Shown: positions 1-36,995 of the stretch, piece by piece
How positions within the stretch are numbered: position 1 is the first letter of the stretch
Layout: the number at the start of each line of letters is the position of its first letter
Source of the DNA: a virus
Lineage: Duplodnaviria; Heunggongvirae; Uroviricota; Caudoviricetes
Length of the DNA: 36,995 nucleotides
Virus record (IMG/VR): IMGVR_UViG_2565956608_000011
Direction: 5' to 3' (one strand)
The notes under the pieces: generated by a model
What the model was told of the DNA's origin: nothing
The model's database searches: none
The model's input: the letters and a program-made list of their open reading frames with translations, nothing else
Translations under genes and position numbers: made by a program

Positions 1-258
1 ATGCAAACCGTTATTTTTGGTCGTCCGGGTTGCCCTTACTGTGTGCGTGCAAAAGATCTGGCTGAGAAATTGAGCAATGAACGCGATGATTTCCAGTATC
101 AGTATGTAGATATTCGTGCGGAAGGGATCACTAAAGAAGATCTACAACAAAAGGCAGGTAAACCCGTAGAAACCGTGCCGCAGATTTTTGTCGATCAGCA
201 ACATATCGGCGGCTATACCGATTTTGCTGCATGGGCGAAAGAGAATCTGGACGCCTGA
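1..258 (+). CDS. grxA: glutaredoxin 1
   Basis: 85-aa ORF starting at window base 1 with the CPYC active-site motif (GRPGCPYCVRAK); recognised as E. coli GrxA. Confidence 0.9.
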   Translation: MQTVIFGRPGCPYCVRAKDLAEKLSNERDDFQYQYVDIRAEGITKEDLQQKAGKPVETVPQIFVDQQHIGGYTDFAAWAKENLDA

Positions 259-267
259 TCGTCTGAC

Positions 268-300
268 AAGCCCTCGCGTTGAGGGCTTTATTGATTTTTT
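268..300. terminator. putative bidirectional rho-independent terminator between grxA and ybjM
   Basis: stem AAGCCCTC / GAGGGCTT with 5-nt loop, followed by a T-rich run; overlaps the ybjM stop. Confidence 0.5.
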
Positions 301-665
301 CTGTGCTGTGGTTTAAACAAACTACTGATAAATAAGAAACACAATGCCCCCAGCGCACACCAGAACACCGCACTTAATAACCATGCCAGCTCTTGCCAGA
401 ATGAGCGCGTCGGTGAAAAAAACAGCCGCATAATGAGCATCGAACAGGGTGCCGCCAGCATTGCGCCAAACAGAGGTTTCAGGACTTCTCTACGATGTGA
501 AAAGAAGCTGGCAACTGCACCAGGAAGAATGAAAAATAGCAAACCGATTTCAGGATGCCCGGCAGCCCGAAAAGCGCCTTTCATGTGCGTCGCCAGAAAA
601 AGACACACCACAATGAAGAGGACAAAACAGCAGATTGCCCCCGCCCAACGTTGTTTATGTTTCAC
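288..665 (-). CDS. ybjM: small inner-membrane protein YbjM
   Basis: 125-aa hydrophobic ORF convergent with grxA; length and conserved grxA-ybjM-ybjL synteny match E. coli. Confidence 0.75.
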   Translation of the reverse strand: MKHKQRWAGAICCFVLFIVVCLFLATHMKGAFRAAGHPEIGLLFFILPGAVASFFSHRREVLKPLFGAMLAAPCSMLIMRLFFSPTRSFWQELAWLLSAVFWCALGALCFLFISSLFKPQHRKNQ

Positions 666-934
666 TCGTTCCTCCTGACACTGCGTCTATCGAACACATT
701 TTTCGCCAGTGTGGCGTTCAGTAAGATAAAGCCGCTTCGCATTCCATGCTAATATAGGCCAACGCAATTCATATAGCCGTTGATACCTAATGTGATTACA
801 CTAGTAAAATATATTGTTACTTTACTATCTTTTAGGTGCGCTGAATGAATCTGCGCCCTGAATTCTGGTAAAAAACATTATCGTAAATTACCATTTCTTT
901 CAACAGCTTACTAGTAAACAAGAAGTTAGCCTCC

Positions 935-2620
935 GTGAATATAAACGTCGCCGAATTGTTAAATGGGAATTACATTCTGTTATTATTTGTGGTCCTCGCG
1001 CTTGGGCTATGTCTCGGGAAATTACGACTTGGTTCGATCCAACTGGGTAATTCCATTGGCGTTTTAGTCGTATCGCTGTTATTAGGCCAACAACATTTCA
1101 GCATTAACACCGACGCGCTTAATCTTGGCTTTATGCTGTTTATTTTCTGCGTCGGGGTCGAAGCCGGACCGAACTTTTTTTCCATTTTTTTTCGCGATGG
1201 GAAAAATTACCTAATGTTAGCACTGGTGATGGTTGGCAGTGCGCTGGTGATCGCCTTAGGGTTAGGTAAGCTGTTTGGCTGGGATATTGGCCTGACGGCC
1301 GGTATGTTAGCTGGCTCTATGACGTCGACACCGGTTCTGGTCGGTGCTGGCGATACACTGCGTCATTCCGGCATGGAAAGCAGGCAGCTCTCACTGGCAC
1401 TGGATAATCTGAGCCTCGGGTATGCCTTAACCTATTTAATCGGTCTGGTGAGTTTGATTGTTGGTGCGCGTTACTTGCCGAAATTGCAGCATCAGGACTT
1501 ACAGACCAGCGCCCAGCAAATCGCCCGCGAACGTGGCCTGGACACTGATGCCAACCGTAAGGTTTATTTACCGGTGATCCGCGCCTACCGCGTCGGCCCG
1601 GAGCTGGTGGCCTGGACCGACGGCAAAAATCTGCGTGAACTGGGTATTTATCGACAAACTGGCTGCTACATTGAACGTATTCGACGTAACGGGATTCTGG
1701 CGAATCCAGACGGTGATGCTGTGCTACAAATGGGCGATGAAATAGCGTTGGTAGGCTATCCCGACGCCCACGCACGACTCGATCCCAGCTTCCGTAACGG
1801 CAAAGAAGTTTTCGATCGTGACCTTCTCGACATGCGTATCGTCACTGAAGAAGTGGTCGTTAAAAACCATAACGCCGTGGGCAAACGTCTCGCACAACTG
1901 AAGTTGACCGATCACGGTTGCTTCCTTAACCGCGTCATTCGTAGCCAGATTGAGATGCCGATAGATGACAACGTCGTGCTTAACAAAGGTGACGTTTTAC
2001 AAGTCAGCGGCGATGCCCGTCGCGTAAAAACCATCGCCGATCGCATCGGCTTTATCTCGATTCACAGCCAGGTCACTGACTTGCTGGCATTCTGCGCCTT
2101 CTTTGTTATTGGGCTGATGATCGGGATGATCACCTTCCAGTTCAGCACATTCAGTTTCGGCATGGGGAACGCTGCCGGGTTGTTATTCGCCGGAATTATG
2201 CTGGGATTTATGCGCGCTAACCACCCGACCTTCGGTTACATTCCGCAGGGTGCATTAAGCATGGTGAAAGAGTTCGGCTTAATGGTGTTTATGGCAGGCG
2301 TTGGTCTGAGCGCCGGTAGCGGTATTAATAACGGCCTGGGCGCGATTGGCGGTCAGATGTTGATTGCCGGATTGATTGTCAGTCTTGTGCCAGTGGTTAT
2401 CTGTTTCTTGTTCGGTGCTTATGTATTGCGAATGAACCGCGCACTGTTGTTCGGCGCAATGATGGGCGCACGCACCTGCGCGCCGGCAATGGAGATCATC
2501 AGTGATACAGCTCGCAGTAACATCCCGGCGCTGGGCTATGCGGGCACCTATGCAATCGCCAACGTCCTGCTGACGCTGGCAGGGACAATCATCGTCATGG
2601 TATGGCCAGGATTAGGATAA
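935..2620 (+). CDS. ybjL: putative AAE-family transporter YbjL (two membrane domains flanking cytoplasmic TrkA-C-like region)
   Basis: 561-aa ORF with GTG start at 935 ([11 protein letters not shown]...), N- and C-terminal hydrophobic blocks; recognised as E. coli YbjL. Confidence 0.9.
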
Positions 2621-2732
2621 AACTGAAGTTGCCCTGAAAATGAAATTTTTTTGCACAACCGCAGAACTTTTCCGCAGGGCATCAGTCTTAATTAGTGCCA
2701 CTGCTTTTCTTTGATGTCCCCATTTTGTGGAG

Positions 2733-2775
2733 CCCATCAACCCCGCCATTTCGGTTCAAGGTTGATGGGTTTTTT
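2733..2775 (+). terminator. putative rho-independent terminator downstream of ybjL
   Basis: inverted repeat CCCATCAACC ... GGTTGATGGG followed by TTTTTT. Confidence 0.4.
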
Positions 2776-2855
2776 GTTGCCTGAAATTTAAGCTGTTTAA
2801 AATCATGATGTTAGAAACACTGTTTTTTAACGATGGCGACAAAATGGCGGCAGCG

Positions 2856-3074
2856 TCAAAGAGAGAGCGCCACCTGTCCTGATTTCATTGGATGCGGCTG
2901 AACCGGATTTGACTCTTTTGGCGTTGCAATCGAACGAACAAAAGTTTCATGGGTAACAAAAGTATGGCTGCAGTTAATGTTCTGGCACTGGTTGTAACGC
3001 TCTTTGGTCAATGAAGATACCTGAAAACTGCTGCGAGTATGGGCGGCACTTCCACACAGTGGGCAAATCATCAT
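2856..3074 (-). CDS. ogr: late-gene transcriptional activator Ogr (zinc finger)
   Basis: 72-aa product from internal Met (MMICPLCGSAAH...KERYNQCQNINCSHTF) with C-X2-C-X22-C-X4-C motif as in P2 Ogr; the longer 83-aa ORF in the track is probably an N-terminal over-extension. Confidence 0.8.
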   Translation of the reverse strand: MMICPLCGSAAHTRSSFQVSSLTKERYNQCQNINCSHTFVTHETFVRSIATPKESNPVQPHPMKSGQVALSL

Positions 3075-3164
3075 TTTTCGAGTTCTCCCCATTTTTGCTA
3101 AATTCACAATAATGATACCGCATTATTCCATTTTGCAAACTTAAAAGTTCTCCATTGCGAAGAA

Positions 3165-4265
3165 TCATTCCATTTCGAAATCATCAATCCTCACTTCAAG
3201 CTCCAGACTGGTTGTAAAACCGTTATCGGGGCTGACGGTATGCGTCAGAGTCGTAATGGTCCATTCCGCATCATCTATCGGCTGTTTAAAGCCACTGACC
3301 TTCACAGGCATTTCTGTGTAGAGATCTGCCCGCCCTTCCGCCAGTTGTAGCGAGAATGATGCAACGCCGCGTTGCAGGCGTTCCCACTGCATTTTCGCTG
3401 CCCGTTCGGCGTTGCTCCGGTTGGCATAAGTGCGATTAAGTACCAGCACGTTTTCATCCGTACCCACCAGGTAATCGCCCTGCTTCGCTTCCGGCTCTTT
3501 CTTCTGCTTCTTAGTCCTGCGCTTACGCTTCACCGTGGTGCTTTCTTTCTTCGCGGGTTCGCGGGTATGCAACCAACTGGCAATTACGCCCGTGTAGGCT
3601 CCGCGATCTGCCAGGGTAAAGCGGTGACTGTCGCCGTCCTTACGTGTGATTGAGATCACCGGCAGTGGTTTACCGCTGGCGCTTTTGCCCTGTCCCTGCC
3701 GGATGAATAACAGATTGCCATTTTTCACCGACGCGATGGCACCGTACTGGCGCGCCAGCCGCATCAGAAAACTGCCGTCACTCTCATTAGTCTGGTCTAT
3801 ATGCTCCACGGGCTTATCCGACAGGTCTTTACCCAGTGCCATCTTCAGCTTATGACGCGCGGCTATTTCCTTCACCACTTCCCCGACAGTGGTCTTGTGC
3901 CACGATTTTTCACGGCGGGTATTCAGCGTTTCCCTAAAATCAGCACTTCGCGCCCGGATAGTCAGGCGATCCGGTGCGCCGGTGTGTTCAATCTCGTCCA
4001 CCGTGAATGCCCCTTTCGGGAAAAGCGGCTGCCCCTTCCAGCCCAGCGCCAGCGTGATGACCGCACCACGGCGCGGCAGCACGATTTTTCCGTCGGCGTC
4101 GTCCAGCTCCAGATCAAGCTGGTCTGCTTCAAAGCCCCGATTGTCCGTCAACGTCAGACTCATCAGGCGGTTATCCAGCACAGTGGTGATATCCTTCCCC
4201 TCAATACTGATGCTGAATGCGGGAGTTTTGTTGCCTTTGTTAAGCAGTTCAGAGCTGAAATTCAC
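3165..4265 (-). CDS. D: tail protein D (late control gene D-type)
   Basis: 366-aa ORF at the P2 gpD position immediately upstream of ogr; stop/start overlap with U. Confidence 0.8.
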   Translation of the reverse strand: MNFSSELLNKGNKTPAFSISIEGKDITTVLDNRLMSLTLTDNRGFEADQLDLELDDADGKIVLPRRGAVITLALGWKGQPLFPKGAFTVDEIEHTGAPDRLTIRARSADFRETLNTRREKSWHKTTVGEVVKEIAARHKLKMALGKDLSDKPVEHIDQTNESDGSFLMRLARQYGAIASVKNGNLLFIRQGQGKSASGKPLPVISITRKDGDSHRFTLADRGAYTGVIASWLHTREPAKKESTTVKRKRRTKKQKKEPEAKQGDYLVGTDENVLVLNRTYANRSNAERAAKMQWERLQRGVASFSLQLAEGRADLYTEMPVKVSGFKQPIDDAEWTITTLTHTVSPDNGFTTSLELEVRIDDFEME

Positions 4266-4747
4266 GACAGCAGCCCTCCCACCGTTTTACTGATATCGCT
4301 TAAGGCAGACGTTGCCGTATCCTGCAAATTATTCAGCTGCGCACTGAGATCACCGAACATATCGGACAGGGATTCATCCACCCGTTTGAGCGACAGGGTA
4401 AACTCAATCCGGCGCGGCATACCATCGCGGAAAAACTCCGTTTTAGTCTGATTCAGTCCCTCAATCACATACATGCCATAAATCGTGCCGCTGCCTTCAA
4501 TCAGGGGCCATGCTTTCCCCTGTTCTGCCATCTGCTCCAGTGCCAGCAACGACATCCTGCCACCTGTTATCTCCGGCATAAGAACACCGGAAAGCGTCAG
4601 CATGTCGTTGTCCGGTCCCAGAAACTGCGTGGACGGACGTCGGTTTACCCGGCTGTTTGCCGCATGTCGCCAGCTGCGTTGATACTGCAGCTCCTGATAC
4701 GGCACGGTGCGCAGCATAAACACGTACAATCCCAGCACCATCATCAT
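4262..4747 (-). CDS. U: tail protein U
   Basis: 161-aa ORF between T and D with overlapping stop/start codons (P2 synteny). Confidence 0.8.
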   Translation of the reverse strand: MMMVLGLYVFMLRTVPYQELQYQRSWRHAANSRVNRRPSTQFLGPDNDMLTLSGVLMPEITGGRMSLLALEQMAEQGKAWPLIEGSGTIYGMYVIEGLNQTKTEFFRDGMPRRIEFTLSLKRVDESLSDMFGDLSAQLNNLQDTATSALSDISKTVGGLLS

Positions 4748-7700
4748 GCGTCGTATCCCCCCTGATCGCTGTAGTTACTCCTGGCTTTTGCCTTCAGCCT
4801 GCGTTCACGTTCATCAAGCTGGCGGGCCACCTCCCGCGCAATATCCTGCGCACTTTGTCCTGGCTGCGTCTGAATGATGATCTGCGTCGGTGCCTCAATC
4901 CGTTGAACGGGCGGCACAGTGGCTGCACGACTCACCATCGCTTCGCCGCCTTTCGCGGGAAGTGCCAAAGGATGTAACGGTGGAAGCTCTGTAGGCGCGG
5001 CAGCAACGCCCATCATTCCGGCAACAACCGCAGCCAGTGCAGCGGTATTTCTCCGGCTGGTCACGTTTGCCGGGCCGTTGACAATTTCCGGCCCGTTTTC
5101 ACCGACGATGCCAAACTGCCCGCGCGGGATATAGCCGCCGCTGTCATACATCCCCGCAAAGCCATATCCCCATGACGGAAAACCACCCGATGGCATCATC
5201 ACTTTACCGTCTGCATTCACCGTCGCAGGTTGCTGACGCGTCACGCTTTCCGGCAGTTTAGCCTTTGCAGCCTCTTTACTGACAATGCCGAGTTTATCCA
5301 GCAACCAGGAAACGCCGGATTTCAGGGAGTCCAGCGGATGCATGACCATATTCAGCCCTTCCGCCAGTGCCTCCCCGAATCGTCGCCCCATTGCCGCTGC
5401 GCTCTGCAGTTCGGCAGAGGTCGACTTAACAGGCGTCAGCAGATCAGTAAACCAGCCCCACAGCGCCTGCACTTTGTCGCCAATCCACTGGAACACGGGC
5501 TTAAGTGGTTCAAACGCTGCACTGATGGGACCTGCCGCCGCTTTGAATCCTTCCACCACGCCACCGAGAAATGCGGTGATGGGTTGCCAGTATTTCCAGA
5601 CAACCAGCGCCACACCCGCCAGTGCAGTAACCACAAGACCTATCGGACTAAGCAGAGCACCTAACAGACCAGATATGGCATACAGGGCAACGCGCAGCAT
5701 CGCCAGCGGACCAGATGCAAGCACTCGCAGCACCGCGCCTGCGGCTGCCAGTCCACCGCGCAGTACCGCCAGAGGATTCATAAACATCACAGCAACAGCA
5801 CGTAAACCGGATAATCCAGACCGCAAAAGTGCAACTGGCGCACCTGCTACAGTTTTCAGGACATTTCCCGTCAGTGATGCCGTGCGGCGCAAAGACGACA
5901 ACGGCGCAGTAAGTAAACCTGCGGCGTTGCCCGATGAAGCAAGCCCGCGTCGCAGCAGTGCCAGTGGAGCGCCAGCCAACCAGGACAACGCGTTGCTGGT
6001 TCGAGTTACTGCTGCCGTAACGGAAGGTAACGTTTTGATACCCAGCACAGAGAATCCCAGACGGATCACTGCCAGCGGCCCCAGCACTGCAGCCATCGCC
6101 ACCGCTAAGGTGCCTAGGCCTACGGTAACCGCAGCCACAACAGCCGCTACTTTCATCAGTGTGCCTGTCAGTTCCGGGTTAGCTTCCACCCAGCGACGCA
6201 ACGCCCCCGTGACGCTTTTCACCGTGTAAAGAATATCCATCAGCGGCTGGCGCAGCGTTTCACCCAGGCTGCTGAAGGTGTTCTGCGCTCCGGTTTTGAC
6301 CAGCAACCACTGCGCAGAAAGTGAGTCCTTGTTAATGTCGGATTCTTTCTGCATGGAGCCGAGCGCATCATTGCCCGCTGTCAGTTTTAGCTGGCGCTGC
6401 AGTTCCGGCAGGTTGTTTGCCAGTTTCGCCGCGTCATCGCCAAACTCTTTACCAAACAACATTGTCATGGCAGACAGGCGCTTATCCTGCGGCAGTGCGT
6501 TCACCTTCTCCAGTACGCGCTGGATGGTTCCCATCGCATCCTTCGTCATCTGCTTTTCAATCACTTCAGGATTGAGTTTCAGCAGATTCATCCCTTCAAA
6601 GAAACTCTTGCTTTGCATGGTGGCAATGGACAATTCACGCACCATCGCGTTTGCTGCACTGGCAGCAACCTCCGGTGCAGCGCCCAGTGTCAGGAAGGTG
6701 GAACCCAGCGCCGCCGCTTTACGATAATCCAGACGATCAGCCACACCGCCCAGACGTTGCATCACATCAATGATGTCCGCCCCTTTCGACATGGCGTTAT
6801 CATCCAGATAGTTCAGCGCATCGCCGAGCTGTTCAATATTGCGGGTAGGGATTTTGTAGAGCTGGGCGATTTTCCCCAGACTTTCTGACAGTTCATCCGC
6901 TGGCAGCTCAAAGGCTGTTGCCGCCTTTGCTGCCGTACTGGCGAAGGCCAGCAGGTCACGTTTCTGGTCTTCCCAGCTGTCGTCAGGGTTTGCAACGTTC
7001 ATACGCGCACCACCTTCAACCAGTGCAGCGAAGTCCACCGCACCGTTTTCCATCGGCAACTGTTCGCTGGCAGCTTTGATGGCATCCTGCATTTCATAAA
7101 AACGTGCAGTGCGGTTGCCATTATCGTCACGCAGACCATTGACCTGCTTTGCCACACCTTTCATGGCATCTTCCATGCTGGTATAGCTTTTTACTGCCGC
7201 CATCACTGGCGTCCCCATTGCCAGCCCTGCAGCCGTGGTGGTGGCTCCGGCTCCTGCGATGCGATCGCGCACCTCCAGCGAACGGGCATAACTGGCACGC
7301 GCTGCATTCATCCTGCGCTGAGCTTCCCCCAGTCGCTTCAGCCGCGCCTCCTGTTTCGACAGTTCCTGGTTATAACGTGATGTTTCACGGGCTAAACGGG
7401 CAGTTGCTCCCGCATCATCTTTCGCAGAAATTCCCGCCCGGTACAGTTCTGCACGCACAAGCGCCGTTTGCTTCTGCAAATATTTTTGTTGTTCTTCCAG
7501 ACGTTGGACTGCCAGCGTTTGCCGACCTAAAGCCACAAGGTGCCGTTGTGATGGTTGTTCCATCGACTCCAGCTCAGAGCTAAGCAAATTAGCCTTCTGT
7601 CTGGCATAGTTCAGCCTGTCGCCTAACTTCTTGTTATCGGCCTGCAGCTTGCGAAATTTTTCCAGGCTGTTACCCGCCTGATTGAGTTGCTTTAATGCGT

Positions 7701-7824
7701 CACGGGAGTTTCTGATTGCGCCAGCCAGCTCTTTCGAACTGGCCTGTGCAGCACGGAATGGGCGGGTGAGTTTGTCAACCGCATTAAGAATGACCTGCAG
7801 GCGCAGGTTGTTATCACTCATCAT
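4744..7824 (-). CDS. T: tail tape-measure protein
   Basis: 1026-aa ORF; N-terminal coiled coil, central Ala/Gly/Leu-rich hydrophobic repeats, position after E/E'. Confidence 0.9.
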   Translation of the reverse strand: MMSDNNLRLQVILNAVDKLTRPFRAAQASSKELAGAIRNSRDALKQLNQAGNSLEKFRKLQADNKKLGDRLNYARQKANLLSSELESMEQPSQRHLVALGRQTLAVQRLEEQQKYLQKQTALVRAELYRAGISAKDDAGATARLARETSRYNQELSKQEARLKRLGEAQRRMNAARASYARSLEVRDRIAGAGATTTAAGLAMGTPVMAAVKSYTSMEDAMKGVAKQVNGLRDDNGNRTARFYEMQDAIKAASEQLPMENGAVDFAALVEGGARMNVANPDDSWEDQKRDLLAFASTAAKAATAFELPADELSESLGKIAQLYKIPTRNIEQLGDALNYLDDNAMSKGADIIDVMQRLGGVADRLDYRKAAALGSTFLTLGAAPEVAASAANAMVRELSIATMQSKSFFEGMNLLKLNPEVIEKQMTKDAMGTIQRVLEKVNALPQDKRLSAMTMLFGKEFGDDAAKLANNLPELQRQLKLTAGNDALGSMQKESDINKDSLSAQWLLVKTGAQNTFSSLGETLRQPLMDILYTVKSVTGALRRWVEANPELTGTLMKVAAVVAAVTVGLGTLAVAMAAVLGPLAVIRLGFSVLGIKTLPSVTAAVTRTSNALSWLAGAPLALLRRGLASSGNAAGLLTAPLSSLRRTASLTGNVLKTVAGAPVALLRSGLSGLRAVAVMFMNPLAVLRGGLAAAGAVLRVLASGPLAMLRVALYAISGLLGALLSPIGLVVTALAGVALVVWKYWQPITAFLGGVVEGFKAAAGPISAAFEPLKPVFQWIGDKVQALWGWFTDLLTPVKSTSAELQSAAAMGRRFGEALAEGLNMVMHPLDSLKSGVSWLLDKLGIVSKEAAKAKLPESVTRQQPATVNADGKVMMPSGGFPSWGYGFAGMYDSGGYIPRGQFGIVGENGPEIVNGPANVTSRRNTAALAAVVAGMMGVAAAPTELPPLHPLALPAKGGEAMVSRAATVPPVQRIEAPTQIIIQTQPGQSAQDIAREVARQLDERERRLKAKARSNYSDQGGYDA

Positions 7825-8250
7825 TGGCCCCGCTTCTCTGAATCGCTTTATACCGCCATTCCAGCACTTCGGTCAGCGGCATAACGTCAGTAACGGATGG
7901 CGGCCAGTGAAAAATGGTGGCGATATCTGCCACCAGATCGTCAACCGTCAGGCTGTCGGTAAACCGGCAAGCACCGACTTCTTCAACAAAAAAGTGACAA
8001 CCTCAACCGACATGGCGGTGAGATCTGCCGGGTCCATCTCTGCAATTTCCTGTGCGGTCAGTGCCGGGCTGGAGATGCGGGGGATCACGGTCATCATCGC
8101 GTTCACATCCATATCCATAATGGCCTGCAGGCGTGTACCGCGCAGCGCACCGGACTGCGGTTTACGCAGCACAATTTCGGTAATTTCTGTTTTACCGCGC
8201 TTGATAGGGGTATCCAGTTGAATGGTCTTTTCAGTCTGCTTATCGCTCAT
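7814..8250 (-). CDS. E': tail assembly chaperone E+E' (predicted programmed -1 frameshift product)
   Basis: hand translation of the -1 frame from the slippery site (7987-7993) is open for ~57 codons and stops at 7814-7816, a few nt past the T start codon, as in P2 E/E' and lambda G/GT. Confidence 0.6.
7948..8250 (-). CDS. E: tail assembly chaperone E
   Basis: 100-aa ORF between FII and T containing a TTTTTTG slippery heptamer near its 3' end. Confidence 0.8.
   Translation of the reverse strand: MSDKQTEKTIQLDTPIKRGKTEITEIVLRKPQSGALRGTRLQAIMDMDVNAMMTVIPRISSPALTAQEIAEMDPADLTAMSVEVVTFLLKKSVLAGLPTA
7987..7993 (-). other. -1 ribosomal frameshift slippery heptamer T_TTT_TTG
   Basis: minus strand reads ACT TTT TTG TTG AAG in the E frame. 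Confidence 0.6.
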
Positions 8251-8304
8251 TTTGTTGTCCTGTGAATTGGGTTCTGGCGCGGAATCCCGCGCCGTTCAGA
8301 TACA

Positions 8305-8820
8305 TCAGAGGCCGAGGGCGTTGCGGTGCGCTTCCATCAGGTCCACACCGTCCACAATTTCCACCATGTTGATAAGGTCCACTTCATAGAGCACCTCACC
8401 ATTGATGGTCAGCTTCGCGTAGCTGTTGGTACTGGTCACTTTGGTGGTGTTGCTTTCGCCCGTCTTCCACTCGCCGGAATCCACTTCTTTGTGACGTCCA
8501 CGCACCACAAGCTCCACGGCCTGCACTTCTCCGGTATCGTCACGCTGGATAGAGCCGGTAAAGCGCAACTGGATGCCATCCACCGTGGCTTTGCCCATCT
8601 GCTTAAACAGCAGCAGTTCAGTACCACCAATGGAAAATTCTGTGTCCAGCGCACTTTCATCAAGCCCCAGATCCACATCAACTGCACCAGGCATTCCGCC
8701 GCCGCGATACTTCTCATATTTGCGGGTGAATTTCGGCAGCGTCAGCGACTCTACGATCCCCTGCCAGTTGTTCCCGTCGTTAAACAGGTTCAGATGTTTT
8801 AATTTGCGTGGTAAAGCCAT
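8305..8820 (-). CDS. FII: tail tube protein FII
   Basis: 171-aa ORF directly downstream of the sheath gene; P2 synteny. Confidence 0.85.
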   Translation of the reverse strand: MALPRKLKHLNLFNDGNNWQGIVESLTLPKFTRKYEKYRGGGMPGAVDVDLGLDESALDTEFSIGGTELLLFKQMGKATVDGIQLRFTGSIQRDDTGEVQAVELVVRGRHKEVDSGEWKTGESNTTKVTSTNSYAKLTINGEVLYEVDLINMVEIVDGVDLMEAHRNALGL

Positions 8821-8829
8821 GTTGTCCCC

Positions 8830-10002
8830 TTACGCGCTGACCTGGCTGGCGAAATTCACCAGGTACTGATCGGTGATGCGCTGGCGCAGCATCAGATTTT
8901 CAAGTGGCGGCACTGGCGTGTAGTCGTAGTCGATGGTGAGTTTTCCGGCTTTCAGGGTGTCTTTGTCGTTCACCGACTCGTCCAGCCAGCAATCACCACC
9001 AATGAGATACCCCTGACTTACCAGGCTGCGCATTTTGGCGCGGATACCTTCGATAATGTCGCGGGCCAGCGACGGGTTCAGCGGTTTGTCCACCGCCCAC
9101 ATGTGCGCTTCTGCCATTGTGTCCGTCAGCACCTGCGCCGTGCGGGTGTAGTTTTCGAAGGCAAAGAGTGGGTCATCACTCAGGCAGCGGGAACCCCAGA
9201 AGCGAAAGCCGTCTTTGCGGATAAGTGTGGTAACATCGTTCTGGTTAAGCAGTCCCGCATCAGTTGCCGGGTCCTGCAGATCCCAGAACACATCAGCAGA
9301 AATTCCGGTGACACCGTTCACGCCCACGTTGGACAGGCTTTTGTGCCACCCTGTCTGCTCATCAATTTTGGCACGCAGACCGAGCGCACGGGCGGTGGCA
9401 TATGCCGTTGCGTCGGCATTCAGCACCGTGTCCCAGCCAGTAAAGTCAGGCCAAATCAGCATTCCTTCGCGCTGGCTGAAGTTTTCACGGTAAGTGATCG
9501 CCTCCTGTACCGTCTTGCAGCCATACGCTGACAGGTAAGCAAACCCACGCAGGCTTTGCGCCACGCTCAGCAACTCAGTCGCAACGGCTTTGTTATCGTG
9601 ACCTGGCACGCCGAGAATGCGCGGTTTAACGCCGAGCTGTGACTGGGCAGATAGCAGGGCTTTCATGCCTGTTTTTTTACCTTCAGCAGTCACAGCGCCG
9701 ATGATATTGGTCGTGGTTTCGTCTTCCGTTTCACCCTGCGGCACACGCACAACAACGGTCACGGGTTTTGCCTGATCAGCGATGGCATCCAGCGAACGGG
9801 CCAGAGTACCGGACTCACCCGCTTTACCGCTGGCAGTCAGCACATCAGTGATCAGCACGGGTTTATTAAGAGGAAACATTTTTGCATCGGCATCATCGCC
9901 CGTGCAGACCATACCCACGATGGCGGTGCTCACCGTGGTAATGGATCGGGTGCCTTCGTTGACTTCAACAACGCGCACCCCGTGGTGGTAATCCTGAGCC
10001 AT
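8830..10002 (-). CDS. FI: contractile tail sheath protein FI
   Basis: 390-aa ORF, first gene of the FI-FII-E-T-U-D block. Confidence 0.85.
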
Positions 10003-10078
10003 AGTGGCGAACCTCCTGATTGGATTAGGCTTCGCCCTATGTTGAAGTGATTGTGCCCGACAAACAGCTAAGTGTAGT

Positions 10079-10096
10079 TGTACAGTTATTCACACA
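10079..10096. promoter_or_regulatory. TGT-N12-ACA dyad, candidate Ogr-dependent late promoter element upstream of FI
   Basis: TGTacagttattcacACA centred ~85 nt upstream of the FI ATG; same dyad type recurs upstream of V and in the O/P divergent region. Confidence 0.45.
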
Positions 10097-10144
10097 AAAT
10101 GACGGTATTTGTCTGCTTGCAGGGATAATCAAAATTATGCTGAT

Positions 10145-10711
10145 TCAGGGGGATTCATTGCTCTTATTTGCCGGAAATTTTCTATAAATGGTAGAAACGC
10201 CTACATCAAAAATCAGTGCAATACGCTGTCTTGATTCTCCGGCCTCGAGTAAACGTCCAATCTGTGCCCACTGTTCGGTGGTCAACTTAGGACGGCGTCC
10301 ACCTACTCTGCCTTTGGCGCGAGCTGCAGCAAGCCCCGCCCTGGTACGTTCAACTATCAGTTCGCGCTCCATTTCAGCCAGGCCCCCCATGACATGAAAA
10401 AAGAAACGGCCCATTGGGGTGCTGGTATCAATACTGTCAGTCAGGCTTCGGAAATTCACGCCACGCTGACGCAACTCTTCTATCAGCGTAACAAGATGCC
10501 GCATACTGCGTCCCAACCTGTCCAGCTTCCAAACAACCAGCGTGTCTCCTGCCGATAGTGTCCTGAGTAGTTTTTTCAGCCCCGGTCTGTCGGACTTAGT
10601 GCCACTGATTTTGTCCTCAAAAATCCGCTCACATCCCGCGCAGTTCAGTGCATTACGTTGCAAATCGGTGTTCTGGTCATTTGTTGACACGCGTACATAG
10701 CCAATAAGCAT
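10145..10711 (-). CDS. serine-recombinase DNA invertase (Gin/Cin/Pin/Hin family)
   Basis: N-terminus MLIGYVRVSTNDQNTDLQRNAL with catalytic-Ser region, C-terminal HTH (GVSTIYRKF); start taken at ATG 10711 (AGGGGA RBS 6 nt upstream) rather than 10717. Confidence 0.85.
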   Translation of the reverse strand: MLIGYVRVSTNDQNTDLQRNALNCAGCERIFEDKISGTKSDRPGLKKLLRTLSAGDTLVVWKLDRLGRSMRHLVTLIEELRQRGVNFRSLTDSIDTSTPMGRFFFHVMGGLAEMERELIVERTRAGLAAARAKGRVGGRRPKLTTEQWAQIGRLLEAGESRQRIALIFDVGVSTIYRKFPANKSNESP

Positions 10712-10766
10712 GATCATTCCCCTGAATAAAAACCGGAGATGATGCCAGTTAGCTGTTACCTCTGCA

Positions 10767-10792
10767 TTTTCATAAACGTTGGTTTGGGAGAA
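10767..10792. repeat. 26-bp invertase crossover site (cix/gix/hix-like), invertase-proximal
   Basis: TTTTCATAAACGTTGGTTTGGGAGAA; its 14-nt right half equals the reverse complement of the left half of the site at 12658-12683; half-site resembles the Hin/Gin consensus TTCTCnnAAACC. Confidence 0.7.
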
Positions 10793-11152
10793 GCAGCGAA
10801 ACGGGGTGTGGGGACAGGGGAAAATCAGATACCGGACATGGCCTCTTTTGCCAGTGGTGATGGATGGATGAAATTACCCAACGGGAAAATCCTGCAATAT
10901 GGTCGTGGTGCGGTTACGCCGACATTATCGACGCAAACAATGAGAATTACATTCAGCATCCCTTTTCCTAAAAAAGTGGACTGCGCCATGCTTACTCATT
11001 CTGGTGATGGTGGTGCGCCTTTAGGTGCTGGGCGGGGATTCGTGATGACCGCAGAAGGCCCAACATTAACCGGTTTTAATTCCGCTTACAGAACTGCATC
11101 AACCAGTTCCACAGTATCGATGAATTACAGTTGGTGGGCTGTTGGTGAGTAA
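10793..11152 (+). CDS. alternative tail-fibre C-terminal segment (Hv'), silent in this orientation
   Basis: open frame continuing from the GLGE codons in the crossover site; would fuse in frame to the constant part of H after inversion; no own start codon. Confidence 0.6.
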   Translation, partial: AAKRGVGTGENQIPDMASFASGDGWMKLPNGKILQYGRGAVTPTLSTQTMRITFSIPFPKKVDCAMLTHSGDGGAPLGAGRGFVMTAEGPTLTGFNSAYRTASTSSTVSMNYSWWAVGE

Positions 11153-11172
11153 TTTTATTCAGGGTGATTTAT

Positions 11173-11616
11173 ATGAACGAATATGTTTATAGCGCAAGGC
11201 ATAATGCTTTTTTCCCTGTGGATATGATTGATAAATATAAATCAGAGGGATGGGATTTATCAGACGCTAAGGAAGTAAATCAAAATATTATCAGTGAGTT
11301 TATGGCTGAACCGCCACAAGGAAAAATCCGTATTGCCGGAGATGATGGGCTGCCTGCGTGGGCAGATATTCCTCCACCCACGCATGAAGAACTTATTGAA
11401 ATTACTGAATCAGAAAGACAGCTACTAATTAACCAGGCCAACGAATACATGAACAGTAAGCAATGGCCCGGTAAAGCCGCTATTGGTCGTCTGAAAGATG
11501 ATGAACTGGCGCAATATAATTTGTGGCTGGATTATCTGGACGCACTGGAACTGGTTGATTCCTCCAGTGCGCCAGATATTGAATGGCCTACGCCTCCGGC
11601 AGTTCAGGCCAGATGA
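11173..11616 (+). CDS. alternative tail fibre assembly protein (G')
   Basis: 147-aa ORF from ATG 11173 (AGGGTG RBS); C-terminus (DYLDALELVDSSSAPDIEWP) parallels that of the minus-strand G protein; convergent with G. Confidence 0.7.
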   Translation: MNEYVYSARHNAFFPVDMIDKYKSEGWDLSDAKEVNQNIISEFMAEPPQGKIRIAGDDGLPAWADIPPPTHEELIEITESERQLLINQANEYMNSKQWPGKAAIGRLKDDELAQYNLWLDYLDALELVDSSSAPDIEWPTPPAVQAR

Positions 11617-12190
11617 CATCCGGCGCGGTGCTGGTATCTGTTGCCGTCACCGCGTCAATGTAATCCAGCACAGCGTTAAGGCGGGTTGTTTCTGCCTGCG
11701 TCAGCTTCCGTCCGGCCTGTAATTTCAGTTGAATCAGACTGATGGAGGCCATTGCAGTATCAATCAGCGACTGGCGCAGTGCTTCTGCTGCATCTACTGC
11801 TGCGCCGTGCTGTGCCTCGGTATCTGTCACCCATTTCTCACCATTCCATTTATCGTATGGCGTTAACGGGGCGATAGTGGTTGTATTTTCAGGATAATCA
11901 CCCGGAGCTGTGATTTCTTTCGATTCTCCTGTTTCGGTGCTATAGACGATTTCACCGCGATGATCTGGCACATATTCCCATGAATTTAAATCCATCGAAC
12001 GGCAGATAGCATAACCCGCCTTATGTGTGCCAGGGGCATCTAAACAGGAATATGCAGGGATACCGACACCAATGGCAAGATATTCATTTGAAGTGGAAAT
12101 ATATTCCCGAGTTTCACCATCATAGTTATAGACGGTAATATTCCCCGCCTTCGTGGCAATAAGCTCGCTATTTAATACGGCGTTATCCAT
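11588..12190 (-). CDS. G: tail fibre assembly protein G
   Basis: 200-aa ORF immediately downstream of H with overlapping stop/start. Confidence 0.8.
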   Translation of the reverse strand: MDNAVLNSELIATKAGNITVYNYDGETREYISTSNEYLAIGVGIPAYSCLDAPGTHKAGYAICRSMDLNSWEYVPDHRGEIVYSTETGESKEITAPGDYPENTTTIAPLTPYDKWNGEKWVTDTEAQHGAAVDAAEALRQSLIDTAMASISLIQLKLQAGRKLTQAETTRLNAVLDYIDAVTATDTSTAPDVIWPELPEA

Positions 12191-13719
12191 TATGCAGCCC
12201 TCACGATAAAGTTAAATGCAATATTTCGTGGACGGGTTTCACTCCCGCCAGTATTACCGATACTCCCTCGTGAATGAAGTGTCGGTGATGGGATCAGACT
12301 CCCTCCTGTATTTGTGGCATCAAGTCCCCGTCCTTGTGTGTATGTCTTTTTGAAAATCGTAGCCAGTTCCCATTCATCTTTTGTGTCGTAACCATCATTG
12401 GCAACAACAATATGACGGTGCTTTTCCAGCATCCCAGCCTGAAGGCTCAATAAAGCACGTCCTGCATCAATACCGCGCCCATCATCCCAGCCACGAATAA
12501 ATTCACCTCGTAAATCAGGCAATTTATTTGTAGGGTAAGCCTTTGCCAGTTCCGGGTATTCTTCAGCAGAAAAAGCCGCACCATTGCATTTCAGCCAGCC
12601 TGTTGGCGGAGTGGCTGAAGGCCACGGAACAGGCACCCCAACAGGTAATGCTGAGCCTTCTCCCAAACCAAGGTATGCGAGAAGACCTGCTACATCCTTT
12701 CCACTCAAATGAGTCAGCGTATTGTCCAGCGGTTGTTTACCTGCCAGCGCATTAAGCATTGTCGTGGCAAAGTTCGGATCATTCCCCAGTGCCGCCGCCA
12801 GTTCGTTCAGTGTATCCAGTGCCGCAGGTGCAGAACCCACCATTGCCGCAATCGCCGATTTCACAAATGCCGTGGTGGCAATCTGTGTATTGTTGACCGA
12901 CTGTGCCGCAGTAGGTGCTGTTGGCGTTCCGGTGAGTGCCGGACTCGACAGCGGCGCTTTCAGTGCCAGCGCATTATTAATAGTGGTACTGAATTTCGGG
13001 TCATTGTTAATGGCTGCGGCAATTTCTTTCAGTGTGTCCAGCGTGGCTGGCGCACCGTTAATCAGAGCAGTAATAGCGGCCTGAACAAACTCTGTGGTCG
13101 CAATCCGAGTGGTGTTATTTCCTGCTGCAGGCGTCGGCGCTTTTGGTTCTCCGGTAAATGTCGGATTATGTTTCTGCGCATACTGGGTATGAGGATCTTG
13201 TGCGGCAATGTGGTTTCTCATCTGGTCATCCACATACAGCTTTAATTCCAGGACTTTATCATCCACGTATTTACGGGTTGCCAGCACTACAGCAGGGTCG
13301 ATTTTCAGGGTGATATTGTCCGTGCTGCTGGTAATCAGCACCATGCGCACGGTCTGGGTACGCCCGCTGCCTTCAGCCAGTTGCGGCTTATAGCTTTCCG
13401 GGCAGTTTCCCACGGCAATCAATGCCCCGGACTCATCAAACAGGCCCACTTCACGTATCCACCAACCGCCCTCGTTTTCAGGGATCACCTGTTCAGCAAT
13501 AATCTGGCTGCTGTTCTGCGGGTCGATATAAAGCATATTCAGCGCAGCCCGGCGTTTCTCATTTACCAGTGCCGTCTGCTTTGCGTCCGGCGTTGGCAAT
13601 ACTCCGCCGCCATCGCCCACCGCCATATGGGTAATTTTTAGCGGCACACCGAGCGCGGCGGCGCTGGCAAGTTTCGCCGCGCCAATATCCGTCAGCAGGG
13701 TATAAAATTTTGTGCTCAT
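12190..13719 (-). CDS. H: tail fibre protein H (constant N-terminal part 12684-13719 plus currently expressed variable C-terminus 12190-12657)
   Basis: 509-aa ORF with Ala/Thr-rich repeats (TxxLINGAPAxLDTLxExAAA twice); contains the crossover site at the constant/variable junction. Confidence 0.85.
   Translation of the reverse strand: MSTKFYTLLTDIGAAKLASAAALGVPLKITHMAVGDGGGVLPTPDAKQTALVNEKRRAALNMLYIDPQNSSQIIAEQVIPENEGGWWIREVGLFDESGALIAVGNCPESYKPQLAEGSGRTQTVRMVLITSSTDNITLKIDPAVVLATRKYVDDKVLELKLYVDDQMRNHIAAQDPHTQYAQKHNPTFTGEPKAPTPAAGNNTTRIATTEFVQAAITALINGAPATLDTLKEIAAAINNDPKFSTTINNALALKAPLSSPALTGTPTAPTAAQSVNNTQIATTAFVKSAIAAMVGSAPAALDTLNELAAALGNDPNFATTMLNALAGKQPLDNTLTHLSGKDVAGLLAYLGLGEGSALPVGVPVPWPSATPPTGWLKCNGAAFSAEEYPELAKAYPTNKLPDLRGEFIRGWDDGRGIDAGRALLSLQAGMLEKHRHIVVANDGYDTKDEWELATIFKKTYTQGRGLDATNTGGSLIPSPTLHSRGSIGNTGGSETRPRNIAFNFIVRAA
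12658..12683. repeat. 26-bp invertase crossover site inside the tail fibre gene
   Basis: TTCTCCCAAACCAAGGTATGCGAGAA, in inverted orientation relative to the site at 10767-10792. Confidence 0.7.
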
Positions 13720-14321
13720 GGATTCACTCTCATTGTGTCAATAACATGGACCGCCCCGCCTTCATGCGCGGTGCCACCGGAAATAATCGTTTCGTTGATA
13801 TACGGATAGATCGTGATTTCTTCGCCAAGATAGCTGGCGGCTCCCACCCAATGCGGGCCGCTGGTCTGCAGATTGATGGACATGCCGATCATGTGGCGGC
13901 TACATGGTTTGGCATCGCTTATCAGTCGCTCAAGTTCCAGATAGGTATCTTCAGTGATGCCCTGGTCCTGCACGCCGATATCCAGGCGAAACGTGCCCGG
14001 TGTTTCTCCGGTCTGCCACCACTCAATAATGCGGATCAGGAATCCGAACGGTTCCACCACCCGCCGCACGGCACTGGTGGTTCCTTTATGCTGATGAATA
14101 TAAAAAGCATCCTTCACTACCTGGCGTTTGACGCTTTCTGTCCAGCCCTCGTCCCAGCGATCCACAGAGAACGCCCAGGCGAGATAAGGCAGGAAGCTGA
14201 CCGGACAGGTAGCCGGATTCCACAAGTCACGCAGCGGCACCTGCAAATCAGAAATCCCGCTACAGGTTTGCGCCAGTCGGCGCTCCAGTGAAGTTGAACC
14301 CGGTGGCAGCAGACTATTCAT
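13716..14321 (-). CDS. I: baseplate protein I
   Basis: 201-aa ORF between J and H; P2 synteny. Confidence 0.8.
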   Translation of the reverse strand: MNSLLPPGSTSLERRLAQTCSGISDLQVPLRDLWNPATCPVSFLPYLAWAFSVDRWDEGWTESVKRQVVKDAFYIHQHKGTTSAVRRVVEPFGFLIRIIEWWQTGETPGTFRLDIGVQDQGITEDTYLELERLISDAKPCSRHMIGMSINLQTSGPHWVGAASYLGEEITIYPYINETIISGGTAHEGGAVHVIDTMRVNP

Positions 14322-15222
14322 CCGTTCCTCCGTTGGTTACACTCCACTGCGTACATGATGCCGCCTGTGTTTTGTTCAGGACCACATCCGCCAGCGGAGA
14401 AGCCAGTTCCACACGTTGAACACCCTCAACATGCAGAGCAGCAAAGATGGCGCTACGGCGAATATCCCGACCAAGCCTCGTCTGGCTGGCAATGTACTTC
14501 TGCAGACTGGCTTTTGCCGCTGCCATTACCGGCTCTGCTTCCGGTCCCGGATAGAGAAAAATGGTGGCTTCCACGCGATACGGGATGATTTCTGCGCTGC
14601 GAACCGTAAGACGGTCAGCCACCGGGCGGACGTTCTCACTGTTCAGAGCTTTTTCCACCACGTCCAGCAGGTCTTTTTCTGCAGTTCCATCGCCTTCGCG
14701 GCTAAGGACAGTCAGCACCACCTCTGCAGGTGCCGGGCTGGTTGCACTGGCATCCGCCACCCGACCGTCGGCGCTTCGGGCATGAAATTCATAAGCTGCA
14801 GTTGGCCCCGCAACAGAAAGCCCTTCAAAGGCTGCAGGCACACGCAGGCGCAACGCTTCATCGCTTTCCATCACAGCTGCAACGGGCGGCACAGCATCAT
14901 TATCAGCAGGCGTCACCGTCAGGCGTGTCACGTTGTAGTTGGCAGCGAGCTGGTCAAGATCGCCGCCCATCGCGTAAGCCACCATCACCGCCTGCGCGGC
15001 TTCGTTAATGCGCTGGCGCAGAAGCAACTCACGGTAAGCGTTCTCCTGCAACAATTTAGTGGCGGGTTCAGATTCCAGTTCCAGCGTGCGGATCACTGCT
15101 TCCTGCTCATCTTTCGGATGAAGCGCCACAAATTCTGCCTTGCGTTCGGCAAGCAGCCTCTCAAAGTCCGGCACATCCACAATCTGCGGTGCAGGCAACT
15201 GCGAAAGGTCAATCACTGCCAT
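14314..15222 (-). CDS. J: baseplate wedge protein J
   Basis: about 302 aa from internal Met MAVIDLSQLP; longer ORF to 15261 is probably an upstream extension. Confidence 0.8.
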   Translation of the reverse strand: MAVIDLSQLPAPQIVDVPDFERLLAERKAEFVALHPKDEQEAVIRTLELESEPATKLLQENAYRELLLRQRINEAAQAVMVAYAMGGDLDQLAANYNVTRLTVTPADNDAVPPVAAVMESDEALRLRVPAAFEGLSVAGPTAAYEFHARSADGRVADASATSPAPAEVVLTVLSREGDGTAEKDLLDVVEKALNSENVRPVADRLTVRSAEIIPYRVEATIFLYPGPEAEPVMAAAKASLQKYIASQTRLGRDIRRSAIFAALHVEGVQRVELASPLADVVLNKTQAASCTQWSVTNGGTDE

Positions 15223-15568
15223 TCTCTGCTCCTGTTGATACGGAAAGGGACACAGGCACACCGTTATTACGCCGCCCGGTCAGCTCCACCACCATTGAAC
15301 CGTCAAAATTGCTGTTGATGGTGATGGAATCCAGCGTCAACCGTGGCTCCCAGCGACTCAGCGCCACATACACTGCCGACATGACCTGCAGGCGTAATGC
15401 CGGATTTTGTGGCTGATCTATCAGTGCCGACAGCAGGGAACCATATTCCCGGCGGGCAATGCGGCTACCCTGCGGCGTCAGCAGAATGTCCCGCACCGAC
15501 TGGCACAGATGGTCAATATCAGTAATGACTTTGCCGCTGGTATTGTTCATCCCGCTATAAAGCGTCAT
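15209..15568 (-). CDS. W: baseplate protein W
   Basis: 119-aa ORF between V and J. Confidence 0.8.
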   Translation of the reverse strand: MTLYSGMNNTSGKVITDIDHLCQSVRDILLTPQGSRIARREYGSLLSALIDQPQNPALRLQVMSAVYVALSRWEPRLTLDSITINSNFDGSMVVELTGRRNNGVPVSLSVSTGAENGSD

Positions 15569-16143
15569 ACCGGGCCTCCGGTTGTATCGCCGCCTTTCAG
15601 GACGCCAGTATGCTGATGCGCATCAACCACGATCCCGTTAGAACTCATCGCTCCGCCGCCCTGGGTAACGCCACCATTGATCACCACTTCGCTGTTAATG
15701 CGCGTGCGGTCAGCCTCCAGTACAAACTCACTGGTTTTCATGGTGATGTTGTCAGCGGCCTCAATGACCATTGATTTGATGCCCCTGACATACCAGCGCC
15801 CGGTGGCGGGTTCATATTCAAACCAGCCGCCATCAGGATGTTCTGTCACGCAGGCGTCCGCCGACGTCGACGGTGGAGCGAACTGATTCGAATAGATGGC
15901 GGGCAACGCAAAGGCAGTCTCCAGATTGCCGCCCAGACTCAGCAGCACCACCTGCTCACCTTCCGATGGTTTCCACCATGTGCGGGCATTACCCGCGCGC
16001 AGCGTCAGCCAGTTAATCCAGTTGGTTTCAAGGTCGCCCGTTTTCACCCGACAAAGCCAGTTTTCCCGGTCCACTTCGGTGACTACACCTGTGCGGATCA
16101 GATTGGTGATAAGGCGCATGATTTCGGTTAATTGTGCGTTCAT
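15565..16143 (-). CDS. V: baseplate spike/hub protein V
   Basis: 192-aa ORF, first gene of the V-W-J-I-H-G block. Confidence 0.8.
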   Translation of the reverse strand: MNAQLTEIMRLITNLIRTGVVTEVDRENWLCRVKTGDLETNWINWLTLRAGNARTWWKPSEGEQVVLLSLGGNLETAFALPAIYSNQFAPPSTSADACVTEHPDGGWFEYEPATGRWYVRGIKSMVIEAADNITMKTSEFVLEADRTRINSEVVINGGVTQGGGAMSSNGIVVDAHQHTGVLKGGDTTGGPV

Positions 16144-16189
16144 AGGGAAAGGTTGCCATCAGGGGAAGAAAGGCGGCAGTGCTGCAACT

Positions 16190-16207
16190 TGTATCAGTGC
16201 TGATACA
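16190..16207. promoter_or_regulatory. TGT-N12-ACA dyad, candidate late promoter element upstream of V
   Basis: TGTatcagtgctgatACA in the S-V intergenic gap, centred ~55 nt upstream of the V ATG. Confidence 0.45.
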
Positions 16208-16211
16208 AAGA

Positions 16212-16658
16212 TCATCCCGCCAGCCATTGCAGAATCATGTCGCGGGTCATTGCCTCAACATCATCATTTACACCCAGCAGGCGGCGCTCTGCGTAACGGA
16301 CCTCAGGTCCTTTGCGACTGACGCGATCACGCAGGCCGTAATGGTGAACGCGGGCAATGCGCTGCACCTTACCTTCAAACTGCACGCTGGCAGAATCGGC
16401 GCTGGCGGCAGTTTTCAGGTATTTTGTGGTACGCAGCTTTGTAAACATCTGACGTTTGATGCGCCCCTTTTTGCTGCGTGCTGTTACTCTGCGCGGCTCA
16501 TAACTGCTGCCATCTGGATTGCGCTGCATCCTGATGTTCTGCCGCTGTGTCCGGCGCAGTTCCTGTGCCAGCTGGCGCATCATTCGGCTTCTTGCGGCTG
16601 GCTCTAGATTCGCCAGCAAGGCACTCAGCCAGTCGTCAACTTTCTGCAGTTCAGCCAC
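16212..16658 (-). CDS. S: tail completion protein S
   Basis: 148-aa ORF at the P2 gpS position. Confidence 0.8.
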   Translation of the reverse strand: MAELQKVDDWLSALLANLEPAARSRMMRQLAQELRRTQRQNIRMQRNPDGSSYEPRRVTARSKKGRIKRQMFTKLRTTKYLKTAASADSASVQFEGKVQRIARVHHYGLRDRVSRKGPEVRYAERRLLGVNDDVEAMTRDMILQWLAG

Positions 16659-17103
16659 TTTTCACCGTCCACATTTCTTCAGGTTCATCAGGTTCCGCTA
16701 CCGCTTCAACACTCGACACACTGCCGTCAGTGCTGACCAGCACACGCTCCGTCAGTTGCAGGTTCAGGCTGATATCACAGACATCGTTACGCAGAATATC
16801 CACCTCAAAGGTGAATAGCTTTTCCCGTAACGCCGGGTTCTTGATGGCATCGGGCTGGTTATCCCGCAGCCACAGCAAAACCGGGGCCATCAGCAGATTC
16901 TGGTCGCCGCTGAAATCCTCAATCACCGCGTTCAGGGTGTAACGGTACTCCCACGACATGGAGCTGGCCCCCGTGGCAACCAGCGAACCGTTATCCACAA
17001 ACAGATGTAGTTTGTCCGGGTTATTGCGGACATAAGGCACCGCTTTATTGAGGGCGTGGCGCAGGGATTGTGGTTTGTTCACTGTTTCGCTCCTGACACG
17101 CAA
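16651..17103 (-). CDS. R: tail completion protein R
   Basis: 150-aa ORF at the P2 gpR position. Confidence 0.8.
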   Translation of the reverse strand: MRVRSETVNKPQSLRHALNKAVPYVRNNPDKLHLFVDNGSLVATGASSMSWEYRYTLNAVIEDFSGDQNLLMAPVLLWLRDNQPDAIKNPALREKLFTFEVDILRNDVCDISLNLQLTERVLVSTDGSVSSVEAVAEPDEPEEMWTVKSG

Positions 17104-17335
17104 TAATCATGTCCACTTTGTCTGCACAGACCGCCCAGGCGGCCTCCGTTTCATCCAGCAATGCGTTCAGATCACCGTTATTGCGCGGCGCTGTCTGATC
17201 CAGCCGACACGGCGTCACTCGCGGACAACCACTGACGGTAAGCTGCTCCTCCGGTGAGTGCCGGACGTTCCCGCAGCCGGATAATGTCAGCAGGCAAAGG
17301 AGTATCAGCCCAGCGGCGTAAATCCTCGTTCTCAC
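17045..17335 (-). CDS. lysC: outer-membrane spanin lipoprotein LysC (Rz1-like)
   Basis: 96-aa ORF with lipobox LTLSGC, partly embedded out of frame in the 3' end of lysB. Confidence 0.7.
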   Translation of the reverse strand: MRTRIYAAGLILLCLLTLSGCGNVRHSPEEQLTVSGCPRVTPCRLDQTAPRNNGDLNALLDETEAAWAVCADKVDMIIACQERNSEQTTIPAPRPQ

Positions 17336-17606
17336 GTTTCAGTTCCTCGATCCGGCGTTGTCGTTGTCTCAGCTGTGCGCTGGTCTGTTCTGCTTCGGCA
17401 TAGAGCCGCGCCTGCTCCCGGTTATTGGTTTCAGTCAGAATGGACAGGCTGATAAGCTGGCTGTTGCTCTTTGCCAGTGCCTGGCTTTTGCTCTGCAGCT
17501 CGTCTGCCTGCGTGCTGATGGTCTGGCTGGCATCAGCCAGCCGCCACGTCTGCCAGCCCAGCGCCGCCAGTAATAACGCCAGCACAACCAGCAGCAACCG
17601 GTTCAT
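17178..17606 (-). CDS. lysB: inner-membrane spanin LysB (Rz-like)
   Basis: 142-aa ORF with N-terminal TM helix and coiled coil. Confidence 0.75.
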   Translation of the reverse strand: MNRLLLVVLALLLAALGWQTWRLADASQTISTQADELQSKSQALAKSNSQLISLSILTETNNREQARLYAEAEQTSAQLRQRQRRIEELKRENEDLRRWADTPLPADIIRLRERPALTGGAAYRQWLSASDAVSAGSDSAAQ

Positions 17607-17980
17607 GCTGCTACCTGTTGCGCCATCTGATTACGGGTGATCCAGAAGGCAATAACGGTCAGTAGATAAAAGACCAGGGTAATAGCCCACCCCGTCCAGG
17701 CGAGACTTACAACAATCAGCAATCGCATCACCCAACTGGTAAATACGTTTTCTTTTCGGGTAATTGTCTTCAGCAAAGATGCCCTTAACTCCTGCCAGAG
17801 CGGGCCATTCTTAATTAACGCAGCCAGTGCTACCGGAATTACCGCCCATGTCAGCAAACAGGCTACCCAAACGCCGGACGCTGCCAGTACCGGAAAAATC
17901 CCCTGCGGATACACCATTGCTGCGATTAACAGCGCCATCCATAACATCAGAAACAGTCCGCTGATTAATTTCTTTTTCAT
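17603..17980 (-). CDS. lysA: lysis timing membrane protein LysA
   Basis: multi-TM protein; start assumed at internal Met MKKKLISGLF (longer ORF extends to 18052). Confidence 0.6.
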   Translation of the reverse strand: MKKKLISGLFLMLWMALLIAAMVYPQGIFPVLAASGVWVACLLTWAVIPVALAALIKNGPLWQELRASLLKTITRKENVFTSWVMRLLIVVSLAWTGWAITLVFYLLTVIAFWITRNQMAQQVAA

Positions 17981-17981
17981 T

Positions 17982-18494
17982 TCAGTTTGCTCCCTGTAAA
18001 CACCAGGCCATCTCCCGCGCACGGCGGTTATCCAGCCCCTGATTAAAAACACCTTTCACATAAACCCAGCGCGGCAACTGTCGGCACGCATCTGCCCAGC
18101 GCCGCTGATTGAGTAATTTCACCAGCGTGGAACTGCAGGCATTGCCCGTTCCCACGTTGAAGGCAAACGACACCGCAGCGTCATACACCTTCTGCGGCGG
18201 CTGTTGCTTCACACACCTTTCCAGCGCCCGCTCGACACGCAGCACGTTGGAGATCAGCCCTTCTGCTGCCTGTCGCTCCGTAATGGTTTTGCCGGGAATG
18301 ACGCCCGACGTATTACCAATGCCGTCGGTCCAGACACCCGCGCTGCACTGATACGGCTGCAGACGACAACCTTCGTAATCGGCAATCAGTTTCAGCCCCT
18401 CCACGGAGGTGTGAAGCTGCTGAAAACCCGGCAGCGTGGCAGCAATAGCCAGCACGGCCCCGACAAGGCAGCGTTTAACGATTGATGGATTCAT
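17982..18494 (-). CDS. K: endolysin (lysozyme-like), possible SAR type
   Basis: 170-aa ORF with Gly/Ala-rich weakly hydrophobic N-terminus (CLVGAVLAIAATLPG) followed by a lysozyme-like E...D...T region. Confidence 0.75.
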   Translation of the reverse strand: MNPSIVKRCLVGAVLAIAATLPGFQQLHTSVEGLKLIADYEGCRLQPYQCSAGVWTDGIGNTSGVIPGKTITERQAAEGLISNVLRVERALERCVKQQPPQKVYDAAVSFAFNVGTGNACSSTLVKLLNQRRWADACRQLPRWVYVKGVFNQGLDNRRAREMAWCLQGAN

Positions 18495-18690
18495 AGTCCT
18501 CCCGCGAGATCTGCCCGTCGCGCAGAAGCTGGTAGGCTTTGTGTTTGTAGTACCAGTTGATAGCCAGCATCAGCACACCAATCATCAGGCCGCCCAGCGT
18601 TGAGGCATCCTTGATGGACAAATCGCCCAGCCAGGCCAGCACGACGGCGATGCAATACGTGATAAAGGCGCTGATTCGCTCAAGCGTCAT
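18475..18690 (-). CDS. Y: holin
   Basis: 71-aa protein with two predicted TM helices and charged C-terminus, directly upstream of the endolysin. Confidence 0.7.
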   Translation of the reverse strand: MTLERISAFITYCIAVVLAWLGDLSIKDASTLGGLMIGVLMLAINWYYKHKAYQLLRDGQISREDYESINR

Positions 18691-18693
18691 AAT

Positions 18694-18897
18694 TCAGTCC
18701 CATAGCTGGACGGTCTGCACGGTGGTGGTGGTCGGAATGTCCGGCAGCTCCACCTGCAGCCCGTGAGGTAAAAAGGGGCCGTATTCGGCAAGCCCCGGAT
18801 TTGCCTTCAGTACCTGCTCCGTGACACCCTGCGTGCGCCCGTAATGACGCCAGCAAAGCGCGTCCACCGTGTCATACTGATGCGCACGCACTTTCAT
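18694..18897 (-). CDS. X: tail protein X (LysM-like)
   Basis: 67-aa ORF at the P2 gpX position. Confidence 0.75.
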   Translation of the reverse strand: MKVRAHQYDTVDALCWRHYGRTQGVTEQVLKANPGLAEYGPFLPHGLQVELPDIPTTTTVQTVQLWD

Positions 18898-19424
18898 CAG
18901 ATAAGCTCCACTGTGCAGTGCGGCGCATCCTGCACCCGGCTGATGGCCCAGCGGGCGTCACGCCACAAATCACCGCTGGCTTCTGCCAGTTCTTCGCCTC
19001 GCTTCACACCGGATGCCGTGGCGTCATAGTCCTGGTATCGTTCGTTGAGCATGGCGCGTGCCCAGCAGTAAACCGCGTTGAAATAGTGCTGAATGCGCTC
19101 ACTTTTGCCGTCCAGCTGCTCCGCCGGAACCTCTGCCAGCGAGGCATATCCCAGCATCTGCTGGCGTCTGCGAAACTCATACAGCTCTGCGTTGACCTCC
19201 GAAATTGCCGACAGCGCAACCTGCTTTAAACGCGGCTGCGTCACCGTGCCGTCAGTGCGCATGACACTGCGAAACTCCGACAGGTCCACATCAGGCCAGA
19301 ACGGCGTGTTTCTGATGATTTCCGCCTGTTCCGGTGCCTGTTCTGGCGCAACAAACTTCATGCTGCTTTCTCCTGAAATAGAGGGCGGTGGACGGGGTTT
19401 TGATGTGGCAGTGCCTTTCGCCAC
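18897..19424 (-). CDS. L: head completion/stabilisation protein L
   Basis: 175-aa ORF after the small terminase gene; true start may be an internal Met (MKFVAPEQ). Confidence 0.7.
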   Translation of the reverse strand: MAKGTATSKPRPPPSISGESSMKFVAPEQAPEQAEIIRNTPFWPDVDLSEFRSVMRTDGTVTQPRLKQVALSAISEVNAELYEFRRRQQMLGYASLAEVPAEQLDGKSERIQHYFNAVYCWARAMLNERYQDYDATASGVKRGEELAEASGDLWRDARWAISRVQDAPHCTVELI

Positions 19425-19456
19425 CCCGTGCCGCCCGTGCGCGGGGGCACGTTCTG

Positions 19457-20107
19457 TCAGCGGCTGTCATTGCGCAGTCTGCGCTCCAGCTGCTGTTTGT
19501 CTTTTTTCACGCCACAGCGGGGATCGAGCTGTAACGCATGGTTGAGATGATTAAGGGCGGAAGCCGGGTTGCTTTCACTCAGGACAGCGCCAATCGCTTT
19601 ATGCAGACGCGCCCGTGACTGGTCCGGCATATCCAGACCGTCTGTCAGCTCCAGCGTCTGCAGCAACAGATCGGCATCAAAGCCGGTGGCGGCAAGCATT
19701 GCGCTCTGCGCCGCGTCTGCCATTTCCTCTGCCAGCACGGTCTGCACATTGCGATTACCCAGCGGCATCACCCAGCCATGACGCAGGGCATGACGCCCGA
19801 TCTCCAGCGCCCCGGCATAATCTCCGGCATCAATGCGCCACAGCATCACGTACATCAGCACGTCATCCTGTTGAGCGCCTCCGGCAGCCAGGACACCCTC
19901 TGCCCAGGCGACGTATTTCGGCAGCAGCTCCACCTTGATTTCCGCTTTTTTGACCGTGGACTGAACGCCCTTGAGACGGCGGCGGTCTTCCGCCAGTTGC
20001 AGCAGCATCAGGTCATAGCCCGACGCGTGGCGAACACTGCCGCCCTCGCGGGCGGCCTGTTCAGCCTGAACGCGCAGGCGATGCTGCCGTGCGGGACTCA
20101 GGCTCAT
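19457..20107 (-). CDS. M: terminase endonuclease (small) subunit M
   Basis: 216-aa ORF following the capsid gene. Confidence 0.8.
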   Translation of the reverse strand: MSLSPARQHRLRVQAEQAAREGGSVRHASGYDLMLLQLAEDRRRLKGVQSTVKKAEIKVELLPKYVAWAEGVLAAGGAQQDDVLMYVMLWRIDAGDYAGALEIGRHALRHGWVMPLGNRNVQTVLAEEMADAAQSAMLAATGFDADLLLQTLELTDGLDMPDQSRARLHKAIGAVLSESNPASALNHLNHALQLDPRCGVKKDKQQLERRLRNDSR

Positions 20108-20110
20108 GGA

Positions 20111-21169
20111 TTACGCTCCGGTTTCTGCTGCGGCGGCGCTGAAGTCGCCAATCTGGATGTTTTCCACCAGTGCGGCGCAGCGGTAGTCCTCAACCACATA
20201 GGCTTCGTTAACGGATTCAAAGTTTTCAATCCGGTCACGTTTCGGGTTGTCGATAACTGAACGGCGGCGAGTGTCTTCCTGCCAGTAGATGGACAGGTTA
20301 TCCAGACGGGTGATCAGCAGCGCATTCGGCGGGAAGAACGGCGCACGCACGGCCTGCAGGCCACCCATGCGTTTCTGGCTGATGATCATATCTGCAGCCA
20401 GTTTTTCACTGTTCTCCTGCTCTTTGTTGACCAGCGGGAAATACTTGTCAGACAACAGTTCACGACCGCAAATCACCACCAGATCGTCATCGTCCTGGTA
20501 AACCACGTCGATAAGCTCATTGACGGCATCCATCACCACGGCGTCCAGGTTGGCATATTCGCCACCTTTGCCGACTTTCACTGCGCCCGGTGTGGTTTCA
20601 CCGCCCGTGGTGGTGCTGCCCATGACGTGATCCGGTGCATCCTCACGGATTTTCTGCAGCCAGCCTTTATTTACATCCTGCAGCAGTGGGTTTTCGCTAC
20701 GGTTGGAGGTTTTCGCACGCTTCACGCCGTTAAAACCGATCATGATGCGGTCCAGTGCCTGACGTTTCACGATGGCATCACGGATGCGCACCTGGAAATC
20801 CTGAAACTTCGCCCACAGGTCCAGCTTCGCGTAGGTCAGTACCGTGTCAAAGTTGGTCTGCTCGCATTTATATTCCACATCGACCATTAGCGTCGGATCG
20901 ACAGGCTCACGCTCTTTTGCGGTAGTATCAGTGGTTCCGGCAATGGTGCTGCCAACACCCAGCCCCAGCAACTGACCAGACTGCTCAGTCACTGGCGTGA
21001 CGTTAATCAGCGTCAGGAATGCGGCGGATTGCTGGATCTGGTCTTCCAGCGTCTGCTGCACGGACGGCTCCACAGTGAACTTGCTGGACAGTTCTTCAAC
21101 TGCCACACCGTTCAGACGCGCCAGCTGCTGCAGGTAAGCGTTAAAAGCAAAGCGGGTATTCTTCTTCAT
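20111..21169 (-). CDS. N: major capsid protein N
   Basis: 352-aa ORF recognised as P2 gpN-like. Confidence 0.9.
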   Translation of the reverse strand: MKKNTRFAFNAYLQQLARLNGVAVEELSSKFTVEPSVQQTLEDQIQQSAAFLTLINVTPVTEQSGQLLGLGVGSTIAGTTDTTAKEREPVDPTLMVDVEYKCEQTNFDTVLTYAKLDLWAKFQDFQVRIRDAIVKRQALDRIMIGFNGVKRAKTSNRSENPLLQDVNKGWLQKIREDAPDHVMGSTTTGGETTPGAVKVGKGGEYANLDAVVMDAVNELIDVVYQDDDDLVVICGRELLSDKYFPLVNKEQENSEKLAADMIISQKRMGGLQAVRAPFFPPNALLITRLDNLSIYWQEDTRRRSVIDNPKRDRIENFESVNEAYVVEDYRCAALVENIQIGDFSAAAAETGA

Positions 21170-21185
21170 CAGGTTTTGTGCTCCA

Positions 21186-22019
21186 TCAGCAATTTGTCAG
21201 AGTGTCAGCGGGGGCATTACCGCCTGTTGCACGCTGACGGTAGTCCTGGCGGTTGTCTTCATGGCTCAGCTTGTCCACCAGTTCATTAAAGGCGGTCAGC
21301 TGTGCCTGCAGGGCTGCCTCCAGCTCAGACAGGCGTTCTTCCTGTTCAGACAGGGATTTTTCGGTGCGCGCACTCAGGTTTTGCTGCTCAGTGGCGACCA
21401 GCTCCACGGCCTTATGCACATCAGAGAACCGGGCATCATCGGACTGCTCTTTTTTGGTGAACAGCGCCGTGACACGGGCAAACAGGGATGTTTTTTCGTC
21501 CTGGACTTCTTCCAGTTCGATCACCGTTTCCTCTGCAGCGGTAAAGAGATTGGCGGGGTTCTGCTTGCGGTTTGCCAGCGGGTTATGGGCTGCACTGGCG
21601 CTGAATGTCAGCATTTCAGTGCCCAGACTGGCAGGGTCATCAGTGGCAGCCAGGCCAACCAGGTAGGCTTTGCCCGTATCAGCAAACTTCGGGCTGACTT
21701 CCATAGAGGTGAATAATTTCTGGCCTTTTTTCACCAGCTCCACCAGGGACTCCGTTGGCTCAACGTCGGCATACAGCGCCATCTTGCCTGCCAGTGGACC
21801 TTCCGTGATTTCTTCAGCAAACAGCGCCGTCACCTTGCCGTAGCGGTTAAAGGTGCTGTCCGGCAGATAAGACTTGATGTGCTCAAGGTTAATCAGCGCG
21901 GTATACACCGCCGGGTTGTAGCTGGCTGCCATCTGTTCCAGCCATTCACGCTGGATTTCGCGTCCGTCGGTGGTGGCACCTTCCACCCCGATGCGAAAAC
22001 GCTTTGCTTTCACTGTCAT
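21186..22019 (-). CDS. O: capsid scaffolding protein O
   Basis: 277-aa ORF with C-terminal coiled coil, upstream of N and divergent from P. Confidence 0.85.
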   Translation of the reverse strand: MTVKAKRFRIGVEGATTDGREIQREWLEQMAASYNPAVYTALINLEHIKSYLPDSTFNRYGKVTALFAEEITEGPLAGKMALYADVEPTESLVELVKKGQKLFTSMEVSPKFADTGKAYLVGLAATDDPASLGTEMLTFSASAAHNPLANRKQNPANLFTAAEETVIELEEVQDEKTSLFARVTALFTKKEQSDDARFSDVHKAVELVATEQQNLSARTEKSLSEQEERLSELEAALQAQLTAFNELVDKLSHEDNRQDYRQRATGGNAPADTLTNC

Positions 22020-22097
22020 GAGCCGTGCTCCGTTAGAAAAAACTTACTGGAGCCTTATGGTTGCGGTGATGGGGGCAGTGAAACAATGCGCGGTATT

Positions 22098-22115
22098 TGT
22101 ACCGACAACCACACA
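22098..22115. promoter_or_regulatory. TGT-N12-ACA dyad in the O/P divergent late promoter region
   Basis: TGTaccgacaaccacACA, centred ~55 nt upstream of the P ATG and ~87 nt from the O ATG. Confidence 0.45.
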
Positions 22116-22161
22116 AACCGCAGGCGGGGAAAGCCTTCATTCAAGGCTGTAGGTTTGTGCC

Positions 22162-23928
22162 ATGAACACCACACTGACACCCGCAGATCTCGATCCCCGT
22201 CGGCAGGCCATGCTGCTGTACTTTCAGGGATACCGCGTCGCCCGCATTGCTGAAATGCTGGGAGAGAAAGTTGCAACCGTTCACAGCTGGAAAAAACGCG
22301 ACAAGTGGGGTGACTATGGGCCGCTGGATCAGATGCAGCTCACCACCGCCGCACGCTACTGCCAGCTCATTATGAAGGAGCACAAAGAAGGGAAAGATTT
22401 CAAAGAGATTGACCTGCTGGCGCGCCAGTCGGAACGCCACGCGCGGATCGGCAAGTTTAACAATGGCGGCAACGAAGCCGACTTAAACCCTAACGTCGCC
22501 AACCGTAACAAAGGCCCGCGCCGTCAGCCGGAAAAGAACGTTTTCACCGATGAACAGATTGAGAAGCTGGAAGAAATCTTCCATTCCTCCATGTTCAACT
22601 ACCAGCGCCACTGGTGGGAAGCCGGAAAAACCAACCGCATCCGCAACCTGCTGAAGTCACGCCAGATCGGCGCGACCTTCTATTTTGCCCGTGAAGCCCT
22701 GATTGACGCCCTGCTAACCGGGCGTAACCAGATTTTCCTTTCCGCCAGCAAGGCTCAGGCCCACGTCTTTAAGCAGTACATCATCGACTTCGCCAAAGAA
22801 GTGGAGGTGGAGCTGAAAGGCGATCCGATGGTGCTTCCTAACGGGGCCACGCTTTACTTCCTCGGCACCAATGCCCGCACTGCCCAGAGTTATCACGGCA
22901 ACCTGTATCTGGATGAATATTTCTGGATACCGAAATTCCAGGAGCTGCGCAAAGTGGCTTCCGGTATGGCTATTCACAAGAAATGGCGACAAACCTATTT
23001 TTCCACGCCATCCAGCCTGACTCATAGTGCTTATCCGTTCTGGTCCGGTGCGCTGTTCAACCGTGGGCGCAACAAAGCCGATAAGGTGGACATCGACCTG
23101 TCCCACAGCAATCTGGCCCCCGGCCAGCTGTGCGCTGACGGGCAGTACCGCCAGATAGTCACCGTGGAAGATGCGGTGCGCGGCGGCTGTAACCTGTTCG
23201 ACCTTGACCAGTTGCGCATGGAGTACAGCCCGGACGAATACCAGAATCTGCTGATGTGCGAGTTTGTGGACGATCTCGCGTCCGTGTTCCCGCTCAGCGA
23301 GCTGCAGGCGTGCATGGTGGACAGCTGGGAAGTTTGGACCGACTTTCATGCACTGGCGCTGCGCCCGTTTGGCTGGCGCGAAGTGTGGATCGGTTATGAC
23401 CCGGCAAAAGGTACGCAGAACGGCGACAGCGCCGGATGCGTGGTGGTGGCACCGCCAGCCGTGCCGGGCGGTAAGTTCCGCATTCTTGAGCGTCACCAGT
23501 GGCGCGGGATGGACTTCCGCGCCCAGGCTGACGCCATCAAAAAACTGACTGAACAGTACAACGTGACATACATCGGTATCGACTCAACCGGCGTCGGTCA
23601 TGGGGTTTACGAGAACGTGAAAGCGTTTTTTCCTGCCGTCCGGGAGTTTGTCTACAACCCCAACGTTAAAAATGCCCTGGTACTCAAGGCCTACGACATT
23701 ATCAGTCACCGCCGTCTGGAGTTTGACGCCGGACACACCGACATAGCGCAGTCATTTATGGCAATCCGTCGCGCCACCACCGCCAGCGGCAACCGCCCGA
23801 CCTATGAAGCCAGCCGCAGCGAAGAAGCCAGCCATGCCGATCTGGCGTGGGCAACAATGCACGCACTGTTTAACGAACCGCTGCAGGGCGAGTCCGCCAA
23901 TACCAGCAATATTGTGGAGATTTTTTGA
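22162..23928 (+). CDS. P: terminase ATPase (large) subunit P
   Basis: 588-aa ORF divergent from O, upstream of and overlapping the portal gene. Confidence 0.85.
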   Translation: MNTTLTPADLDPRRQAMLLYFQGYRVARIAEMLGEKVATVHSWKKRDKWGDYGPLDQMQLTTAARYCQLIMKEHKEGKDFKEIDLLARQSERHARIGKFNNGGNEADLNPNVANRNKGPRRQPEKNVFTDEQIEKLEEIFHSSMFNYQRHWWEAGKTNRIRNLLKSRQIGATFYFAREALIDALLTGRNQIFLSASKAQAHVFKQYIIDFAKEVEVELKGDPMVLPNGATLYFLGTNARTAQSYHGNLYLDEYFWIPKFQELRKVASGMAIHKKWRQTYFSTPSSLTHSAYPFWSGALFNRGRNKADKVDIDLSHSNLAPGQLCADGQYRQIVTVEDAVRGGCNLFDLDQLRMEYSPDEYQNLLMCEFVDDLASVFPLSELQACMVDSWEVWTDFHALALRPFGWREVWIGYDPAKGTQNGDSAGCVVVAPPAVPGGKFRILERHQWRGMDFRAQADAIKKLTEQYNVTYIGIDSTGVGHGVYENVKAFFPAVREFVYNPNVKNALVLKAYDIISHRRLEFDAGHTDIAQSFMAIRRATTASGNRPTYEASRSEEASHADLAWATMHALFNEPLQGESANTSNIVEIF

Positions 23929-24953
23929 TGGGAAAGAGTAAGAAGAACCGCGCTGCGGCGACGAATCAGATCCAGCATAAAAACCAGACTACAGCCGAAG
24001 CATTCAGCTTCGGCGATCCCGTTCCAGTTCTGGACCGCCGAGAATTACTGGACTATATGGAATGCGTACAGATGGACCGTTGGTATGAGCCGCCCGTCAG
24101 CTTTGACGGACTGGCGCGCACCTTCCGCGCTGCCGTGCATCACAGTTCCCCGATTGCAGTAAAGTGCAACATTCTGACCAGTACCTATATCCCTCATCCG
24201 CTGCTCAGCCAACAGGCTTTTTCGCGTTTTGTACAGGACTATCTGGTATTTGGTAACGCCTATCTGGAGAAACGCACGAACCGCTTCGGTGAAGTTATCG
24301 CCCTTGAACCTGCGCTGGCAAAATACACCCGACGCGGGTTAGACCTGGATACCTACTGGTTTGTGCAATACGGCATGACCACGCAGCCGTATCAGTTCAC
24401 GAAAGGCAGCATTTTCCATCTGATGGAACCGGACATAAATCAGGAGATCTATGGCCTGCCCGGCTATCTTTCTGCTATTCCGTCAGCCCTGCTCAATGAG
24501 TCCGCCACGCTGTTCCGTCGCAAGTATTACATTAACGGCAGTCACGCGGGCTTCATCATGTACATGACCGATGCCGCGCAGAACCAGGAGGACGTGAACA
24601 ACCTCCGCAACGCGATGAAAAGCGCCAAAGGACCGGGTAACTTCCGCAACCTGTTTATGTACTCACCTAACGGCAAAAAGGACGGGCTTCAGATTATCCC
24701 GTTGTCAGAGGTCGCGGCGAAGGATGAGTTTCTGAATATCAAAAATGTCAGCCGCGATGACATGATGGCTGCGCACCGCGTACCGCCTCAGATGATGGGG
24801 ATAATGCCAAATAATGTTGGGGGTTTTGGGGATGTGGAAAAAGCGAGCTTGGTCTTTGTTCGTAATGAACTTATTCCTTTACAAAAAAGGCTTGAGGAGG
24901 TAAACACATGGGTAAGTGATGAAATAGTTCGCTTTAAAGATTATGTTTTATAG
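23925..24953 (+). CDS. Q: portal (capsid vertex) protein Q
   Basis: 342-aa ORF; P-Q operon as in P2; the last ~50 codons are AT-rich. Confidence 0.85.
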   Translation: MMGKSKKNRAAATNQIQHKNQTTAEAFSFGDPVPVLDRRELLDYMECVQMDRWYEPPVSFDGLARTFRAAVHHSSPIAVKCNILTSTYIPHPLLSQQAFSRFVQDYLVFGNAYLEKRTNRFGEVIALEPALAKYTRRGLDLDTYWFVQYGMTTQPYQFTKGSIFHLMEPDINQEIYGLPGYLSAIPSALLNESATLFRRKYYINGSHAGFIMYMTDAAQNQEDVNNLRNAMKSAKGPGNFRNLFMYSPNGKKDGLQIIPLSEVAAKDEFLNIKNVSRDDMMAAHRVPPQMMGIMPNNVGGFGDVEKASLVFVRNELIPLQKRLEEVNTWVSDEIVRFKDYVL

Positions 24954-24994
24954 TCACCTTAAAATTAAAATAACCATAAAACATTAGTAATCTA

Positions 24995-25016
24995 AAGAGG
25001 CGCTAGAGCGCCTCTT
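24995..25016. terminator. putative bidirectional terminator hairpin between Q and the cargo NTPase gene
   Basis: perfect 9-bp GC-rich stem AAGAGGCGC-taga-GCGCCTCTT; flanking T/A tracts are weak. Confidence 0.4.
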
Positions 25017-25025
25017 CTAATTATC

Positions 25026-26585
25026 TCAACCTTCATAGAGAAGTTTTTTCTTACGTATCTCTTCACTAAATGTCTTGGAATTCAAGTCAATCAAATTAAG
25101 ATCTCGAACTTTTCTAGATGCTGTATATTGACTAGTATCCAGCATATATGCCTCAAAAACTAAGCCATCAGCACCTTTCTTCAAAGTAACCCGAGACTGG
25201 ACTAAATGCACTAATCTTAAATCAATTAACTGGTTAATAGCATCCTTGACAGGGCCAGTCATTTTTTGATTAATTAGAAAAATATTACATTTTGCATCAT
25301 TCAAACAAAATGCCACAAGTTTTGTGAATGCTTCCTCCAAGGCAATACGATCATCATCAGCATCTAATTTAAATTCTTCACGCTTGATATCACCATATTC
25401 ACCAGTAGCAAGATTCACATCTTCTGCACCAATTCGAGGACCTCTAGGATGATCTGGCCCTCTTTCTCTCGCATGGTTAATAGCTTTAGTAAATATCCCA
25501 ATAAAGTCCCTAGTAACACCACCCGAAGCAATAATCAACCTATCTACTGCAGTCGTATTTAATAGTCCATTTACTGTGATAGGCGGCGTTTCTACCATTA
25601 GATTAGTGAGTATTTTTTGCATAAACTGTTTTAAAGTTGCAAATTTTTCCAAAGAAATATCTATATTTATTTCTTTTGCATCATCACCAAGTTTAACACC
25701 AGTAGGAGGATCTGTATGAATATACCATTCACTTCTATGCTTGATAGTACCAATTTTCAACCACAAACCATTTCCTTTGGCAACCCTATGAAAATAATCA
25801 ATAACTTTAGCCTGATCACTTCTTCTAATATGATATAGATCATCAAGTATTAAATATGCCGGCCCTTCAGACAATTCGGAAAGTTTGTTAAAAAACCTTT
25901 GAAACTTAAGTATATTTTGATGTAAGTATTCAGTTTTTAATGATTTATATCCTTCACTAATTTCTTTGGTACCTGTATTTCCTTTTTTAACTCCCACTCC
26001 TACATCTACTGGACCTTGCTTCAAGGAAGCATTACCAGAAGCTTCAAAACTTCTTGTGGAAGTTTCCTTTCTTTGCACATTAATTTCTTCTGGCTGCAAA
26101 AGTTTATTTTCTAAATCTTGAATGATGCCTTTGAGCTCACGGACAAGCTCATTTGTAGGATTTTTTTTGAAAGGTTTCCTTTCCGGCGCTCTACCAAAAA
26201 TTCGATTCCAAAAAGTAGTTTTAGTAGCTGGGGTTAATGCAGCAGTTTCTAACCAAACCTCGAATTCTTGTAGGCTTTTAATAAGAACACTAATTAGGAC
26301 ATCAGGGTATGAATGACCTTTAAATGTCTCCATATCAACAAAAGAAATTGGTCTTCTATCTATTGTTAGATCTGCAACTACCTTCCTCAACAATGAGGAC
26401 TTACCAGAGCCCCTTCTACCAAAAATCAAACTGTGCTGCTTGGCTTTCGATTGAGCAAGAACGCCAGGCGCGGGTTCTATGAATCTCTTGACATTTTCAG
26501 GCGTAGCCCTCATAGCTTCATCACACAAAATGATCAAGTTATCTACTTGTTCATCTCTTAACTGAGATATTTCGTTTTTAGACAT
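25026..26585 (-). CDS. cargo P-loop NTPase of unknown function (candidate anti-phage protein)
   Basis: 519-aa ORF with Walker A GRRGSGKSS (aa ~57-65) and Walker-B-like LILDDL (aa ~240) separated by a Lys/Glu-rich insert; AT-rich unlike the phage backbone; AAGGA RBS. Confidence 0.6.
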   Translation of the reverse strand: MSKNEISQLRDEQVDNLIILCDEAMRATPENVKRFIEPAPGVLAQSKAKQHSLIFGRRGSGKSSLLRKVVADLTIDRRPISFVDMETFKGHSYPDVLISVLIKSLQEFEVWLETAALTPATKTTFWNRIFGRAPERKPFKKNPTNELVRELKGIIQDLENKLLQPEEINVQRKETSTRSFEASGNASLKQGPVDVGVGVKKGNTGTKEISEGYKSLKTEYLHQNILKFQRFFNKLSELSEGPAYLILDDLYHIRRSDQAKVIDYFHRVAKGNGLWLKIGTIKHRSEWYIHTDPPTGVKLGDDAKEINIDISLEKFATLKQFMQKILTNLMVETPPITVNGLLNTTAVDRLIIASGGVTRDFIGIFTKAINHARERGPDHPRGPRIGAEDVNLATGEYGDIKREEFKLDADDDRIALEEAFTKLVAFCLNDAKCNIFLINQKMTGPVKDAINQLIDLRLVHLVQSRVTLKKGADGLVFEAYMLDTSQYTASRKVRDLNLIDLNSKTFSEEIRKKKLLYEG

Positions 26586-26677
26586 TGGAAAATCCTTTTA
26601 GGAAAAAGCTCAAGCTATCAAGAATCCTTTATCCGAACAACTGTTTTAATTTATATATCTATCTGGTTCAGCGCGCG

Positions 26678-26696
26678 CTCGTATCCCCGCCACGCC
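26678..26696 (-). other. cos-like sequence (candidate cohesive-end site)
   Basis: minus strand reads GGCGTGGCGGGGATACGAG; the first 13 nt match the 19-nt cohesive end recalled for 186 (GGCGTGGCGGGGAAAGCAT) and resemble P2 (GGCGAGGCGGGGAAAGCAC); lies in the expected Q-to-A interval. Confidence 0.4.
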
Positions 26697-26966
26697 TGCC
26701 CGCTTTATGTAGTGGTTTTCATGCACCTGCATGCTCTACGCAAAAGCCCGCCAGTTCTGGTGGGCCTTAGCAATAACGATCCTCAAACGATCATGCAATC
26801 TCATGCAGTATAGGCATGCACAACAACTTACCTTAAGAAAAAACATCTGATATGCCCAACTGTTTCGTCTCTTTTCCAGTAGCTTGCTATGGCTTATCTT
26901 TAATGCAACTGTAATCGTGTATGAAGATACAATCCCTACCAATCATAAAAATGAGGAACACAAAGA

Positions 26967-27707
26967 ATGACTGTGCACAAGCTCTCTGGTGCGTTTTTCC
27001 ACGATATGCAGGTTGAGTGGCCCTGCCCTAACTGCAATCAGAAAACCCTACAGATCATTAAAGAAAGTTTCGTCTCGTATGACACACATGATACCCGAAA
27101 ATTCCGCAGTGAAGATTGGTTTGAACCAGAAATGGATTCATCTATTTTCAGTTGCATGGCCCGCTGTTCAAGAATGCAATGTGGTGAAGTTGTGGCCTGT
27201 ACTGGTAAGAGTGGATGGGAACAAGGTTGGGATGAAGAAAGAAATGATATTGAGTACTATCAATGGCACAGACCTTTCACCTTTTACCCATCACTGCATC
27301 CTTTCGAAATACCTAAAAAATGCCCAGAAGAAATTACCGAACCGCTTGAAGCCTCATTTTCCATTTTCCTAATACAGCCTGGCGCAGCAGCAAACCTAAT
27401 TCGAATTTCAGTTGAAAGAATGCTAACCGCTATGGATGTAGCTGAACGTAATGATAATGGCAAACGCATAACTCTACACCACCGTTTAGGGATGCTACCT
27501 GAATTATACGGATCGTTTTCAAGACCTCTTATGGCAATTAAATTTTTAGGAAATGCCGGAAGCCATACCTACGATGAAGTAAAAGTCAAAGACATTGAGG
27601 ATGCTTTTGAGATTATGGAGTACGTCGTCAATGACTTGTTCTCCGGTCGCAAAGAATCTGTCGAAGTATTGACGAAACGATTAAGTGAAAAATTCAAAGA
27701 AAACTGA
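26967..27707 (+). CDS. cargo protein: N-terminal zinc ribbon plus C-terminal DUF4145-like domain (candidate defence protein)
   Basis: 246-aa ORF with GAGGAA RBS; CPNC...C-x3-C-x4-C cysteine cluster; C-terminal region (LGNAGSHTYDEVKVKDIEDAFEIMEYVVNDLF) resembles DUF4145 from memory; AT-rich. Confidence 0.55.
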   Translation: MTVHKLSGAFFHDMQVEWPCPNCNQKTLQIIKESFVSYDTHDTRKFRSEDWFEPEMDSSIFSCMARCSRMQCGEVVACTGKSGWEQGWDEERNDIEYYQWHRPFTFYPSLHPFEIPKKCPEEITEPLEASFSIFLIQPGAAANLIRISVERMLTAMDVAERNDNGKRITLHHRLGMLPELYGSFSRPLMAIKFLGNAGSHTYDEVKVKDIEDAFEIMEYVVNDLFSGRKESVEVLTKRLSEKFKEN

Positions 27708-27835
27708 TCAAGATACAGGTGGTTCACTTTTACGGGCAAAATAACCGCTTTACTTTTGAACCACCTAACACCTCGCTACAATCGTTGTTCAGCCTTGCAG
27801 ATGGTAAAAGCTAGTTTTATCATCCGCAACGTTCT

Positions 27836-28069
27836 CTAATGCAGCCAGCTGTCGTCTTCCCACACCTTCTGCATAATTTTCATCACTTGTTTTCTTTCTT
27901 CGTCCAGTTGCAGTCCGGTCAGTTCCACACCGTTAGAGCTACCTTTGCGGATACGAATTACCGTTTTTGGATACAGGGGGCGCAGATTGCGGTAAAGCTC
28001 GGATTCAAGGGCATCCAGGATAGACTGGCTAATCTTCTGCTCTTTATCGATCATTATTTCAATGCGCAT
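27836..28069 (-). CDS. dinI: DinI-family protein
   Basis: 77-aa product from Met MRIEIMIDK with GAGGTG RBS; N-terminal MRIE and C-terminal WEDDSWL resemble DinI. Confidence 0.7.
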   Translation of the reverse strand: MRIEIMIDKEQKISQSILDALESELYRNLRPLYPKTVIRIRKGSSNGVELTGLQLDEERKQVMKIMQKVWEDDSWLH

Positions 28070-28079
28070 AAAAGTCACC

Positions 28080-28268
28080 TCAACTGATGACATCCATTGA
28101 GCGGTTGTATTCGTGGGTTCTGATTTTTGCCATGAGTTCATCTGTTAGTTCAGAAACCCACTGCAAAGCCAGCCCCTTCTCTTCATCACTACACTCACTA
28201 GCCGCTACAAGCTTAAGAAAAAAATCAATGCGCTGGAGCTTCAAAGACTCCAAAAAATAGTCCTGCAT
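28080..28268 (-). CDS. small SOS-controlled protein, possible Tum-like antirepressor
   Basis: 62-aa product from internal Met MQDYFLESL with AGGAGG RBS; LexA box lies just upstream; position matches the 186 tum operon between A and cos. Confidence 0.45.
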   Translation of the reverse strand: MQDYFLESLKLQRIDFFLKLVAASECSDEEKGLALQWVSELTDELMAKIRTHEYNRSMDVIS

Positions 28269-28311
28269 TTTTCCTCCTATGACACCACAAGCAATACTGT
28301 ATGCATAACCA

Positions 28312-28327
28312 CTGTTTATATTTACAG
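28312..28327. promoter_or_regulatory. LexA operator (SOS box) overlapping the promoter of the small-protein/dinI operon
   Basis: CTGTTTATATTTACAG (CTGT-N8-ACAG) within CACTGTTTATATTTACAGTA; candidate TTTACA -35 and TATACT -10 on the minus strand overlap it. Confidence 0.7.
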
Positions 28328-28421
28328 TATATAATAATCTTACTGATGTAAAACGTTTTTTTACGTTCATCAGCCTGATATGCCTGGTATTATTAAGAGC
28401 ACGAATTGTTAACCCGCGTAA

Positions 28422-30836
28422 TTAATACAGATCCCGCCACTTATCATCTTCCTGCAAACGCTGGTTCCGATAGAAGATACGCAGGCCTGCTCCTGACGGA
28501 ATACTGCCGCCGCGAAGGAGTAAATCGACCTCTTTCTCGCTGCCATCAAATCCTCTGGACTTCAGTTCATAGACGAGCTGCTGTCGTTGATGGTCTGTAA
28601 TTCGCTGTTTGTAGTCTCTACGCCGTTTCGGTTTCACCAGGCGTAACCTTGCAGCCAGTTCCCGGCGTTCTTTTTTGTTCATACTGTGCAGGTAATCGTG
28701 CAACTCCTTGTCATCCATACGGGTGATATCCGTTCTGGTATCCCCATCAGCTGATTTGTCTTTCCCTTGTTGGTACAAATTTTCAGCAAGGGGACAGTTA
28801 TTGCCACGAGTCCAAGGGGCGCAAGCGCCCTGGTCGGCTGCCGCCTCCTGAACATCAACGGCCTTACGAACCATTTTCCACTTCACGGCATGAGTGCAGA
28901 TCTTGCCCTCTGCAATAGGTGACCAGATGCCATAAATACGAATGCCGTGATCGCCATAGGCGGTCGGCTCTTCGTTGATTTCATAAGCGGTTCTGATGAG
29001 GTGATATTTGCGGGGAACCAGTACGCCGCCCTGCTTCATGATGTAGGTGGCAAAACAACCAGCATCAGCAGCAGCCAGGATGGCATCAAGGCGTGGGTTA
29101 TCCAGTACCGGCGCACCTGCTTTTTTGTCCCCCTGTTGCCTTGCCGCCTGACCAGCCAGCAATCGCAGTTCACGGTAAGCCTGACGCCCCGGAATGCCAA
29201 AGAAGCGGAATTGCTGAACACGATGCAGAGACGCCCAGGCATTAACGTATTCAGCATTATCACGCAGGGATTTCCCCGTTTCCTTGCTGATCTCGCCAGC
29301 CAGACCACGCCCGTCAATGTTCTTACTGATGTATTTCGCGATGTAGCTTGTTGGCGTTCCTTTGCGCGGGTTAATCAACTCAGACTTAAAGCGCGGCCCA
29401 GTGTTATTGCCCAGCTCCTCGCGGTCTTCACGGATGGCAAACTTACGCAGTAATGCAGTGATGGCACGGCGGTCTTTTTTGCGCATGAAACACAACAGGT
29501 GCCAGTGAACTGTGCCGTCATGATGCGGCTCAGCCACCCGCACGCCATACCAGCGCAACCCGGCTTTGTGCATCGCCTTACGAAATGCAGCAAACATGCC
29601 GACCAGATAATCGCTGCTTTGTCTTACCGTCGCGTTTGTCCAGGTCGGGTTTGGTCTGCCGTTATTGAGCGTGGAATGGAAACGTGACGGACAGGTGATG
29701 GTGTAGAAAACGGCGCAGTCACCGCGCATTTCCGCGATAAGCTCCAGACCTTTAACACAGGCCATCATCTCATTGCGGCGATGCGCCGGGTTGCTGCTGC
29801 TGGCGTTTACCACATCCTCCATGTCCAGCGTGTCGCCGTCTTCGTTCACCAGTTCATGAGAACGGAAAAACTCCAGCGACTTACGGCGCTGCTCACGTTT
29901 ATGCATCACGGCTTCATAGCTGACATAGGGAGATGCTTTTTTGCTGACCAGGCAGACAGCACGCAACTGCTCTTCCCGCCATTCGCAACGCATCTTCCAT
30001 AATTTCCGATACCACCAATCGGCGCACAACATACGCGCCAGCGAACCCGGAATGAGTTCATAGGGCACGGGTTTACGGCGGTTTCTTTTCCAACGGAGTT
30101 GCTCAAACGCAGGAGGGATTACATCCAGACGCAGGGTTTCCGCTGCCACCTTTTCCCATGTCTTGCGGATTTCTTCTGGCTTAACGTCATCGGTGGCATA
30201 CAAATCACCACAAGCTGCATCAAGGCACATGCTCATATGCGCGGCAACAAGGGTAGACAGGCGCTTCACCTGATCCTGACTCATTTCAGGCAGGATCAGC
30301 AGGCCGTCCAGCCCTTCATGGCTTGCCATAAAGCGAAAAGAAGTGGATAGCTGACTCTCGCGTACATGCTCCAGTCGTTCCAGACATGGCTTAATCGTCT
30401 CACGCAAATAGCGGGAATAAGCCTTTGGCCTGCCCAGGCTGCTGAAGTATTCAATACGTTGCATCAGCGGCTTGCTGATATGGGAAGGCTGGGCGTTGAC
30501 GTCCGCCAGAATGACCATATCCGGATTAAAACGCTGCTGCTCATGCGCCAGCTTTGCCCGACTAATGAGCTTATCCTGCTCGATTTCGCGCTGGACAGGA
30601 TCACGGGATTCATTAAAGAAATAACGCTCCCAGACCTGATCACTCAGCGCCTCACGGCGCAGCTGTTCCTGCTCGTTATCGGCAGCGTACAGAGTGATCA
30701 GGTTTGAAAGCGCAGAAACCGGCGCAACTTCCGCCGGGTCCAGATAAGGGTTAATGGCCTTTTTCGGGCTGCTCCATGAGAATGCTGCTGCGACCTCGTT
30801 AAAGCCGCTGCAGTTGTTCATATCAGCATGGCTCAT
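28422..30836 (-). CDS. A: replication initiation protein A (rolling-circle nickase type)
   Basis: 804-aa ORF, last large gene of the early operon; recognised as P2/186 gpA-like. Confidence 0.85.
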
Positions 30837-31690
30837 GCACGCACTCCGTACACGGCAGAACTATCCACGCCACGCGAAGGATCAAATCCCACCCAGCAGC
30901 GCGGCCCGGAAACAGCGATGATTTCTGTTGCTGATTTACACTCGCCAGCTGCCACACCGATGCTGCGTTTTACCTTGATATAGTGGTGAGTAAAATTGCG
31001 ATACAGCGAACGAATCAGGGATGTGTCACTGTTAGAAACAATGACCGGATGTCCTTCAGATGATCGATGTTCAAGAACGGATGCCAGGTGATACTGGTCA
31101 TCTTCAGTGAAACCATCAGTGTGATAGCCGGAAAACGTACCGTCATAAGGCGGATCGCAATACACCACATCCCCTGCCTTCAACATCGCCAGCGTTTCAT
31201 CAAAGCTGGCGCAGATAAACGTTGCCCGCTGGGCTTTTTCTGCAAATGCGCGAATTTCTTTTTCAGGGAAATACGGATTTTTATAATTCCCGTAGGGAAT
31301 GTTGAAATGTCCGCTCTTGTTATAACGACATAACCCACGGTAACCGTGACGATTGAGATACAGGAAATATACTGCTTTCATGAAATCAGTAATTTCAGAT
31401 GAGTAATTAAACTCCTGCCTTATGTTGTAATAAGCCACCTCCCTGTTTGCTTCCTCAAATAAGACTCTGGCACGAGATATAAATGATTCGCAATCAGCGG
31501 CAATCTTTTTATAGAGGTTGATTAAATCAGGATTAATATCAGCAACCAGATAGCTGGGGTAATCCGTCGCCATCATCACAGCACAGGAACCCGCGAAAGG
31601 TTCAACCAGTCGCGGGCCAGCAGGAAGGTGTTTTTTCAGTTCGGACATAATGGCGGTTTTATTACCCGCCCATTTCAGGATGGTGCTCAT
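30833..31690 (-). CDS. Dam-family DNA N6-adenine methyltransferase
   Basis: motifs LKWAGNK, VEPFAGS and DPPY; start at ATG 31690 (GGAGGT RBS) overlapping the upstream stop (ATGA); stop overlaps the A start. Confidence 0.8.
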
Positions 31691-31914
31691 ACAGCACCTC
31701 CGTTGTAATGTTTGCCTTTCAGCTCTGCGATTTCCTGGCAGGTAATGCAAAGCTGCACTCCCGGAATGGCGCGGCGTCGTGCTGGCGGAATTGGCGCTTC
31801 ACATTCAATACAAAGCACGCGAGACACGCCCGGTGTTTTGGCACGGGCAGCACGAATATGGCGCTGGCGTTCTTCTTCAACGCGCTGCTGTACGAGATCC
31901 ATTGCATCAGCCAT
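31687..31914 (-). CDS. TraR/DksA-family C4 zinc-finger protein
   Basis: 75 aa with CxxC-x17-CxxC (CIECEAPI...CITCQE). Confidence 0.7.
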   Translation of the reverse strand: MADAMDLVQQRVEEERQRHIRAARAKTPGVSRVLCIECEAPIPPARRRAIPGVQLCITCQEIAELKGKHYNGGAV

Positions 31915-32153
31915 TAGTGGATCTCCTGCGCTTCGTTCTGGATTGCTTCAGCAGTTACACGCAGCAGTTCTGCCGCTTCGACGTGGTTTAGCTGGCGGGA
32001 TGTGATATGACACGCCAGGCTATCAAGGCGAGCTGCCATTGCTTCAGCCCTTGCCCGGCGTTCTTCCAGACGAGCCTCTGTCAGTAAAATATTAAGCCCT
32101 GCGTCATCCGGTCCGGTTTTAGTCGTGAGGATTTCAATATTACGCATAATCAA
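31914..32153 (-). CDS. hypothetical early protein
   Basis: 79-aa ORF tightly packed in the early operon. Confidence 0.5.
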   Translation of the reverse strand: MIMRNIEILTTKTGPDDAGLNILLTEARLEERRARAEAMAARLDSLACHITSRQLNHVEAAELLRVTAEAIQNEAQEIH

Positions 32154-32214
32154 TTCTCCTGAATTTAGATAAAGGGATGCCCGGCGGGTTTACGCCATTA
32201 ATTTCATTAGTTGG

Positions 32215-32568
32215 TTAATTCGGCATGGTTAGCCGTCTGGGAAATAAGCTCACCACCGCACGAAAATGATTCATTGCTTTAATCAGCTCCCGCTTTTCGT
32301 CAGTGGTCAGCTCATTAATGCTGATGCTATGACGTTCAGCTGGAATTTTTGCCATAAAGAATATAGCAGCCAGTGCCCGTTTATTTTGTTCATTATTGAT
32401 ATCCCGTGGATCACGCATATCTTTAATAAACCGCTCAAGCTCTGACTCAATATTCAAACCAAAAACTTTCGCCCTTAACTCCGCAATATGATTAAGTCCA
32501 TTCAGGCGTTCACCGGGTCTTAATGGAACAGTCGCCGCAGCGCCTTCAATAGCCATTTGTTCCCCCAT
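32215..32568 (-). CDS. hypothetical early protein
   Basis: 117-aa ORF in the early operon; start uncertain. Confidence 0.5.
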   Translation of the reverse strand: MGEQMAIEGAAATVPLRPGERLNGLNHIAELRAKVFGLNIESELERFIKDMRDPRDINNEQNKRALAAIFFMAKIPAERHSISINELTTDEKRELIKAMNHFRAVVSLFPRRLTMPN

Positions 32569-32720
32569 TTTTTCGTAGATAGTTCTGCCAGCAATTCATC
32601 TTGTGAACGGCACGGATGCCAGCGTTTACCATCCTCACCCATGATCCAGCCGTGACCGTAGTGCATTGCCGGACTTTGTTTTACCAGCAGCGATGCAAAT
32701 GATGGTTCTTTCGTCAGCAT
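32520..32720 (-). CDS. hypothetical small early protein
   Basis: about 66 aa from internal Met MLTKEPSF; overlaps neighbours as is typical of compact phage operons. Confidence 0.4.
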   Translation of the reverse strand: MLTKEPSFASLLVKQSPAMHYGHGWIMGEDGKRWHPCRSQDELLAELSTKKWGNKWLLKALRRLFH

Positions 32721-32727
32721 AAGCACC

Positions 32728-33237
32728 TCACAGCAAACCGAATGAAGCACCGAGGCCAGTCACGGTATCAACTGCACTCGCCATCGCAGGATTAGCCTGT
32801 AAACGGGCCTGCAATGAAACAGCGGCCAGCGCCATCAGTCGTGTTACAGAGTTAATGCTGCTGATAGCATCACGACGACCTGCACTGGTTTTTACATCGC
32901 CAGATACCGCACCTGCAGCAACACGCCCGATCTCTGCGGTTGCACTCATGACATAATGCGGCAGTTTCTCTTTTGCCACCTCATTAATCGGTACACATGG
33001 CAGGCAGTGAATCTGTGCCAGAAAGCCATCTACCAGCGTTGAATCTTCAGTCAGATCGGTAAGCAACCAGATTTCTGGTGCGGTTAATAAATGAGGTTGA
33101 GCTGGGTTCAGCTTGTTCCGCAGAATCTGTACATTCATGCCTGCACGTTCTGCCAGTCGCACCAGGTTGTGGCGCAGTGCGAATGCACGACAGGCTTCGT
33201 CAAAATGTGGATGTTTGGAAACTTGGTAATCAAACAT
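32728..33237 (-). CDS. CII-like HTH regulator (186 cII / P2 B position)
   Basis: 169-aa product from Met [15 protein letters not shown] with GGGGTG RBS; HTH-like segment [17 protein letters not shown]; second gene of the lytic operon. Confidence 0.6.
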
Positions 33238-33269
33238 AGTCGACACCCCTGATGTATCCCAAAATGGAA

Positions 33270-33491
33270 CTAGTTGAATACAACATTGCAATCAGTAAGT
33301 GCATCAACGGTAAGAGCAGCAAGGTTGATCATTACCTTTTCTCTTTTCTTGTCTTTCCGAAGGCGATGGCGAGGGATGCGACCATCAGCCAGCATATCGT
33401 TGATGGTGTCGATAGAAAGACCAGTAAGTTCGCTATAACGCTCAATTGTGACGTGTGGCGTATTCAGAGTTATTGAAATGTTAGGGGTCAT
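33270..33491 (-). CDS. Apl/Cox-type excisionase and switch repressor
   Basis: 73-aa product from ATG 33491 (AGGAGA RBS 8 nt upstream); first gene of the early lytic operon, facing cI. Confidence 0.65.
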
Positions 33492-33586
33492 GATGCAACA
33501 TCTCCTATTGGCTTGTGGTGAGCCTGTAGTAATCGTGACAAGTACCCAAACGGGGACAAAATTGATACTAGGATCGCAAAAGAGAT
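33492..33586. promoter_or_regulatory. lysis-lysogeny switch region (pR/pL-type promoters and operators)
   Basis: 95-bp gap between divergently oriented apl-like and cI genes; individual promoter hexamers not resolved. Confidence 0.5.
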
Positions 33587-34183
33587 ATGTCAACATCAAA
33601 GTACCCAAATGAGATCAAAATAAATCCCAATAAAGGTGGTAAGGCTGCGATTGAGCGATTAGTCGAAGCTTATGGCTTTACGACACGACAGGCTTTAGCT
33701 GATCACTTGGAAGTATCAAAAAGCACTCTGGCGAACAGGTATTTGCGGGATACGTTTCCTGCAGACTGGATAATCCAATGTGCTCTTGAAACAGGAACCT
33801 CACTGAAATGGTTAACCACCGGGCAAGGCCTTAAGCAAAGCTCGCTGACAGCAGCTACAGAAGAGCTTGCCAAGTTTCGCCTTACCGCAGGCAAAATGAT
33901 TGAAGATGGTTCATATGTCTTCGATTCATCATTTCTTCCTGCAAATCTTTCATCACCAATTGTTATTCAGGATGGGCTCGTCACATACATTTGTGATCAA
34001 AAATTTTCTGAAGTACTTGATGGGCACTGGTTAATCAACATCGACGGAACCTATTCCATTCGAAAAATCACAAAGCTTCCAAAAGGTATGATTAAAATTA
34101 CAAGTACAGAGAATAGCTTTGAATGTGCATTTTCTGATATTGAAGTAGTTGCTTGTATAAGAAGTACAATAGTTTCAAATTAA
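33587..34183 (+). CDS. cI: immunity repressor CI (186-type, two-domain)
   Basis: 198-aa ORF with N-terminal HTH region (TTRQALADHLEVSKSTLANR), placed between apl and int. Confidence 0.75.
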   Translation: MSTSKYPNEIKINPNKGGKAAIERLVEAYGFTTRQALADHLEVSKSTLANRYLRDTFPADWIIQCALETGTSLKWLTTGQGLKQSSLTAATEELAKFRLTAGKMIEDGSYVFDSSFLPANLSSPIVIQDGLVTYICDQKFSEVLDGHWLINIDGTYSIRKITKLPKGMIKITSTENSFECAFSDIEVVACIRSTIVSN

Positions 34184-34203
34184 TATAGTAAAAGGATTTA
34201 AAA

Positions 34204-35880
34204 ATGAATTCATTTTCCATCGTTATATTCTTATTAGCATTTCTCGCCCCCATTCTAGCTGTAATATTATTTAAGCAAAGCAAAAAACATAAAGCGGCTA
34301 TAGATACCTTGACAGCTAACAACATAGCCCTTTCCAACCAACTGAAAGAAAATCAAGAAGAATTAGCACAGACTGTACGAGATCTATCAGAGCTTGAAGG
34401 ACGAGCTGCACCATTATGGCAATACGTAGAATTGCACAGCGCAGTGATGGAAGCAGAGAATAAGATAAAAAATGCAGACTCAATAGCCAGGCAAAAAATA
34501 GAAGAAGCCCAAATAAAGGCTGCTAAGACAGTAAACGAAGCAAATTATCAAGCTCAGATAAAAATAAGCAACGCTAATAGCGAAGCTATAGCAATTACTA
34601 AAGACGCTCGCGATGCACGCCTGAAAGCTAAAGAACGTCTTGATAATGCCAATAGTAAAGCAAATGAGCTGATCTCAAATGCTAATGACAATGCAGTGAA
34701 AATTATTTCCGATGCAGAAGAAAGAGCAAAAGAGATTGCTGGTTCAGCATATGAAGCTAAAGAGTTTGCAGAAAAATATGAAGCAGTTGCCAAATCAATG
34801 AAAAATAAAATTGAAGGTTATGGTGATGAATGGATCATCCCTAACCGTAGCGTTCTCGATGAATTGGCAGAAAATTATGAGTTTACAGATGCAGGCAAGG
34901 AATTACAAAAAGCCAGGGAGTTAACAAAATCATTAATAAAAACTAATAAAGCTGCTTCGTGTGATTATGTTGAACAAAACAGGCGTAATACTGCTATCAA
35001 CTTTGTTTTAGATGCCTTCAATGGAAGAGTTGACAGTATTTTATCAAAAGTCAAACACAACAATTTTGGAAAACTTTCCCAAGAGATAAAAGATGCGTTT
35101 CAACTTGTAAATTACAATGGTTCTGCCTTTAGGTCCGCAAAAATAAGTGACATCTATCTTCAAGCTCGACTCAACGAGCTAAAATGGGGTGTTGCAGTTA
35201 ATGAAATTATGCTCGAAGAAAAAGAAGAGCAAAGAAGGATTAAAGAACAACTTCGTGAAGAGGAAAGAGCTCGTAGGGAGTATGAAAAAGCGATAAAAGA
35301 AGCTGAAAAAGAAGAGAAAGCTATTCAGCAAGCTATAAATAAAGCAACAAAAGAGCTTATGCTTGCAAATGAAGAACAACGCTTAGCTTTAGAGCAAAAA
35401 ATAGCTGAACTACAGTTAAAATATGAAGAAGCTGAAGCTAAAAACCAACGAGCTATTTCTATGGCTCAACAAACTAGATCAGGCCACGTTTATATAATTA
35501 GTAATATTGGCTCATTTGGCGAAGATGTATATAAAATTGGAATGACACGCCGCCTTGAACCACTTGATCGTGTTCGTGAACTCGGTGATGCTAGTGTTCC
35601 TTTTTCGTTCGATGTTCATGCGATGATTTATAGTGATGATGCACCATCATTAGAAAATCATCTGCATAAAGTCTTCAACGAAAAACAGGTCAATAAAATT
35701 AACTCACGAAAAGAGTTTTTCAACGTAAATATTAAAGAAATTAAGTCTGTTATTGAAGATATGAACATCAACGCACAATGGACAATGTTTGCGGAAGCGA
35801 AAGAATATAGAGAGTCACTGGCGATTGAGCAAGAGCGCAAAGCAGCAACTTCCGCCAACGATGAACTGCATGTTGCTTAG
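34204..35880 (+). CDS. cargo protein: N-terminal TM anchor, long coiled coil (DUF4041-like), C-terminal T5orf172/GIY-YIG-like domain
   Basis: 558-aa AT-rich ORF inserted between cI and int; hydrophobic N-terminus SIVIFLLAFLAPILAVILF; repeated NANS/NADS heptad segments; C-terminal HVYIISN...YKIGMTRRLEPLDRVREL. Confidence 0.6.
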   Translation: MNSFSIVIFLLAFLAPILAVILFKQSKKHKAAIDTLTANNIALSNQLKENQEELAQTVRDLSELEGRAAPLWQYVELHSAVMEAENKIKNADSIARQKIEEAQIKAAKTVNEANYQAQIKISNANSEAIAITKDARDARLKAKERLDNANSKANELISNANDNAVKIISDAEERAKEIAGSAYEAKEFAEKYEAVAKSMKNKIEGYGDEWIIPNRSVLDELAENYEFTDAGKELQKARELTKSLIKTNKAASCDYVEQNRRNTAINFVLDAFNGRVDSILSKVKHNNFGKLSQEIKDAFQLVNYNGSAFRSAKISDIYLQARLNELKWGVAVNEIMLEEKEEQRRIKEQLREEERARREYEKAIKEAEKEEKAIQQAINKATKELMLANEEQRLALEQKIAELQLKYEEAEAKNQRAISMAQQTRSGHVYIISNIGSFGEDVYKIGMTRRLEPLDRVRELGDASVPFSFDVHAMIYSDDAPSLENHLHKVFNEKQVNKINSRKEFFNVNIKEIKSVIEDMNINAQWTMFAEAKEYRESLAIEQERKAATSANDELHVA

Positions 35881-35938
35881 CAATGTATGTTTCATAGTAA
35901 TCACACATTGATTACTGGTTGTATATACAGTTAAATTT

Positions 35939-35963
35939 AGCCCTCTGATATGAGGGCTTTTTT
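35939..35963 (+). terminator. rho-independent terminator abutting the int start codon
   Basis: AGCCCTC-tgatat-GAGGGCT followed by TTTTT, ending 1 nt before the int ATG. Confidence 0.6.
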
Positions 35964-36995
35964 ATGGCAGTACGAAAACTCACCACAGGAAAATGGCTTT
36001 GCGAATGTTACCCCGCCGGACGTAGTGGACGTCGTGTGCGTAAACAATTCGCCACCAAAGGCGAAGCTCTGGCTTTTGAGCGTCACACGATGGAAGAAAC
36101 CGAAGCAAAGCCCTGGCTGGGTGAATCAGTGGATCGTCGAACACTGAAAGACGTGGTTGAACTATGGTTCAAACTACATGGTAAATCTCTGACAGCTGGG
36201 CAGCATGTCTATGACAAATTGCTGTTGATGGTTGACGCTCTGGGCAATCCCCTTGCAACCGATCTCACCTCTAAAATGTTTGCCCACTATCGAGATAAAC
36301 GTCTGACAGGAGAGATCTACTTCAGCGAAAAATGGAAGAAAGGAGCAAGCCCGGTCACCATTAACCTGGAGCAAAGCTATCTAAGTAGTGTTTTTAGCGA
36401 ACTATCCCGCCTGGGCGAATGGTCGTATCCGAACCCACTGGAGAACATGCGAAAATTCACCATCGCAGAAAAAGAGATGGCATGGCTTACCCATGAGCAG
36501 ATTGTTGAATTGCTGGCTGATTGCAAACGTCAGGACCCAATTCTGGCACTGGTAGTTAAGATATGCTTAAGCACAGGCGCACGTTGGCGTGAAGCCGTAA
36601 ATCTTACCCGCTCACAGGTGACCAAATACCGAATTACCTTTGTAAGAACGAAGGGGAAGAAAAACAGAAGCATCCCTATCAGTAAAGAGCTTTACGAAGA
36701 GATCATGGCGCTTGATGGGTTCAATTTCTTTACAGACTGCTATTTTCAATTTTTATCCGTGATGGAAAAAACGTCTATCGTGCTCCCTCGCGGTCAACTG
36801 ACACACGTTCTGCGCCATACGTTTGCGGCGCACTTCATGATGTCGGGTGGAAATATCCTGGCCTTACAAAAAATTCTCGGGCATCACGATATAAAAATGA
36901 CTATGCGTTACGCACATCTGGCACCGGATCACCTGGAAACTGCATTACGGTTTAATCCGCTGGCAACACTACCAACATCAATAGCAAGTTTTTGA
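35964..36995 (+). CDS. int: tyrosine integrase (P2/186 family)
   Basis: 343-aa ORF with C-terminal catalytic region (RHTFAAHFMMSGGNILALQKILGHHDIKMTMRYAHL); stop codon is the last triplet of the window. Confidence 0.85.
   Translation: MAVRKLTTGKWLCECYPAGRSGRRVRKQFATKGEALAFERHTMEETEAKPWLGESVDRRTLKDVVELWFKLHGKSLTAGQHVYDKLLLMVDALGNPLATDLTSKMFAHYRDKRLTGEIYFSEKWKKGASPVTINLEQSYLSSVFSELSRLGEWSYPNPLENMRKFTIAEKEMAWLTHEQIVELLADCKRQDPILALVVKICLSTGARWREAVNLTRSQVTKYRITFVRTKGKKNRSIPISKELYEEIMALDGFNFFTDCYFQFLSVMEKTSIVLPRGQLTHVLRHTFAAHFMMSGGNILALQKILGHHDIKMTMRYAHLAPDHLETALRFNPLATLPTSIASF

Follow-up and report, generated by a model that had tools for sequence, protein, structure and literature searches.

Three TGT-N12-ACA dyads as predicted activator sites at the late promoters of a Fels-2-type P2-like prophage

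A stretch of 36,995 nucleotides from a member of the Caudoviricetes (IMG/VR record IMGVR_UViG_2565956608_000011; the whole of it is referred to below as the window) contains, as read directly from its letters, exact TGT-N12-ACA dyads at positions 10079-10096, 16190-16207 and 22098-22115. The locus thereby raises the question of whether these dyads are the sites at which a phage activator switches on the late operons or whether they arose in some other way. In phage P2, TGT-N12-ACA has been given as the consensus of the Ogr-dependent promoters PP, PO, PV and PF (PMC3931495, citing Christie & Calendar 1985 and Julien & Calendar 1995), and the role of Ogr in late transcription is stated both there and in PMC5694545. 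A preliminary description of the window had placed the three dyads upstream of FI, upstream of V and in the divergent O/P region, and exact matches are indeed found at all three; with the flanking bases included, each is a perfect TTGT-N12-ACAA. It is very probable that they are the sites of the prophage's own Ogr-family activator, and that they define the late promoters pF, pV and, from one common site, pO and pP. This reading draws on the sequence, placement and conservation of the dyads and on the presence of an activator gene, and it is from these that binding, transcription starts and leaderless translation are predicted.

The features on which the argument turns are the following:

2856-3074, minus strand: ogr homologue, encoding a 72-aa Ogr/Delta C4 zinc-finger protein (PF04606, E=6.7e-22)
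10078-10097, minus strand: predicted activator site at the late promoter of the FI operon, TTGTGTGAATAACTGTACAA; core 10079-10096, centre 10087.5
16189-16208, minus strand: predicted activator site at the late promoter of the V operon, TTGTATCAGCACTGATACAA; core 16190-16207, centre 16198.5
22097-22116, unstranded: predicted activator site common to pO (leftward) and pP (rightward), TTGTACCGACAACCACACAA; core 22098-22115, centre 22106.5

The prophage and its presumed activator

The window is a Fels-2-type (Felsduovirus) P2-like prophage. It has the same genus-level backbone as Fels-2 (NC_010463) and Escherichia phage 500465-1, to which it is approximately 92% and 99% identical, respectively, over the compared O/P stretch, and it carries the same tail-fibre invertase upstream of FI as Fels-2 does. 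Pfam assignments give the same gene order as in P2, in which FI, V, O and P each head an operon; P2 itself (AF063097) has the same four operons and first genes, a common PO/PP site, and an activator of the same Pfam family. The immunity genes, a CI repressor and a DinI/Tum-like protein, are of the type found in 186 (U32222).

The product of the gene at 2856-3074 is presumed to be the late activator that binds the three dyads. Its zinc-finger motif, CX2CX22CX4C, reads CPLC-X22-CQNINC, and the protein is identical to P2 Ogr at 37 of 72 positions (52%, E=2e-28), 55% identical to 186 B and only 68% identical to the Fels-2 homologue. The element that carries the dyads also encodes an activator of the cognate Ogr/Delta C4 zinc-finger family. 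The earlier reading of the dyads as Ogr-type late promoters gains support from the P2 gene order, from the Ogr/Delta gene and from the P2-like placement of the dyads; such promoters represent an already known arrangement, mapped in P2 and 186.

Placement, scores and conservation of the dyads

Counting the bare motif across the window had been put forward as a check, and the count of 10, where dinucleotide shuffles gave 10.34 +/- 2.97, shows no enrichment across the whole window and neither supports nor refutes the promoter idea. Since the count lies at chance level, the case for the dyads is carried by placement and conservation. Three of the ten fall within the three late-operon spacers, which total 352 nt and in which 0.098 would be expected (Poisson P ~1.5e-4); six others lie at sites unconnected with the late operons, and the seventh (22156-22173) adjoins the O/P spacer. 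When the window was scanned with a 24-column profile trained on 22 sites taken only from other phages, the three dyads occupied ranks 1 (V, 23.3), 2 (FI, 19.6) and 3 (O/P, 19.5), the last being the sole high-scoring dyad in its 142-bp spacer, while the best score in random windows was 12.5 +/- 2.4, with a maximum of 21.1 in 200 trials.

The dyad is kept in all 24 unrelated upstream families (13 of V and 11 of FI) in which everything else differs: it is exact in 13/13 V families, at 54.5-57.5 nt from the ATG, and in 11/11 FI families, at 78.5-85.5 nt. Exact dyads occupy the three corresponding places in Fels-2, 81.5 nt from the ATG of FI, 55.5 nt from that of V and 87.5/55.5 nt from those of O and P, with N12 cores that differ from those of the window at every site. 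The N12 of the O/P dyad varies, but the TGT, the ACA and their position are preserved in Fels-2, a Gegevirus and a Yersinia phage, each of which has a single dyad there, 55.5-56.5 nt from the P ATG.

These observations bear directly on other explanations of the dyads. That they match a six-base motif by chance and regulate nothing would fit the unremarkable total and the six dyads unlinked to late operons, as well as the chance-level score of the seventh; a conserved dyad at fixed distance across the unrelated families, the top three profile ranks and the Fels-2 dyads nonetheless effectively refute it, the crowding of three dyads into such short spacers speaks against it too, and we consider its probability negligible. 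A host regulator with TGT/ACA half-sites could also be envisaged, CRP being the obvious example with its consensus TGTGA-N6-TCACA, and the half-sites of the dyads do often read TGTG..../....CACA. However, the distance from TGT to ACA is 12 at the three sites and in 24/24 families where that of CRP is 10, TGT is followed by G/A and then T/C in place of a conserved TGTGA, and the motif tracks phage late operons and a phage Ogr homologue in hosts ranging from Escherichia/Salmonella to Yersinia. A CRP-type site was rejected on account of its spacing and of the lack of conserved TGTGA/TCACA arms, and host regulators of this sort are very improbable as an explanation. The V dyad, a perfect 8+8 palindrome that begins 4 nt past the S stop codon, invites the further suggestion that the dyads are RNA or DNA hairpins that terminate the upstream operon, as opposed to protein-binding sites. 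Complementarity is limited to TGT/ACA plus the flanking T/A, though, in the other two dyads of the window (FI and O/P) and in most relatives, no T-run follows the dyads, and a terminator scan calls none of the three a credible terminator, so that termination is as remote an explanation as chance.

Promoter geometry and predicted transcription starts

The distances from dyad centre to ATG, 85.5 nt for FI, 55.5 for V, 87.5 for O and 55.5 for P, bear out the two classes recognized earlier (~55 for V and P, ~85-87 for FI and O). In the proposed mechanism, the Ogr-family zinc-finger protein encoded by the prophage would bind the three dyads and thereby serve four activator-dependent late promoters, with approximately 55.5 bp between the centre of each site and the transcription start downstream of it; on the P2 model, the activator, once bound, would recruit RNA polymerase through the alpha subunit of the latter. 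Late transcription in P2 requires both the activator and the contact with the polymerase alpha subunit, as indicated by the rpoA109 phenotype. Since the distance from site to start would be fixed, the two classes would reflect leader length: FI and O would carry ~30-nt leaders that include a Shine-Dalgarno sequence, while V and P would be translated from the first base of the mRNA, and a division into leadered and leaderless first genes is the best explanation of the distances.

When the sites are aligned on the dyad centres, the T that precedes TGT is invariant, and an A at +44.5 and a T at +48.5 are conserved; with +1 placed at +55.5, these two would be positions -11 and -7 of a -10 hexamer. 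With at most a T/TG in the -35 regions, a usable -35 would be lacking, and the predicted -10 elements are weak, perhaps with nothing retained beyond A(-11) and T(-7), the critical bases:

10039-10044, minus strand: predicted pF -10 hexamer CAACAT, with the geometry of the mapped P2 pF and 186 pJ starts
16150-16155, minus strand: predicted pV -10 hexamer CAACCT, followed by 6 nt and the V ATG
22057-22062, minus strand: predicted pO -10 hexamer AACCAT, by analogy with the mapped P2 pO
22150-22155, plus strand: predicted pP -10 hexamer TAGGTT, homologous to P2 TAGCCT and followed by 6 nt and the P ATG

A scan of 9900-22300 for the sigma-70 consensus yielded no site in the three spacers, as one would expect if the promoters depend on an activator. 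The four hexamers are poor, and the starts may be off by a few bases.

At FI, transcription probably starts at ~10032 (+/-2), giving a leader of ~30 nt that contains the Shine-Dalgarno sequence AGGAGG at 10012-10017; all 11 FI families have both an nAnnnT hexamer at centre+44..49 and a Shine-Dalgarno sequence. The leader is bracketed by a covarying inverted repeat (10031-10036 with 10006-10011), and a weaker possibility is that this forms a functional RNA helix with the Shine-Dalgarno sequence in its loop. The repeat, which surrounds the predicted pF start, would better suit a start 4-5 nt further upstream.

The pV start is predicted to lie on the A of the V ATG (16143), which would make the V mRNA leaderless. 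A Shine-Dalgarno sequence before V is absent here and in 12/13 V families, and, counted by hand, 10-11 of the 13 have an nAnnnT hexamer 6-7 nt ahead of the ATG.

In the divergent region, leftward transcription from pO would begin at ~22050 (+/-2), as judged from the P2 reference (hexamer GAAACT, 55 nt between site centre and start), with an O leader of ~31 nt and a Shine-Dalgarno sequence, GGAG, at 22028-22031. Transcription from pP is predicted to start at 22162, the A of the P initiation codon; no start codon of the ORF precedes this ATG, and the P (terminase) mRNA would then be leaderless. No Shine-Dalgarno sequence precedes the P ATG, and the same is true of 17 of 18 clusters of P-upstream sequences, which have a TAGCCT/TATGTT-type hexamer 6-7 nt before the ATG; at the mapped pP start of P2, TAGCCT is the -12..-7 element.

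The suggestion that one dyad serves both divergent promoters agrees with the single shared site in the P2 and 186 records. The accompanying statement that the O/P region has only one dyad needs amendment, as a fourth exact dyad at 22156-22173 straddles the P ATG, its centre 58 bp from that of the shared one, but this second dyad is unconserved and scores at chance level. Could it be functional, either by restraining pP, as an operator, when the activator is abundant or as a second site of the kind present at P4 late promoters? Its match is exact, its left half, tTGTGCCA, agrees with the commonest half-site, and nearly all of 25 distinct close relatives retain it. Those relatives, however, are 97-100% identical and therefore carry no weight; the score of 13.5 is within the random range (~0.37 such matches are expected per random window), neither Fels-2 (which has TGG) nor a Gegevirus has the dyad intact, and the ACA arm doubles as a Thr codon in P. 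Two functional sites at O/P are accordingly unlikely, if less so than the explanations discussed above, and the dyad at 22156-22173 is most likely fortuitous. A single site common to pO and pP is thus retained for the window. The one-dyad rule is not universal in the family, since the O/P spacer of Erwinia phage ENT90 has no dyad at <=1 mismatch.

Comparison with related phages and implications

In P2, the distance from site centre to mapped start is 55-57 nt, and the promoters likewise have a weak -10 with A-11/T-7 and no -35. The P2 record describes its O/P site as 'activator binding site; pO, pP promoters', with starts 55 and 56 nt to either side, and from the site centres it is 83 nt to the ATG of FI, 55.5 to that of V, 95 to that of O and 79 to that of P. 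In 186, one site serves the divergent p12 and pV promoters, again at about 55 nt from both mapped starts, and is annotated 'B protein; activation of pV and p12', while 57.5 nt separate the centre of the pJ dyad from the mapped start and ~82 nt separate it from the ATG of the sheath gene. The hexamer at the pJ start is of the kind seen at the four P2 starts. The exact TGT-N12-ACA form is neither necessary nor defining, since P2 (at pF and pO/pP) and 186 have imperfect TGT-N12-CCA sites where the window has perfect ones. P2 also differs in its S-V interval, which holds orf30 and a terminator, whereas the S-V spacer of the window is 68 bp. The Fels-2 record annotates no promoters.

More distant phages have variants of the same arrangement. 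Ralstonia RSA1/RSY1 and Pseudomonas phiCTX have an Ogr homologue and, ahead of the corresponding late operons, a TGT...ACA-type dyad. The Ralstonia P2-like phages have a related N13 motif with longer arms, TGTTGT-N13-ACAACA (PMC5694545), and the O/P spacers of phiCTX and Burkholderia phiE094 also have N13, in contrast to the N12 of the window.

With regard to method, counting a six-base motif was uninformative here, while fixed geometry and conservation across unrelated flanks were decisive. For annotation, the value of the three sites is that they pin down all four late promoters in a prophage type that is very common among enterobacteria, with starts predicted to the single base at ~10032(-), 16143(-), ~22050(-) and 22162(+).

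The biological novelty, such as it is, concerns P. Leaderless V is already known for P2, whose record places the V transcription start on the V ATG; P2 is also named as one source of the leaderless genes known in E. coli (PMC4633059, citing Christie & Calendar 1985). Leaderless P is a prediction. The P gene of P2 has a 23-nt leader with a Shine-Dalgarno sequence, and its 186 homologue, orf12, must also have a leader, its ATG lying 77.5 nt from the site centre, whereas in the window the fixed 55.5-bp distance from activator to start would make the A of the P ATG exactly +1. We consider it somewhat better than an even proposition that in Felsduovirus, and also in Gegevirus and Yersinia P2-like phages, the P-Q terminase/portal operon is leaderless like V. 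If so, half of the four late operons would rely on leaderless initiation of the 70S type, where P2 and 186 have a P leader of ~23 nt. A leaderless terminase operon is only mildly new biology, and it would add a second natural leaderless late mRNA after that of P2 V.

Arrangement of the prophage and position of the dyads

The ORF map and Pfam searches place a P2-like prophage in the window, reversed relative to the P2 map, with its boundary between 2620 and 2856; the left 2.6 kb, encoding YbjM and a YbjL-like permease, are host DNA. In the O/P region, identity reaches 99.3% to Escherichia phage 500465-1 and 91.9% to Salmonella phage Fels-2 (genus Felsduovirus).

Features of the window
288-665, minus strand: YbjM-family membrane protein, host flank (window 1-2850)
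935-2620, plus strand: YbjL-like Asp-Al_Ex/TrkA-C permease, host flank
2856-3074, minus strand: ogr, then D, U, T, E and FII (ORF map and Pfam)
8830-10002, minus strand: FI, after FII
10145-10717, minus strand: Gin/Cin-type invertase, with an inverted alternative tail-fibre module
10739-11152 and 11164-11616, strand opposite to the serine invertase: alternative fibre tip and chaperone
10767-10793 and 12657-12683: 27-nt inverted repeats of the tail-fibre module
15565-16143, minus strand: V, preceded in the map by G, H, I, J and W
16212-16658, minus strand: S, then R, lysis genes, L, M and N
21186-22019, minus strand: O
22162-23928, plus strand (the other strand): P, then Q
distal to P/Q: cargo genes, gpA, 186-type CI repressor, defence gene and integrase

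The invertible Gin/Cin-type tail-fibre module (10145-12683) adjoins the FI promoter on its upstream side, and is arranged in the same manner in Fels-2. Past the portal gene, cargo at 25026-27707 encodes a 519-aa AAA/ORC-CDC6-like ATPase (minus strand) and a DUF4145 protein (plus strand), with only weak PADLOC matches (mad8, 3e-6; PD-T7-4, 2e-5). A 558-aa protein (34204-35880, plus strand), encoded between the genes for the CI repressor and integrase and carrying DUF4041 and T5orf172/MUG113 domains, gives a strong match (E=4e-120) to PD-Lambda-1, an anti-phage defence protein. The immunity region resembles that of 186 and is linked to SOS.

Three dyads of the form TGT-N12-ACA had been described ahead of FI, ahead of V and between the divergent O and P genes, and all are exact matches (10079-10096, 16190-16207 and 22098-22115), each extending to TTGT-N12-ACAA. 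The two classes of distance proposed for them also stand, the dyad centre lying 85.5 nt from the ATG of FI and 87.5 nt from that of O, versus 55.5 nt for both V and P. Readings of the dyads as CRP sites or as terminators were rejected, the former for its spacing and the latter after a terminator scan.

Departure from chance and conservation in relatives

A whole-window count of the motif, which the preliminary description had suggested as a gauge of the chance rate, returned 10 exact matches against 10.34 +/- 2.97 in shuffled sequences; the count by itself is thus uninformative, and motif enrichment was rejected as evidence, since bare TGT-N12-ACA is not above expectation in the window. The three dyads nevertheless exceed chance by three independent arguments: placement, an independently derived profile, and phylogenetic footprinting. 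As regards placement, the spacers S-V, invertase-FI and O-P amount to 352 nt and hold all three dyads, against an expectation of 0.098 (P about 1.5e-4). The profile was built from V and FI relatives in IMG/VR (22 sites, from families excluding the window's own), symmetrised, and used to scan the whole window; its first three ranks are the three reported dyads, with scores of 23.3, 19.6 and 19.5, while in random windows the highest score is 12.5 +/- 2.4 and scores of at least 13.5 occur 0.37 times per window. Upstream of int, the exact dyad at position 35888 does not reach the top 20 scores. Matches beyond the fourth rank (3346, 28685, 302 and others) score at most 11.8 and lie within genes or host DNA, and were rejected as further late promoters.

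The footprint comes from relatives in which the flanking sequence differs. All 13 mutually unrelated families upstream of V preserve an exact dyad, its centre 54.5-57.5 nt from the ATG, and upstream of FI the same is true of 11/11 unrelated families, at 78.5-85.5 nt. The V-upstream families differ in their S-V insert, at the place that carries orf30 in P2; among these relatives (L002-L081) the spacer between S and V is a hot spot for insertion, occupied by 13 sequences unrelated to one another. Every one of the 13 has a dyad, a -10 hexamer and a leaderless ATG of its own, at constant spacing. Relatives of the O protein in IMG/VR are all at least 97% identical and form a single sequence family, and are therefore uninformative on the O/P site; other genera were substituted, and in a Gegevirus and in a Yersinia phage the O/P spacer holds one dyad, at a distance of 55.5-56.5 nt from the P ATG.

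The O/P region of the window holds more than the one dyad ascribed to it in the preliminary description: a fourth exact TGT-N12-ACA, tTGTGCCATGAACACCACA, spans the P start codon at 22156-22173, 58 bp from the dyad shared by O and P. It resembles the commonest half-site and ranks fourth in the profile scan, but its score of 13.5 is inside the random range. It is also broken in Fels-2 (TGG) and in a Gegevirus, and the relatives that keep it are near-identical to the window. On the basis of its score and of these losses it was rejected as a real site and is treated as fortuitous, a genuine second site at this position being highly improbable.

Relation to the P2 and 186 late promoters

For P2, PMC3931495 gives TGT-N12-ACA as the consensus and states that it depends on Ogr, and the GenBank record marks an 'activator binding site' ahead of every late operon, together with mapped starts. 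At pF, 57 nt separate the site centre from the start and 83 nt separate it from the FI ATG; at pV the start, 55.5 nt from the centre, is the V ATG itself; and pO and pP employ a common site, from which their starts lie 55 and 56 nt away on opposite sides. The 186 record lists one B-protein site for divergent p12/pV and another for pJ, whose start is mapped. These single shared sites in P2 and 186 favor the earlier suggestion that one dyad serves both O and P. The proposed match to the Ogr-type activator site is likewise upheld by the two records, by the conserved placement, and by the ogr product, a 72-aa Ogr/Delta zinc-finger protein with a CX2CX22CX4C motif and 52% identity to P2 Ogr. All sequence-level defining features of P2/186-type membership that could be examined here are present in the window, and from sequence the dyads of this Fels-2-type prophage are best assigned to the late-promoter system of P2 and 186.

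Fels-2 itself carries exact dyads at 81.5 nt (FI), 55.5 nt (V) and 87.5/55.5 nt (O/P), whose N12 cores are unlike those of the window; a literature search on Fels-2 late promoters returned nothing specific. Perfect dyads are found at all late promoters of the Fels-2 group, whereas no exact TGT-N12-ACA occurs at those of the P2 or 186 genomes, whose sites (P2, 3057-3087 and 17555-17583 in L001; 186, 3798-3817 and 14091-14110 in L250) read TGT-N12-CCA. The Fels-2 group therefore fits the idealised consensus better than do the phages that supplied it. Differences between the window and P2 are minor: its dyads are perfect where those of P2 are imperfect, its P is predicted to have no leader, and its 68-bp S-V spacer (16144-16211), in which the dyad begins 4 nt past the S stop codon, holds no insert and, by the terminator scan, no terminator.

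Not all Peduoviridae have the motif: the O/P spacer of Erwinia phage ENT90 has no dyad even when one mismatch is allowed; it contains another palindrome, GCTCAcggaTGAGC. In phiCTX and Burkholderia phiE094 the O/P spacer has TGT-N13-ACA in place of N12, and a related N13 motif has been reported for Ralstonia phages (PMC5694545). The N13 spacing and the ENT90 palindrome suggest that activator specificities have diverged.

Predicted promoter core and leaders of the late transcripts

When 24 unrelated promoters (13 V and 11 FI families) are aligned on the dyad centre, conservation covers TTGT(G/A)(T/C)...ACA(A) and, downstream, just two bases, A at +44.5 and T at +48.5; with a transcription start at +55.5, these would occupy positions -11 and -7 of a -10 hexamer. 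At this offset all 11 FI families fit the pattern nAnnnT, as do most V families (10-11/13 by hand count). At the mapped P2 starts, GAAAAT, GAAACT and TAGCCT (-12 to -7) hold both A-11 and T-7, while the pV hexamer AATCTC holds A-11 only. Predicted hexamers in the window are CAACAT (pF), CAACCT (pV), AACCAT (pO) and TAGGTT (pP). A generic sigma-70 scan found no site at any of the three dyad locations, which fits with the need of such promoters for an activator; as in P2, the bound activator would recruit polymerase via the alpha subunit.

The distance classes probably correspond to different leaders. FI has a Shine-Dalgarno sequence in 11/11 families, its ATG lying about 26-30 nt past the predicted start. 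V lacks one in 12/13 families, and because only 6-7 nt separate hexamer and ATG, the ATG falls at the predicted +1, in agreement with the P2 record and with PMC4633059, where the P2 late-promoter paper is cited for leaderless genes already known in E. coli. P of the window (22150-22164, plus strand) resembles V: no start codon of the ORF comes before the ATG at 22162, TAGGTT lies 6 nt upstream, and no Shine-Dalgarno precedes the ATG. In P2, by contrast, the homologous TAGCCT is the -10 of a mapped start followed by a 23-nt leader. Among 102 distinct P-upstream sequences in 18 clusters, from Gegevirus-like and Yersinia-like relatives (L251-L410), 17/18 clusters have no Shine-Dalgarno and place the hexamer 6-7 nt ahead of the ATG. 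A leaderless P mRNA in the window and in several neighbouring lineages is thus a reasonable prediction.

An inverted repeat flanks the FI leader (10006-10036, minus strand), with GGCGAA (10036-10031) complementary to TTCGCC (10011-10006) and the Shine-Dalgarno in the loop. In unrelated leader families, 5-6 bases around the predicted start of pF are likewise complementary to a stretch that stops 3 nt short of the ATG, with compensating pairs (GGCAG/CTGCC, GGCAT/ATGCC, GGTGAA/TTCATT). Across 29 distinct leaders the paired fraction of cells is 78%, compared with 27-55% once the partner is shifted, and this helix, picked by eye, covaries, with 24 double-change cells versus 9.8 +/- 2.6 in shuffles. 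RNAalifold on 29 FI leaders did not return the helix, giving negligible structure (-0.32 kcal/mol). Most of the 5' arm would fall upstream of the P2-like start predicted for pF, with which it conflicts; for this reason, and because it was chosen by eye, the helix is left unexplained.

The identification of the dyads is correct and, in kind, already known; the prediction of a leaderless P and the FI-leader repeat are the only points that merit a small experiment.

Follow-up and report, generated by a model that had tools for sequence, protein, structure and literature searches.

A probable Pin/Gin/Cin/Hin-type inversion switch in the tail fiber module of a P2/186-like Escherichia coli prophage

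The window analyzed here, a stretch of 36,995 nucleotides taken as a whole, holds an apparently complete P2/186-like E. coli prophage in which the tail fiber module runs H, tfa, an alternative tfa, an alternative fiber tip, a DNA invertase gene and the sheath gene FI. In the P2 reference, H is followed by G, a terminator, fun(Z), pF and FI, and the cassette thus occupies the Z/fun position between the assembly gene and FI, as a previous reading of the sequence alone had proposed. We found no Fun(Z) homology in the interval, where every ORF falls to the invertase, fiber-tip or Caudo_TAP families. The fiber gene H (12190-13719, minus strand, 509 aa) is present in its Collar-tip form and comes last among the structural genes of the late operon V-W-J-I-H in the order given by the PGAP annotation. 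Its constant N-terminal part (12684..13719, minus strand, ~350 aa) matches Pfam Phage_tail_fib over residues 1-150 (E 7e-65), and its variable C-terminus in the expressed orientation (12190..12657, minus strand) adds a StfE-like tip of 155 aa after the peptide GLGE, with the Pfam Collar match at residues 361-408 of H and 91% nucleotide identity to e14 stfE in the proximal part. The gene that follows (11588..12190, minus strand) encodes a TfaE-like assembly protein of 200 aa (Caudo_TAP, E 7.6e-32) and is 89% identical to e14 tfaE at the nucleotide level.

A second fiber set lies on the opposite strand. The alternative fiber C-terminus, which is not joined to H here (10793..11152, plus strand), comprises 119 aa after GLGE, matches Gp53-like_C (E 3e-13), falls in PHROG tail fiber families and belongs to a silent plus-strand ORF at 10739-11152, or 10742-11152 from its second ATG. 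The partner of this gp53-like tip is an alternative assembly protein (11173..11616, plus strand, 147 aa; Caudo_TAP, E 7.9e-31; PHROG 188), whose ORF starts at 11164 or 11173, ends at 11616 and is named "tail fiber assembly protein" by PGAP in the 100%-identical segment of strain MB20. The two Caudo_TAP genes are convergent and overlap by 29 bp at their 3' ends, just as in e14, and the similarity between them is limited to a C-terminal region of 80 aa with 33% identity.

The serine DNA invertase gene (10145..10711, minus strand, 188 aa) is intact and is transcribed away from the invertible segment; the ORF extends over 10145-10717, with the PGAP start at 10711. Its layout is that of a protein of about 190 aa in which a serine-recombinase catalytic domain at the N-terminus precedes a helix-turn-helix at the C-terminus, the two being represented by Pfam matches to Resolvase (residues 5-137, E 5.5e-53) and HTH_7 (residues 140-183, E 1.5e-15), and a serine invertase is indeed present where the sequence-only reading had placed one. 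That reading had called it Gin/Hin-type, and here the subclass (Hin/Gin/Cin/Pin) held while the nearest relative turned out to be e14 PinE, with 85% amino acid identity compared to 76% for Cin and 73% for Mu Gin. It matches the structure of Gin (PDB 3UJ3) at E 2.9e-92, compared to E 7.5e-34 for the gamma-delta resolvase, and the protein belongs to PHROG 125 "DNA invertase" (E 1e-99); together with the identities to PinE, Gin and Cin, this places it nearer to characterized invertases than to resolvases. Neither the invertase nor the fiber parts had a specific model in NCBIfam, where all matches were far under the cut-offs. An inactivating mutation around the catalytic serine had been named as a finding that would refute the switch, but this region is intact: S9, R7, R42, D64, R65 and R68 are all present and invariant in an alignment with PinE, Gin and Cin. 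In Hin, residues K47, K/R48, K/R51, Q151, R154 and L155 are invertase-specific contacts to Fis and the enhancer (PMC3798978), and the protein encoded here carries these same residues as K46, K47, R50, Q150, R153 and L154, that is, at the Hin numbering minus 1.

The segment is flanked by two hix-like sites of 26 bp, imperfect palindromes that are inverted relative to each other and have the same central dinucleotide, at the very positions that the earlier reading had given. Site L, proximal to the invertase (10767..10792), reads TTCTCCCAAACC AA CGTTTATGAAAA on the minus strand with its central dinucleotide at 10779-10780, and site R, inside H (12658..12683, plus strand), reads TTCTCCCAAACC AA GGTATGCGAGAA with its central dinucleotide at 12670-12671. 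The exact core common to both, TTGGTTTGGGAGAAG, translates to GLGE in both fiber frames, as had been noticed before, although it is 15 nt long rather than the 14 nt then reported. The inverted repeat formed by 10767-10793 and 12657-12683 (27 nt, 81% complementary) is the longest in 9900-13900, and of 500 shuffles of the 4-kb region, only one contained an exact inverted repeat of 15 nt or more whose arms were separated by 100 nt or more. Site L is identical at 26 of 26 positions to the pin-proximal pix site of e14, site R has the same segment-side half-site as site L and the two e14 pix sites, and the layout of the sites matches pix, cix and gix. The distance from the crossover to the invertase start is 68 bp, compared to 68 bp in e14 and 67 bp in Mu. 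We also considered a shufflon or Min-like multi-site cassette and rejected it, as there are only two sites in the window: no further half-site or full site besides L and R was found in the 37 kb, a third crossover site was not detected even when one half-site was allowed as many as 2 mismatches and the other as many as 7, and long inverted repeats are absent.

The 5' end of the invertase gene probably contains a recombinational enhancer, for which Fis binding is predicted. This putative element (10626..10693, minus strand; gene nt 19-86) aligns without gaps to the enhancer annotated at nt 19-86 of P7 cin. Its mean column identity is 87% over five invertase genes, a conservation that is confounded by coding constraint, and within it, two 15-mers of the form G-N13-C (gene nt 22-36 and 71-85) lie in register, 49 bp start to start, a pattern to which coding constraint may likewise contribute. 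Enhancers of this invertase subclass have two Fis sites spaced by about 48 bp. From this homology, we infer that inversion would depend on Fis. The invertase promoter presumably lies in the spacer between the invertase start and site L (10712..10766), which also holds the ATG (10739/10742) of the promoter-distal ORF and a weak terminator-like hairpin on the minus strand (10750-10731). A scan for consensus promoters detected none for the invertase and none on the plus strand for the silent ORF. The sequence ahead of FI showed no convincing conservation in an alignment to the pF promoter and Ogr site of P2, and we therefore did not place a late promoter.

The earlier reading had also predicted that inversion would replace the C-terminus of H (12190-12657) and its assembly protein with the products of 10793-11152 and 11173-11616, and the in silico inversion bears this out. 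Flipping 10779-12671 (1893 bp) keeps the H reading frame and yields H' of 473 aa with the gp53-like tip, so that the 155-aa Collar tip and 200-aa assembly protein are exchanged for the 119-aa gp53-like tip and 147-aa assembly protein, and each orientation provides a complete in-frame fiber gene followed by its own assembly gene. The two variable tips had been described as unrelated in sequence, and we likewise detected no similarity between them (E 1.2); they belong to different Pfam families. Because the tips are unrelated at both of these levels, the two orientations likely differ in host range or receptor.

Both orientations occur in nature. The window's own orientation is matched by 97 complete E. 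coli genomes, and the in silico flipped 3.8-kb sequence by 77 at a coverage of at least 80%, six of these 77 being full-length, single-piece matches (best identity 97.4%); the cassette in one or the other orientation is thus present in at least 174 complete E. coli genomes. Strain MB20 is 100% identical to the window over 10000-13800 and 99.46% identical over 1-32556, after which the two diverge in the immunity/integrase end. A pair of chicken isolates, GPEC673 and GPEC1366, are the same over 9819 bp save for 1881 bp between the shared cores, which are an exact reverse complement without a single mismatch, and the 473-aa H' fusion is intact in GPEC1366. The change from collinear to reverse-complemented sequence falls at the outer edge of each shared core, which confines the crossover to sequence common to the two sites, inside the 26 bp. 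That these two segments differ only by the flip points to a very recent event.

These genomes bear on two other explanations. Inverted repeats can recombine homologously and can mislead assemblers, and the inversions seen among genomes might in principle stem from RecA-dependent recombination or assembly error. We consider the probability of this to be negligible, since an exact match of 15 nt is far too short for efficient RecA action or for confusion in complete long-read genomes, and the GPEC673/GPEC1366 crossover maps only inside the 26-bp sites, beside a dedicated invertase. The cassette could also be a frozen relic with recognizable parts that no longer recombines here, the differences in orientation being old events or the result of flipping in trans by other invertases. 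It would fit this explanation that one assembled sequence shows a single orientation, that some related cassettes carry IS1 or IS4 insertions, and that Pin-family invertases act in trans, as PinQ of Qin does on the e14 P segment by flipping it (PMC12529663). Nevertheless, we find a relic very improbable: no catalytic residue is missing from the full-length invertase ORF, both sites retain the conserved half-site and matching core dinucleotides, 9.8-kb prophage segments that are otherwise identical differ only by the flip, and the orientations are near 1:1 in genomes (97 to 77).

We therefore consider it very probable that this locus functions as a site-specific inversion switch of the Pin/Gin/Cin/Hin type in the tail fiber module of a P2/186-like E. 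coli prophage, on the basis of the intact invertase, the two inverted sites with identical central dinucleotides, the identity of site L to e14 pix, the spacing shared with e14 and Mu, the occurrence of both orientations in genomes and the exact flip in the GPEC pair. The P2 prophage cassette of EPEC E2348/69 and the e14 P segment, both homologous to the one studied here, have been found in both orientations within single-colony cultures (Goldberg 2014, PMC4272514), and the relatives together with this EPEC cassette suggest indirectly that inversion between the two sites occurs. By the Hin/Gin paradigm, invertase dimers would bind both 26-bp sites, and host Fis would occupy the putative enhancer, which falls within the first ~90 bp of the invertase gene. 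Within the invertasome so formed, Ser9 would cleave each site at its central dinucleotide (10779-10780 and 12670-12671), half of the tetramer would rotate by 180 degrees, and the ends would rejoin with 10779-12671 (1893 bp) inverted. By its sequence, the late transcript encodes H (509 aa) with its Collar tip and the 200-aa TfaE-like assembly protein in the window, and H' (473 aa) with the gp53-like tip and the 147-aa assembly protein after flipping. Since the late genes stay off until induction, the fiber carried by the progeny of a lysogenic cell would depend on the orientation that this cell has at that moment, and a population of lysogens would consequently release a mixed lysate with two adsorption specificities. 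From the precedent of Mu, P1 and carotovoricin, we infer that such a change would amount to a host-range switch between different receptors, as the sequence-only reading had suggested.

It is also conceivable that the cassette, in addition to host-range switching or in place of it, gives the lysogen a phase-variable anti-phage device, in which the 10742-11152 product, a small free receptor-binding domain made from its own ATG outside the segment, would block adsorption of other phages in the manner of e14 StfE2. Overproduction of StfE2 is reported to block adsorption of T2 (PMC12529663), and the promoter-distal ORF, which is also called as a gene by PGAP, shares the layout of StfE2, with the leader MP..CY..IFINVGLGE ahead of a gp53-like C domain (30% identity, E 5e-9). 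The start ATGATGCCA with GGAG before it is kept in both the window and e14, and the same start is found in the EPEC cassette. Nonetheless, we hold an anti-phage role to be highly unlikely, as no plus-strand promoter is predicted upstream, the GGAG is only 0-3 nt from the ATGs, and the invertase promoter on the other strand explains the conservation of this stretch equally well. Similarity to StfE2 is weak beyond the leader, the StfE2 result itself is one of overexpression, and in a prophage that is otherwise complete, a virion function suffices to explain the cassette. A more specific idea is that the "silent" ORF is made in the lysogen from the conserved ATG outside the segment as a free receptor-masking domain, with the invertase toggling superinfection-exclusion states along with virion host range; the promoter-distal ORF is 10742-11152 at present and would become a 178-aa Collar-type ORF after flipping. 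We see this as very unlikely, but if true it would extend the 2025 report on e14 StfE2 to intact P2-like prophages.

Systems of this kind are already known, namely Mu G, P1 C and e14 P, and tail fiber switching is a well-known route by which phages reach other hosts; no new biological question is raised here unless the StfE2-like reading holds. Our analysis is of use mainly as correct annotation, in that it assigns a probable host-range switch to a P2-like prophage that is complete and probably inducible. In automated annotation, the flipped fiber gene appears as two pieces, a "pseudogene" and a separate "gp53-like" protein, and comparative and host-range-prediction pipelines will therefore misread such phages unless inversion is considered.

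Among the closest known systems is the P segment with PinE in the e14 cryptic prophage of E. coli K-12, reportedly described by Plasterk and van de Putte in 1985. It has the closest invertase (85% at the amino acid level), an identical invertase-proximal 26-bp site, the same core TTGGTTTGGGAGAAG(G) of 15-16 nt, the same 68-bp spacing from site to gene, convergent tfa genes with the 29-bp overlap, and a StfE/TfaE-type set that is 89-91% identical in nucleotides to the expressed set of the window. However, the fiber gene of e14 is truncated and e14 itself is a defective lambdoid element, whereas the window has a full-length P2-type H in an apparently complete prophage, and the StfP/TfaP set is not the second set of the window at the DNA level, the tips sharing ~30% amino acid identity. 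The cassette of EPEC E2348/69, which is ~93% forward in single-colony cultures (PMC4272514), has the same order of sheath gene, invertase, gp53-like tip, tfa, tfa and Collar-type tip, with 84% nucleotide identity overall, 77% in the invertase and one mismatch in the 26 positions of the invertase-proximal site, but it belongs to a prophage remnant that lacks the constant region of H. In another P2 prophage of EPEC, three 215-bp repeats give rise to four variants, in contrast to the two sites found here.

In Mu, the G segment has an equivalent logic, Sc plus Sv/U alternating with Sv'/U'. The invertase gene again lies beyond the segment, with 67 bp between its 5' end and the site; Gin is 73% identical, and the enhancer region at its gene start aligns. 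Mu differs in its core dinucleotide (GA/TC rather than AA/TT), its 3-kb segment with longer variable parts and its membership in another phage family, as a transposable Muvirus. The C segment of P1/P7 shares the AA/TT core, a 76% identical invertase in Cin and a cin enhancer (nt 19-86) that aligns to 10626-10693, but there cin points toward the segment of ~4.2 kb and cixL overlaps its 3' end. The H segment of Salmonella is alike in invertase subclass and 26-bp sites, and the residues of Hin reported to contact Fis and the enhancer are all conserved, so that the enhancer mechanism would be shared by homology; in contrast, Hin flips the promoter of flagellin genes and not alternative coding ends of a fiber gene. 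The Fin invertase of Fels-2 is said to be a precedent (Kutsukake, 2006). Lastly, fun(Z) of P2 occupies the same map position, between the fiber assembly gene G and the sheath gene FI, but where P2 has a single 1.6-kb lysogenic-conversion gene, the window has an invertase and a silent fiber set.

The invertible cassette, which consists of a serine invertase gene, two crossover sites and two alternative sets of tail-fibre tip and assembly genes, is carried by a P2-like prophage of E. coli. Every element described in the sequence-only reading lies where that reading placed it, and its interpretation is supported. Over 10000-13800 the sequence matches E. coli MB20 (NZ_CP073976.1) with 100% identity, and the whole window matches that genome at 99.46% identity up to 32556 before diverging at the immunity/integrase end, indicating that it is a sister of the MB20 prophage, inserted at the same site beside ybjL. 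The window runs exactly from the start codon of grxA to the stop codon of the integrase gene; the host genes grxA, ybjM and ybjL occupy 1-2620, and the prophage opens with ogr at 2856. As annotated by PGAP, the MB20 late genes form a complete P2/186-type set, running ogr, D, U, T, E, FII, FI, then the invertase, then the alternative tip, alternative tail fibre assembly gene (tfa), tfa and H, followed by I, J, W, V and others. Because the order in reference P2 is H, G, terminator, fun(Z), pF, FI, the cassette sits at the fun(Z) map position. This bears out the location proposed in the sequence-only reading, although the cassette shares only this position with fun(Z) and has no homology to Fun(Z).

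The proposed serine invertase gene is an ORF at 10145-10717 (minus strand) with Pfam Resolvase and HTH_7 domains, and PHROGs matches it to DNA invertases (E 1e-99). Its product is 85% identical to PinE of the K-12 cryptic prophage e14, 77% to the invertase of a homologous cassette in a P2-like prophage of EPEC E2348/69, 76% to P7 Cin and 73% to Mu Gin. It matches the solved structures of Gin (3UJ3, E 2.9e-92) and gamma-delta resolvase (E 7.5e-34), and the catalytic residues S9, R42, R65 and R68 are all present. Fis/enhancer-dependent invertases have been reported to uniquely conserve Hin K47, K/R48, K/R51, Q151, R154 and L155 (McLean et al., PMC3798978), and the equivalents here, offset by one, are K46, K47, R50, Q150, R153 and L154. 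The P7 record places the Cin enhancer at nt 19-86 of cin, the counterpart of which is 10626-10693. This segment aligns without gaps with pin, gin, cin and the EPEC gene and contains two G-N13-C 15-mers in register. It is consistent with a putative Fis enhancer, its conservation (mean column identity 87%) being confounded by coding sequence. Between the invertase start codon and the nearer crossover site there is also a weak terminator-like hairpin with a T-run (10731-10750, minus strand), which could either stop late-operon read-through, in the role of the P2 V-operon terminator, or dampen expression of the invertase.

The longest inverted repeat within 9900-13900 (27 nt, 81% complementary) pairs 10767-10793 with 12657-12683. 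It contains the two 26-bp inverted sites that the sequence-only reading had claimed, namely the invertase-proximal site L (10767-10792, minus strand; TTCTCCCAAACC-AA-CGTTTATGAAAA) and site R inside H (12658-12683, plus strand; TTCTCCCAAACC-AA-GGTATGCGAGAA). That reading was also right that their shared block encodes GLGE in both fibre frames (…AYLGLGEGSAL… in H and …NVGLGEAAK… in the plus-strand ORF), but the exact common core, TTGGTTTGGGAGAAG, is 15 nt long rather than 14. A separated exact inverted repeat of this length arose in 1 of 500 shuffles, and a half-site scan of the whole 37-kb window found no sites beyond L and R. All 26 positions of site L are identical to the pin-proximal site of e14, while both e14 sites, as well as the site nearer the invertase in the EPEC P2 cassette, share the AA core and the segment-side half-site TTCTCCCAAACC. 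In the suggested comparison with gix and cix, P7 cixL and Mu gix have the same layout; the core of Mu gix is GA/TC. The crossover is separated from the invertase start by 68 bp both in the window and in e14, and by 67 bp in Mu.

The fibre gene H (12190-13719, minus strand) carries the Pfam tail-collar fibre N-terminus and a Collar domain, and its tfa (11588-12190, minus strand) belongs to Caudo_TAP. On the plus strand are the alternative tip ORF (10739-11152, Gp53-like_C) and the alternative tfa (11164-11616, Caudo_TAP); PHROGs concurs, assigning tail fibre and tail fibre assembly families. No similarity was detectable between the two variable tips when they were compared (E 1.2), in line with the earlier claim that they are unrelated in sequence, and the assembly proteins are alike solely over their C-terminal 80 residues (33% identity). 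The convergent tfa genes, which lie on opposite strands, have 29 bp in common at their 3' ends (11588-11616), exactly as in tfaP/tfaE of e14, and an inverted repeat nearby (11526-11543 and 11652-11669) corresponds to their common C-terminal LDY(L/I)DA motif. The "silent" tip ORF starts at an ATGATG outside the invertible segment, with GGAG just before it, and this start is kept in e14 and the EPEC cassette. Compared with e14 and two other related loci (L002 and L008), the Collar-type variable end (12190-12420) conserves its proximal ~75 aa and its last ~17 aa, ETRPRNIAFN[FY]IVRAA, while its middle is swapped for unrelated sequence, so that the invertible scaffold itself bears exchangeable receptor-binding inserts. 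In the constant part of H, a ~50-aa motif is repeated twice in tandem at 12720-13140 (residues ~195-330), with …IATTEFVQAAITALINGAPATLDTLKEIAAAINNDPKF… and …IATTAFVKSAIAAMVGSAPAALDTLNELAAALGNDPNF… in translation.

Inverting 10779-12671 in silico leaves H in frame, giving a 473-aa protein (H') that ends in the gp53-like tip and is followed by a 147-aa assembly gene, which agrees with the proposed swap of the H C-terminus and assembly gene. Judged from its sequence, the cassette combines an intact invertase and its sites with two in-frame alternative fibre ends, each of which has its cognate assembly gene. Among complete E. coli genomes, the native 3.8-kb sequence matches 97 and the flipped construct 77 (>=80% coverage), six of the latter as full-length single pieces (best identity 97.4%). 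A genome in the opposite orientation cannot reach 80% coverage, because the segment accounts for half the query and alignment pieces are combined on a single strand only. Comparison shows that both orientations occur among near-identical prophages. Over 9819 bp, the chicken isolates GPEC673 and GPEC1366 differ only in the 1881 bp between the shared cores, which are exact reverse complements with 0 mismatches. Alignment switches from collinear to reverse-complemented at the outer edge of each core, placing the crossover somewhere within the sequence common to both sites. This pair is strong evidence that a site-specific inversion has recently taken place in a cassette of 94% identity. RecA recombination or misassembly would be an unlikely source of such inversions, as identity between the sites is just 15 nt. 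It is also unlikely that the cassette is a frozen relic, given its intact parts and this exactly flipped pair; we believe that it is probably active.

In the flipped genomes GPEC1366 and AF5, PGAP splits the intact 473-aa H' into a pseudogene ("phage tail protein, incomplete, missing C-terminus") and a second gene, for a "gp53-like domain-containing protein". The ORF runs uninterrupted in these genomes, and the split call is an artefact that invertible fibre genes systematically cause in annotation. In some other E. coli genomes (native-query matches H37, H65 and H68), IS1A or IS4/IS421 is inserted in the homologous cassette, meaning that some members of the population have a disrupted switch.

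A less likely but more interesting reading, to which we give only a very small chance, is that ORF 10742-11152 acts as a blocker of phage adsorption. Kirigo et al. 2025 (PMC12529663) found that when the e14 P segment inverts, StfE2 arises, in which a short leader is joined to a gp53-like C domain; StfE2 is reported to block T2 adsorption when produced. We rebuilt StfE2 in silico, and the window ORF has the same architecture and leader (MP..CY..IFINVGLGE), with 30% overall identity (E 5e-9). However, promoter prediction gave none for this ORF, its Shine-Dalgarno sequence is poorly spaced, and ATGATGCCA, though conserved, could just be the opposite-strand invertase promoter.

Possible defence genes lie elsewhere in the window. 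A 558-aa gene (34204-35880, plus strand) matches PADLOC PD-Lambda-1 (E 4e-120) and Pfam T5orf172/MUG113 and DUF4041. Flanked by the CI repressor (33587-34183) and integrase (35964-36995) genes, it is a defence cargo gene of the immunity-integrase hotspot, and MB20 has three different genes at this point of divergence. Between the portal gene and a DinI-like gene, in a P2 old/tin-type hotspot, are genes for a 519-aa AAA/ORC-CDC6-like ATPase (25026-26585, minus strand) and a 246-aa DUF4145 protein (26967-27707, plus strand). Their PADLOC matches are weak (mad8, 3e-6; PD-T7-4, 2e-5), and they may be an uncharacterised defence pair.

By the Hin/Gin paradigm, an invertasome would assemble on the Fis enhancer, Ser9 would cleave the central dinucleotide and the subunits would rotate by 180 degrees. 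The precedents of Mu, P1 and carotovoricin suggest that adsorption specificity would differ by orientation and that a lysogen population would release mixed progeny. Goldberg et al. 2014 (PMC4272514) reported that both orientations coexist within single-colony cultures at e14, a Mu prophage and two P2-like prophages of EPEC E2348/69. In their Table S1, a P2 locus at 2977580-2979467 is given as ~93% forward, with the repeat 'TTGTTTGGGAGAAG'. This locus aligns to the window at 84% identity, and its genes are arranged identically (sheath, invertase, gp53-like tip, tfa, tfa, Collar-type tip). The same cassette is found in phage records in which "DNA invertase" and tail fibre genes are already annotated, such as Escherichia phage 500465-1 and Klebsiella phage KP12. 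Together, these data and records indicate that this type of system is already known, P2-like prophages included, and the cassette described here is an ordinary and probably active member of a well-known family.

Follow-up and report, generated by a model that had tools for sequence, protein, structure and literature searches.

A predicted ORC/Cdc6-STAND-type AAA+ ATPase carried as single-gene cargo next to cos in a P2/186-type prophage is a candidate anti-phage protein

The 1.7-kb gap between the portal gene Q and the cos site of a P2/186-type prophage contains one intact gene, encoding a 519-aa protein that is predicted to be an ATPase of the ORC/Cdc6-STAND type. The gene is a true single-gene module and is mobile. 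With a slight leaning in its favour, we assign to it an anti-phage function in the sense of lysogenic-conversion immunity (superinfection exclusion or anti-phage defence). All coordinates refer to the window, the whole stretch of 36,995 nucleotides that was analysed (IMG/VR record IMGVR_UViG_2565956608_000011), and are collected in Table 1.

Table 1. Features of the ATPase cassette and its surroundings (strand "." denotes no strand)
Feature	Coordinates	Strand	Basis
Solo AAA+ ATPase CDS (predicted), 519 aa	25026..26585	-	ORF list; RefSeq annotation; Pfam; structure model
cos core GGCGTGGCGGGGATACGAG	26678..26696	-	Alignment to annotated P2 cosL and cosR; SEN8 genome end; breakpoints
Walker A / P-loop GRRGSGKS, residues 56-63	26397..26420	-	Conservation in 107 homologues
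Walker B YLILDD, residues 244-249	25839..25856	-	Strand 243-248 in model
Insert between strand 2 and Walker B, residues 93-240	25866..26309	-	Secondary structure of model
Long beta-hairpin, residues 165-216	25938..26093	-	Model; entropy; pN
Lid (helical bundle), residues 336-386	25428..25580	-	Motif conservation
C-terminal winged-helix domain and tail, residues 433-519	25029..25289	-	
Putative promoter and SD: -35 TTGTTC (26635-26640), 17-bp spacer, -10 TAGCTT (26612-26617), SD AAGGA (26593-26597)	26593..26640	-	Inferred only
GC-rich inverted repeat (AGAGGCGCT / AGCGCCTCT) in the portal/ATPase convergent intergenic region	24988..25023	.	Inverted-repeat search

The ORF begins with ATG and ends with a stop codon at 25026-25028. 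A 100%-identical stretch in E. coli MB20 carries the RefSeq accession WP_023150398.1 with the annotation 'hypothetical protein', and the protein is likewise listed as 'hypothetical' in Table S5A of Rousset et al. 2022 (PMC9122126). Right of ~32.6 kb the window diverges from the MB20 sequence. The GC content of the gene is 35.7%, compared with 54.5% for the P and Q genes, 53.3% for gpA and ~54% for the phage backbone, in line with the AT-richness noted in a sequence-only reading of the window. Comparison with P2-borne alleles (85-87% identity) gave a pN of ~0.09-0.10 at a pS saturated at ~0.8, so the ORF is no chance ORF; the gene appears to be under strong purifying selection.

That first reading regarded the gene as an orphan and could not assign its product to a family, and both points have to be revised. 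The protein matches Pfam PF24389 (ORC-CDC6-like) over two short stretches, and with 38.8 bits (E 6.5e-10) it exceeds the gathering threshold of 27. Precomputed matches to the same family, flagged 'faint', are present on nearly all of the 120 closest homologues, and at least 861 clusters at 50% identity match the ATPase. PADLOC, NCBIfam and PHROGs assigned the protein to no family. In the PDB, neither the single sequence nor a profile detected more than P-loop matches; RecA as the top PDB sequence match turned out to be an artefact of concatenated repeats.

An earlier structure model based on 30 close homologues reached a pLDDT of 66 and was uninformative in Foldseek (TM <0.3). The model built from a 107-sequence alignment (pLDDT 92.1, pTM 0.89) retrieved ORC4 at 2e-6, with Orc1/Cdc6 and PF01637 ATPases as best matches, and structure comparison revealed a fold common to Orc1/Cdc6, DnaA, TnsC, MuB and MalT. 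[quoted passage not shown] Its AAA+ core contains Walker A and B motifs and an insert after strand 2 and is followed by a lid with a sensor-2 Arg; 50 residues of helices precede the core, and the C-terminus lies 35 residues past the winged helix. Archaeal Orc1/Cdc6 (PDB 2qby, 1fnn, 2v1u) and eukaryotic ORC share 10-17% identity with the ATPase, and the curated orc1/cdc6 model TIGR02928 did not match it. Whereas the insert of Orc1/Cdc6 is a short helical motif, that of the ATPase comprises ~150 residues with a beta-hairpin; and Orc1/Cdc6 genes are linked to origins, while the ATPase gene is AT-rich cargo beside cos, with solo copies between housekeeping genes.

Conservation was analysed in an alignment of 107 homologues with 24-87% identity to the ATPase. 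Walker A (GRRGSGKSS, residues 56-64) and the LILDDL of Walker B (residues 245-250), both recognised in the sequence-only reading, hold in this alignment: G56, R58, G59, G61, K62 and D248 are invariant, and D249 is conserved in 99%. The sensor-2-like lid motif SGGVxRDF, with invariant R359 and D360, recurs in every clade, the HEPN- or TIR-coupled relatives among them. From this motif conservation the enzyme is predicted to be catalytically intact. Conserved residues of the winged-helix domain and tail are D455, R457, H460 and D483; a conserved basic patch in the winged helix was not found in the alignment. As first proposed, the protein has no nuclease, Toprim or helicase C-terminal domain according to Pfam, PADLOC, NCBIfam, PHROGs and the structure model. 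Sensor repeats or an effector domain were not detected by the same four libraries.

The insert occupies the position of the helical insert that follows strand 2 in ORC/Cdc6 proteins. It consists of two long helices (93-113 and 141-163), the beta-hairpin and a helix pair (217-223 and 225-239), is the least conserved region of the protein in the 107-homologue alignment and measures only 59-71 residues in those relatives that are HEPN-coupled. The hairpin strands (167-179 and 204-216) were modelled confidently, and the tip (183-202) is disordered, rich in Gly/Ser/Thr/Lys and has a pLDDT <50. Column entropy is 3.17 bits in the hairpin compared with ~1.95 in the ATPase cores, and pN is 0.24-0.59 compared with 0.02-0.09. 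These values suggest that the hairpin is the variable region of the family, under relaxed constraint; a sliding dN/dS analysis could not test for positive selection on it because synonymous sites were saturated.

The portal gene ends at 24953 and is convergent with the ATPase gene. On the other side of the cassette, 14 of the 19 nucleotides of the P2 cos core recur in 26678-26696, read as the reverse complement, and the flanks (AAGCGGGC and GCGCGCTGA) are identical to those of P2. The P2 cos 19-mer itself gave no match when 3 mismatches at most were allowed, and the site was found by alignment to cos as annotated in P2. In Salmonella phage SEN8 the linear genome ends at the point corresponding to window position 26697. 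The alignment and the SEN8 end confirm the suggested location between the portal gene and a cos-like site. The conserved cos region extends over ~26664-26825, and this segment is all that 83 P2-like phages share here. Recombination breakpoints among E. coli genomes coincide with cos, which identifies it as a cassette boundary.

The proposal that the gene lies in the region holding old and tin in P2 was right about the hotspot and wrong about the slot. Since P2 old and tin are found on the gpA side of cos, opposite the portal side, and the Q-side slot next to cos is empty in P2, measuring 167 bp there, the ATPase gene belongs to the same A-Q hotspot but to a different slot. In strain SY3626 the Q-cos slot carries other cargo, a 671-aa AAA ATPase. 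The cos-proximal A-Q hotspot of P2-like phages is a reservoir of anti-phage systems (Rousset et al. 2022, PMC9122126), which places the ATPase gene at a mobile-element site that is validated as a defence hotspot. PD-Lambda-1 (E 4e-120) was also detected in the same prophage. Among the cultured P2-like phages of a phage collection the ATPase gene is absent.

Searching 100,044 species genomes revealed only 211 matches, spread over more than 12 phyla. We clustered all neighbours of 75 loci, from 75 genomes of more than 12 phyla, and found no conserved neighbour within 4 kb; the largest neighbour cluster, an ABC transporter, is present at four loci. The GC content of the gene is lower than that of its flanks at 69 of the 75 loci (p = 4e-12). 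The ATPase gene segregates independently of a DUF4145 gene across cos, with the breakpoint at cos, and together with the lack of a conserved neighbour this bears out the earlier view of a single-gene unit. Other prophages also carry homologues as cargo. In Serratia a 1.9-kb insertion between aroA and cmk represents a one-gene cassette, and flanking direct repeats, as expected of a dedicated insertion mechanism, were seen in Serratia alone. Chromosomal homologues lie mostly between housekeeping genes, outside defence islands, and the 136 nearest neighbours included only TIR (3), PIN (2) and a few restriction-modification or PADLOC matches.

Distant relatives (21-29% identity) share operons with genes for HEPN or TIR effectors. 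They are full-length homologues of the ATPase (hhalign probability 100%, E 3.6e-45), translationally coupled to HEPN or pentapeptide-TIR proteins or adjacent to the PADLOC candidate PDC-S45. Searching the neighbours of the 75 loci with a profile of the HEPN partner (hmmsearch) and with the TIR domain of locus L029 (jackhmmer) retrieved only L105, a weak L026/L027 match and known operons. For related Orc/Cdc6 genes, coupling to or fusion with TIR, pentapeptide repeats, STAND or KAP NTPases is on record, those coupled to TIR or pentapeptide repeats being described as counter-invader systems (PMC10853773), and the L029 relative shows the TIR/pentapeptide coupling reported there. The subfamily of the ATPase differs from other PF24389 proteins in being solo, with neither a nuclease insert nor a HerA/FtsK partner nor a TIR domain.

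ATPases of the ORC/Cdc6 and STAND types have a central place in immunity across bacteria, plants and animals, and those that have been characterised are all known to control a separate effector. The hotspot position, the signatures of horizontal transfer and the HEPN- or TIR-coupled distant relatives speak for a defence role of the ATPase. Against it stand the unusual conservation for an immune sensor (40-50% identity across phyla, pN/pS ~0.1) and the housekeeping surroundings of most chromosomal homologues. Defence models in PADLOC and NCBIfam gave partial matches only, restricted to the P-loop surroundings and the beginning of the insert. Literature searches for WP_023150398.1, PF24389 and Sll1717 retrieved nothing, and no paper or supplement found reports an assay of the ATPase. 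Defence libraries and papers do not cover the protein; we consider a defence role no more than likely, and we infer its trigger, oligomerisation and mode of inhibition. Precedents are the single-gene AAA ATPase DS-41, which protects E. coli (PMC13092281), and the P4 hotspot, where 6 of 8 tested unknown loci were defensive (PMC13586616).

In the mechanism that we propose, the gene is self-contained prophage cargo, with its own weak putative promoter, one ORF and a probable terminator, in a cassette inserted within ~10 bp of cos on the portal side. The ATPase would be a nucleotide-dependent switch, whose enlarged insert after strand 2 projects the long beta-hairpin with its variable, flexible tip. 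At rest it may be a closed monomer, the winged helix being packed on the nucleotide-binding domain via D455, R457, H460 and D483. On receiving a cue from an infecting phage, it would then oligomerise in an ATP-dependent way, R284 being the putative arginine finger and R359 sensor 2. As both an effector domain and a linked effector gene are lacking, we propose the oligomer itself as the effector, which might trap a phage protein or load on replicating or packaging DNA via the enlarged insert. The lack of a conserved basic patch in the winged helix weakens the DNA-binding version of this model, and, with no effector in the ATPase, the inhibitory step is purely hypothetical.

A more far-reaching form of this proposal extends it to the whole solo clade. 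Its members would be complete immune proteins, initiator-like ORC/Cdc6-STAND AAA+ ATPases whose ATP-driven oligomer is itself the inhibitor, with no nuclease, NADase or membrane effector. By means of the insert and hairpin, the oligomer could, for instance, enclose a conserved phage protein, or it could attach to phage DNA, invading or replicating, as a clamp or coat. Such an oligomer would explain the spread as one gene through more than 12 phyla, the strong purifying selection and the co-divergence with a lineage of P2-like phages, but in this full form we offer the idea tentatively and regard it as rather unlikely. A widespread single-gene ATPase of this kind, with no effector, would either inhibit phages directly as an oligomer, a new mode of immunity, or use unlinked host machinery. 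If it is defensive, a family of at least 861 clusters (50% identity) would be added to annotation tools that now miss it; if not, it would caution against equating hotspot cargo with immunity. The gene is easily tractable, measuring 1.6 kb, coming from E. coli and offering clear point mutants as well as natural alleles, one of them winged-helix-less.

The ATPase might instead be only the sensor or switch half of a system and recruit an effector encoded elsewhere in the host or prophage, which we judge unlikely. The operon coupling of the distant relatives to HEPN or TIR argues for it, as does the usual role of STAND and ORC/Cdc6-type ATPases as regulators of separate effector domains (PMC12839542; PMC10853773). 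Yet the solo form is stable in more than 12 phyla with no recurring neighbour and travels as one gene, for example as the Serratia aroA-cmk insertion, and dependence on an unlinked effector would be hard to keep through frequent horizontal transfer.

No less doubtful is a non-immune role as a nucleotide-dependent DNA-transaction or regulatory factor, either a MalT-like STAND regulator or an initiator- or loader-like protein, that benefits the element or the host. It would fit the fold shared with Orc1/Cdc6, DnaA, TnsC, MuB and MalT, the strong sequence conservation, the housekeeping neighbours on chromosomes and the presence of non-defence cargo, such as partition systems, in about one quarter of P2-like hotspots (PMC9122126). 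However, linked target genes, an origin, a transposase or a partition partner were not found beside the solo copies. The sporadic distribution, low GC content, frequent truncation and near-absence from plasmids (one record in 72,556 carries the ATPase) also argue against such a factor, as does the coupling of relatives to HEPN or TIR toxins.

Truncated or interrupted copies occur in the family: the ORF is shorter than 470 aa at 9 of the 75 loci and no intact ORF is present at 5 further ones, Enterobacter hormaechei widely carries an allele without the winged helix (264 contigs), and a homologue in a Bradyrhizobium prophage is interrupted by an IS1380 element. This would suit a toxic or addictive selfish gene, or a functionless orphan remnant of a two-gene system after effector loss. 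We consider both very improbable, given the apparently long and strong purifying selection (pS saturated, pN ~0.1), the invariance of all catalytic motifs and the 85-87% identity of the ATPase between prophages that share 77% identity in the portal and 61-63% in the scaffold protein. An antitoxin-like partner or a small RNA was not found for the ATPase.

Comparison with individual systems revealed likenesses of limited extent. The PF01637 family ('Archaeal ATPase'; PABY2304, 2qen; SSO1545, 2fna), for whose archaeal members we know of no function, scored 21.2 bits against a cut-off of 33.2. We take RADAR RdrA to belong to PF01637 as well, and an RdrB-like partner is absent beside the ATPase. 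Unlike immunity STAND NTPases (Avs/AVAST, bacterial NACHT, CED-4/Apaf-1, plant NLRs), the ATPase has no TPR, LRR or WD40 sensor repeats and no N-terminal effector domain in its 519 aa, and Pfam nSTAND6 reached only E 0.038. BrxC/PglY and BrxD of BREX are of the ORC/Cdc6 clade and act in operons of 6-8 genes with a methyltransferase and PglZ; no such operon is linked to the ATPase, and the PADLOC BrxC model was not matched. The match to mad8 of MADS (PDLC04140, E 3e-6) is partial (residues 49-201 on positions 27-130 of 314), and none of the genes of this 8-gene operon is linked to the ATPase. The P-loop ATPase model NF047389 (Sll1717) scored 53.5 bits against 75 (residues 35-268 on 16-215 of 454), which places the protein as related but outside that family.

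Like the ATPase, DS-41 ('AAA2', WP_033812887.1) is the ~500-aa product of a single gene; its Walker A (FGQRGAGKS) is placed around residue 55, a long insert precedes Walker B, and an effector is not recognisable. This validated defence gene (DefensePredictor) protects against several BASEL phages (PMC13092281). In sequence the two align over no more than the 93 columns surrounding Walker A (hhalign probability 83%, E 8.5e-6; BLASTP E 0.085), and a score of 16 bits against a cut-off of 370 (NF053860, DS41_1) marks a different family. P2 Old is also cargo of the cos-proximal A-Q region with its own promoter, putative in the case of the ATPase. Old combines an ABC-type ATPase with a Toprim nuclease at its C-terminus and is encoded on the gpA side of cos, whereas the ATPase described here is modelled as AAA+ with a winged helix and no nuclease and is encoded on the portal side; Pfam AAA_15 and AAA_21, which cover the N-terminal ATPase of OLD, did not match, in agreement with the earlier judgement that the protein is not Old. 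That it is a divergent member of a named system (Old/OLD, PARIS AriA, Gabija GajA, Septu PtuA, Avs, RADAR RdrA, BREX BrxC/BrxD, MADS or DS-41) can practically be dismissed, since the DS-41 alignment and the weak partial matches at the P-loop and insert start (mad8 3e-6, HerA 0.004, PtuA 0.02, DS41_1 0.005) do not continue beyond that region, all curated cut-offs are missed widely, the fold is AAA+ and not ABC, there is no Toprim domain, and the defining partner genes and extra domains are absent.

As regards expression, the Shine-Dalgarno sequence lies 8-12 nt 5' of the start codon. A consensus promoter scan 5' of the gene called none, the putative promoter being missed because its -10 is weak. 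Its geometry is common to two diverged P2-borne alleles (TTGATG, 17 bp, TAAGTT or TAGTTT). The cassette yielded neither an Rfam family nor a small RNA. The inverted repeat downstream of the gene is probably a bidirectional terminator, and each of the diverged P2-borne alleles has its own GC-rich hairpin in the matching place.

The sequence-only reading had located the ORF correctly: it encodes 519 aa from an ATG start at window 25026-26585 (-), with an AAGGA ribosome-binding site 8-12 nt 5' of the ATG. Its RefSeq entry (WP_023150398.1) is named 'hypothetical protein'. As had been noticed, the gene is AT-rich (GC 35.7%) compared with the adjacent terminase and portal genes (54.5%) and gpA (53.3%). 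Both Walker motifs were found, Walker A (GRRGSGKSS) at residues 56-64 and Walker B (LILDDL) at residues 245-250. An alignment of 107 homologues (24-87% identity) showed that G56, R58, G59, G61, K62 and D248 are invariant and that D249 is 99% conserved.

The same reading had left the protein without a family; Pfam, however, places it in PF24389 (ORC-CDC6-like; 38.8 bits, cut-off 27), with sub-threshold matches to AAA_16, ATPase_2 (PF01637), AAA_22 and KAP. In NCBIfam it stayed below the threshold of the Sll1717 P-loop ATPase family (53.5 versus 75 bits), and PADLOC matched it to mad8 in part only. A PHROGs search revealed no useful match, and PDB sequence searches matched the P-loop and nothing more. 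The ORC/Cdc6 clade also includes BrxC and BrxD of BREX (PMC12839542). The structure model, built from 107 diverse homologues, was confident (pLDDT 92.1, pTM 0.89). Domain searches and the model revealed no nuclease, Toprim or helicase domain, as proposed, and likewise no TIR, HEPN or transmembrane element; the protein is not Old, as its sequence had already suggested.

Coordinates of window features, effector-type partner genes and elements of the ATPase model (in N- to C-terminal order)
Feature	Position	Remark
Terminase P	window 22162-23928	
Portal Q	window, ends 24953	
cos core GGCGTGGCGGGGATACGAG	window 26678-26696, reverse complement	14/19 positions match annotated 19-nt P2 cos
DUF4145 gene	window 26967-27707 (+)	
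Replication protein gpA	window 28422-30836	
HEPN-type partner gene	L033 981-1502	
HEPN-type partner gene	L034 7105-7620	
HEPN-type partner gene	L032 4490-5002	
N-terminal helices		first element
Strand 1 and Walker A, then strand 2		
Insert	residues 93-240	150 residues; two long helices and long beta-hairpin
Beta-hairpin strands	residues 167-179 and 204-216	tip 183-202 disordered
Walker B		after insert
Strands 4 and 5		conserved GTIxHRS motif; R284 candidate arginine finger
Lid		SGGVxRDF with invariant R359 and D360
44-residue helix		between lid and winged helix
Winged helix	residues 433-482	

The element is a P2/186-type prophage with the gene order ogr, tail, lysis, capsid genes, terminase P, portal Q, ATPase, cos and DUF4145 gene, followed by DinI, a small ORF, gpA, Dam and the CII/Fil/CI region. 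Its cos site was verified. The flanks of the core, AAGCGGGC and GCGCGCTGA, are identical in the window and P2, the linear SEN8 genome (Salmonella phage) ends at the position equivalent to window 26697, and 26664-26825 is the only segment that 83 P2-like phages have in common with the window. The distance from cos to Q is 1724 bp in the window but just 167 bp in P2, including the tQ terminator; the ATPase gene is therefore an inserted cassette, which spans ~24954-26667 on the portal side of cos, with the insertion within ~10 bp of the cos core. In P2, old and tin lie on the opposite side of cos from Q. The earlier placement in the old/tin region thus holds for the A-Q hotspot as a whole, but the slot is a different one, across cos from P2 old and tin. 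In strain SY3626 the Q-cos slot is occupied by an unrelated 671-aa AAA ATPase.

The ATPase gene is a single-gene unit. It is carried by only 4 of 5,426 complete E. coli genomes, the DNA across cos differs in three of these four, and the DUF4145 gene occurs without it in hundreds of E. coli genomes; the recombination breakpoints lie in the cos region. In Table S5A of Rousset et al. the protein appears as 'hypothetical' in three arrangements of the P2 hotspot and was too rare for curation or testing there (PMC9122126). Alleles of 85-87% identity are positioned tail-to-tail with the portal gene in further P2-like prophages, one from Pseudocitrobacter, and a Pantoea copy (82% identity) adjoins a portal remnant. 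The 85-87% alleles each carry a GC-rich hairpin of their own, a probable terminator, and share with the window a putative promoter geometry (-35 TTGTTC or TTGATG, 17 bp, -10 TAGCTT, TAAGTT or TAGTTT). A short palindrome overlapping the Shine-Dalgarno sequence, TCCTAAA(A/G)GGA at window 26590-26605 (-), is kept in all three diverged P2-borne alleles (window, L016, L019); it might block the ribosome-binding site or serve as a binding site itself, and Rfam revealed no match there.

Between the window and the prophages with 85-87% alleles, identity is 77% for the portal, 85% for the terminase and 61-63% for the scaffold. The phage backbone has therefore diverged at least as fast as the cargo ATPase: in the comparison with L016/L019 the ATPase is conserved like the large terminase and more than portal or scaffold. 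One would not expect this of alleles in the same slot of a 'hypervariable' hotspot, and it suggests that the gene has long been inherited together with one phage lineage. Between these alleles, selection on the ATPase is strongly purifying, with pS saturated at about 0.8 and pN at 0.09-0.10. The hairpin departs from this pattern, with pN of 0.24-0.59 compared with 0.02-0.09 in the cores, and has the top column entropy (3.17 versus about 1.95 bits). A 436-aa allele from Enterobacter hormaechei (P0286), 93% identical and in the window protein's 90% cluster, covers residues 1-436 and so stops right where the winged helix would start. It was found on 264 contigs versus 163 for the full-length E. 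coli protein, and is either a truncation that a successful clone tolerates or a form that functions without this domain.

Searched exhaustively, 1.84 billion cluster representatives yielded at least 861 clusters matching the ATPase at E ≤ 1e-3, mostly 480-590 aa long with near-full-length alignment, shorter members being fragments; no fused effector was evident among them. A further 100,044 species, each represented by a single genome, gave 211 matches, the best 80 of which come from Proteobacteria, Acidobacteria, Verrucomicrobia, Planctomycetes, Chloroflexi, Nitrospirae, Cyanobacteria, Bacteroidetes, Firmicutes, Actinobacteria, Elusimicrobia and others, with 40-50% identity across phyla. The family is nearly absent from plasmids (1 of 72,556 records) and was not found in cultured phage genomes apart from a Bradyrhizobium prophage. 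In the latter (ppBdUSDA122-1, L022 882-4040) an IS1380-family transposase divides the homologue (30% identity), located between integrase and tRNA-Thr end, into two ORFs.

The GC content of the gene was below that of its flanks in 69 of 75 loci (mean gap 9 points; Wilcoxon p = 4e-12). The ORF is shorter than 470 aa in nine of the 75, and at five further loci none is intact; contig ends explain some of these truncations. No neighbour within 4 kb recurred in more than four of the 75 loci. The closest neighbours are mainly housekeeping genes (LepA, GlnRS, XseA, IMPDH, DnaE), with a minority of TIR (3/136), PIN (2), DUF3800 (2) and restriction-modification or PADLOC matches. Solo copies lie in Nitrosospira between ssb and a comEA-like gene, in Sideroxyarcus next to two toxin-antitoxin pairs, and in Serratia between aroA and cmk. 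The Serratia ureilytica homologue (L004; 73% identity) is a 1.9-kb single-gene insertion (GC 37.7% versus 58%) flanked by a 47-nt direct repeat (7721-7767, 9660-9706) that duplicates the aroA terminator; such repeats were not found at nine other chromosomal loci.

Of 13 matches in IMG/VR viral contigs, the distant full-length relatives (21-29% identity) have classical effectors as coupled partners; for L034, full-length homology had an hhalign probability of 100% (E 3.6e-45). Directly upstream of the ATPase and translationally coupled to it, L032, L033 and L034 carry a HEPN or HEPN-like gene of 170-173 aa, with a 4-nt overlap in two of the three. The L032 partner matches Pfam HEPN (3e-7) and the L034 partner is homologous to it (E 8e-11). 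The L033 and L034 partners, both homologous to that of L032, carry an RNxxxDYxH motif and matched no Pfam or PADLOC model. These pairs look like an unannotated two-gene HEPN plus ORC/Cdc6-like system. On L029 (2603-5371) the downstream gene, overlapping the ATPase, encodes pentapeptide repeats and a TIR domain. On L030 a trypsin-like protease of the PADLOC candidate PDC-S45 family (E 7.6e-121; 6981-7805) lies 180 nt upstream of the relative (7986-9509), so PDC-S45, listed as a single gene, may be a two-gene system. The L035 relative adjoins an integrase, and the solo-type L026 and L027 (48% identity) lie downstream of a lambda-type terminase gene. The hairpin is retained in the TIR-coupled and solo clades but absent in the HEPN-coupled clade (4-7 residues versus 46-63). 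Krishnan et al. read as counter-invader systems those Orc/Cdc6 genes of mobile neighbourhoods that are joined, by fusion or coupling, to TIR, pentapeptide repeats, STAND and KAP NTPases (PMC10853773).

Walker A and B, sensor 2 and the candidate arginine finger point to a predicted ATPase active on oligomerisation. The winged helix conserves D455, R457, H460 and D483 and not a basic patch, a pattern that fits a STAND-like intramolecular latch better than a DNA-reading head of the classical kind. The enlarged insert, whose tip is the variable surface of the family, sits where Orc1/Cdc6 and DnaA oligomers have the strand-2 insert with which they contact DNA. The motifs, winged-helix residues and insert position lead us to favour a nucleotide-dependent switch that would sense a phage cue and assemble into an oligomer, itself inhibitory, which might trap a phage protein or be loaded onto phage DNA. 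As the main alternative, the ATPase would recruit an effector encoded elsewhere. The housekeeping neighbours of chromosomal copies and the high conservation favour a non-immune role, as regulator or DNA-transaction factor, but the horizontal-transfer signatures, truncated copies, hotspot position and relatives coupled to toxins make it less likely.

The layout resembles DS-41 ('AAA2', 502 aa), an AAA ATPase validated as a single-gene defence in E. coli, but kinship is marginal (hhalign probability 83% over 93 columns; NCBIfam 16 bits, cut-off 370). In a 2026 survey the main defence locus of 19% of P2-like phages consisted of unknown genes alone, and six of eight unknown-only loci from P4 satellites were defensive (PMC13586616). 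ORC/Cdc6-STAND ATPases in mobile conflict contexts, P2-hotspot cargo and the Pfam entry were already known. New are a well-conserved clade of solo genes that have the hairpin insert and no effector, covered by no defence library and no paper, and the stable presence of such a gene at the Q-cos slot in a lineage of P2-like phages.

The DUF4145 gene, on the gpA side of cos, is a cargo module independent of the ATPase; its protein (Pfam 5e-13; phrog_1305 2.5e-49) weakly resembles PD-T7-4 (PADLOC 2e-5). A second AT-rich island (GC 36.9%), between a CI-type repressor ORF (33587-34183) and the window's last ORF, encodes a 558-aa protein (34204-35880 (+)) matching the validated defence gene PD-Lambda-1 (PADLOC E 4e-120). 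Window positions 1-32556 are 99.5% identical to E. coli MB20 (NZ_CP073976), with divergence to the right; MB20 carries a hypothetical protein, an N-acetyltransferase and an ASCH protein in the PD-Lambda-1 slot instead. At 10145-12190, where the annotation was taken from the 99.5% identical MB20, a recombinase-family gene (10145-10711) adjoins oppositely oriented tail-fibre C-terminal and assembly genes, an arrangement resembling an invertible tail-fibre (host-range) switch; GC falls to 44-48% there.

Follow-up and report, generated by a model that had tools for sequence, protein, structure and literature searches.

The DNA of phages P2 and 186 and of the satellite P4 terminates in 5′ cohesive ends of 19 nt, which are embedded in a conserved core of 55 bp (Ziermann & Calendar 1990, as cited by PMC3931495, PMC5694545, and PMC2231350). 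According to literature cited in PMC3931495, the ends of all three were determined chemically. The cos region is the sole homology between P2 and P4 (PMC9122126), and monomeric circles are the packaging substrate in the P2 family (PMC2231350). The surroundings of cos have also received attention: the interval from cosL to Q is called a hotspot in PMC5694545, which cites Dodd & Egan 1996 and Nakayama 1999, and the whole gpA–gpQ interval beside cos is a defence hotspot (Rousset et al. 2022, PMC9122126).

The cos site and the prophage that carries it

The window, i.e., the whole stretch of 36,995 nt that was analysed, matches the chromosome of E. coli MB20 (NZ_CP073976.1) with 100% identity, and the element that hosts the site is a complete P2-family prophage of the Fels-2 type. 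Its P2-family genes, identified with Pfam, run opposite to the P2 map. They encode the head completion protein gpL (18897-19424), a gpM-like small terminase subunit (19457-20107, minus strand; Phage_term_smal, PF05944, 3e-40), the capsid protein gpN (20111-21169), the scaffold gpO (21186-22019), a gpP-like large terminase subunit (22162-23928, plus strand; Terminase_6N 3e-65, Terminase_6C 1.7e-49, Terminase_5 3.3e-27), and a gpQ-like portal protein (23925-24953, plus strand; Phage_portal 1.1e-17). On the other side of the site lie the genes for DinI (27836-28141), the replication protein gpA (28422-30836), and a Dam methylase (30833-31750). The region of interest, 26586-26966, is exactly the intergenic region of two divergent accessory genes, one for a P-loop NTPase and the other for a DUF4145 protein.

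A sequence-only reading of this DNA had placed a cos-like sequence on the minus strand at 26678-26696 and had matched its first 13 nt to the cohesive end of 186. Both statements proved right: the strand reads GGCGTGGCGGGGATACGAG at these positions, and the first 13 nt are the start of the 186 end, GGCGTGGCGGGGAAAGCAT (NC_001317, 1-19). The whole 19-mer is identical to positions 1-19 of Salmonella phage SEN8 (KT630647.2), annotated there as “putative cos site,” and the end of the SEN8 record aligns to 26697, the base adjoining the 19-mer. The sequence also has the G+C-rich 19-nt form of P2-family ends, GGCG(A/T)GGCGGGGA......, and is flanked by the gpA-side accessory region and by the portal gene Q, in an element that encodes terminase subunits of the P2 type.

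The alignment to the P2 and 186 cos regions that the reading had proposed was run by joining the right and left record ends of P2, 186, and P4 and aligning them to the minus strand of the window. It is gapless across the 19-mer and both flanks, AAAACC...AAGCGGGCR before and GCGCGC after, the 19-mer falling on cosL as annotated in P2 and 186 and on bases 1-19 of the linear P4 record. An IMG/VR scan with a pattern covering only -5 to +13 returned 120 stretches, of which 116 proved to be true cos regions that share the register. By comparison with P2, 186, P4, and 116 cos regions, the window possesses the conserved core of about 55 bp, with the consensus ...TGCATtAAAACCnnnnCATaAAGCGGGCR before the 19-mer and (T)GCGCGC after it.

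Elsewhere in the window there is no competitor. The 13-mer occurs exactly once, and the two other sites that resemble it with at most two mismatches are unrelated. A second cos beside the Q stop codon was considered and rejected, because the mismatch scan with the 13-mer found no cos-like sequence there; this stretch holds only a hairpin between convergent genes. The hairpin is G+C-rich (AGAGGCGCTAGAGCGCCTCT, 24995-25017), separates the portal and NTPase genes, and is probably a bidirectional terminator, the counterpart of tQ of P2.

The cos call has held up well: 19-mer, both flanks, and genomic position all match a P2-family cos. As far as sequence can tell, the site has every attribute of such a cos and is one of the Fels-2 type. 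Homology to P2, 186, P4, and SEN8 places cosN at 26678-26696 on the minus strand, with nicks predicted between 26697 and 26696 on the minus strand and between 26678 and 26677 on the plus strand, which would leave 5′ overhangs. A correct placement of cos fixes the ends of the virion genome.

That RefSeq contains no annotation within 26586-26966 would be compatible with an inactive relic in a defective prophage, one that is no longer cut. Every conserved position of the cos block is intact, however; the 19-mer is the commonest variant encountered (45 of the 123 surveyed loci), and those head and packaging genes that were checked are all full length with strong family matches. A relic is extremely improbable. 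The site is the standard cos of a common prophage type, and there is nothing surprising about it.

Layout and conservation of the cos block

The conserved cos block, a homology unit between variable flanks, extends over about 155 bp (26668-26825, minus strand; about -129 to +29 from the cut). The 41 loci that share the 19-mer resemble the window at an identity of 0.66-1.0 within -130 to +29 and of 0.18-0.34 beyond. Matches to phages in BLAST span 26664/26671 to 26819/26825, and homology to other phages starts at about 26668. Consensus sequences were derived from 77 P2-like and P4-like representatives with less than 80% mutual identity over -170 to -45.

On the portal side the block contains a GCGCGC flank (26671-26677, minus strand; +20 to +26), with the consensus ...AGCA.TGCGCGC. 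On the gpA side the cut is adjoined by the right-arm core, AAAACCACTACATAAAGCGGGCA (26697-26719, minus strand; -23 to -1), which is part of the published 55-bp core, has the consensus AAAACCGcccCATaAAGCGGGCA, and shows an identity of 0.92-0.99 within the Fels-2-type group. The only terminator-like call in 26400-27100 (26700-26715) falls inside this core and is probably incidental. A conserved hairpin beside the cut (-20 to -5) was dropped as a candidate, its pairing not being kept between P2, 186, and the window, and an Rfam search of 26000-27400 returned nothing relevant.

The repeats quoted in the sequence-only reading are present in the window, with ATGCA at 26721, 26793, 26803, 26816, and 26903 and TGCAT at 26728. 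On the minus strand, the five copies near cos read TGCAT at -29, -101, -111, and -124 and ATGCA at -36. All lie on the gpA side of the cut, as an inverted pair at a distance of 25-38 bp and three direct copies at 97-124 bp. The proximal pair (26720-26733, with ATGCA at 26721 and TGCAT at 26728) forms the palindrome CATGCA-NN-TGCATG, which reads catgcacctgcatg on the plus strand and has the family consensus ATGCAacTGCATtAAAA among the 77 representatives. The distal trio (26792-26821, minus strand; plus-strand ATGCA at 26793, 26803, and 26816) consists of direct repeats, each TGCATG, and its outer edge coincides with a recombination breakpoint at 26822.

Between pair and trio lies a central palindrome (26746-26766, minus strand), here extended to a G+C hairpin and followed by CTTTTG. 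Its family consensus is CGCCAGnnCTGGCG, at 26749-26762 in the window (cgCCAG..ctGGcg at -66 to -53), and the RNA fold of the hairpin has an energy of -18 kcal/mol (z -1.9). The CGCCAGnnCTGGCG palindrome is kept in most P2-like and P4-like cos regions and is absent from P2 itself. It could serve for protein binding, bend the DNA, or terminate read-through from the early operon in the direction of cos. Two GATC (Dam) sites, at 26778-26781 and 26789-26792 (GATCGTTTGAGGATC, minus strand), are situated between the palindrome and the distal trio. The pair is conserved in cos regions of the Fels-2 type and the prophage has its own Dam methylase; a link between methylation and packaging at these sites is conceivable.

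The density of ATGCA in the window was rejected as evidence in its own right: four copies within 110 bp are the window maximum, and 49 of 300 windows simulated under a Markov-1 model (16%) reach the same count. The significance of the repeats comes instead from the comparison with related cos regions. GCAT is found at -28 in all 77 representatives, at -100 in 64, at -110 in 59, and at -123 in 40, against a background of 1.2 per position, while most positions between the repeats show no consensus. All five copies near cos in the window sit on these family-conserved positions, which are not biased by the scan since its pattern covered only -5 to +13.

Satellites and more distant phages extend the picture. 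The distal trio is present in 9/9 psu-adjacent P4-like loci, P4 included; in the eight others, 167-202 bp lie between the end of the psu homologue and the cut. Pseudomonas phage phiCTX (NC_003278) possesses YGCAG at -28, -37, -99, and -109, i.e., an altered motif in the same register, with a CCAGCAG...CTGCTGG palindrome between the repeats, and features called “R4, R5, R6 repeats” lie across cos in its GenBank record. P2 is without the central palindrome and one proximal copy, which indicates that not every element is essential.

One further 19-mer variant, GGCGTGGCGGGGAGAGCAT, was seen in loci L012, L057, L087, L089, and L105, all of which have a psu homologue just upstream; it occurs in no portal-gene locus, only in P4-like satellites. 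This limitation to psu loci suggests that some satellites may have a cos variant absent from the sampled helpers.

The repeats as probable packaging signals

In phage λ, cos consists of cosN and of a cosB (R3, I1/IHF, R2, R1) that is bound by the small terminase gpNu1. By analogy with λ cosB, the repeats described here are most likely terminase recognition elements, for which the gpM-like small terminase subunit is, most likely, the reader; the gpP-like large subunit is the presumed nuclease/ATPase at cosN. Two observations argue for packaging. P4 satellites have retained the repeats and, since P4 shares only cos with P2, packaging is the function to be expected. In phiCTX the motif is altered in every copy with the positions kept, as expected of sites that are read by a co-evolving phage protein. 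The proposed split of the motif is TGCAT in enterobacterial phages and P4 satellites and YGCAG in phiCTX.

On this model, gpM and gpP would recognise the block of about 155 bp (about 26668-26825), and the terminase would make two nicks 19 bp apart around 26678-26696 to yield the 5′ cohesive ends GGCGTGGCGGGGATACGAG. The ATGCA/TGCAT copies would form the recognition part, in the role of λ cosB: the small terminase would bind them and so position the nuclease on cosN. In the virion DNA the NTPase gene would be leftmost, beside the portal gene, and the DUF4145 gene rightmost. Both accessory genes would thus be terminal in the packaged DNA, in a cos-adjacent hotspot known for anti-phage systems. 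A cosmid study credits better transduction to longer cos flanks (PMC9594776).

The sequence-only reading had left two roles open for the repeats, terminase recognition elements or operators of the DUF4145 gene. The first is favoured by the family-conserved positions, P4, and phiCTX. The second, which can be widened to operators or promoter elements of any cos-adjacent cargo gene in place of packaging signals, draws on location: the DUF4145 gene and its divergent neighbour have the distal trio between them, 146-174 bp ahead of the DUF4145 start codon, and annotation puts the old-tin mRNA starts of P2 some 150 bp from the cut, beside the distal trio, with a promoter that overlaps the repeats. 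There is also a weak -35/-10 candidate (ATGCAA-19-TACAAT) that shares bases with the sixth ATGCA, at 26903.

Yet the repeats are unchanged in E. coli genomes where an unrelated gene stands in place of DUF4145 (H54-H56), and this constancy beside a different neighbour implies that it is cos, and not the gene, with which they travel. The neighbours in 186 (orf97) and P4 (psu) are oriented towards cos, with their ends upstream of the repeats, which leaves no promoter to regulate. The positions of the repeats are fixed relative to the cut and not to any gene start. Sequence beyond -127 is unrelated between loci, similarity there being random in the 41 loci with the same 19-mer, from which it follows that every cargo gene arrives with an upstream region of its own. 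Neither a consensus scan of 26400-27100, which was without a match, nor a more lenient one found a sigma-70-like promoter in the block; with the lenient settings, the DUF4145 gene had weak candidates only and the NTPase gene had none. Operators in place of packaging signals are therefore highly unlikely, though the P2 old-tin starts beside the distal trio leave room for a second, transcriptional role. The sixth ATGCA is itself outside the block, and what it overlaps (26903-26933) is the only weak sigma-70 candidate for the DUF4145 gene, with ATGCAA, a 19-nt spacer, and TACAAT ending at 26933.

Alternatively, an architectural protein of the host might bind the repeats and the palindrome, or these might work by the shape of the DNA (bending), so that the packaging complex assembles, with the terminase itself reading only the core of about 55 bp. 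In λ, cosB requires IHF between the R sites, and the conserved CGCCAGnnCTGGCG palindrome of the P2 family resembles a dimer-binding site. TGCAT, however, is not known to match any E. coli architectural-protein consensus. The 55-bp core is all that PMC3931495 and PMC2231350 mention, and it would take in at most the proximal pair. The change from TGCAT to YGCAG at kept positions in phiCTX, a phage of another host genus, fits a phage-encoded reader better than a host factor, and we regard the latter as unlikely. Recognition of the repeats by the terminase is the reading retained below.

The identification of cos, the conserved core, and the cos-adjacent hotspot are already established. In the literature searched, outside which lie Ziermann & Calendar 1990 and Christie & Calendar 2016, there was no description of TGCAT repeats at the cos of P2 or P4. 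Nor did that literature contain the fixed-register extended layout or the sharp block edges; with the key 1990 paper outside it, these are not claimed as new.

Cargo genes beside cos and comparison with known systems

The portal-side cargo (25026-26585, minus strand) encodes a P-loop NTPase of 519 aa and is transcribed away from cos; the protein has a Pfam match to ORC-CDC6-like (6.5e-10) and a weak PADLOC match to mad8 (3e-6). Apart from the last 33 bases, which are cos core, there is no DNA match to the gene at ≥85% identity in 50,697 phage records. It occurs in four of 5426 E. coli genomes, always beside cos, and is a candidate single-gene defence system. The gpA-side cargo (26967-27707, plus strand), also transcribed away from cos, is a DUF4145 protein (Pfam DUF4145, 5e-13) with a weak PADLOC match to PD-T7-4 (2e-5). 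Its gene is common beside cos in E. coli prophages and is found in SEN8 too, where a homologous region with the 741-nt ORF SEN8_49 adjoins the right record end; the DUF4145 upstream region is 91.9% identical in that phage. The equivalent place in 186 is taken by Orf97, a protein annotated as a block to 186 infection; it was rejected as a homologue, as the two proteins show no similarity.

The NTPase gene had been described in the sequence-only reading as cargo in an unusual position, between cos and the portal gene. This is true only against P2 and 186, where the portal gene is 171 and 177 bp from cos; here the distance from cos to the Q stop codon is 1728 bp (1.7 kb). Among the 94 loci with a portal gene found after cos, the distance is ≤220 bp in 44, 221-600 bp in 7, and >600 bp in 43, so that 50 of them exceed 220 bp, and for loci with the GGCGTGGCGGGGATACGAG type of cos the median is 1812 bp (n = 31). 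The interval holds one gene of 1.7 kb in Fels-2, two genes in SEN8, and the ctx toxin gene in phiCTX. Cargo between cos and the portal gene is normal for this lineage, in a place that the literature already calls a hotspot.

The two sides of cos also behave independently. Some match to the region occurs in 1277 of 5426 complete E. coli genomes, and in 56 of 60 genome rows, sampled through the ranking of the 1277, the match is confined to about 26648-26825 (starting at 26648-26672 and ending at 26812-26825). Both cargo genes occur together in one of the 5426 genomes. Three rows (H54-H56) share 24954-26822 of the window at ≥99%, i.e., the NTPase gene and cos, and carry the unrelated gene instead of DUF4145; others (H57-H64) share 26664/26670-27800, i.e., cos and DUF4145, and have a different portal-side gene. 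The breakpoints, 26664-26670 and 26822, are the edges of the block. As in a hotspot, the gpA–gpQ content beside cos is variable, the flanks are unrelated between loci, and the cargo genes assort independently.

Since the block alone is common to phages and satellites with unrelated flanks, it serves as a junction for independent accessory-gene exchange; the block of about 155 bp is the conserved joint of two independently exchanged cargo slots. It has been suggested that cos promotes exchange (PMC9122126), with which the present data agree, the breakpoints being added here. In the literature searched, no paper separated the two sides of cos or mapped breakpoints.

Taken together, we consider it likely that this is a P2-family cos with terminase-read repeats in a block of about 155 bp, which is also a junction for the independent exchange of accessory genes. 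The wider proposal would have the P2-family packaging signal be a fixed-spacing composite of about 155 bp (cosN, inverted TGCAT pair, CGCCAGnnCTGGCG, three direct TGCAT) in place of the customary 55-bp core, its motif co-evolving with the terminase, its two sharp edges defining independent cargo slots, one per end of the virion DNA, and cos the joint at which defence genes are shuffled; for this the chances appear evenly balanced. The comparison offers a precise and testable packaging map for P2 and P4, comprising five repeat positions, a palindrome, and block edges, which could aid the design of P2/P4 cosmids for antimicrobial delivery. The cos block also offers a concrete picture of defence-gene swapping at cos.

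Compared with P2, 186, and P4, the site is alike in its flanks (AAAACC...AAGCGGGCR; GCGCGC), genomic position, terminase family, and the distances of TGCAT from the cut. The 19-mer equals that of 186 at 13 of 19 positions and that of P2 at 12 of 19, and differs from both in its last six bases (ATACGAG here versus AAAGCAT and AAAGCAC). The repeat is TGCATG here and TGCATT in P2, 186, and P4, the central palindrome is here extended to a terminator-like hairpin, and cargo of about 1.7 kb stands between cos and the portal gene, versus 171-177 bp in P2 and 186. The closest relatives are Fels-2, SEN8, and RE2010 (Felsduovirus), in which the 19-mer is identical and the block 91-95% identical. Fels-2 and SEN8 share the presence of genes between cos and the portal gene, and SEN8 the homologous gpA-side region (91.9% over the DUF4145 upstream region, with SEN8_49, 741 nt, at the equivalent position), whereas the portal-side 519-aa NTPase sets this prophage apart from the group, having no DNA match in the phage collection.

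The likeness to λ cos is one of functional analogy: a nick site, one-sided short repeats, an intervening element, and fixed spacing, here with five TGCAT copies on the gpA side only and in fixed register across the 77 representatives. There is no sequence similarity to λ, the overhang is 19 nt here versus 12 nt, and P2-family packaging proceeds from monomeric circles (PMC2231350). A comparison with λ cos and gpNu1 gave no homology; the small terminase belongs to PF05944, the P2 type, and not to the Nu1 family, which makes the likeness to cosB functional only. With the gpA–gpQ defence hotspot, finally, the locus shares variable candidate defence genes directly beside cos, on both sides.

Follow-up and report, generated by a model that had tools for sequence, protein, structure and literature searches.

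The stretch of viral DNA analysed here (36,995 bp, referred to as the window) carries two small genes directly downstream of gene A, behind a sequence that resembles a LexA operator. The question raised by this locus is whether the two genes form the switch through which the prophage responds to DNA damage and, if so, which of their products would act on the repressor. In the induction of phage 186, the LexA-repressed promoter p95 drives Tum, and Tum inhibits the CI repressor (PMC7708051); that Tum binds 186 CI and keeps it from its operators is known from Shearwin 1998, as cited in PMC3121763 and PMC7708051. The original prediction had placed a LexA-controlled operon at 27836-28370, regarded it as the probable SOS-induction module, and suggested a split or divergent antirepressor. 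We conclude that the module is probably a LexA-repressed tumA-tumB SOS-induction operon of a Fels-2/186-like (Peduoviridae) prophage, in which TumA would inactivate CI.

The operon and its prophage

The window is a complete P2/186-like prophage. The features that matter for the argument are the following.

25026-26585, minus strand: ORC/CDC6-like AAA ATPase, 519 aa (PF24389, E = 6.5e-10; weak PADLOC match to mad8, 3e-6)
26967-27707, plus strand: DUF4145 protein, 246 aa (PF13643, E = 5e-13; weak PADLOC match to PD-T7-4, 2e-5)
27836-28069, minus strand: ORF2, tumB-type, 77 aa; DinI family, homologue of the C-terminal half of 186 Tum
28080-28268, minus strand: ORF1, tumA-type, 62 aa; predicted CI antirepressor and remote homologue of the N-terminal half of 186 Tum
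28273-28278, minus strand: Shine-Dalgarno sequence AGGAGG of ORF1, 4 nt before the ATG at 28268
28310-28329, minus strand: predicted LexA (SOS) box, 17/20 to consensus, overlapping the -10 hexamer
28324-28329, minus strand: candidate -10 hexamer TACTGT, coinciding with the left arm of the LexA box and identical to the annotated -10 of 186 p95
28343-28373, minus strand: imperfect hairpin CTGATGAACGT-AAAAAA-ACGTTttaCATCAG, located after the stop codon of gene A and ahead of the promoter
28347-28352, minus strand: candidate -35 hexamer TTTACA, 17 nt from TACTGT
28422-30836, minus strand: gene A, 804 aa (PHROG 'nicking at origin of replication', E = 5e-289)
33587-34183, plus strand: cI, encoding the 186-type immunity repressor on which the antirepressor is predicted to act
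34204-35880, plus strand: PD-Lambda-1 defence protein, 558 aa, between cI and int (PADLOC PDLC03976, E = 4e-120)
35964-36995: int

Genes for apl/cox, cII and a Dam methylase are also present in the window. The operon (27836-28329) lies on the minus strand like gene A, and the start codon of ORF1 is found 153 nt downstream of the end of that gene. This position, directly downstream of gene A and on the same strand, is common to the window, 186, PSP3 and Fels-2; in 186 it is occupied by the annotated, LexA-controlled p95-tum unit, in agreement with the original prediction. The range first proposed for the operon does contain both genes, but it is the union of two maximal mechanical reading frames, and a sensible start for ORF1 lies at 28268. 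Two further mechanical reading frames, antisense to the operon (27839-28087 and 28087-28260, both on the plus strand), were considered and rejected, as nothing was found in their support.

Several other features of the prophage deserve mention. A full-length RybB sRNA gene is located at 2700-2778 on the plus strand (Rfam RF00110, 105 bits), just beyond the ogr end, and the prophage thus appears to adjoin rybB in an E. coli-like chromosome; Fels-2, in contrast, is reported to be integrated at ssrA. The 558-aa PD-Lambda-1 gene, which contains the Pfam domains DUF4041 and T5orf172/MUG113, occupies, as cargo, one of the known variable sites of such P2-like prophages. The ATPase and DUF4145 genes are cargo as well; they are divergently oriented, lie between the DinI-like gene and the portal gene Q, and possibly constitute a defence pair. 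In 186 and Fels-2 the same spot holds an orf97-like gene that is co-transcribed with tum (orf97 itself, downstream of tum, in 186; STM2726, following on the same strand, in Fels-2), whereas the convergent DUF4145 gene follows in the window, and in other relatives TIR, GAPS4 or Hypoth_Ymh genes occur there.

A predicted LexA operator over a p95-like promoter

The near-consensus SOS box of the original prediction was recovered exactly where it had been placed. It reads CACTGTTTATATTTACAGTA on the plus strand and TACTGTAAATATAAACAGTG on the minus strand, compared with the LexA consensus TACTGTATATATATACAGTA, and it is the sole match with three or fewer mismatches across the 36,995-bp window. None of 100 dinucleotide-preserving shuffles reached this threshold. 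The core CTGT-N8-ACAG also occurs a single time in the window, against an expectation of 0.44, a figure that taken alone is within chance. The promoter that the box was said to overlap could likewise be located. Its hexamers, TTTACA-17-TACTGT, have the same architecture as the annotated 186 p95 promoter (TTCACA-18-TACTGT), and in both cases the LexA box lies over the -10 hexamer TACTGT and follows gene A in the same orientation. A scan with the sigma-70 consensus called no promoter at the candidate site. We discount this result because the same scan also fails to call the annotated 186 p95.

In 186, PSP3 (19/20), Fels-2 and 813R9, a box scoring 16-19/20 precedes the start codon by 35-61 nt, and the same limits apply to four distantly related homologues of ORF1 drawn from genomes and metagenomes (loci L005-L012; 34-45% identity at the protein level). 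At these distant loci the intergenic DNA around the box is not alignable, and the box is kept regardless. By analogy with 186, LexA would be expected to bind the predicted box and to render the promoter SOS-dependent.

Two further elements accompany the box. A perfect right half-site, ATACAGTA, occurs at 28295-28302 on the minus strand, within the 5' UTR and 7 nt downstream of the full box, and is kept in Fels-2 and 813R9. A second LexA box at this place was considered and rejected, since the right half-site is present without a left half and is therefore probably not a second operator. The imperfect hairpin upstream of the promoter overlaps the -35 hexamer with its 3' arm. It is also kept in Fels-2 and 813R9 and has no U-tract; folding of the RNA of region 28335-28425 gave -18.4 kcal/mol with a weak z-score of -2.5. 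The hairpin may act as a terminator or as an insulator against read-through from gene A. In the Gifsy prophages, terminator-like palindromes also precede the LexA boxes (Lemire 2011, PMC3121763).

These observations bear on two other ways of reading the region, both of which we consider very improbable. According to one, the LexA-like palindrome is fortuitous or vestigial, and the operon is transcribed by read-through as a continuation of the early lytic transcript of gene A, acting after induction and not bringing it about. The expected frequency of the core motif would allow this, and the upstream hairpin, as a weak terminator lacking a U-tract, makes read-through plausible. The full 20-mer match, however, was never reached in shuffled sequences, all relatives examined keep the box at this place although their flanking sequences diverge, and the equivalent promoter of 186 is documented to be SOS-dependent (PMC7708051); moreover, read-through and SOS control are not mutually exclusive. 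According to the other, the true first gene is a 96-aa reading frame that starts at the ATG at 28370, in which case the region of the LexA box would be coding. Such a frame does exist mechanically (28080-28370), and many metagenome and ENA entries are of corresponding length (87-101 aa). The extension nevertheless has no Shine-Dalgarno sequence, whereas AGGAGG stands just before the ATG at 28268; conservation within the family begins at the residues MQD; distant homologues that lack the extension keep the LexA box in non-homologous upstream DNA; and both NCBI and phage annotations call a protein of 62 aa. We therefore retain the two-gene operon with its predicted LexA-controlled promoter and a 62-aa first product.

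A tum gene divided between ORF1 and ORF2

The second gene is readily assigned. As predicted, its 77-aa product is DinI-like: it matches the Pfam DinI family (PF06183) over model positions 1-63 of 63 with an E-value of 1.3e-22 (80.4 bits, compared with a cut-off of 24.2 bits), and it matches the E. coli DinI structure 1GHH at 3.6e-6. It also aligns with residues 71-145 of 186 Tum (41% identical, E = 9e-25), and is 77% identical to PSP3 TumB and identical at 76 of 77 positions to Fels-2 STM2726.1 (DinI/'TumB'). A gap of 10 nt separates ORF1 from ORF2, whose Shine-Dalgarno sequence, GAGGTG, overlaps the ORF1 stop codon. Across this junction, at 28074-28091 on the minus strand, a small hairpin (GTCATC-AGTTGA-GGTGAC, then TTTTAT) spans both the ORF1 stop codon and the ORF2 Shine-Dalgarno sequence. 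It was the sole, weak call of a terminator scan here, with 0.9 calls expected, and is thus within chance; it could couple translation of ORF2 to that of ORF1, or attenuate transcription. No convincing intrinsic terminator was found after ORF2, where hairpins are present but lack a U-tract.

The relationship of the first gene is more remote. At 62 aa its product is much shorter than the 146-aa Tum, as the original prediction had remarked, and it is identical to Fels-2 STM2728 at 61 of 62 positions. BLASTP yielded no alignment of ORF1 with either 186 Tum or PSP3 TumA (for the latter, hhalign gave a probability of 6.9%), and searches of Pfam, PADLOC and PDB sequences with ORF1 returned no match. 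Any homology to Tum is therefore remote, and a comparison of profiles was needed. ORF1 belongs to the family phrog_698 (E = 3.6e-38), which is also matched by residues 1-70 of 186 Tum (6.7e-6), and ORF1 in turn matches phrog_8554 and phrog_1993, the families of the Tum N-terminal half (Tum-N). We aligned 31 diverse relatives of ORF1, collected from a search of 5.8 billion proteins and a search of 1.84 billion representative proteins, and compared them by hhalign with an alignment of 26 Tum-N relatives. The two families matched with an E-value of 1.6e-9 and a probability of 96.3%, residues 3-44 of one pairing in register with residues 3-44 of the other. They share the motif (E)-x-(L/I)-x-x-(Q/E)-R-(I/V)-x-(L/M)-x-x-(R/K)-L-x-A-x-x-x-C-x-x-x-(D/E)-(K/R)-x-(L/I)-A-L-x-(W/L)-(I/V)-(S/A)-E-(L/I). 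At the level of sequence profiles, ORF1 is thus a stand-alone homologue of the N-terminal half of Tum. As ORF2 is homologous to the C-terminal half, the window carries a 'split tum', which bears out the suggestion of a split antirepressor.

The search of 1.84 billion representative proteins with ORF1 returned 66 clusters, nearly all of them stand-alone proteins of about 60-75 aa, and at single-sequence sensitivity there was no fused Tum-like protein among the matches. The 186-type Tum-N domain is itself widespread as a stand-alone protein of about 63-78 aa. AlphaFold2 models ORF1 as a two-helix hairpin (helices 5-23 and 28-61, pLDDT 86), for which a Foldseek search against the PDB gave nothing more specific than generic helical hairpins (best E = 0.64). 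The name 'levan regulatory protein', carried by UniRef and by one GenBank record of ORF1, was rejected, as no family search supports it.

The split arrangement as such is already known from two phages: tum of Fels-2 and PSP3 is divided in two by a stop codon, as stated in Lemire 2011 (PMC3121763) with reference to Bunny 2002. In the Salmonella LT2 prophage Fels-2 the module is practically the same, its DNA being 97.1% identical over the intergenic region and both genes, with the same LexA box, -35 and -10 hexamers and hairpin, and with the same position after gene A and the Dam methylase gene. PSP3 has the same two-gene split after gene A, and its record annotates tumA with 'UV induction of prophage', together with tumB; a personal communication relayed in Lemire 2011 (PMC3121763) identifies the upstream gene as the antirepressor. 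PSP3 TumA (60 aa), however, belongs to the 186 type and shows no significant direct similarity to ORF1. TumB of the window and TumB of PSP3 are 77% identical while TumA is unrecognisable by BLASTP, a pattern consistent with a conserved host target for TumB and with a TumA that follows the repressor of its phage.

In 186 itself the order of the parts is the same as in the window, an antirepressor domain followed by a DinI-like domain, and both phages have a 186-type CI that is not cleavable. The N-terminal halves are related at the profile level only. The two halves form one 146-aa polypeptide in 186, whereas in the window a stop codon and a second Shine-Dalgarno sequence stand between them, although an internal Shine-Dalgarno sequence and a GTG start codon can also yield the DinI-like half of 186 Tum alone. 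At loci L005-L010, which carry distant relatives of ORF1 (34-42% identity), the LexA-boxed small gene, situated between gene A and convergent ogr/portal genes, stands alone without any DinI gene. The antirepressor-like gene would accordingly be the conserved core of the SOS module, and the DinI gene an optional addition.

The CI repressor as the predicted target

The CI protein of the window matches 186 CI over its full length (33% identity across 172 aligned residues, E = 4e-35) and consists of the domains Phage_CI_repr (PF07022) and Phage_CI_C (PF16452). An S24/LexA-like autopeptidase domain is absent from it by Pfam. Induction of the lambda type, by RecA-stimulated cleavage of the repressor, is therefore not expected, and SOS induction should need an antirepressor. 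The same logic is found in Gifsy-1, Gifsy-2, Gifsy-3 and Fels-1, in which a non-cleavable repressor is paired with a LexA-repressed small antirepressor (GfoA, GftA, FsoA) accompanied by a dinI homologue (Lemire 2011, PMC3121763); these, however, are lambdoid phages with a repressor of another family, and their operons have the reverse order, with dinI first (PMC3121763).

Taken together, the data suggest the following mechanism. In the lysogen, host LexA bound to the box over the p95-like -10 hexamer would keep the two-gene operon off. Upon DNA damage, RecA-stimulated self-cleavage of LexA would derepress the promoter. The two-helix, 62-aa TumA would then bind the 186-type CI and release the lytic promoter, leading to lytic growth. 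TumB, the DinI-family protein, is likely to bind RecA filaments and to modulate the SOS signal, and it is probably not the protein that triggers induction; in the Gifsy prophages, deletion of the dinI homologue left induction unaffected (Lemire 2011, PMC3121763). Both the contact between TumA and CI and the part played by the DinI-like protein are putative.

One could also regard the operon as an SOS-regulated accessory 'moron' module, whose DinI-like protein modulates RecA and whose ORF1 has some other role, with induction proceeding independently of both. We judge this improbable. It would agree with the fact that ORF2 alone belongs to a named family, ORF1 having drawn no match in Pfam, PADLOC or the PDB and being called a 'hypothetical protein' nearly everywhere. 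Our literature search found no experiment on exactly the protein family of ORF1, and antirepressor activity of a Fels-2-type protein is undocumented in the literature searched (which includes Bunny 2002 through summaries). It is difficult to reconcile, however, with the in-register homology of ORF1 to the N-terminal half of Tum, with the distant relatives that retain ORF1 alone behind a LexA box and dispense with the DinI gene, and with a CI that lacks a self-cleavage domain, so that SOS induction needs some antirepressor. Loss of LexA, moreover, is not tolerated in the Fels-2 host: according to the summary of Bunny 2002 in PMC12626290, all viable lexA-null isolates of Salmonella LT2 had lost Fels-2, which constitutes genetic evidence that LexA restrains Fels-2 induction. 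A tumA-tumB induction operon directed at CI thus remains the reading that we prefer.

The 62-aa TumA is 98-100% identical across phages whose CI proteins are only 37-59% identical overall (41% between Fels-2 and the window). Within these CI proteins, identity amounts to 71-83% for the N-terminal DNA-binding domain but falls to 28-37% for the C-terminal oligomerisation domain. Compared with the window, the values for individual phages are as follows.

Fels-2: TumA core 100%, CI N-terminal domain 71%, C-terminal domain 28%
Kp4872-2: TumA core 100%, CI N-terminal domain 76%, C-terminal domain 33%
Kp4845-2: TumA core 100%, CI N-terminal domain 71%, C-terminal domain 35%
ST11-OXA48phi15.3: TumA core 100%, CI N-terminal domain 83%, C-terminal domain 37%
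RE2010: TumA core 100% (Fels-2 TumA used in its place), CI N-terminal domain 82%, C-terminal domain 34%
186: divergent Tum type, CI N-terminal domain 44%
PSP3: divergent Tum type, CI N-terminal domain 47%
vB_YenM_06.16-2: divergent Tum type, CI N-terminal domain 48%

The N-terminal domain of PSP3 CI is duplicated. Among 12 phages, identity of the TumA core correlated with identity of the CI N-terminal domain with a Spearman coefficient of 0.85, compared with 0.27 for the C-terminal domain, both values being calculated from 66 pairs that are phylogenetically non-independent. That TumA identity follows the N-terminal domain suggests that TumA contacts the DNA-binding domain of CI, with the reservations that N-terminal domains are generally more conserved and that mosaic recombination could give the same pattern. 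A Fels-2-type TumA might then not be immunity-specific: by targeting the DNA-binding domain it could induce heteroimmune Fels-2-like prophages in trans. We put this forward tentatively, as a possibility that the sequence comparison raises but leaves rather unlikely. If true, P2-like prophages in E. coli, Klebsiella and Salmonella could engage in crosstalk of the Gifsy kind.

The module is widely distributed. It was found in 1125 of 5426 complete E. coli genomes, where the annotation always reads 'DinI-like family protein | hypothetical protein | replication endonuclease', and in 67 phage records from Klebsiella, Salmonella, Escherichia and Yersinia. The ORF1 protein is recorded as 'hypothetical protein' in RefSeq E. 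coli and in most phage records, and is sometimes over-called at 87-101 aa. Because publications from 2002-2011 already describe the split tum of Fels-2 and PSP3, the locus poses no new biological question. The practical gain lies in annotation, as the 62-aa 'hypothetical protein' can be named a TumA-type antirepressor homologue with support at the profile level. The analysis further implies that DNA damage, such as that caused by quinolones or mitomycin C, should induce this prophage through an antirepressor and not through cleavage of its repressor; prophages of this type are found in roughly one in five complete E. coli genomes.

Follow-up and report, generated by a model that had tools for sequence, protein, structure and literature searches.

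The closest described relatives of the locus are found in phages and prophages of the P2 family. The window, by which we mean the whole stretch of 36,995 nucleotides that was analysed, is a Fels-2/RE-2010-type (Felsduovirus, 186-like) P2-family prophage in an E. coli-type chromosome beside rybB. The dam gene of the window, its position, and its annotation are already known and are standard for a very common prophage type. The 1.8-kb traR-dam-A block of Salmonella phage RE-2010 (Dam is gp10) and Escherichia phage Cartapus is 96% identical in DNA to that of the window. RE-2010 Dam shows only allelic differences from the window Dam (3-4% of residues), and the immunity region beside the RE-2010 operon is of another type than that of the window. 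The Dam protein of Fels-2 (STM2730) is 73% identical to the window Dam. Felsduovirus Dams (RE-2010, Cartapus, Fels-2, and many Klebsiella prophages) share the 285-aa length, the position, and the overlap with the traR stop codon with the window, and all are annotated as DNA adenine methylase. In Fels-2 and SEN8, gene A starts with GTG and is overlapped by dam over 10 nt, whereas the window has ATGA at this junction. Of 5426 complete E. coli genomes, 1246 (approximately 23%) contain the traR-dam-A block, and the exact window Dam protein occurs on at least 1000 public contigs, labelled "DNA adenine methylase". We found no functional study of this Dam enzyme in the literature on Fels-2, STM2730, Peduoviridae, and P2-like Dam.

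Several more distant systems are also informative. The name retron Ec67 Dam is borne by members of the 90% cluster of the window protein and by the Fels-2 record. The Ec67 Dam ORF reportedly has 285 residues and is about 44% identical to E. coli Dam. The likeness to Ec67 rests on this name and description, the window Dam having 285 aa and 47% identity to E. coli Dam; unlike Ec67, the window contains no retron, and its cos-side hotspot is occupied by an AAA ATPase gene and a DUF4145 gene. According to the title of the original report, retron Ec67 encodes a Dam methylase function (Hsu, Inouye & Inouye 1990, PNAS 87:9454), and Ec67 is located in a 186-related prophage (Dodd & Egan 1996). The chromosomal Dam of E. 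coli (EcoDam; PDB 2G1P and 4GOL) has the alpha motif order, DPPY, FxGxG, and the recognition hairpin in common with the window Dam. The two differ in that N120 and R137 of EcoDam are replaced by Arg and Asn, respectively, the 5-residue insertion after DPPY of EcoDam is missing, and a 22-residue C-terminal tail (W-x-G-x-D...G-x-D-x-S...VRA) is added in the window Dam; moreover, EcoDam is chromosomal, whereas the window Dam is phage-borne, in a presumably repressed operon. The early operon of phage 186 (pR-apl-cII-fil-dhr-orf79-orf80-orf81-orf83-orf84-A) is built like that of the window and likewise forms a chain of 4-nt overlaps, with Orf80 being TraR-like and A the replicase, but its dam slot contains an RNase T-type exonuclease, a DUF5405 protein, and a PAPS-reductase-domain protein. 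T4 Dam (PDB 1Q0S/1YFJ), P1 Dmt, phi80 damL, and Stx-phage Dam are orphan, phage-encoded enzymes of the same D12 family with a known or presumed GATC target, and they are 25-41% identical to the window Dam. Their genomic contexts and documented roles, for example in P1 pac cleavage, differ from those of the window Dam.

Family, motifs and predicted target of the window Dam

The gene and its motifs are located as follows.

30833..31690 (including the stop codon), minus strand: dam, orphan Dam-family N6-adenine DNA methyltransferase, 285 aa (PF02086, TIGR00571, PHROG 56, PDB 2g1p, dN/dS)
31577..31603, minus strand: AdoMet-binding motif I of the FxGxG type, E30-P-F-A-G-S-C-A-V38, aligned to EPFVGAGSV of EcoDam
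31283..31342, minus strand: DNA-recognition hairpin, residues 117-136 (Y117, R118, L120, R122, P132, Y136), by EcoDam equivalents
31145..31156, minus strand: catalytic motif IV, D179-P-P-Y182, codons GAT CCG CCT TAT, read from the sequence

On the minus strand, the ORF starts with ATG at 31690-31688 and ends with TGA at 30835-30833. The ORF list contains a longer version with a TTG start at 31750 (305 aa). Since the N-terminus beginning at ATG 31690 is conserved across 79 homologues and aligns with that of E. coli Dam, we take this ATG as the real start. The dN/dS values of dam against RE-2010, Fels-2, and SEN8 were 0.09-0.11, and those of traR and gene A were similar. The ORF is intact and selectively maintained under purifying selection.

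The window Dam covers positions 1-253 of the 253 profile positions of Pfam PF02086 (E=8.3e-77, 258.8 bits, cut-off 22), and it matches TIGR00571 'dam' with 320.4 bits (E 1e-95, cut-off 114.85) and PHROG 56 at 1e-123. Residues 4-263 match the E. coli Dam structures (PDB 2g1p/4gol) at 2.2e-74, with 47% identity over 260 residues. These matches are far beyond chance and, at the sequence level, place the protein in the D12-class (alpha) N6-adenine DNA methyltransferases of the Dam family. The order from motif I through the recognition hairpin to DPPY is the alpha order and is colinear with EcoDam. In the 79 homologues, F32 and G34 of motif I are invariant, as are D, the second P, and Y of DPPY, and the first P is present in 77. 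Since the score against the chromosomal Dam equivalog NCBIfam NF008152 was 290 bits, under the cut-off of 441, the window Dam represents a paralogous phage lineage, not the host dam. The best PADLOC model was 'oMTase' (orphan methyltransferase, 8.1e-112), and no restriction nuclease gene adjoins dam, its gene neighbourhood consisting of TraR, DUF2732, DUF5347, and gpA. The earlier note had described an orphan Dam-type adenine methyltransferase with a DPPY motif, and the profile and structure matches, the motif itself, and the gene neighbourhood all agree with that description.

Comparison with EcoDam also bears on the target site. The GATC bases are contacted in EcoDam by R124, Y119, N120, L122, P134, K9, and Y138 (PMC4417163), and in our alignment Y119, N120, L122, R124, P134, and Y138 fall in the equivalent hairpin. 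Six of these seven contacts are identical in the window Dam (K6, Y117, L120, R122, P132, and Y136). The seventh, N120, corresponds to Arg; 48 of the 79 prophage Dams have R at this position and 31 have N. Among the homologues, with identities down to 48%, R122 is present in all 79 and K6 is invariant, while P132 and Y136 are found in 77 and 75, respectively. Like some phage Dam-like enzymes, the window Dam might methylate adenine at a non-GATC target or with relaxed specificity, as the replacements of N120 by Arg and of R137 by Asn would allow, and of the contacts made by Dam family enzymes, the one that recognizes the first base pair is conserved least (PMC4417163). However, the equivalents of R124, L122, P134, Y119, K9, and Y138 are all present and oligonucleotide usage differs GATC-specifically between relatives with and without Dam, and we consider such a target highly improbable. 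Most likely, the window Dam transfers the methyl group from AdoMet to adenine N6 in GATC, as EcoDam does.

Gene order, overlaps and expression

The surroundings of dam comprise the following features.

31687..31914, minus strand: TraR/DksA-family C4 zinc-finger gene, 75 aa, homologue of 186 Orf80 and P2 Orf82 (PF01258 3.1e-11, TIGR02419 3.9e-18, PHROG 54)
28422..30836, minus strand: gene A, rolling-circle replication initiator/nickase, 804 aa (PF05840 Phage_GPA 1.4e-127, PHROG 91 5e-289)
31687..31690, minus strand: ATGA overlap of the traR-like stop TGA and the dam start ATG (TCAT on the plus strand), read from the sequence
30833..30836, minus strand: ATGA overlap of the dam stop TGA and the gene A start ATG (TCAT on the plus strand), read from the sequence
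31678..31701, minus strand: dam Shine-Dalgarno (SD) sequence GGAGG and predicted hairpin pairing GGAGGUGCU with AGCACC-A-UCC, AUG in the loop, by RNA folding
33565..33593, minus strand: pR-like early lytic promoter, TTGACA-17-TAGTAT, presumably driving apl/cII...traR-dam-A (consensus match, function by analogy)
33587..34183, plus strand: 186-type CI immunity repressor, 198 aa (PF07022 8e-32, PF16452 4e-27)

The operon reads cI <-> pR-apl-cII-...-DUF5347-DUF2732-traR-(cassette)-A-...-dinI/tum, an order that matches RE-2010, SEN8, Fels-2, and 186. A position between a TraR-like gene and gene A, with ATGA overlaps at both ends and inside the early replication operon, had been claimed for dam before. 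Profile matches identify both neighbours, each overlap is read directly as TCAT on the plus strand, and the gene order is that of RE-2010, Fels-2, and, the cassette aside, phage 186, so that this part of the earlier note is borne out. The arrangement is also stable in the family. Across 80 loci of various Enterobacterales species, with Dam identities of 48-95%, the order is always ...TraR, Dam, (PAPS reductase), gpA, and gpA lies downstream of Dam in 74 of them, the remaining 6 being interrupted by contig ends. The traR/dam junction has a -4 overlap in 53 of 81 homologous loci and an overlap of any length in 68; at the dam/A junction, 39 of the 63 scorable loci have a -4 overlap and 8 a -10 overlap.

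At both dam junctions, the stop/start overlap is combined with an SD sequence inside the upstream ORF: GGAGG (31701-31697) lies 6 nt ahead of the dam ATG, and GGAG (30847-30844) lies 7 nt ahead of the gene A ATG. For orf84 and A of 186, the only pair for which dependence of downstream on upstream translation is documented, the GenBank record notes that 'translation to end of orf84 appears necessary for translation of A protein'. Because each stop codon overlaps the next start, ribosomes could pass from traR to dam and from dam to A, and translational coupling along this chain is plausible. The earlier note had stated such coupling; the conserved 4-nt overlaps and the orf84-to-A precedent lend it support, and the coupling itself is what we infer from them.

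We also considered an SD-occluding hairpin as a conserved coupling device and rejected it. The fold of the 111-nt traR/dam junction of the window was significant (-42.9 kcal/mol, z = -4.67, none of 200 shuffles being equally stable), but family-wide conservation was not found over 73 distinct junctions, for which the mean z was -0.4 and only 8 had z < -2. The SD-sequestering hairpin is limited to close relatives, and its role is unproven because it is not conserved family-wide. The fold of the dam/A junction was non-significant (z = -1.19).

Given this arrangement, it is conceivable that the main importance of the ORF lies in its translation, as a leader bringing ribosomes to gene A, with the enzyme activity being incidental or decaying. 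The slot before A is variable, containing a PAPS reductase domain protein in 186, DUF5405 in P2, or nothing, in which case TraR abuts A; the unrelated slot genes all overlap A, and the requirement noted in 186 is that the upstream gene be translated and not that its product be present. On the other hand, dN/dS is about 0.1 along the entire dam, and the catalytic and DNA-contact residues are invariant in the 79 homologues down to 48% identity. In addition, Dam-less phages still couple other genes to A, and therefore coupling does not need Dam. We thus regard a mere leader function as quite unlikely.

With respect to transcription, the pR-like site is the only minus-strand sigma-70-like promoter match in 28000-34300 in a consensus-match scan. 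It lies directly against the start of the divergent cI, an arrangement also seen in 186, and dam lies approximately 1.9 kb downstream, with no promoter-like site found between the two in the same scan. Plus-strand promoter-like matches inside dam (31260, 30969, and 31346) were dismissed, since the region contains 6 matches against 8.5 +/- 2.9 in shuffled sequences. Because the sole upstream promoter is pR-like and abuts cI and no internal promoter-like site was detected, dam should be repressed in lysogens, and its role is probably in the lytic cycle and not in lysogenic conversion.

The earlier note had proposed that in lysogens the enzyme could change GATC methylation and gene expression of the host, that is, that prophage-expressed Dam acts as a lysogenic-conversion or epigenetic gene. 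A general precedent exists in prophage methyltransferases that can reprogram their hosts (10.1101/2024.04.17.589803), and this precedent is all that speaks for it. The proposal is unsupported at this locus, since dam lies 1.9 kb inside a pR-like-driven operon opposite cI without an internal promoter-like site, and E. coli, Salmonella, and Klebsiella hosts already methylate GATC through their own Dam. It also counts against lysogenic conversion that in Salmonella LT2, which is lysogenic for Fels-2, dam mutants reportedly lack GATC methylation. We consider lysogenic conversion very unlikely. An untranscribed 'Dam homolog', M.EcoMIV, has been described in prophage Phi2 of E. coli EC958 (PMC4659465). 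A link between it and the window dam was not made, as two 50-kb EC958 stretches contained no P2-like prophage. The only prophage genes in those two stretches were Mu-like (Mor and gp16), at the left edge of the second.

GATC content and proposed role

The general idea of a link between GATC avoidance in phages and Dam dates from 1984-1991. We compared observed/expected (O/E) GATC ratios between phages with and without Dam. The window prophage and Fels-2, both Dam+, had values close to random expectation, 0.88-0.90 (window 0.88), and 63 Dam+ IMG/VR loci had a median of 0.92. Dam-less phage 186 contains 14 GATC in 30.6 kb (O/E 0.12), the right end of Dam-less P2 had an O/E of 0.19, and the median of 76 loci with a 186-type gpA was 0.33. 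Of the 16 palindromic tetramers, GATC alone differs between the Dam+ and Dam-less sets, in what is essentially a phylogenetically uncorrected comparison of two clades. Inside the Fels-2-type clade, 8 Dam-less loci showed a weak, non-significant drop (median O/E 0.82, p = 0.09). A truncated dam occurs in one locus. GATC clustering near the ori-equivalent part of gene A was not found, and no DNA in the window matches the ori segment of 186.

It has been reported that host Dam methylates phage DNA poorly, and MutH has been proposed to counter-select GATC in enterobacteriophages (PMC5014478). The GATC pattern fits a role of Dam in preventing under-methylation of replicating phage DNA. Going further, we tentatively suggest that Dam carriage and GATC purging are alternative solutions in Peduoviridae to under-methylated GATC in fast-replicating DNA, an idea that we hold somewhat short of probable. 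The Dam cassette beside A might let the Fels-2-type lineage keep approximately 8-fold more GATC than 186, and a recent loss of Dam might then be followed by slow GATC erosion. To our knowledge, a GATC/Dam trade-off within one phage family has not been shown before by gene presence and absence.

Based on the observed identity, motifs, overlaps, synteny, purifying selection, and GATC statistics, we suggest that the gene encodes an intact orphan prophage Dam that would target GATC, be made only in the lytic cycle, be coupled to A, and keep the progeny methylated; as a whole, this explanation is likely. CI would keep the dam operon silent in the lysogen by repressing the pR-like promoter, so that the chain ...DUF2732-traR-dam-A would be transcribed in the lytic cycle alone. 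Through the stop/start overlaps, ribosomes ending traR would start dam, and those ending dam would start the replication initiator A. Since Dam would be made together with gpA, the methylation capacity would rise as rolling-circle replication multiplies the approximately 117 GATC sites per phage genome, and the progeny DNA would not be left un- or hemi-methylated. Such DNA may be spared MutH nicking, SeqA binding, and GATC-specific methylation-sensitive nucleases. Genes in the dam slot of 186 are annotated as non-essential in its GenBank record, and therefore any benefit of Dam would be quantitative.

The enzyme might instead serve as an anti-restriction 'export' methylase, such that fully GATC-methylated progeny survive MboI/DpnII/Sau3AI-type endonucleases in the next host, and an orphan methylase that is made only before packaging would suit this function. 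However, this phage group is known from Dam+ enteric hosts, neither the window nor the related loci give any sign of a specific GATC nuclease, and the GATC depletion of Dam-less relatives has been ascribed in the literature to MutH, not to restriction (PMC5014478). This reading overlaps with the progeny-methylation role preferred above, and the two are not mutually exclusive. Restriction protection by dam is not the best-supported reading, and as the main function of the gene we consider it rather unlikely.

As a discovery, this dam gene matters little, and its practical relevance is modest. It would be a second GATC methylase in approximately 23% of complete E. coli genomes, and work on methylomes or on dam mutants could be confounded by it when prophages are induced. 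The Dam+ and Dam-less P2-like phages provide a clean natural comparison for the old, unsettled question of GATC avoidance in enterobacteriophages.

The dam gene and its operon

The window holds a P2-family prophage within an E. coli-type chromosome; ybjM, ybjL and the RybB sRNA mark the left end, and int the right. The RybB gene (2700-2778, plus strand; Rfam RF00110, 105 bits) immediately adjoins the left end, and this RybB/ybjM/ybjL region is a likely attachment-site neighbourhood. The features considered are as follows.

33587-34183, plus: 186-type cI, facing the pR-like promoter
33593 to 33565, minus: pR-like sigma-70-like promoter, TTGACA-17-TAGTAT, the sole such minus-strand site in the region
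31914 to 31687, minus: traR-like gene (TraR/DksA C4 zinc finger, 75 aa), directly upstream of dam
31690 (ATG) to 30833 (TGA), minus: dam, 285 aa, read from the sequence
31145-31156, minus: DPPY catalytic motif of Dam, residues 179-182, read from the sequence
30833-30901, minus: C-terminal tail of Dam, residues 264-285, W-x-G-x-D-x-x-x-G-x-D-x-S...V-R-A
30836 to 28422, minus: gene A, encoding the rolling-circle initiator gpA (804 aa), directly downstream of dam
26967-27707, plus: DUF4145 protein gene
25026-26585, minus: AAA/ORC-Cdc6-like ATPase gene (519 aa), with the DUF4145 gene between the portal gene and dinI

Direct reading of the plus strand gave TCAT at both 31687-31690 and 30833-30836, so that the traR-like stop and the dam ATG, and likewise the dam TGA and the gene A ATG, overlap as ATGA on the coding strand. 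GGAGG lies 6 nt ahead of the dam ATG and GGAG 7 nt ahead of the gene A ATG. Automatic ORF extension placed the dam start at a TTG at 31750, which was ruled out by the conserved N-terminus beginning at 31690; this N-terminus is common to 79 homologues and aligns with that of E. coli Dam. The sequence reading showed that the earlier note had described the ORF and its overlaps accurately in every detail.

Ahead of the traR-like gene are DUF2732 and DUF5347 genes and the CII (CP76) gene, and a DinI-like gene lies downstream of gpA. A minus-strand scan found no promoter-like sites between the pR-like promoter and dam. The layout is that of the pR early lytic operon of phage 186, which upholds the operon position proposed earlier, with TraR upstream and gpA downstream. 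Within 33540-33616 (minus), direct repeats TTTGGGTACTT with a spacing of about 58 bp flank the pR-like promoter and are candidate CI or Apl sites. A GATC at 33572-33575 precedes the -10 hexamer by 1 nt, and another at 33613-33616 precedes the -35 by about 20 bp; methylation at these sites could in principle touch early-promoter activity.

Two further features were noted in the prophage. A 558-aa DUF4041 and T5orf172/MUG113 protein (34204-35880, plus), inserted between cI and int, matched the PADLOC anti-phage defence model PD-Lambda-1 (4e-120). The AAA ATPase and DUF4145 pair gave weak PADLOC matches (mad8, 3e-6; PD-T7-4, 2e-5) and possibly represents a defence pair not yet characterised; in the corresponding region, beside the portal gene or cos, P2 has old/tin and RE-2010 an AIPR protein.

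Protein family and expected target

The dam product matched PF02086 (D12 N6-adenine methyltransferase) end to end (Pfam, E = 8e-77), TIGR00571 "Dam family" (NCBIfam, 320 bits; cut-off 115), PHROG 56 "DNA methyltransferase" (1e-123) and the PADLOC "orphan methyltransferase" model (8e-112), and these profiles bear out the Dam-type identity and orphan status given in the earlier note. Its motifs follow the alpha-class order, with EPFAGS for AdoMet and DPPY for catalysis. The top solved-structure match was E. coli Dam (EcoDam; 2G1P, 4GOL; 2e-74, residues 4-263, 47% identity), with DpnM and T4 Dam ranking lower. Since it scored 290 bits, under the chromosomal-Dam equivalog cut-off of 441, the protein is a phage paralogue and no copy of the host gene.

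In EcoDam, the first base contact, which is also the strongest, comes from R124; Y119 intercalates, N120, L122 and P134 are also named as contacts, and K9 and Y138 recognise the first base pair (PMC4417163). The equivalents in the window Dam are R122, Y117, R118, L120, P132, K6 and Y136, with six of the seven identical. Among 79 prophage homologues, the most distant at 48% identity, R122, K6 and the D, P and Y of DPPY never vary; the differing position, R118, is occupied by R in 48 and by N in 31. Based on these retained contact residues, GATC is the expected target. The C-terminal tail is present in about 44 of the 79 prophage Dams and E. coli Dam does not have it; its last codons also form the gene A Shine-Dalgarno, and conservation reaches about 60 nt further upstream. 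The dN/dS of dam was 0.09-0.11, resembling traR and A, and by this measure the enzyme itself is under purifying selection.

Distribution, the cassette slot and coupling

The gene is already known and annotated in related phages. The 1.8-kb traR-dam-A block shares 96% identity with Escherichia phage Cartapus, Salmonella phage RE-2010 and many Klebsiella prophages, where the gene, if annotated, bears the name Dam or DNA adenine methylase. In Fels-2 it is STM2730, whose record notes similarity to "retron EC67 DNA adenine methylase"; the retron Ec67 element is located in a 186-related prophage. Of 5426 complete E. coli genomes, 1246 carry the block (identity up to 99.9%), and the identical protein is found on at least 1000 contigs, its 90% cluster having 4038 members. 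Decayed forms of the gene occur: a 5'-truncated dam was seen on one IMG/VR contig (L126, 6536-7009), and database proteins P0008, P0009, P0101, P0058 and P0063 fuse the Dam domain to Phage_GPD (PF05954) or gpA (PF05840); these forms are probably deletion or frameshift products in prophage remnants.

Scanning one genome per species yielded 80 loci whose Dam identity lies between 48% and 95%, in genera ranging from Escherichia to Xenorhabdus, Providencia and Morganella. The same operon houses Dam in all 80; gpA is downstream in 74, the remaining six ending at contig edges, and TraR is detectable upstream in 65. In 10 of the 80, Dam is separated from gpA by a PAPS-reductase-domain gene, and in 3 an exonuclease gene separates it from TraR. 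The slot contains three genes in 186, for an exonuclease, a DUF5405 protein and a PAPS-reductase-domain protein, and an exonuclease gene and dam in SEN8; P2 has DUF5405 (Orf83) immediately ahead of A, and in some phages the slot is empty. From these gene orders, the TraR-to-A slot is a variable cassette. The 186 gene in the Dam slot upstream of A, Orf84 (L002, 2150-3154; "unknown, non-essential"), carries a PAPS-reductase domain (1e-43), and its homologues lie between Dam and gpA in loci of other species (L020, L025, L028, L052, L065, L067, L070, L078, L082 and L088), which suggests that the dam cassette brings along a further function, as yet uncharacterised, in modifying nucleotides or DNA.

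The overlaps noted earlier at both ends of dam were confirmed in the window and are common across loci: the start overlap is -4 in 53 of 81 loci (any overlap in 68), and the stop overlap is -4 in 39 and -10 in 8 of 63 scorable loci. Because stop/start overlaps are kept whatever gene fills the slot, they belong to the operon and not to dam itself. The 186 record says that A appears to be translated only if orf84, which occupies this slot, is translated to its end, and that a terminator within A is active when A is untranslated. Translational coupling of traR, dam and A is likely. The traR/dam junction has an unusually stable predicted fold (z = -4.67), with the dam Shine-Dalgarno paired with codons 2-4 and the AUG in a loop. 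A 36-nt near-perfect hairpin, CAGCUUUGCAUUACCUGCCAGGAAAUCGCAGAGCUG (31720-31755, minus), in the zinc-finger coding part of the traR-like gene, adds to this fold. The folding comparison found that such a fold is not general across 73 distinct junctions, and the predicted fold of the dam/A junction in the window was unremarkable.

GATC frequency and the role of dam

We compared GATC frequency across the window prophage and loci L007, L089, L090, L004 and L091-L250.

GATC frequency in P2-like phages with (Dam+) and without (Dam-) dam. O/E, observed/expected count under a mononucleotide expectation.
Window prophage (2800-36995), Dam+: 117 GATC in 34.2 kb, O/E 0.88
Fels-2, Dam+: 117 GATC in 33.7 kb, O/E 0.90
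63 Dam-carrying IMG/VR loci: O/E median 0.92 (0.71-1.18)
Phage 186, Dam-: 14 GATC in 30.6 kb, O/E 0.12
P2 right end, Dam-: O/E 0.19
One Yersinia Eganvirus early region, Dam-: O/E 0.12
76 IMG/VR loci with 186-type gpA, Dam in none: O/E median 0.33 (0.13-0.69)

GATC frequency tracks Dam carriage in these phages, in what is essentially a contrast of two clades with statistics that ignore kinship. Of 16 palindromic tetramers, GATC alone set the two IMG/VR groups apart (ratio 0.42; others 0.77-1.17). Eight Dam-less loci inside the Fels-2-type clade ranged from intermediate to normal (0.57-0.97), with a median of 0.82 that is slightly but not significantly lower (p = 0.09). As discussed in PMC5014478 with reference to McClelland 1984 and Deschavanne & Radman 1991, enterobacteriophages avoid GATC, host Dam is a poor methylator of phage DNA, and unmethylated sites may be cut by MutH.

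Since dam lies within a CI-repressed operon and its hosts have a Dam of their own, it is unlikely to act in the lysogen, and the epigenetic effect on the lysogen proposed in the earlier note is not supported. Protection from restriction is a possible, secondary reading. If any point deserves pursuing, it is the difference in GATC content between P2-like phages that carry Dam and those that lack it. The GATC comparison supports a role of dam in the lytic cycle, in which phage Dam made alongside the replication initiator would remove the pressure against GATC in phage DNA.

Follow-up and report, generated by a model that had tools for sequence, protein, structure and literature searches.

The window, a stretch of 36,995 nucleotides of viral DNA (IMGVR_UViG_2565956608_000011), carries a 1.7-kb open reading frame between the repressor gene cI and the integrase gene int (Table 1). 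This cargo gene encodes a protein of 558 aa, starts with ATG, ends with TAG and is preceded by an AAAGGA ribosome-binding site located 9 nt 5' of the start codon. Its GC content is 0.31-0.40, compared with 0.43-0.55 in the flanks (GC profile of the window), and both neighbours were identified by their Pfam matches. The initial annotation of this DNA had described an AT-rich gene, co-oriented with cI, separating two genes that are adjacent in P2 and 186, and each of these points was confirmed. In phage 186, cI directly abuts int, and in P2 the two genes are 115 nt apart; the 1.7-kb insert is therefore real in comparison with these type phages. Rfam and tRNA scans of the cargo-gene region returned no matches.

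The stop codon of cI and the ATG of the cargo gene are separated by 20 nt on the same strand, and neither a promoter nor a terminator was found by scanning this spacer; a promoter-like site is present 5' of cI. From this spacing and the absence of such signals in the spacer, the cargo gene probably shares the lysogenic transcript of cI.

Table 1. Features of the cI-int region and of the encoded 558-aa protein (positions counted from the first nucleotide of the window)
Feature	Residues	Position	Strand	Evidence or remark
cII (CP76 family)		32728-33291	divergent	
Promoter-like site		33535-33562	+	5' of cI
186-type CI immunity repressor	198 aa	33587-34183	+	Phage_CI_repr E = 8e-32; Phage_CI_C E = 4e-27 (Pfam)
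SNIPE / PD-λ-1 family gene	558 aa	34204-35880	+	ATG start, TAG stop
Single N-terminal TM helix	4-23	34213-34272	+	Kyte-Doolittle 19-residue mean 2.99; helical in AF2 model
About ten 11-residue (hendecad) Ala-rich amphipathic repeats	82-200	34447-34803	+	Periodicity, autocorrelation
DUF4041 (PF13250, SNIPE) core	267-322	35002-35169	+	E = 3e-12, 46.6 bits vs. cut-off 27
Second long helical arm, charged-rich, linking DUF4041 to the nuclease	316-425	35149-35478	+	AF2 helices 316-387, 390-425
T5orf172 / GIY-YIG nuclease domain	427-520	35482-35763	+	T5orf172 E = 9e-17; MUG113 E = 2e-19
Right boundary of the cassette, inverted-repeat hairpin-forming backbone segment		35883-35930	+	Directly 3' of the cargo stop
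Hairpin 35939-35958 (7-bp G+C-rich stem) with T-run into the int ATG		35939-35964	+	Terminator scan
Tyrosine integrase, conserved right anchor of the slot	343 aa	35964-36995	+	Int_N E = 3e-32; Phage_integrase E = 7e-22 (Pfam)

On the right side of the gene, when 8 loci with 7 different cargos are aligned, homology resumes at ATGTATG…CATACATTGA, and the BLAST matches from genomes without the cargo gene begin at about positions 35881-35901 of the window. The 95-nt stretch 35881-35975 folds with z = -4.2. Within it, the region of the hairpin next to int folds at -15 kcal/mol (z = -3.1). This hairpin has the appearance of a terminator, and the probable ribosome-binding site of int overlaps with its 3' arm (GAGGG). 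In the 8-locus alignment, it is kept with every type of cargo and occurs as two alleles, with the stem preserved in both. This hairpin precedes int irrespective of the cargo and hence belongs to the backbone, and a terminator forming part of the cargo cassette was ruled out. The terminator initially placed after the gene and against the int ATG is thus correctly located, since the hairpin and its T-run do reach the ATG at 35964, but it is not an element of the cargo.

Concerning the protein, the N-terminal membrane anchor proposed initially corresponds to one helix; no other segment of the 558-aa protein exceeds 1.6 (Kyte-Doolittle 19-residue mean). Only three residues precede this helix, and it is followed by the +5 basic stretch KQSKKHK. 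An N-out, C-in topology is predicted, by the positive-inside rule only. The helical region that follows had been described as about 200 residues of heptad repeats, which has to be corrected. From residue 82 to 200, the hydrophobic periodicity is 3.6 (z = 14) and 3.67 (z = 5.3), whereas 3.5 reaches only z = 0.3, and the BLOSUM autocorrelation peaks at shift 11. This periodicity and this 11-residue self-repeat rule out a heptad coiled coil and correspond to hendecads. Speculatively, the hendecad arm may be a stalk made of a right-handed coiled coil, or a helix lying on the membrane.

The DUF4041 middle part and the C-terminal T5orf172 module were both recovered by profile search, as anticipated. 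The matches to DUF4041, T5orf172 and MUG113 all exceed the Pfam gathering cut-offs, and the DUF4041 match spans positions 2-56 of the 56 positions of the Pfam profile. The DUF4041 region (aa 265-330) has a net charge of +3. In the nuclease domain, an alignment of 61 homologues sharing 32-97% identity shows no variation at G427, Y430, G446, T448, E459, E484 and N497; E484 (codon 35653-35655) is the counterpart of the catalytic E414 of the reference SNIPE protein described below.

An AlphaFold2 monomer model was built from a 61-sequence alignment, from which the reference SNIPE and one cluster-lookup protein were left out (mean pLDDT = 82.8). The model presents a continuous helix from residue 2 to 179, continued from 181 to 204, a globular helical domain at about residues 205-315 (pLDDT 86-92) in which the DUF4041 core sits, two helices (316-387 and 390-425) and an α/β domain (427-520). 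This prediction reproduces the published elongated TM / DUF4041 / GIY-YIG architecture of SNIPE. If upright, the N-terminal arm of about 180 residues could hold the nuclease far from the membrane. The fold search was informative for the nuclease domain only, with local Foldseek matches to the Slx1 GIY-YIG nucleases 4xm5 and 7cq4 (probability 0.77-0.93). The long helices dominate the whole chain, and for this reason Foldseek against the PDB gave no significant match to it (best E = 0.098).

The PADLOC models of PD-Lambda-1 match the protein over aa 108-551, with PDLC03976 at E = 4e-120 (400 bits; aa 116-550 on profile positions 37-481 of 491) and PDLC03977 at E = 4e-116. In RefSeq, the product of the cargo gene is named "DUF4041 domain-containing protein" or "SNIPE associated domain-containing protein", and the current precomputed Pfam label of PF13250 is 'SNIPE'. 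Judging from these profiles, the gene between cI and int clearly belongs to the SNIPE (PD-λ-1) family, and this assignment is secure. The earlier opinion that it is not a named defence system does not hold: the defence family is already known, named and mechanistically studied, and the cargo gene is caught by standard defence-annotation tools.

Several other labels attached to this gene were rejected. For the SMC / chromosome segregation ATPase label, the SMC_prok_A match reaches 15.5 bits for a cut-off of 729 and concerns the helical arm only. The DivIVA label (DivIVA_Wag31) corresponds to coiled-coil noise (23 bits vs. a cut-off of 260) and the V-ATPase subunit H label to a sub-threshold coiled-coil match. 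These spurious labels arise from the Ala-rich hendecads. The PADLOC matches to JetC and LmuB are likewise confined to the helical arm. Product names of this kind are found in public records, 'chromosome segregation ATPase' in OM835953 and ON470620, and 'vacuolar-type H+-ATPase subunit H' in JGI records.

PD-λ-1 was recovered by functional selection from ECOR26 (RCP76574.1, 500 aa; Vassallo 2022, PMC9519451). It was then renamed SNIPE, an inner-membrane nuclease whose membrane topology has been experimentally established (Saxton et al. 2025, bioRxiv 10.1101/2025.11.03.685801). According to the same study, SNIPE associates with the entry apparatus (ManYZ and the tape measure protein) and cuts phage DNA during injection. 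Its DUF4041 domain promotes DNA binding and touches the tape measure protein, and the E414A substitution in the GIY-YIG domain abolishes defence. Without its TM helix, the protein is highly toxic and causes chromosomal double-strand breaks. The defence is direct and non-abortive, as cells survive at high multiplicity of infection, unlike those carrying the abortive control PD-λ-3. SNIPE targets siphoviruses and spares myoviruses and podoviruses. Across about 474 homologues, the N-terminal region is hypervariable and DUF4041 is moderately diversified (bioRxiv 10.1101/2025.11.03.685801).

As reference-type sequence, we used the PhiR26_1 gene annotated 'PD-lambda-1', together with a 99%-identical copy from a lambdoid prophage; residues E223, W257 and E414, mutated in the SNIPE paper, are all present in the PhiR26_1 sequence. 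This reference SNIPE (RCP76574.1 / XSB42081.1, from E. coli ECOR26 / phage PhiR26_1) and the 558-aa protein match the same PADLOC and Pfam models. Each is the product of a single prophage-borne gene and presents a TM helix with a basic stretch, a helical region, DUF4041, a helical arm and the GIY-YIG/T5orf172 domain. In the reference, the best Kyte-Doolittle window (3.37, at aa 6) is followed by KRIKK, DUF4041 lies at 197-252 and T5orf172 at 357-448. The genomic contexts differ: the reference gene is found beside ren in a lambdoid prophage, and the 558-aa protein is encoded in the cI-int interval of a P2/186-like myovirus prophage.

The two proteins are collinear, with a constant offset of +70 and 49% identity over aa 265-555. 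The identity to the reference is 69% in the GIY-YIG domain, 48% in the second helical arm and 26% in the DUF4041 core. N-terminal of DUF4041 (aa 1-264), it is 21% or less, i.e. at background level, and the sequences are not alignable. The additional residues of the longer protein (about 70, for 558 aa vs. 500 aa) all precede DUF4041, and its first 264 residues hold the hendecads. The catalytic E414 of the reference is retained as E484, whereas two residues whose mutation alters specificity in the reference are different, with S292 in place of E223 and K327 in place of W257. The most diverged parts are thus the N-terminal region and DUF4041, which are the interaction surfaces of the reference. 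[quoted passage not shown] Given the strong divergence of DUF4041 and of the N-terminal arm, a phage spectrum different from that of the reference is probable. Similarly, with 26% identity in DUF4041 and about 264 unalignable residues, neither ManYZ nor a particular class of tape measure protein can be transferred from the reference.

We surveyed the content of the cI-int slot in 84 loci, of which 80 come from IMG/VR prophage contigs whose integrase shares 98-100% identity with that of the window. These 80 loci are the best 80 of about 600 matches and constitute a biased sample. In this survey, the cI-int gap varies from 385 to 2957 nt. The commonest cargo among these 84 loci is a 63-aa YdcA-like protein, and SNIPE is found in 14 loci, including the window and vB_EcoM-813R9. 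A 323-aa protein, as in CFT073, resembles a membrane-protein domain only weakly, with a score under the threshold. The slot may also contain Old (PADLOC E = 9e-234), KAP-NTPase PDC-S20 candidates (three versions), a PDC-M18A/B pair (PADLOC/Pfam), an uncharacterised pair of 349- and 201-aa proteins and, in one locus, an inserted group II intron. Old, PDC-S20 and PDC-M18 thus fill the slot in prophages whose integrase is 98-100% identical to that of the window (among the best 80 of about 600 matches). The type of cargo follows the CI immunity type, and in all 14 surveyed SNIPE loci CI is 96-100% identical to that of the window. Unrelated cargos, a large part of them identifiable as defence genes, alternate between conserved flanks; this makes the cI-int slot a genuine variable hotspot of defence, in agreement with the variable cargo slot initially proposed. 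This class of hotspot is already published; the present survey records a hotspot of this class, linked to the immunity type, between cI and int in E. coli 186-like prophages.

The exact 558-aa protein was found in 708 contigs. From 5426 complete E. coli genomes, 165 (about 3%) carry the full-length gene, counting the matches that cover at least 80% of it, all with 94-100% DNA identity. In a locus-level search, all the matches listed also cover cI and int. A further 143 of the 5426 genomes display low-identity matches only (60-80%); among those listed, these matches correspond to the nuclease domain of other DUF4041 genes, e.g. the 500-aa reference type. The full-length open reading frame is 82-100% identical across Escherichia, Salmonella, Citrobacter, Klebsiella and Enterobacter, with orthologues at 82-85% identity in the latter four genera and others. 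The gene is common in Salmonella, Citrobacter and Klebsiella. It is also carried by Klebsiella phage KP12 and Escherichia phage vB_EcoM-813R9, both classified or behaving as P2-like; in vB_EcoM-813R9, its position between cI and int was confirmed. The wider family comprises 3381 clusters at 50% identity (E ≤ 1e-3). A putative TM-less isoform of 477 aa (P0059, a cluster of 164 sequences) was discarded as an artefact of truncation at contig ends. The gene is therefore an abundant and diverged natural SNIPE allele, which could be compared with the reference to learn how phage specificity is set by the N-terminal adapter and DUF4041.

The most plausible reading, which we hold to be highly probable, is that this SNIPE (PD-λ-1) family member is an anti-phage cargo of a P2/186-like prophage, expressed in the lysogen and cutting incoming DNA. 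The sequence itself establishes the family, the order of the domains, the TM helix, the retained catalytic residues and the genomic slot; as regards lysogenic expression, topology, activity of the nuclease, the range of targets and survival of the cell, this proposal draws on the 500-aa E. coli protein. The 558-aa protein would be made from the cI (lysogenic) transcript, and its membrane tether would keep the nuclease off the host chromosome. While an infecting tailed phage, probably a siphovirus, is injecting its DNA through the inner membrane, the DUF4041 region would engage this DNA as well as the entry apparatus (a host permease and/or the tape measure protein). The incoming genome would then be cut by the C-terminal GIY-YIG domain, with Glu484 as putative catalytic residue, and the cell would survive, which corresponds to a direct rather than an abortive defence. 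As SNIPE spares myoviruses, there is no obvious conflict in its being carried by a P2-like myovirus.

Other explanations are all much less likely than the SNIPE reading. The initial annotation considered either superinfection exclusion or abortive infection at the inner membrane; an anti-phage factor at the inner membrane is retained here, but not its abortive action. According to the abortive alternative, infection would release or activate the tethered nuclease, which would then destroy the DNA of both host and phage and kill the infected cell. The nuclease seems intrinsically able to damage its own cell, since the reference protein without its TM helix is toxic and cuts the chromosome, and the sensing parts of the 558-aa protein are strongly diverged from the reference. 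However, the characterised SNIPE cuts DNA directly and cells survive a high multiplicity of infection, unlike with PD-λ-3, and the Pfam, NCBIfam and PADLOC searches detected neither a protease nor a module for release or sensing. An abortive or toxic effector is thus improbable.

It is also improbable that the gene is an inactive or very narrow-range family member, carried as a passive passenger of the cI immunity module. In Streptococcus thermophilus, two PD-Lambda-1 alleles sharing 98.5% identity were compared, one being active and the other wholly inactive (bioRxiv 10.1101/2024.10.22.618286), so that membership in PD-Lambda-1 is no guarantee of activity. Moreover, as the cargo co-varies with the CI type, linkage alone could maintain it. 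Against this alternative, the full-length open reading frame is conserved across the five enterobacterial genera named above, its catalytic residues are invariant, and 165 out of 165 E. coli matches have retained 94-100% identity over at least 80% of the gene.

Phage homing endonucleases include T5orf172/GIY-YIG domains, and a selfish endonuclease spreading into the cI-int slot, with no defence role, would share with the present gene this domain class, sharp cassette boundaries and a low GC content. This origin is very unlikely, because the TM anchor, long arm, DUF4041 and PADLOC model all fit SNIPE, unrelated cargos devoid of endonuclease use the same slot and there is no intron or intein context. 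Finally, the SMC-like chromosome-segregation ATPase or V-ATPase subunit suggested by the product names in OM835953, ON470620 and the JGI records has a negligible probability and is already refuted, at the level of profile searches, as no ATPase or P-loop match was found in the 558-aa protein, the SMC and DivIVA matches are far below their cut-offs and those to JetC and LmuB concern the helical arm only.

Within the SNIPE reading, the widespread enterobacterial clade of the 558-aa protein, in which a hendecad-repeat arm of about 180 residues replaces the N-terminal region of the reference, may have its own features. We consider it possible, although rather doubtful, that this clade uses another entry route (another inner-membrane partner, another class of tape measure protein or even non-siphoviral phages), or that the hendecad arm acts as a rigid stalk similar to ATP-synthase b or as a helix on the membrane surface, setting the reach of the nuclease. 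If true, this would extend the mechanism of SNIPE beyond what is published, while still representing a variant of a known system.

Among the other systems available for comparison, the S. thermophilus PD-Lambda-1 homologues belong to the same PADLOC/DefenseFinder family, and one of them protects against siphoviruses (bioRxiv 10.1101/2024.10.22.618286). They are chromosomal genes of a Gram-positive host, and are compared here with the 558-aa protein at the level of the family. Slx1 and other GIY-YIG nucleases share the C-terminal fold and the catalytic motif, a resemblance that is limited to the nuclease domain. Regarding the locus, the defence hotspots described in P2-like prophages include tin/old, flanked by gene A and the portal gene, Z/fun, and the cI-int interval of Vibrio K139-like phages (Rousset 2022, PMC9122126; bioRxiv 10.64898/2026.02.27.708500). 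In these hotspots as in the present slot, unrelated defence genes are exchanged at a fixed spot of a conserved backbone. The slot described here differs from them in that it is found in E. coli 186-like prophages integrated at ybjL/rybB-rcdA, its cargo goes with the type of CI immunity, and int is separated from the cargo by a conserved hairpin.

Across the compared IMG/VR loci (L006-L085), together with L001 (CFT073) and L003, the immunity type of CI and the cargo of the cI-int slot co-vary. Because of this co-variation, our comparison suggests that cI and the cargo travel jointly, as a single module. On its right side, the variable cassette is bounded by an inverted-repeat segment that is conserved (window 35883-35930; ATGTATG … CATACATTGAC CACTGGT), and the stretch that includes it (35881-35975) folds well (z = -4.2). 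This segment could be a landmark for recombination when cassettes are exchanged; alternatively, it could be a second RNA structure.

A conserved hairpin followed by a T-run is found immediately 5' of the int ATG (window 35939-35964), with an equivalent position in seven compared loci (L001, L003, L020, L022, L026, L068 and L072). Two sequence alleles of this hairpin were distinguished, the stem being kept in both, and its 3' arm (GAGGG) lies at the same place as the probable Shine-Dalgarno sequence of int. The hairpin may have two roles, terminating the lysogenic transcript and masking the translation of int. Unlike the window prophage, phage 186 is devoid of such a pre-int spacer.

Other cargos occupy the same slot. 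The two proteins of the L026 cargo, for which neither Pfam nor PADLOC returned a match, are a candidate uncharacterised defence pair. The protein of the CFT073-type prophages had no match in the PADLOC search, its sole domain match being a weak, sub-threshold one to DUF2207_C, a domain of predicted membrane proteins. The gene encoding this protein in L056 has a group II intron reverse transcriptase inserted beside it. The Old gene, intact in L013 and L022 (589 aa), is split into two ORFs of 368 and 170 aa in L021 (4280-5927), apparently a truncated or frameshifted version.

The portal gene and replication gene A flank the classic P2 hotspot (window 25026-28141), which holds cargo in this prophage as well; of its products, the ORC/CDC6-like ATPase and the DUF4145 protein could together make up a candidate defence system of two genes. 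Elsewhere in the prophage, a tail-fibre inversion module was identified at window 10145-11616. Host DNA was recognized at the left end of the window (935-2778). The prophage is bordered by rybB on one side and, as observed in L001, L003 and L005, by rcdA on the other, so the attachment site is probably the 3' end of rybB.

Features of the prophage, its host flank and the compared loci
Feature	Location	Strand	Remarks
ybjL, Asp-Al_Ex/TrkA_C transporter	window 935-2620		host
RybB sRNA	window 2700-2778		host; 105 bits
Resolvase/HTH_7 invertase	window 10145-10717	minus	adjoins alternative tail-fibre C-terminus
Alternative tail-fibre C-terminus (Gp53-like_C)	within window 10145-11616	plus	
Tail-fibre assembly protein	within window 10145-11616	plus	
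Portal gene	window 23925-24953		flank of P2 hotspot
ORC/CDC6-like AAA ATPase, 518 aa	within window 25026-28141	minus	weak PADLOC mad8 match (3e-6)
DUF4145 protein, 246 aa	within window 25026-28141	plus	weak PD-T7-4 match (2e-5)
DinI-like gene	within window 25026-28141		
Replication gene A	window 28422-30836		other flank of P2 hotspot
349-aa protein and 201-aa multi-pass membrane protein	L026:4255-5911		two-gene cargo, cI-int slot
314-323-aa protein of CFT073-type prophages	L001:4120-5091 (CFT073, WP_000377448.1); L056:3055-3999		cI-int slot

Homologues spanning most of the 558-aa SNIPE were found in four phage records (PP438427.1, OM868080.1, KP836356.2 and OZ018341.1). Those of 'Synechococcus phage' Ssp-JY37 and Yong-L1-251 show 51.5% identity over aa 35-541, and those of Marinitoga viruses 55% over aa 145-553. 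Such a distribution over hosts is unexpectedly wide for this long-arm subtype. A reference-type SNIPE of 500 aa was also observed in a lambdoid prophage (L002:6846-8393), where it is followed by a gene encoding an HD-domain protein, whereas in PhiR26_1 the reference-type SNIPE stands alone, adjoining ren.
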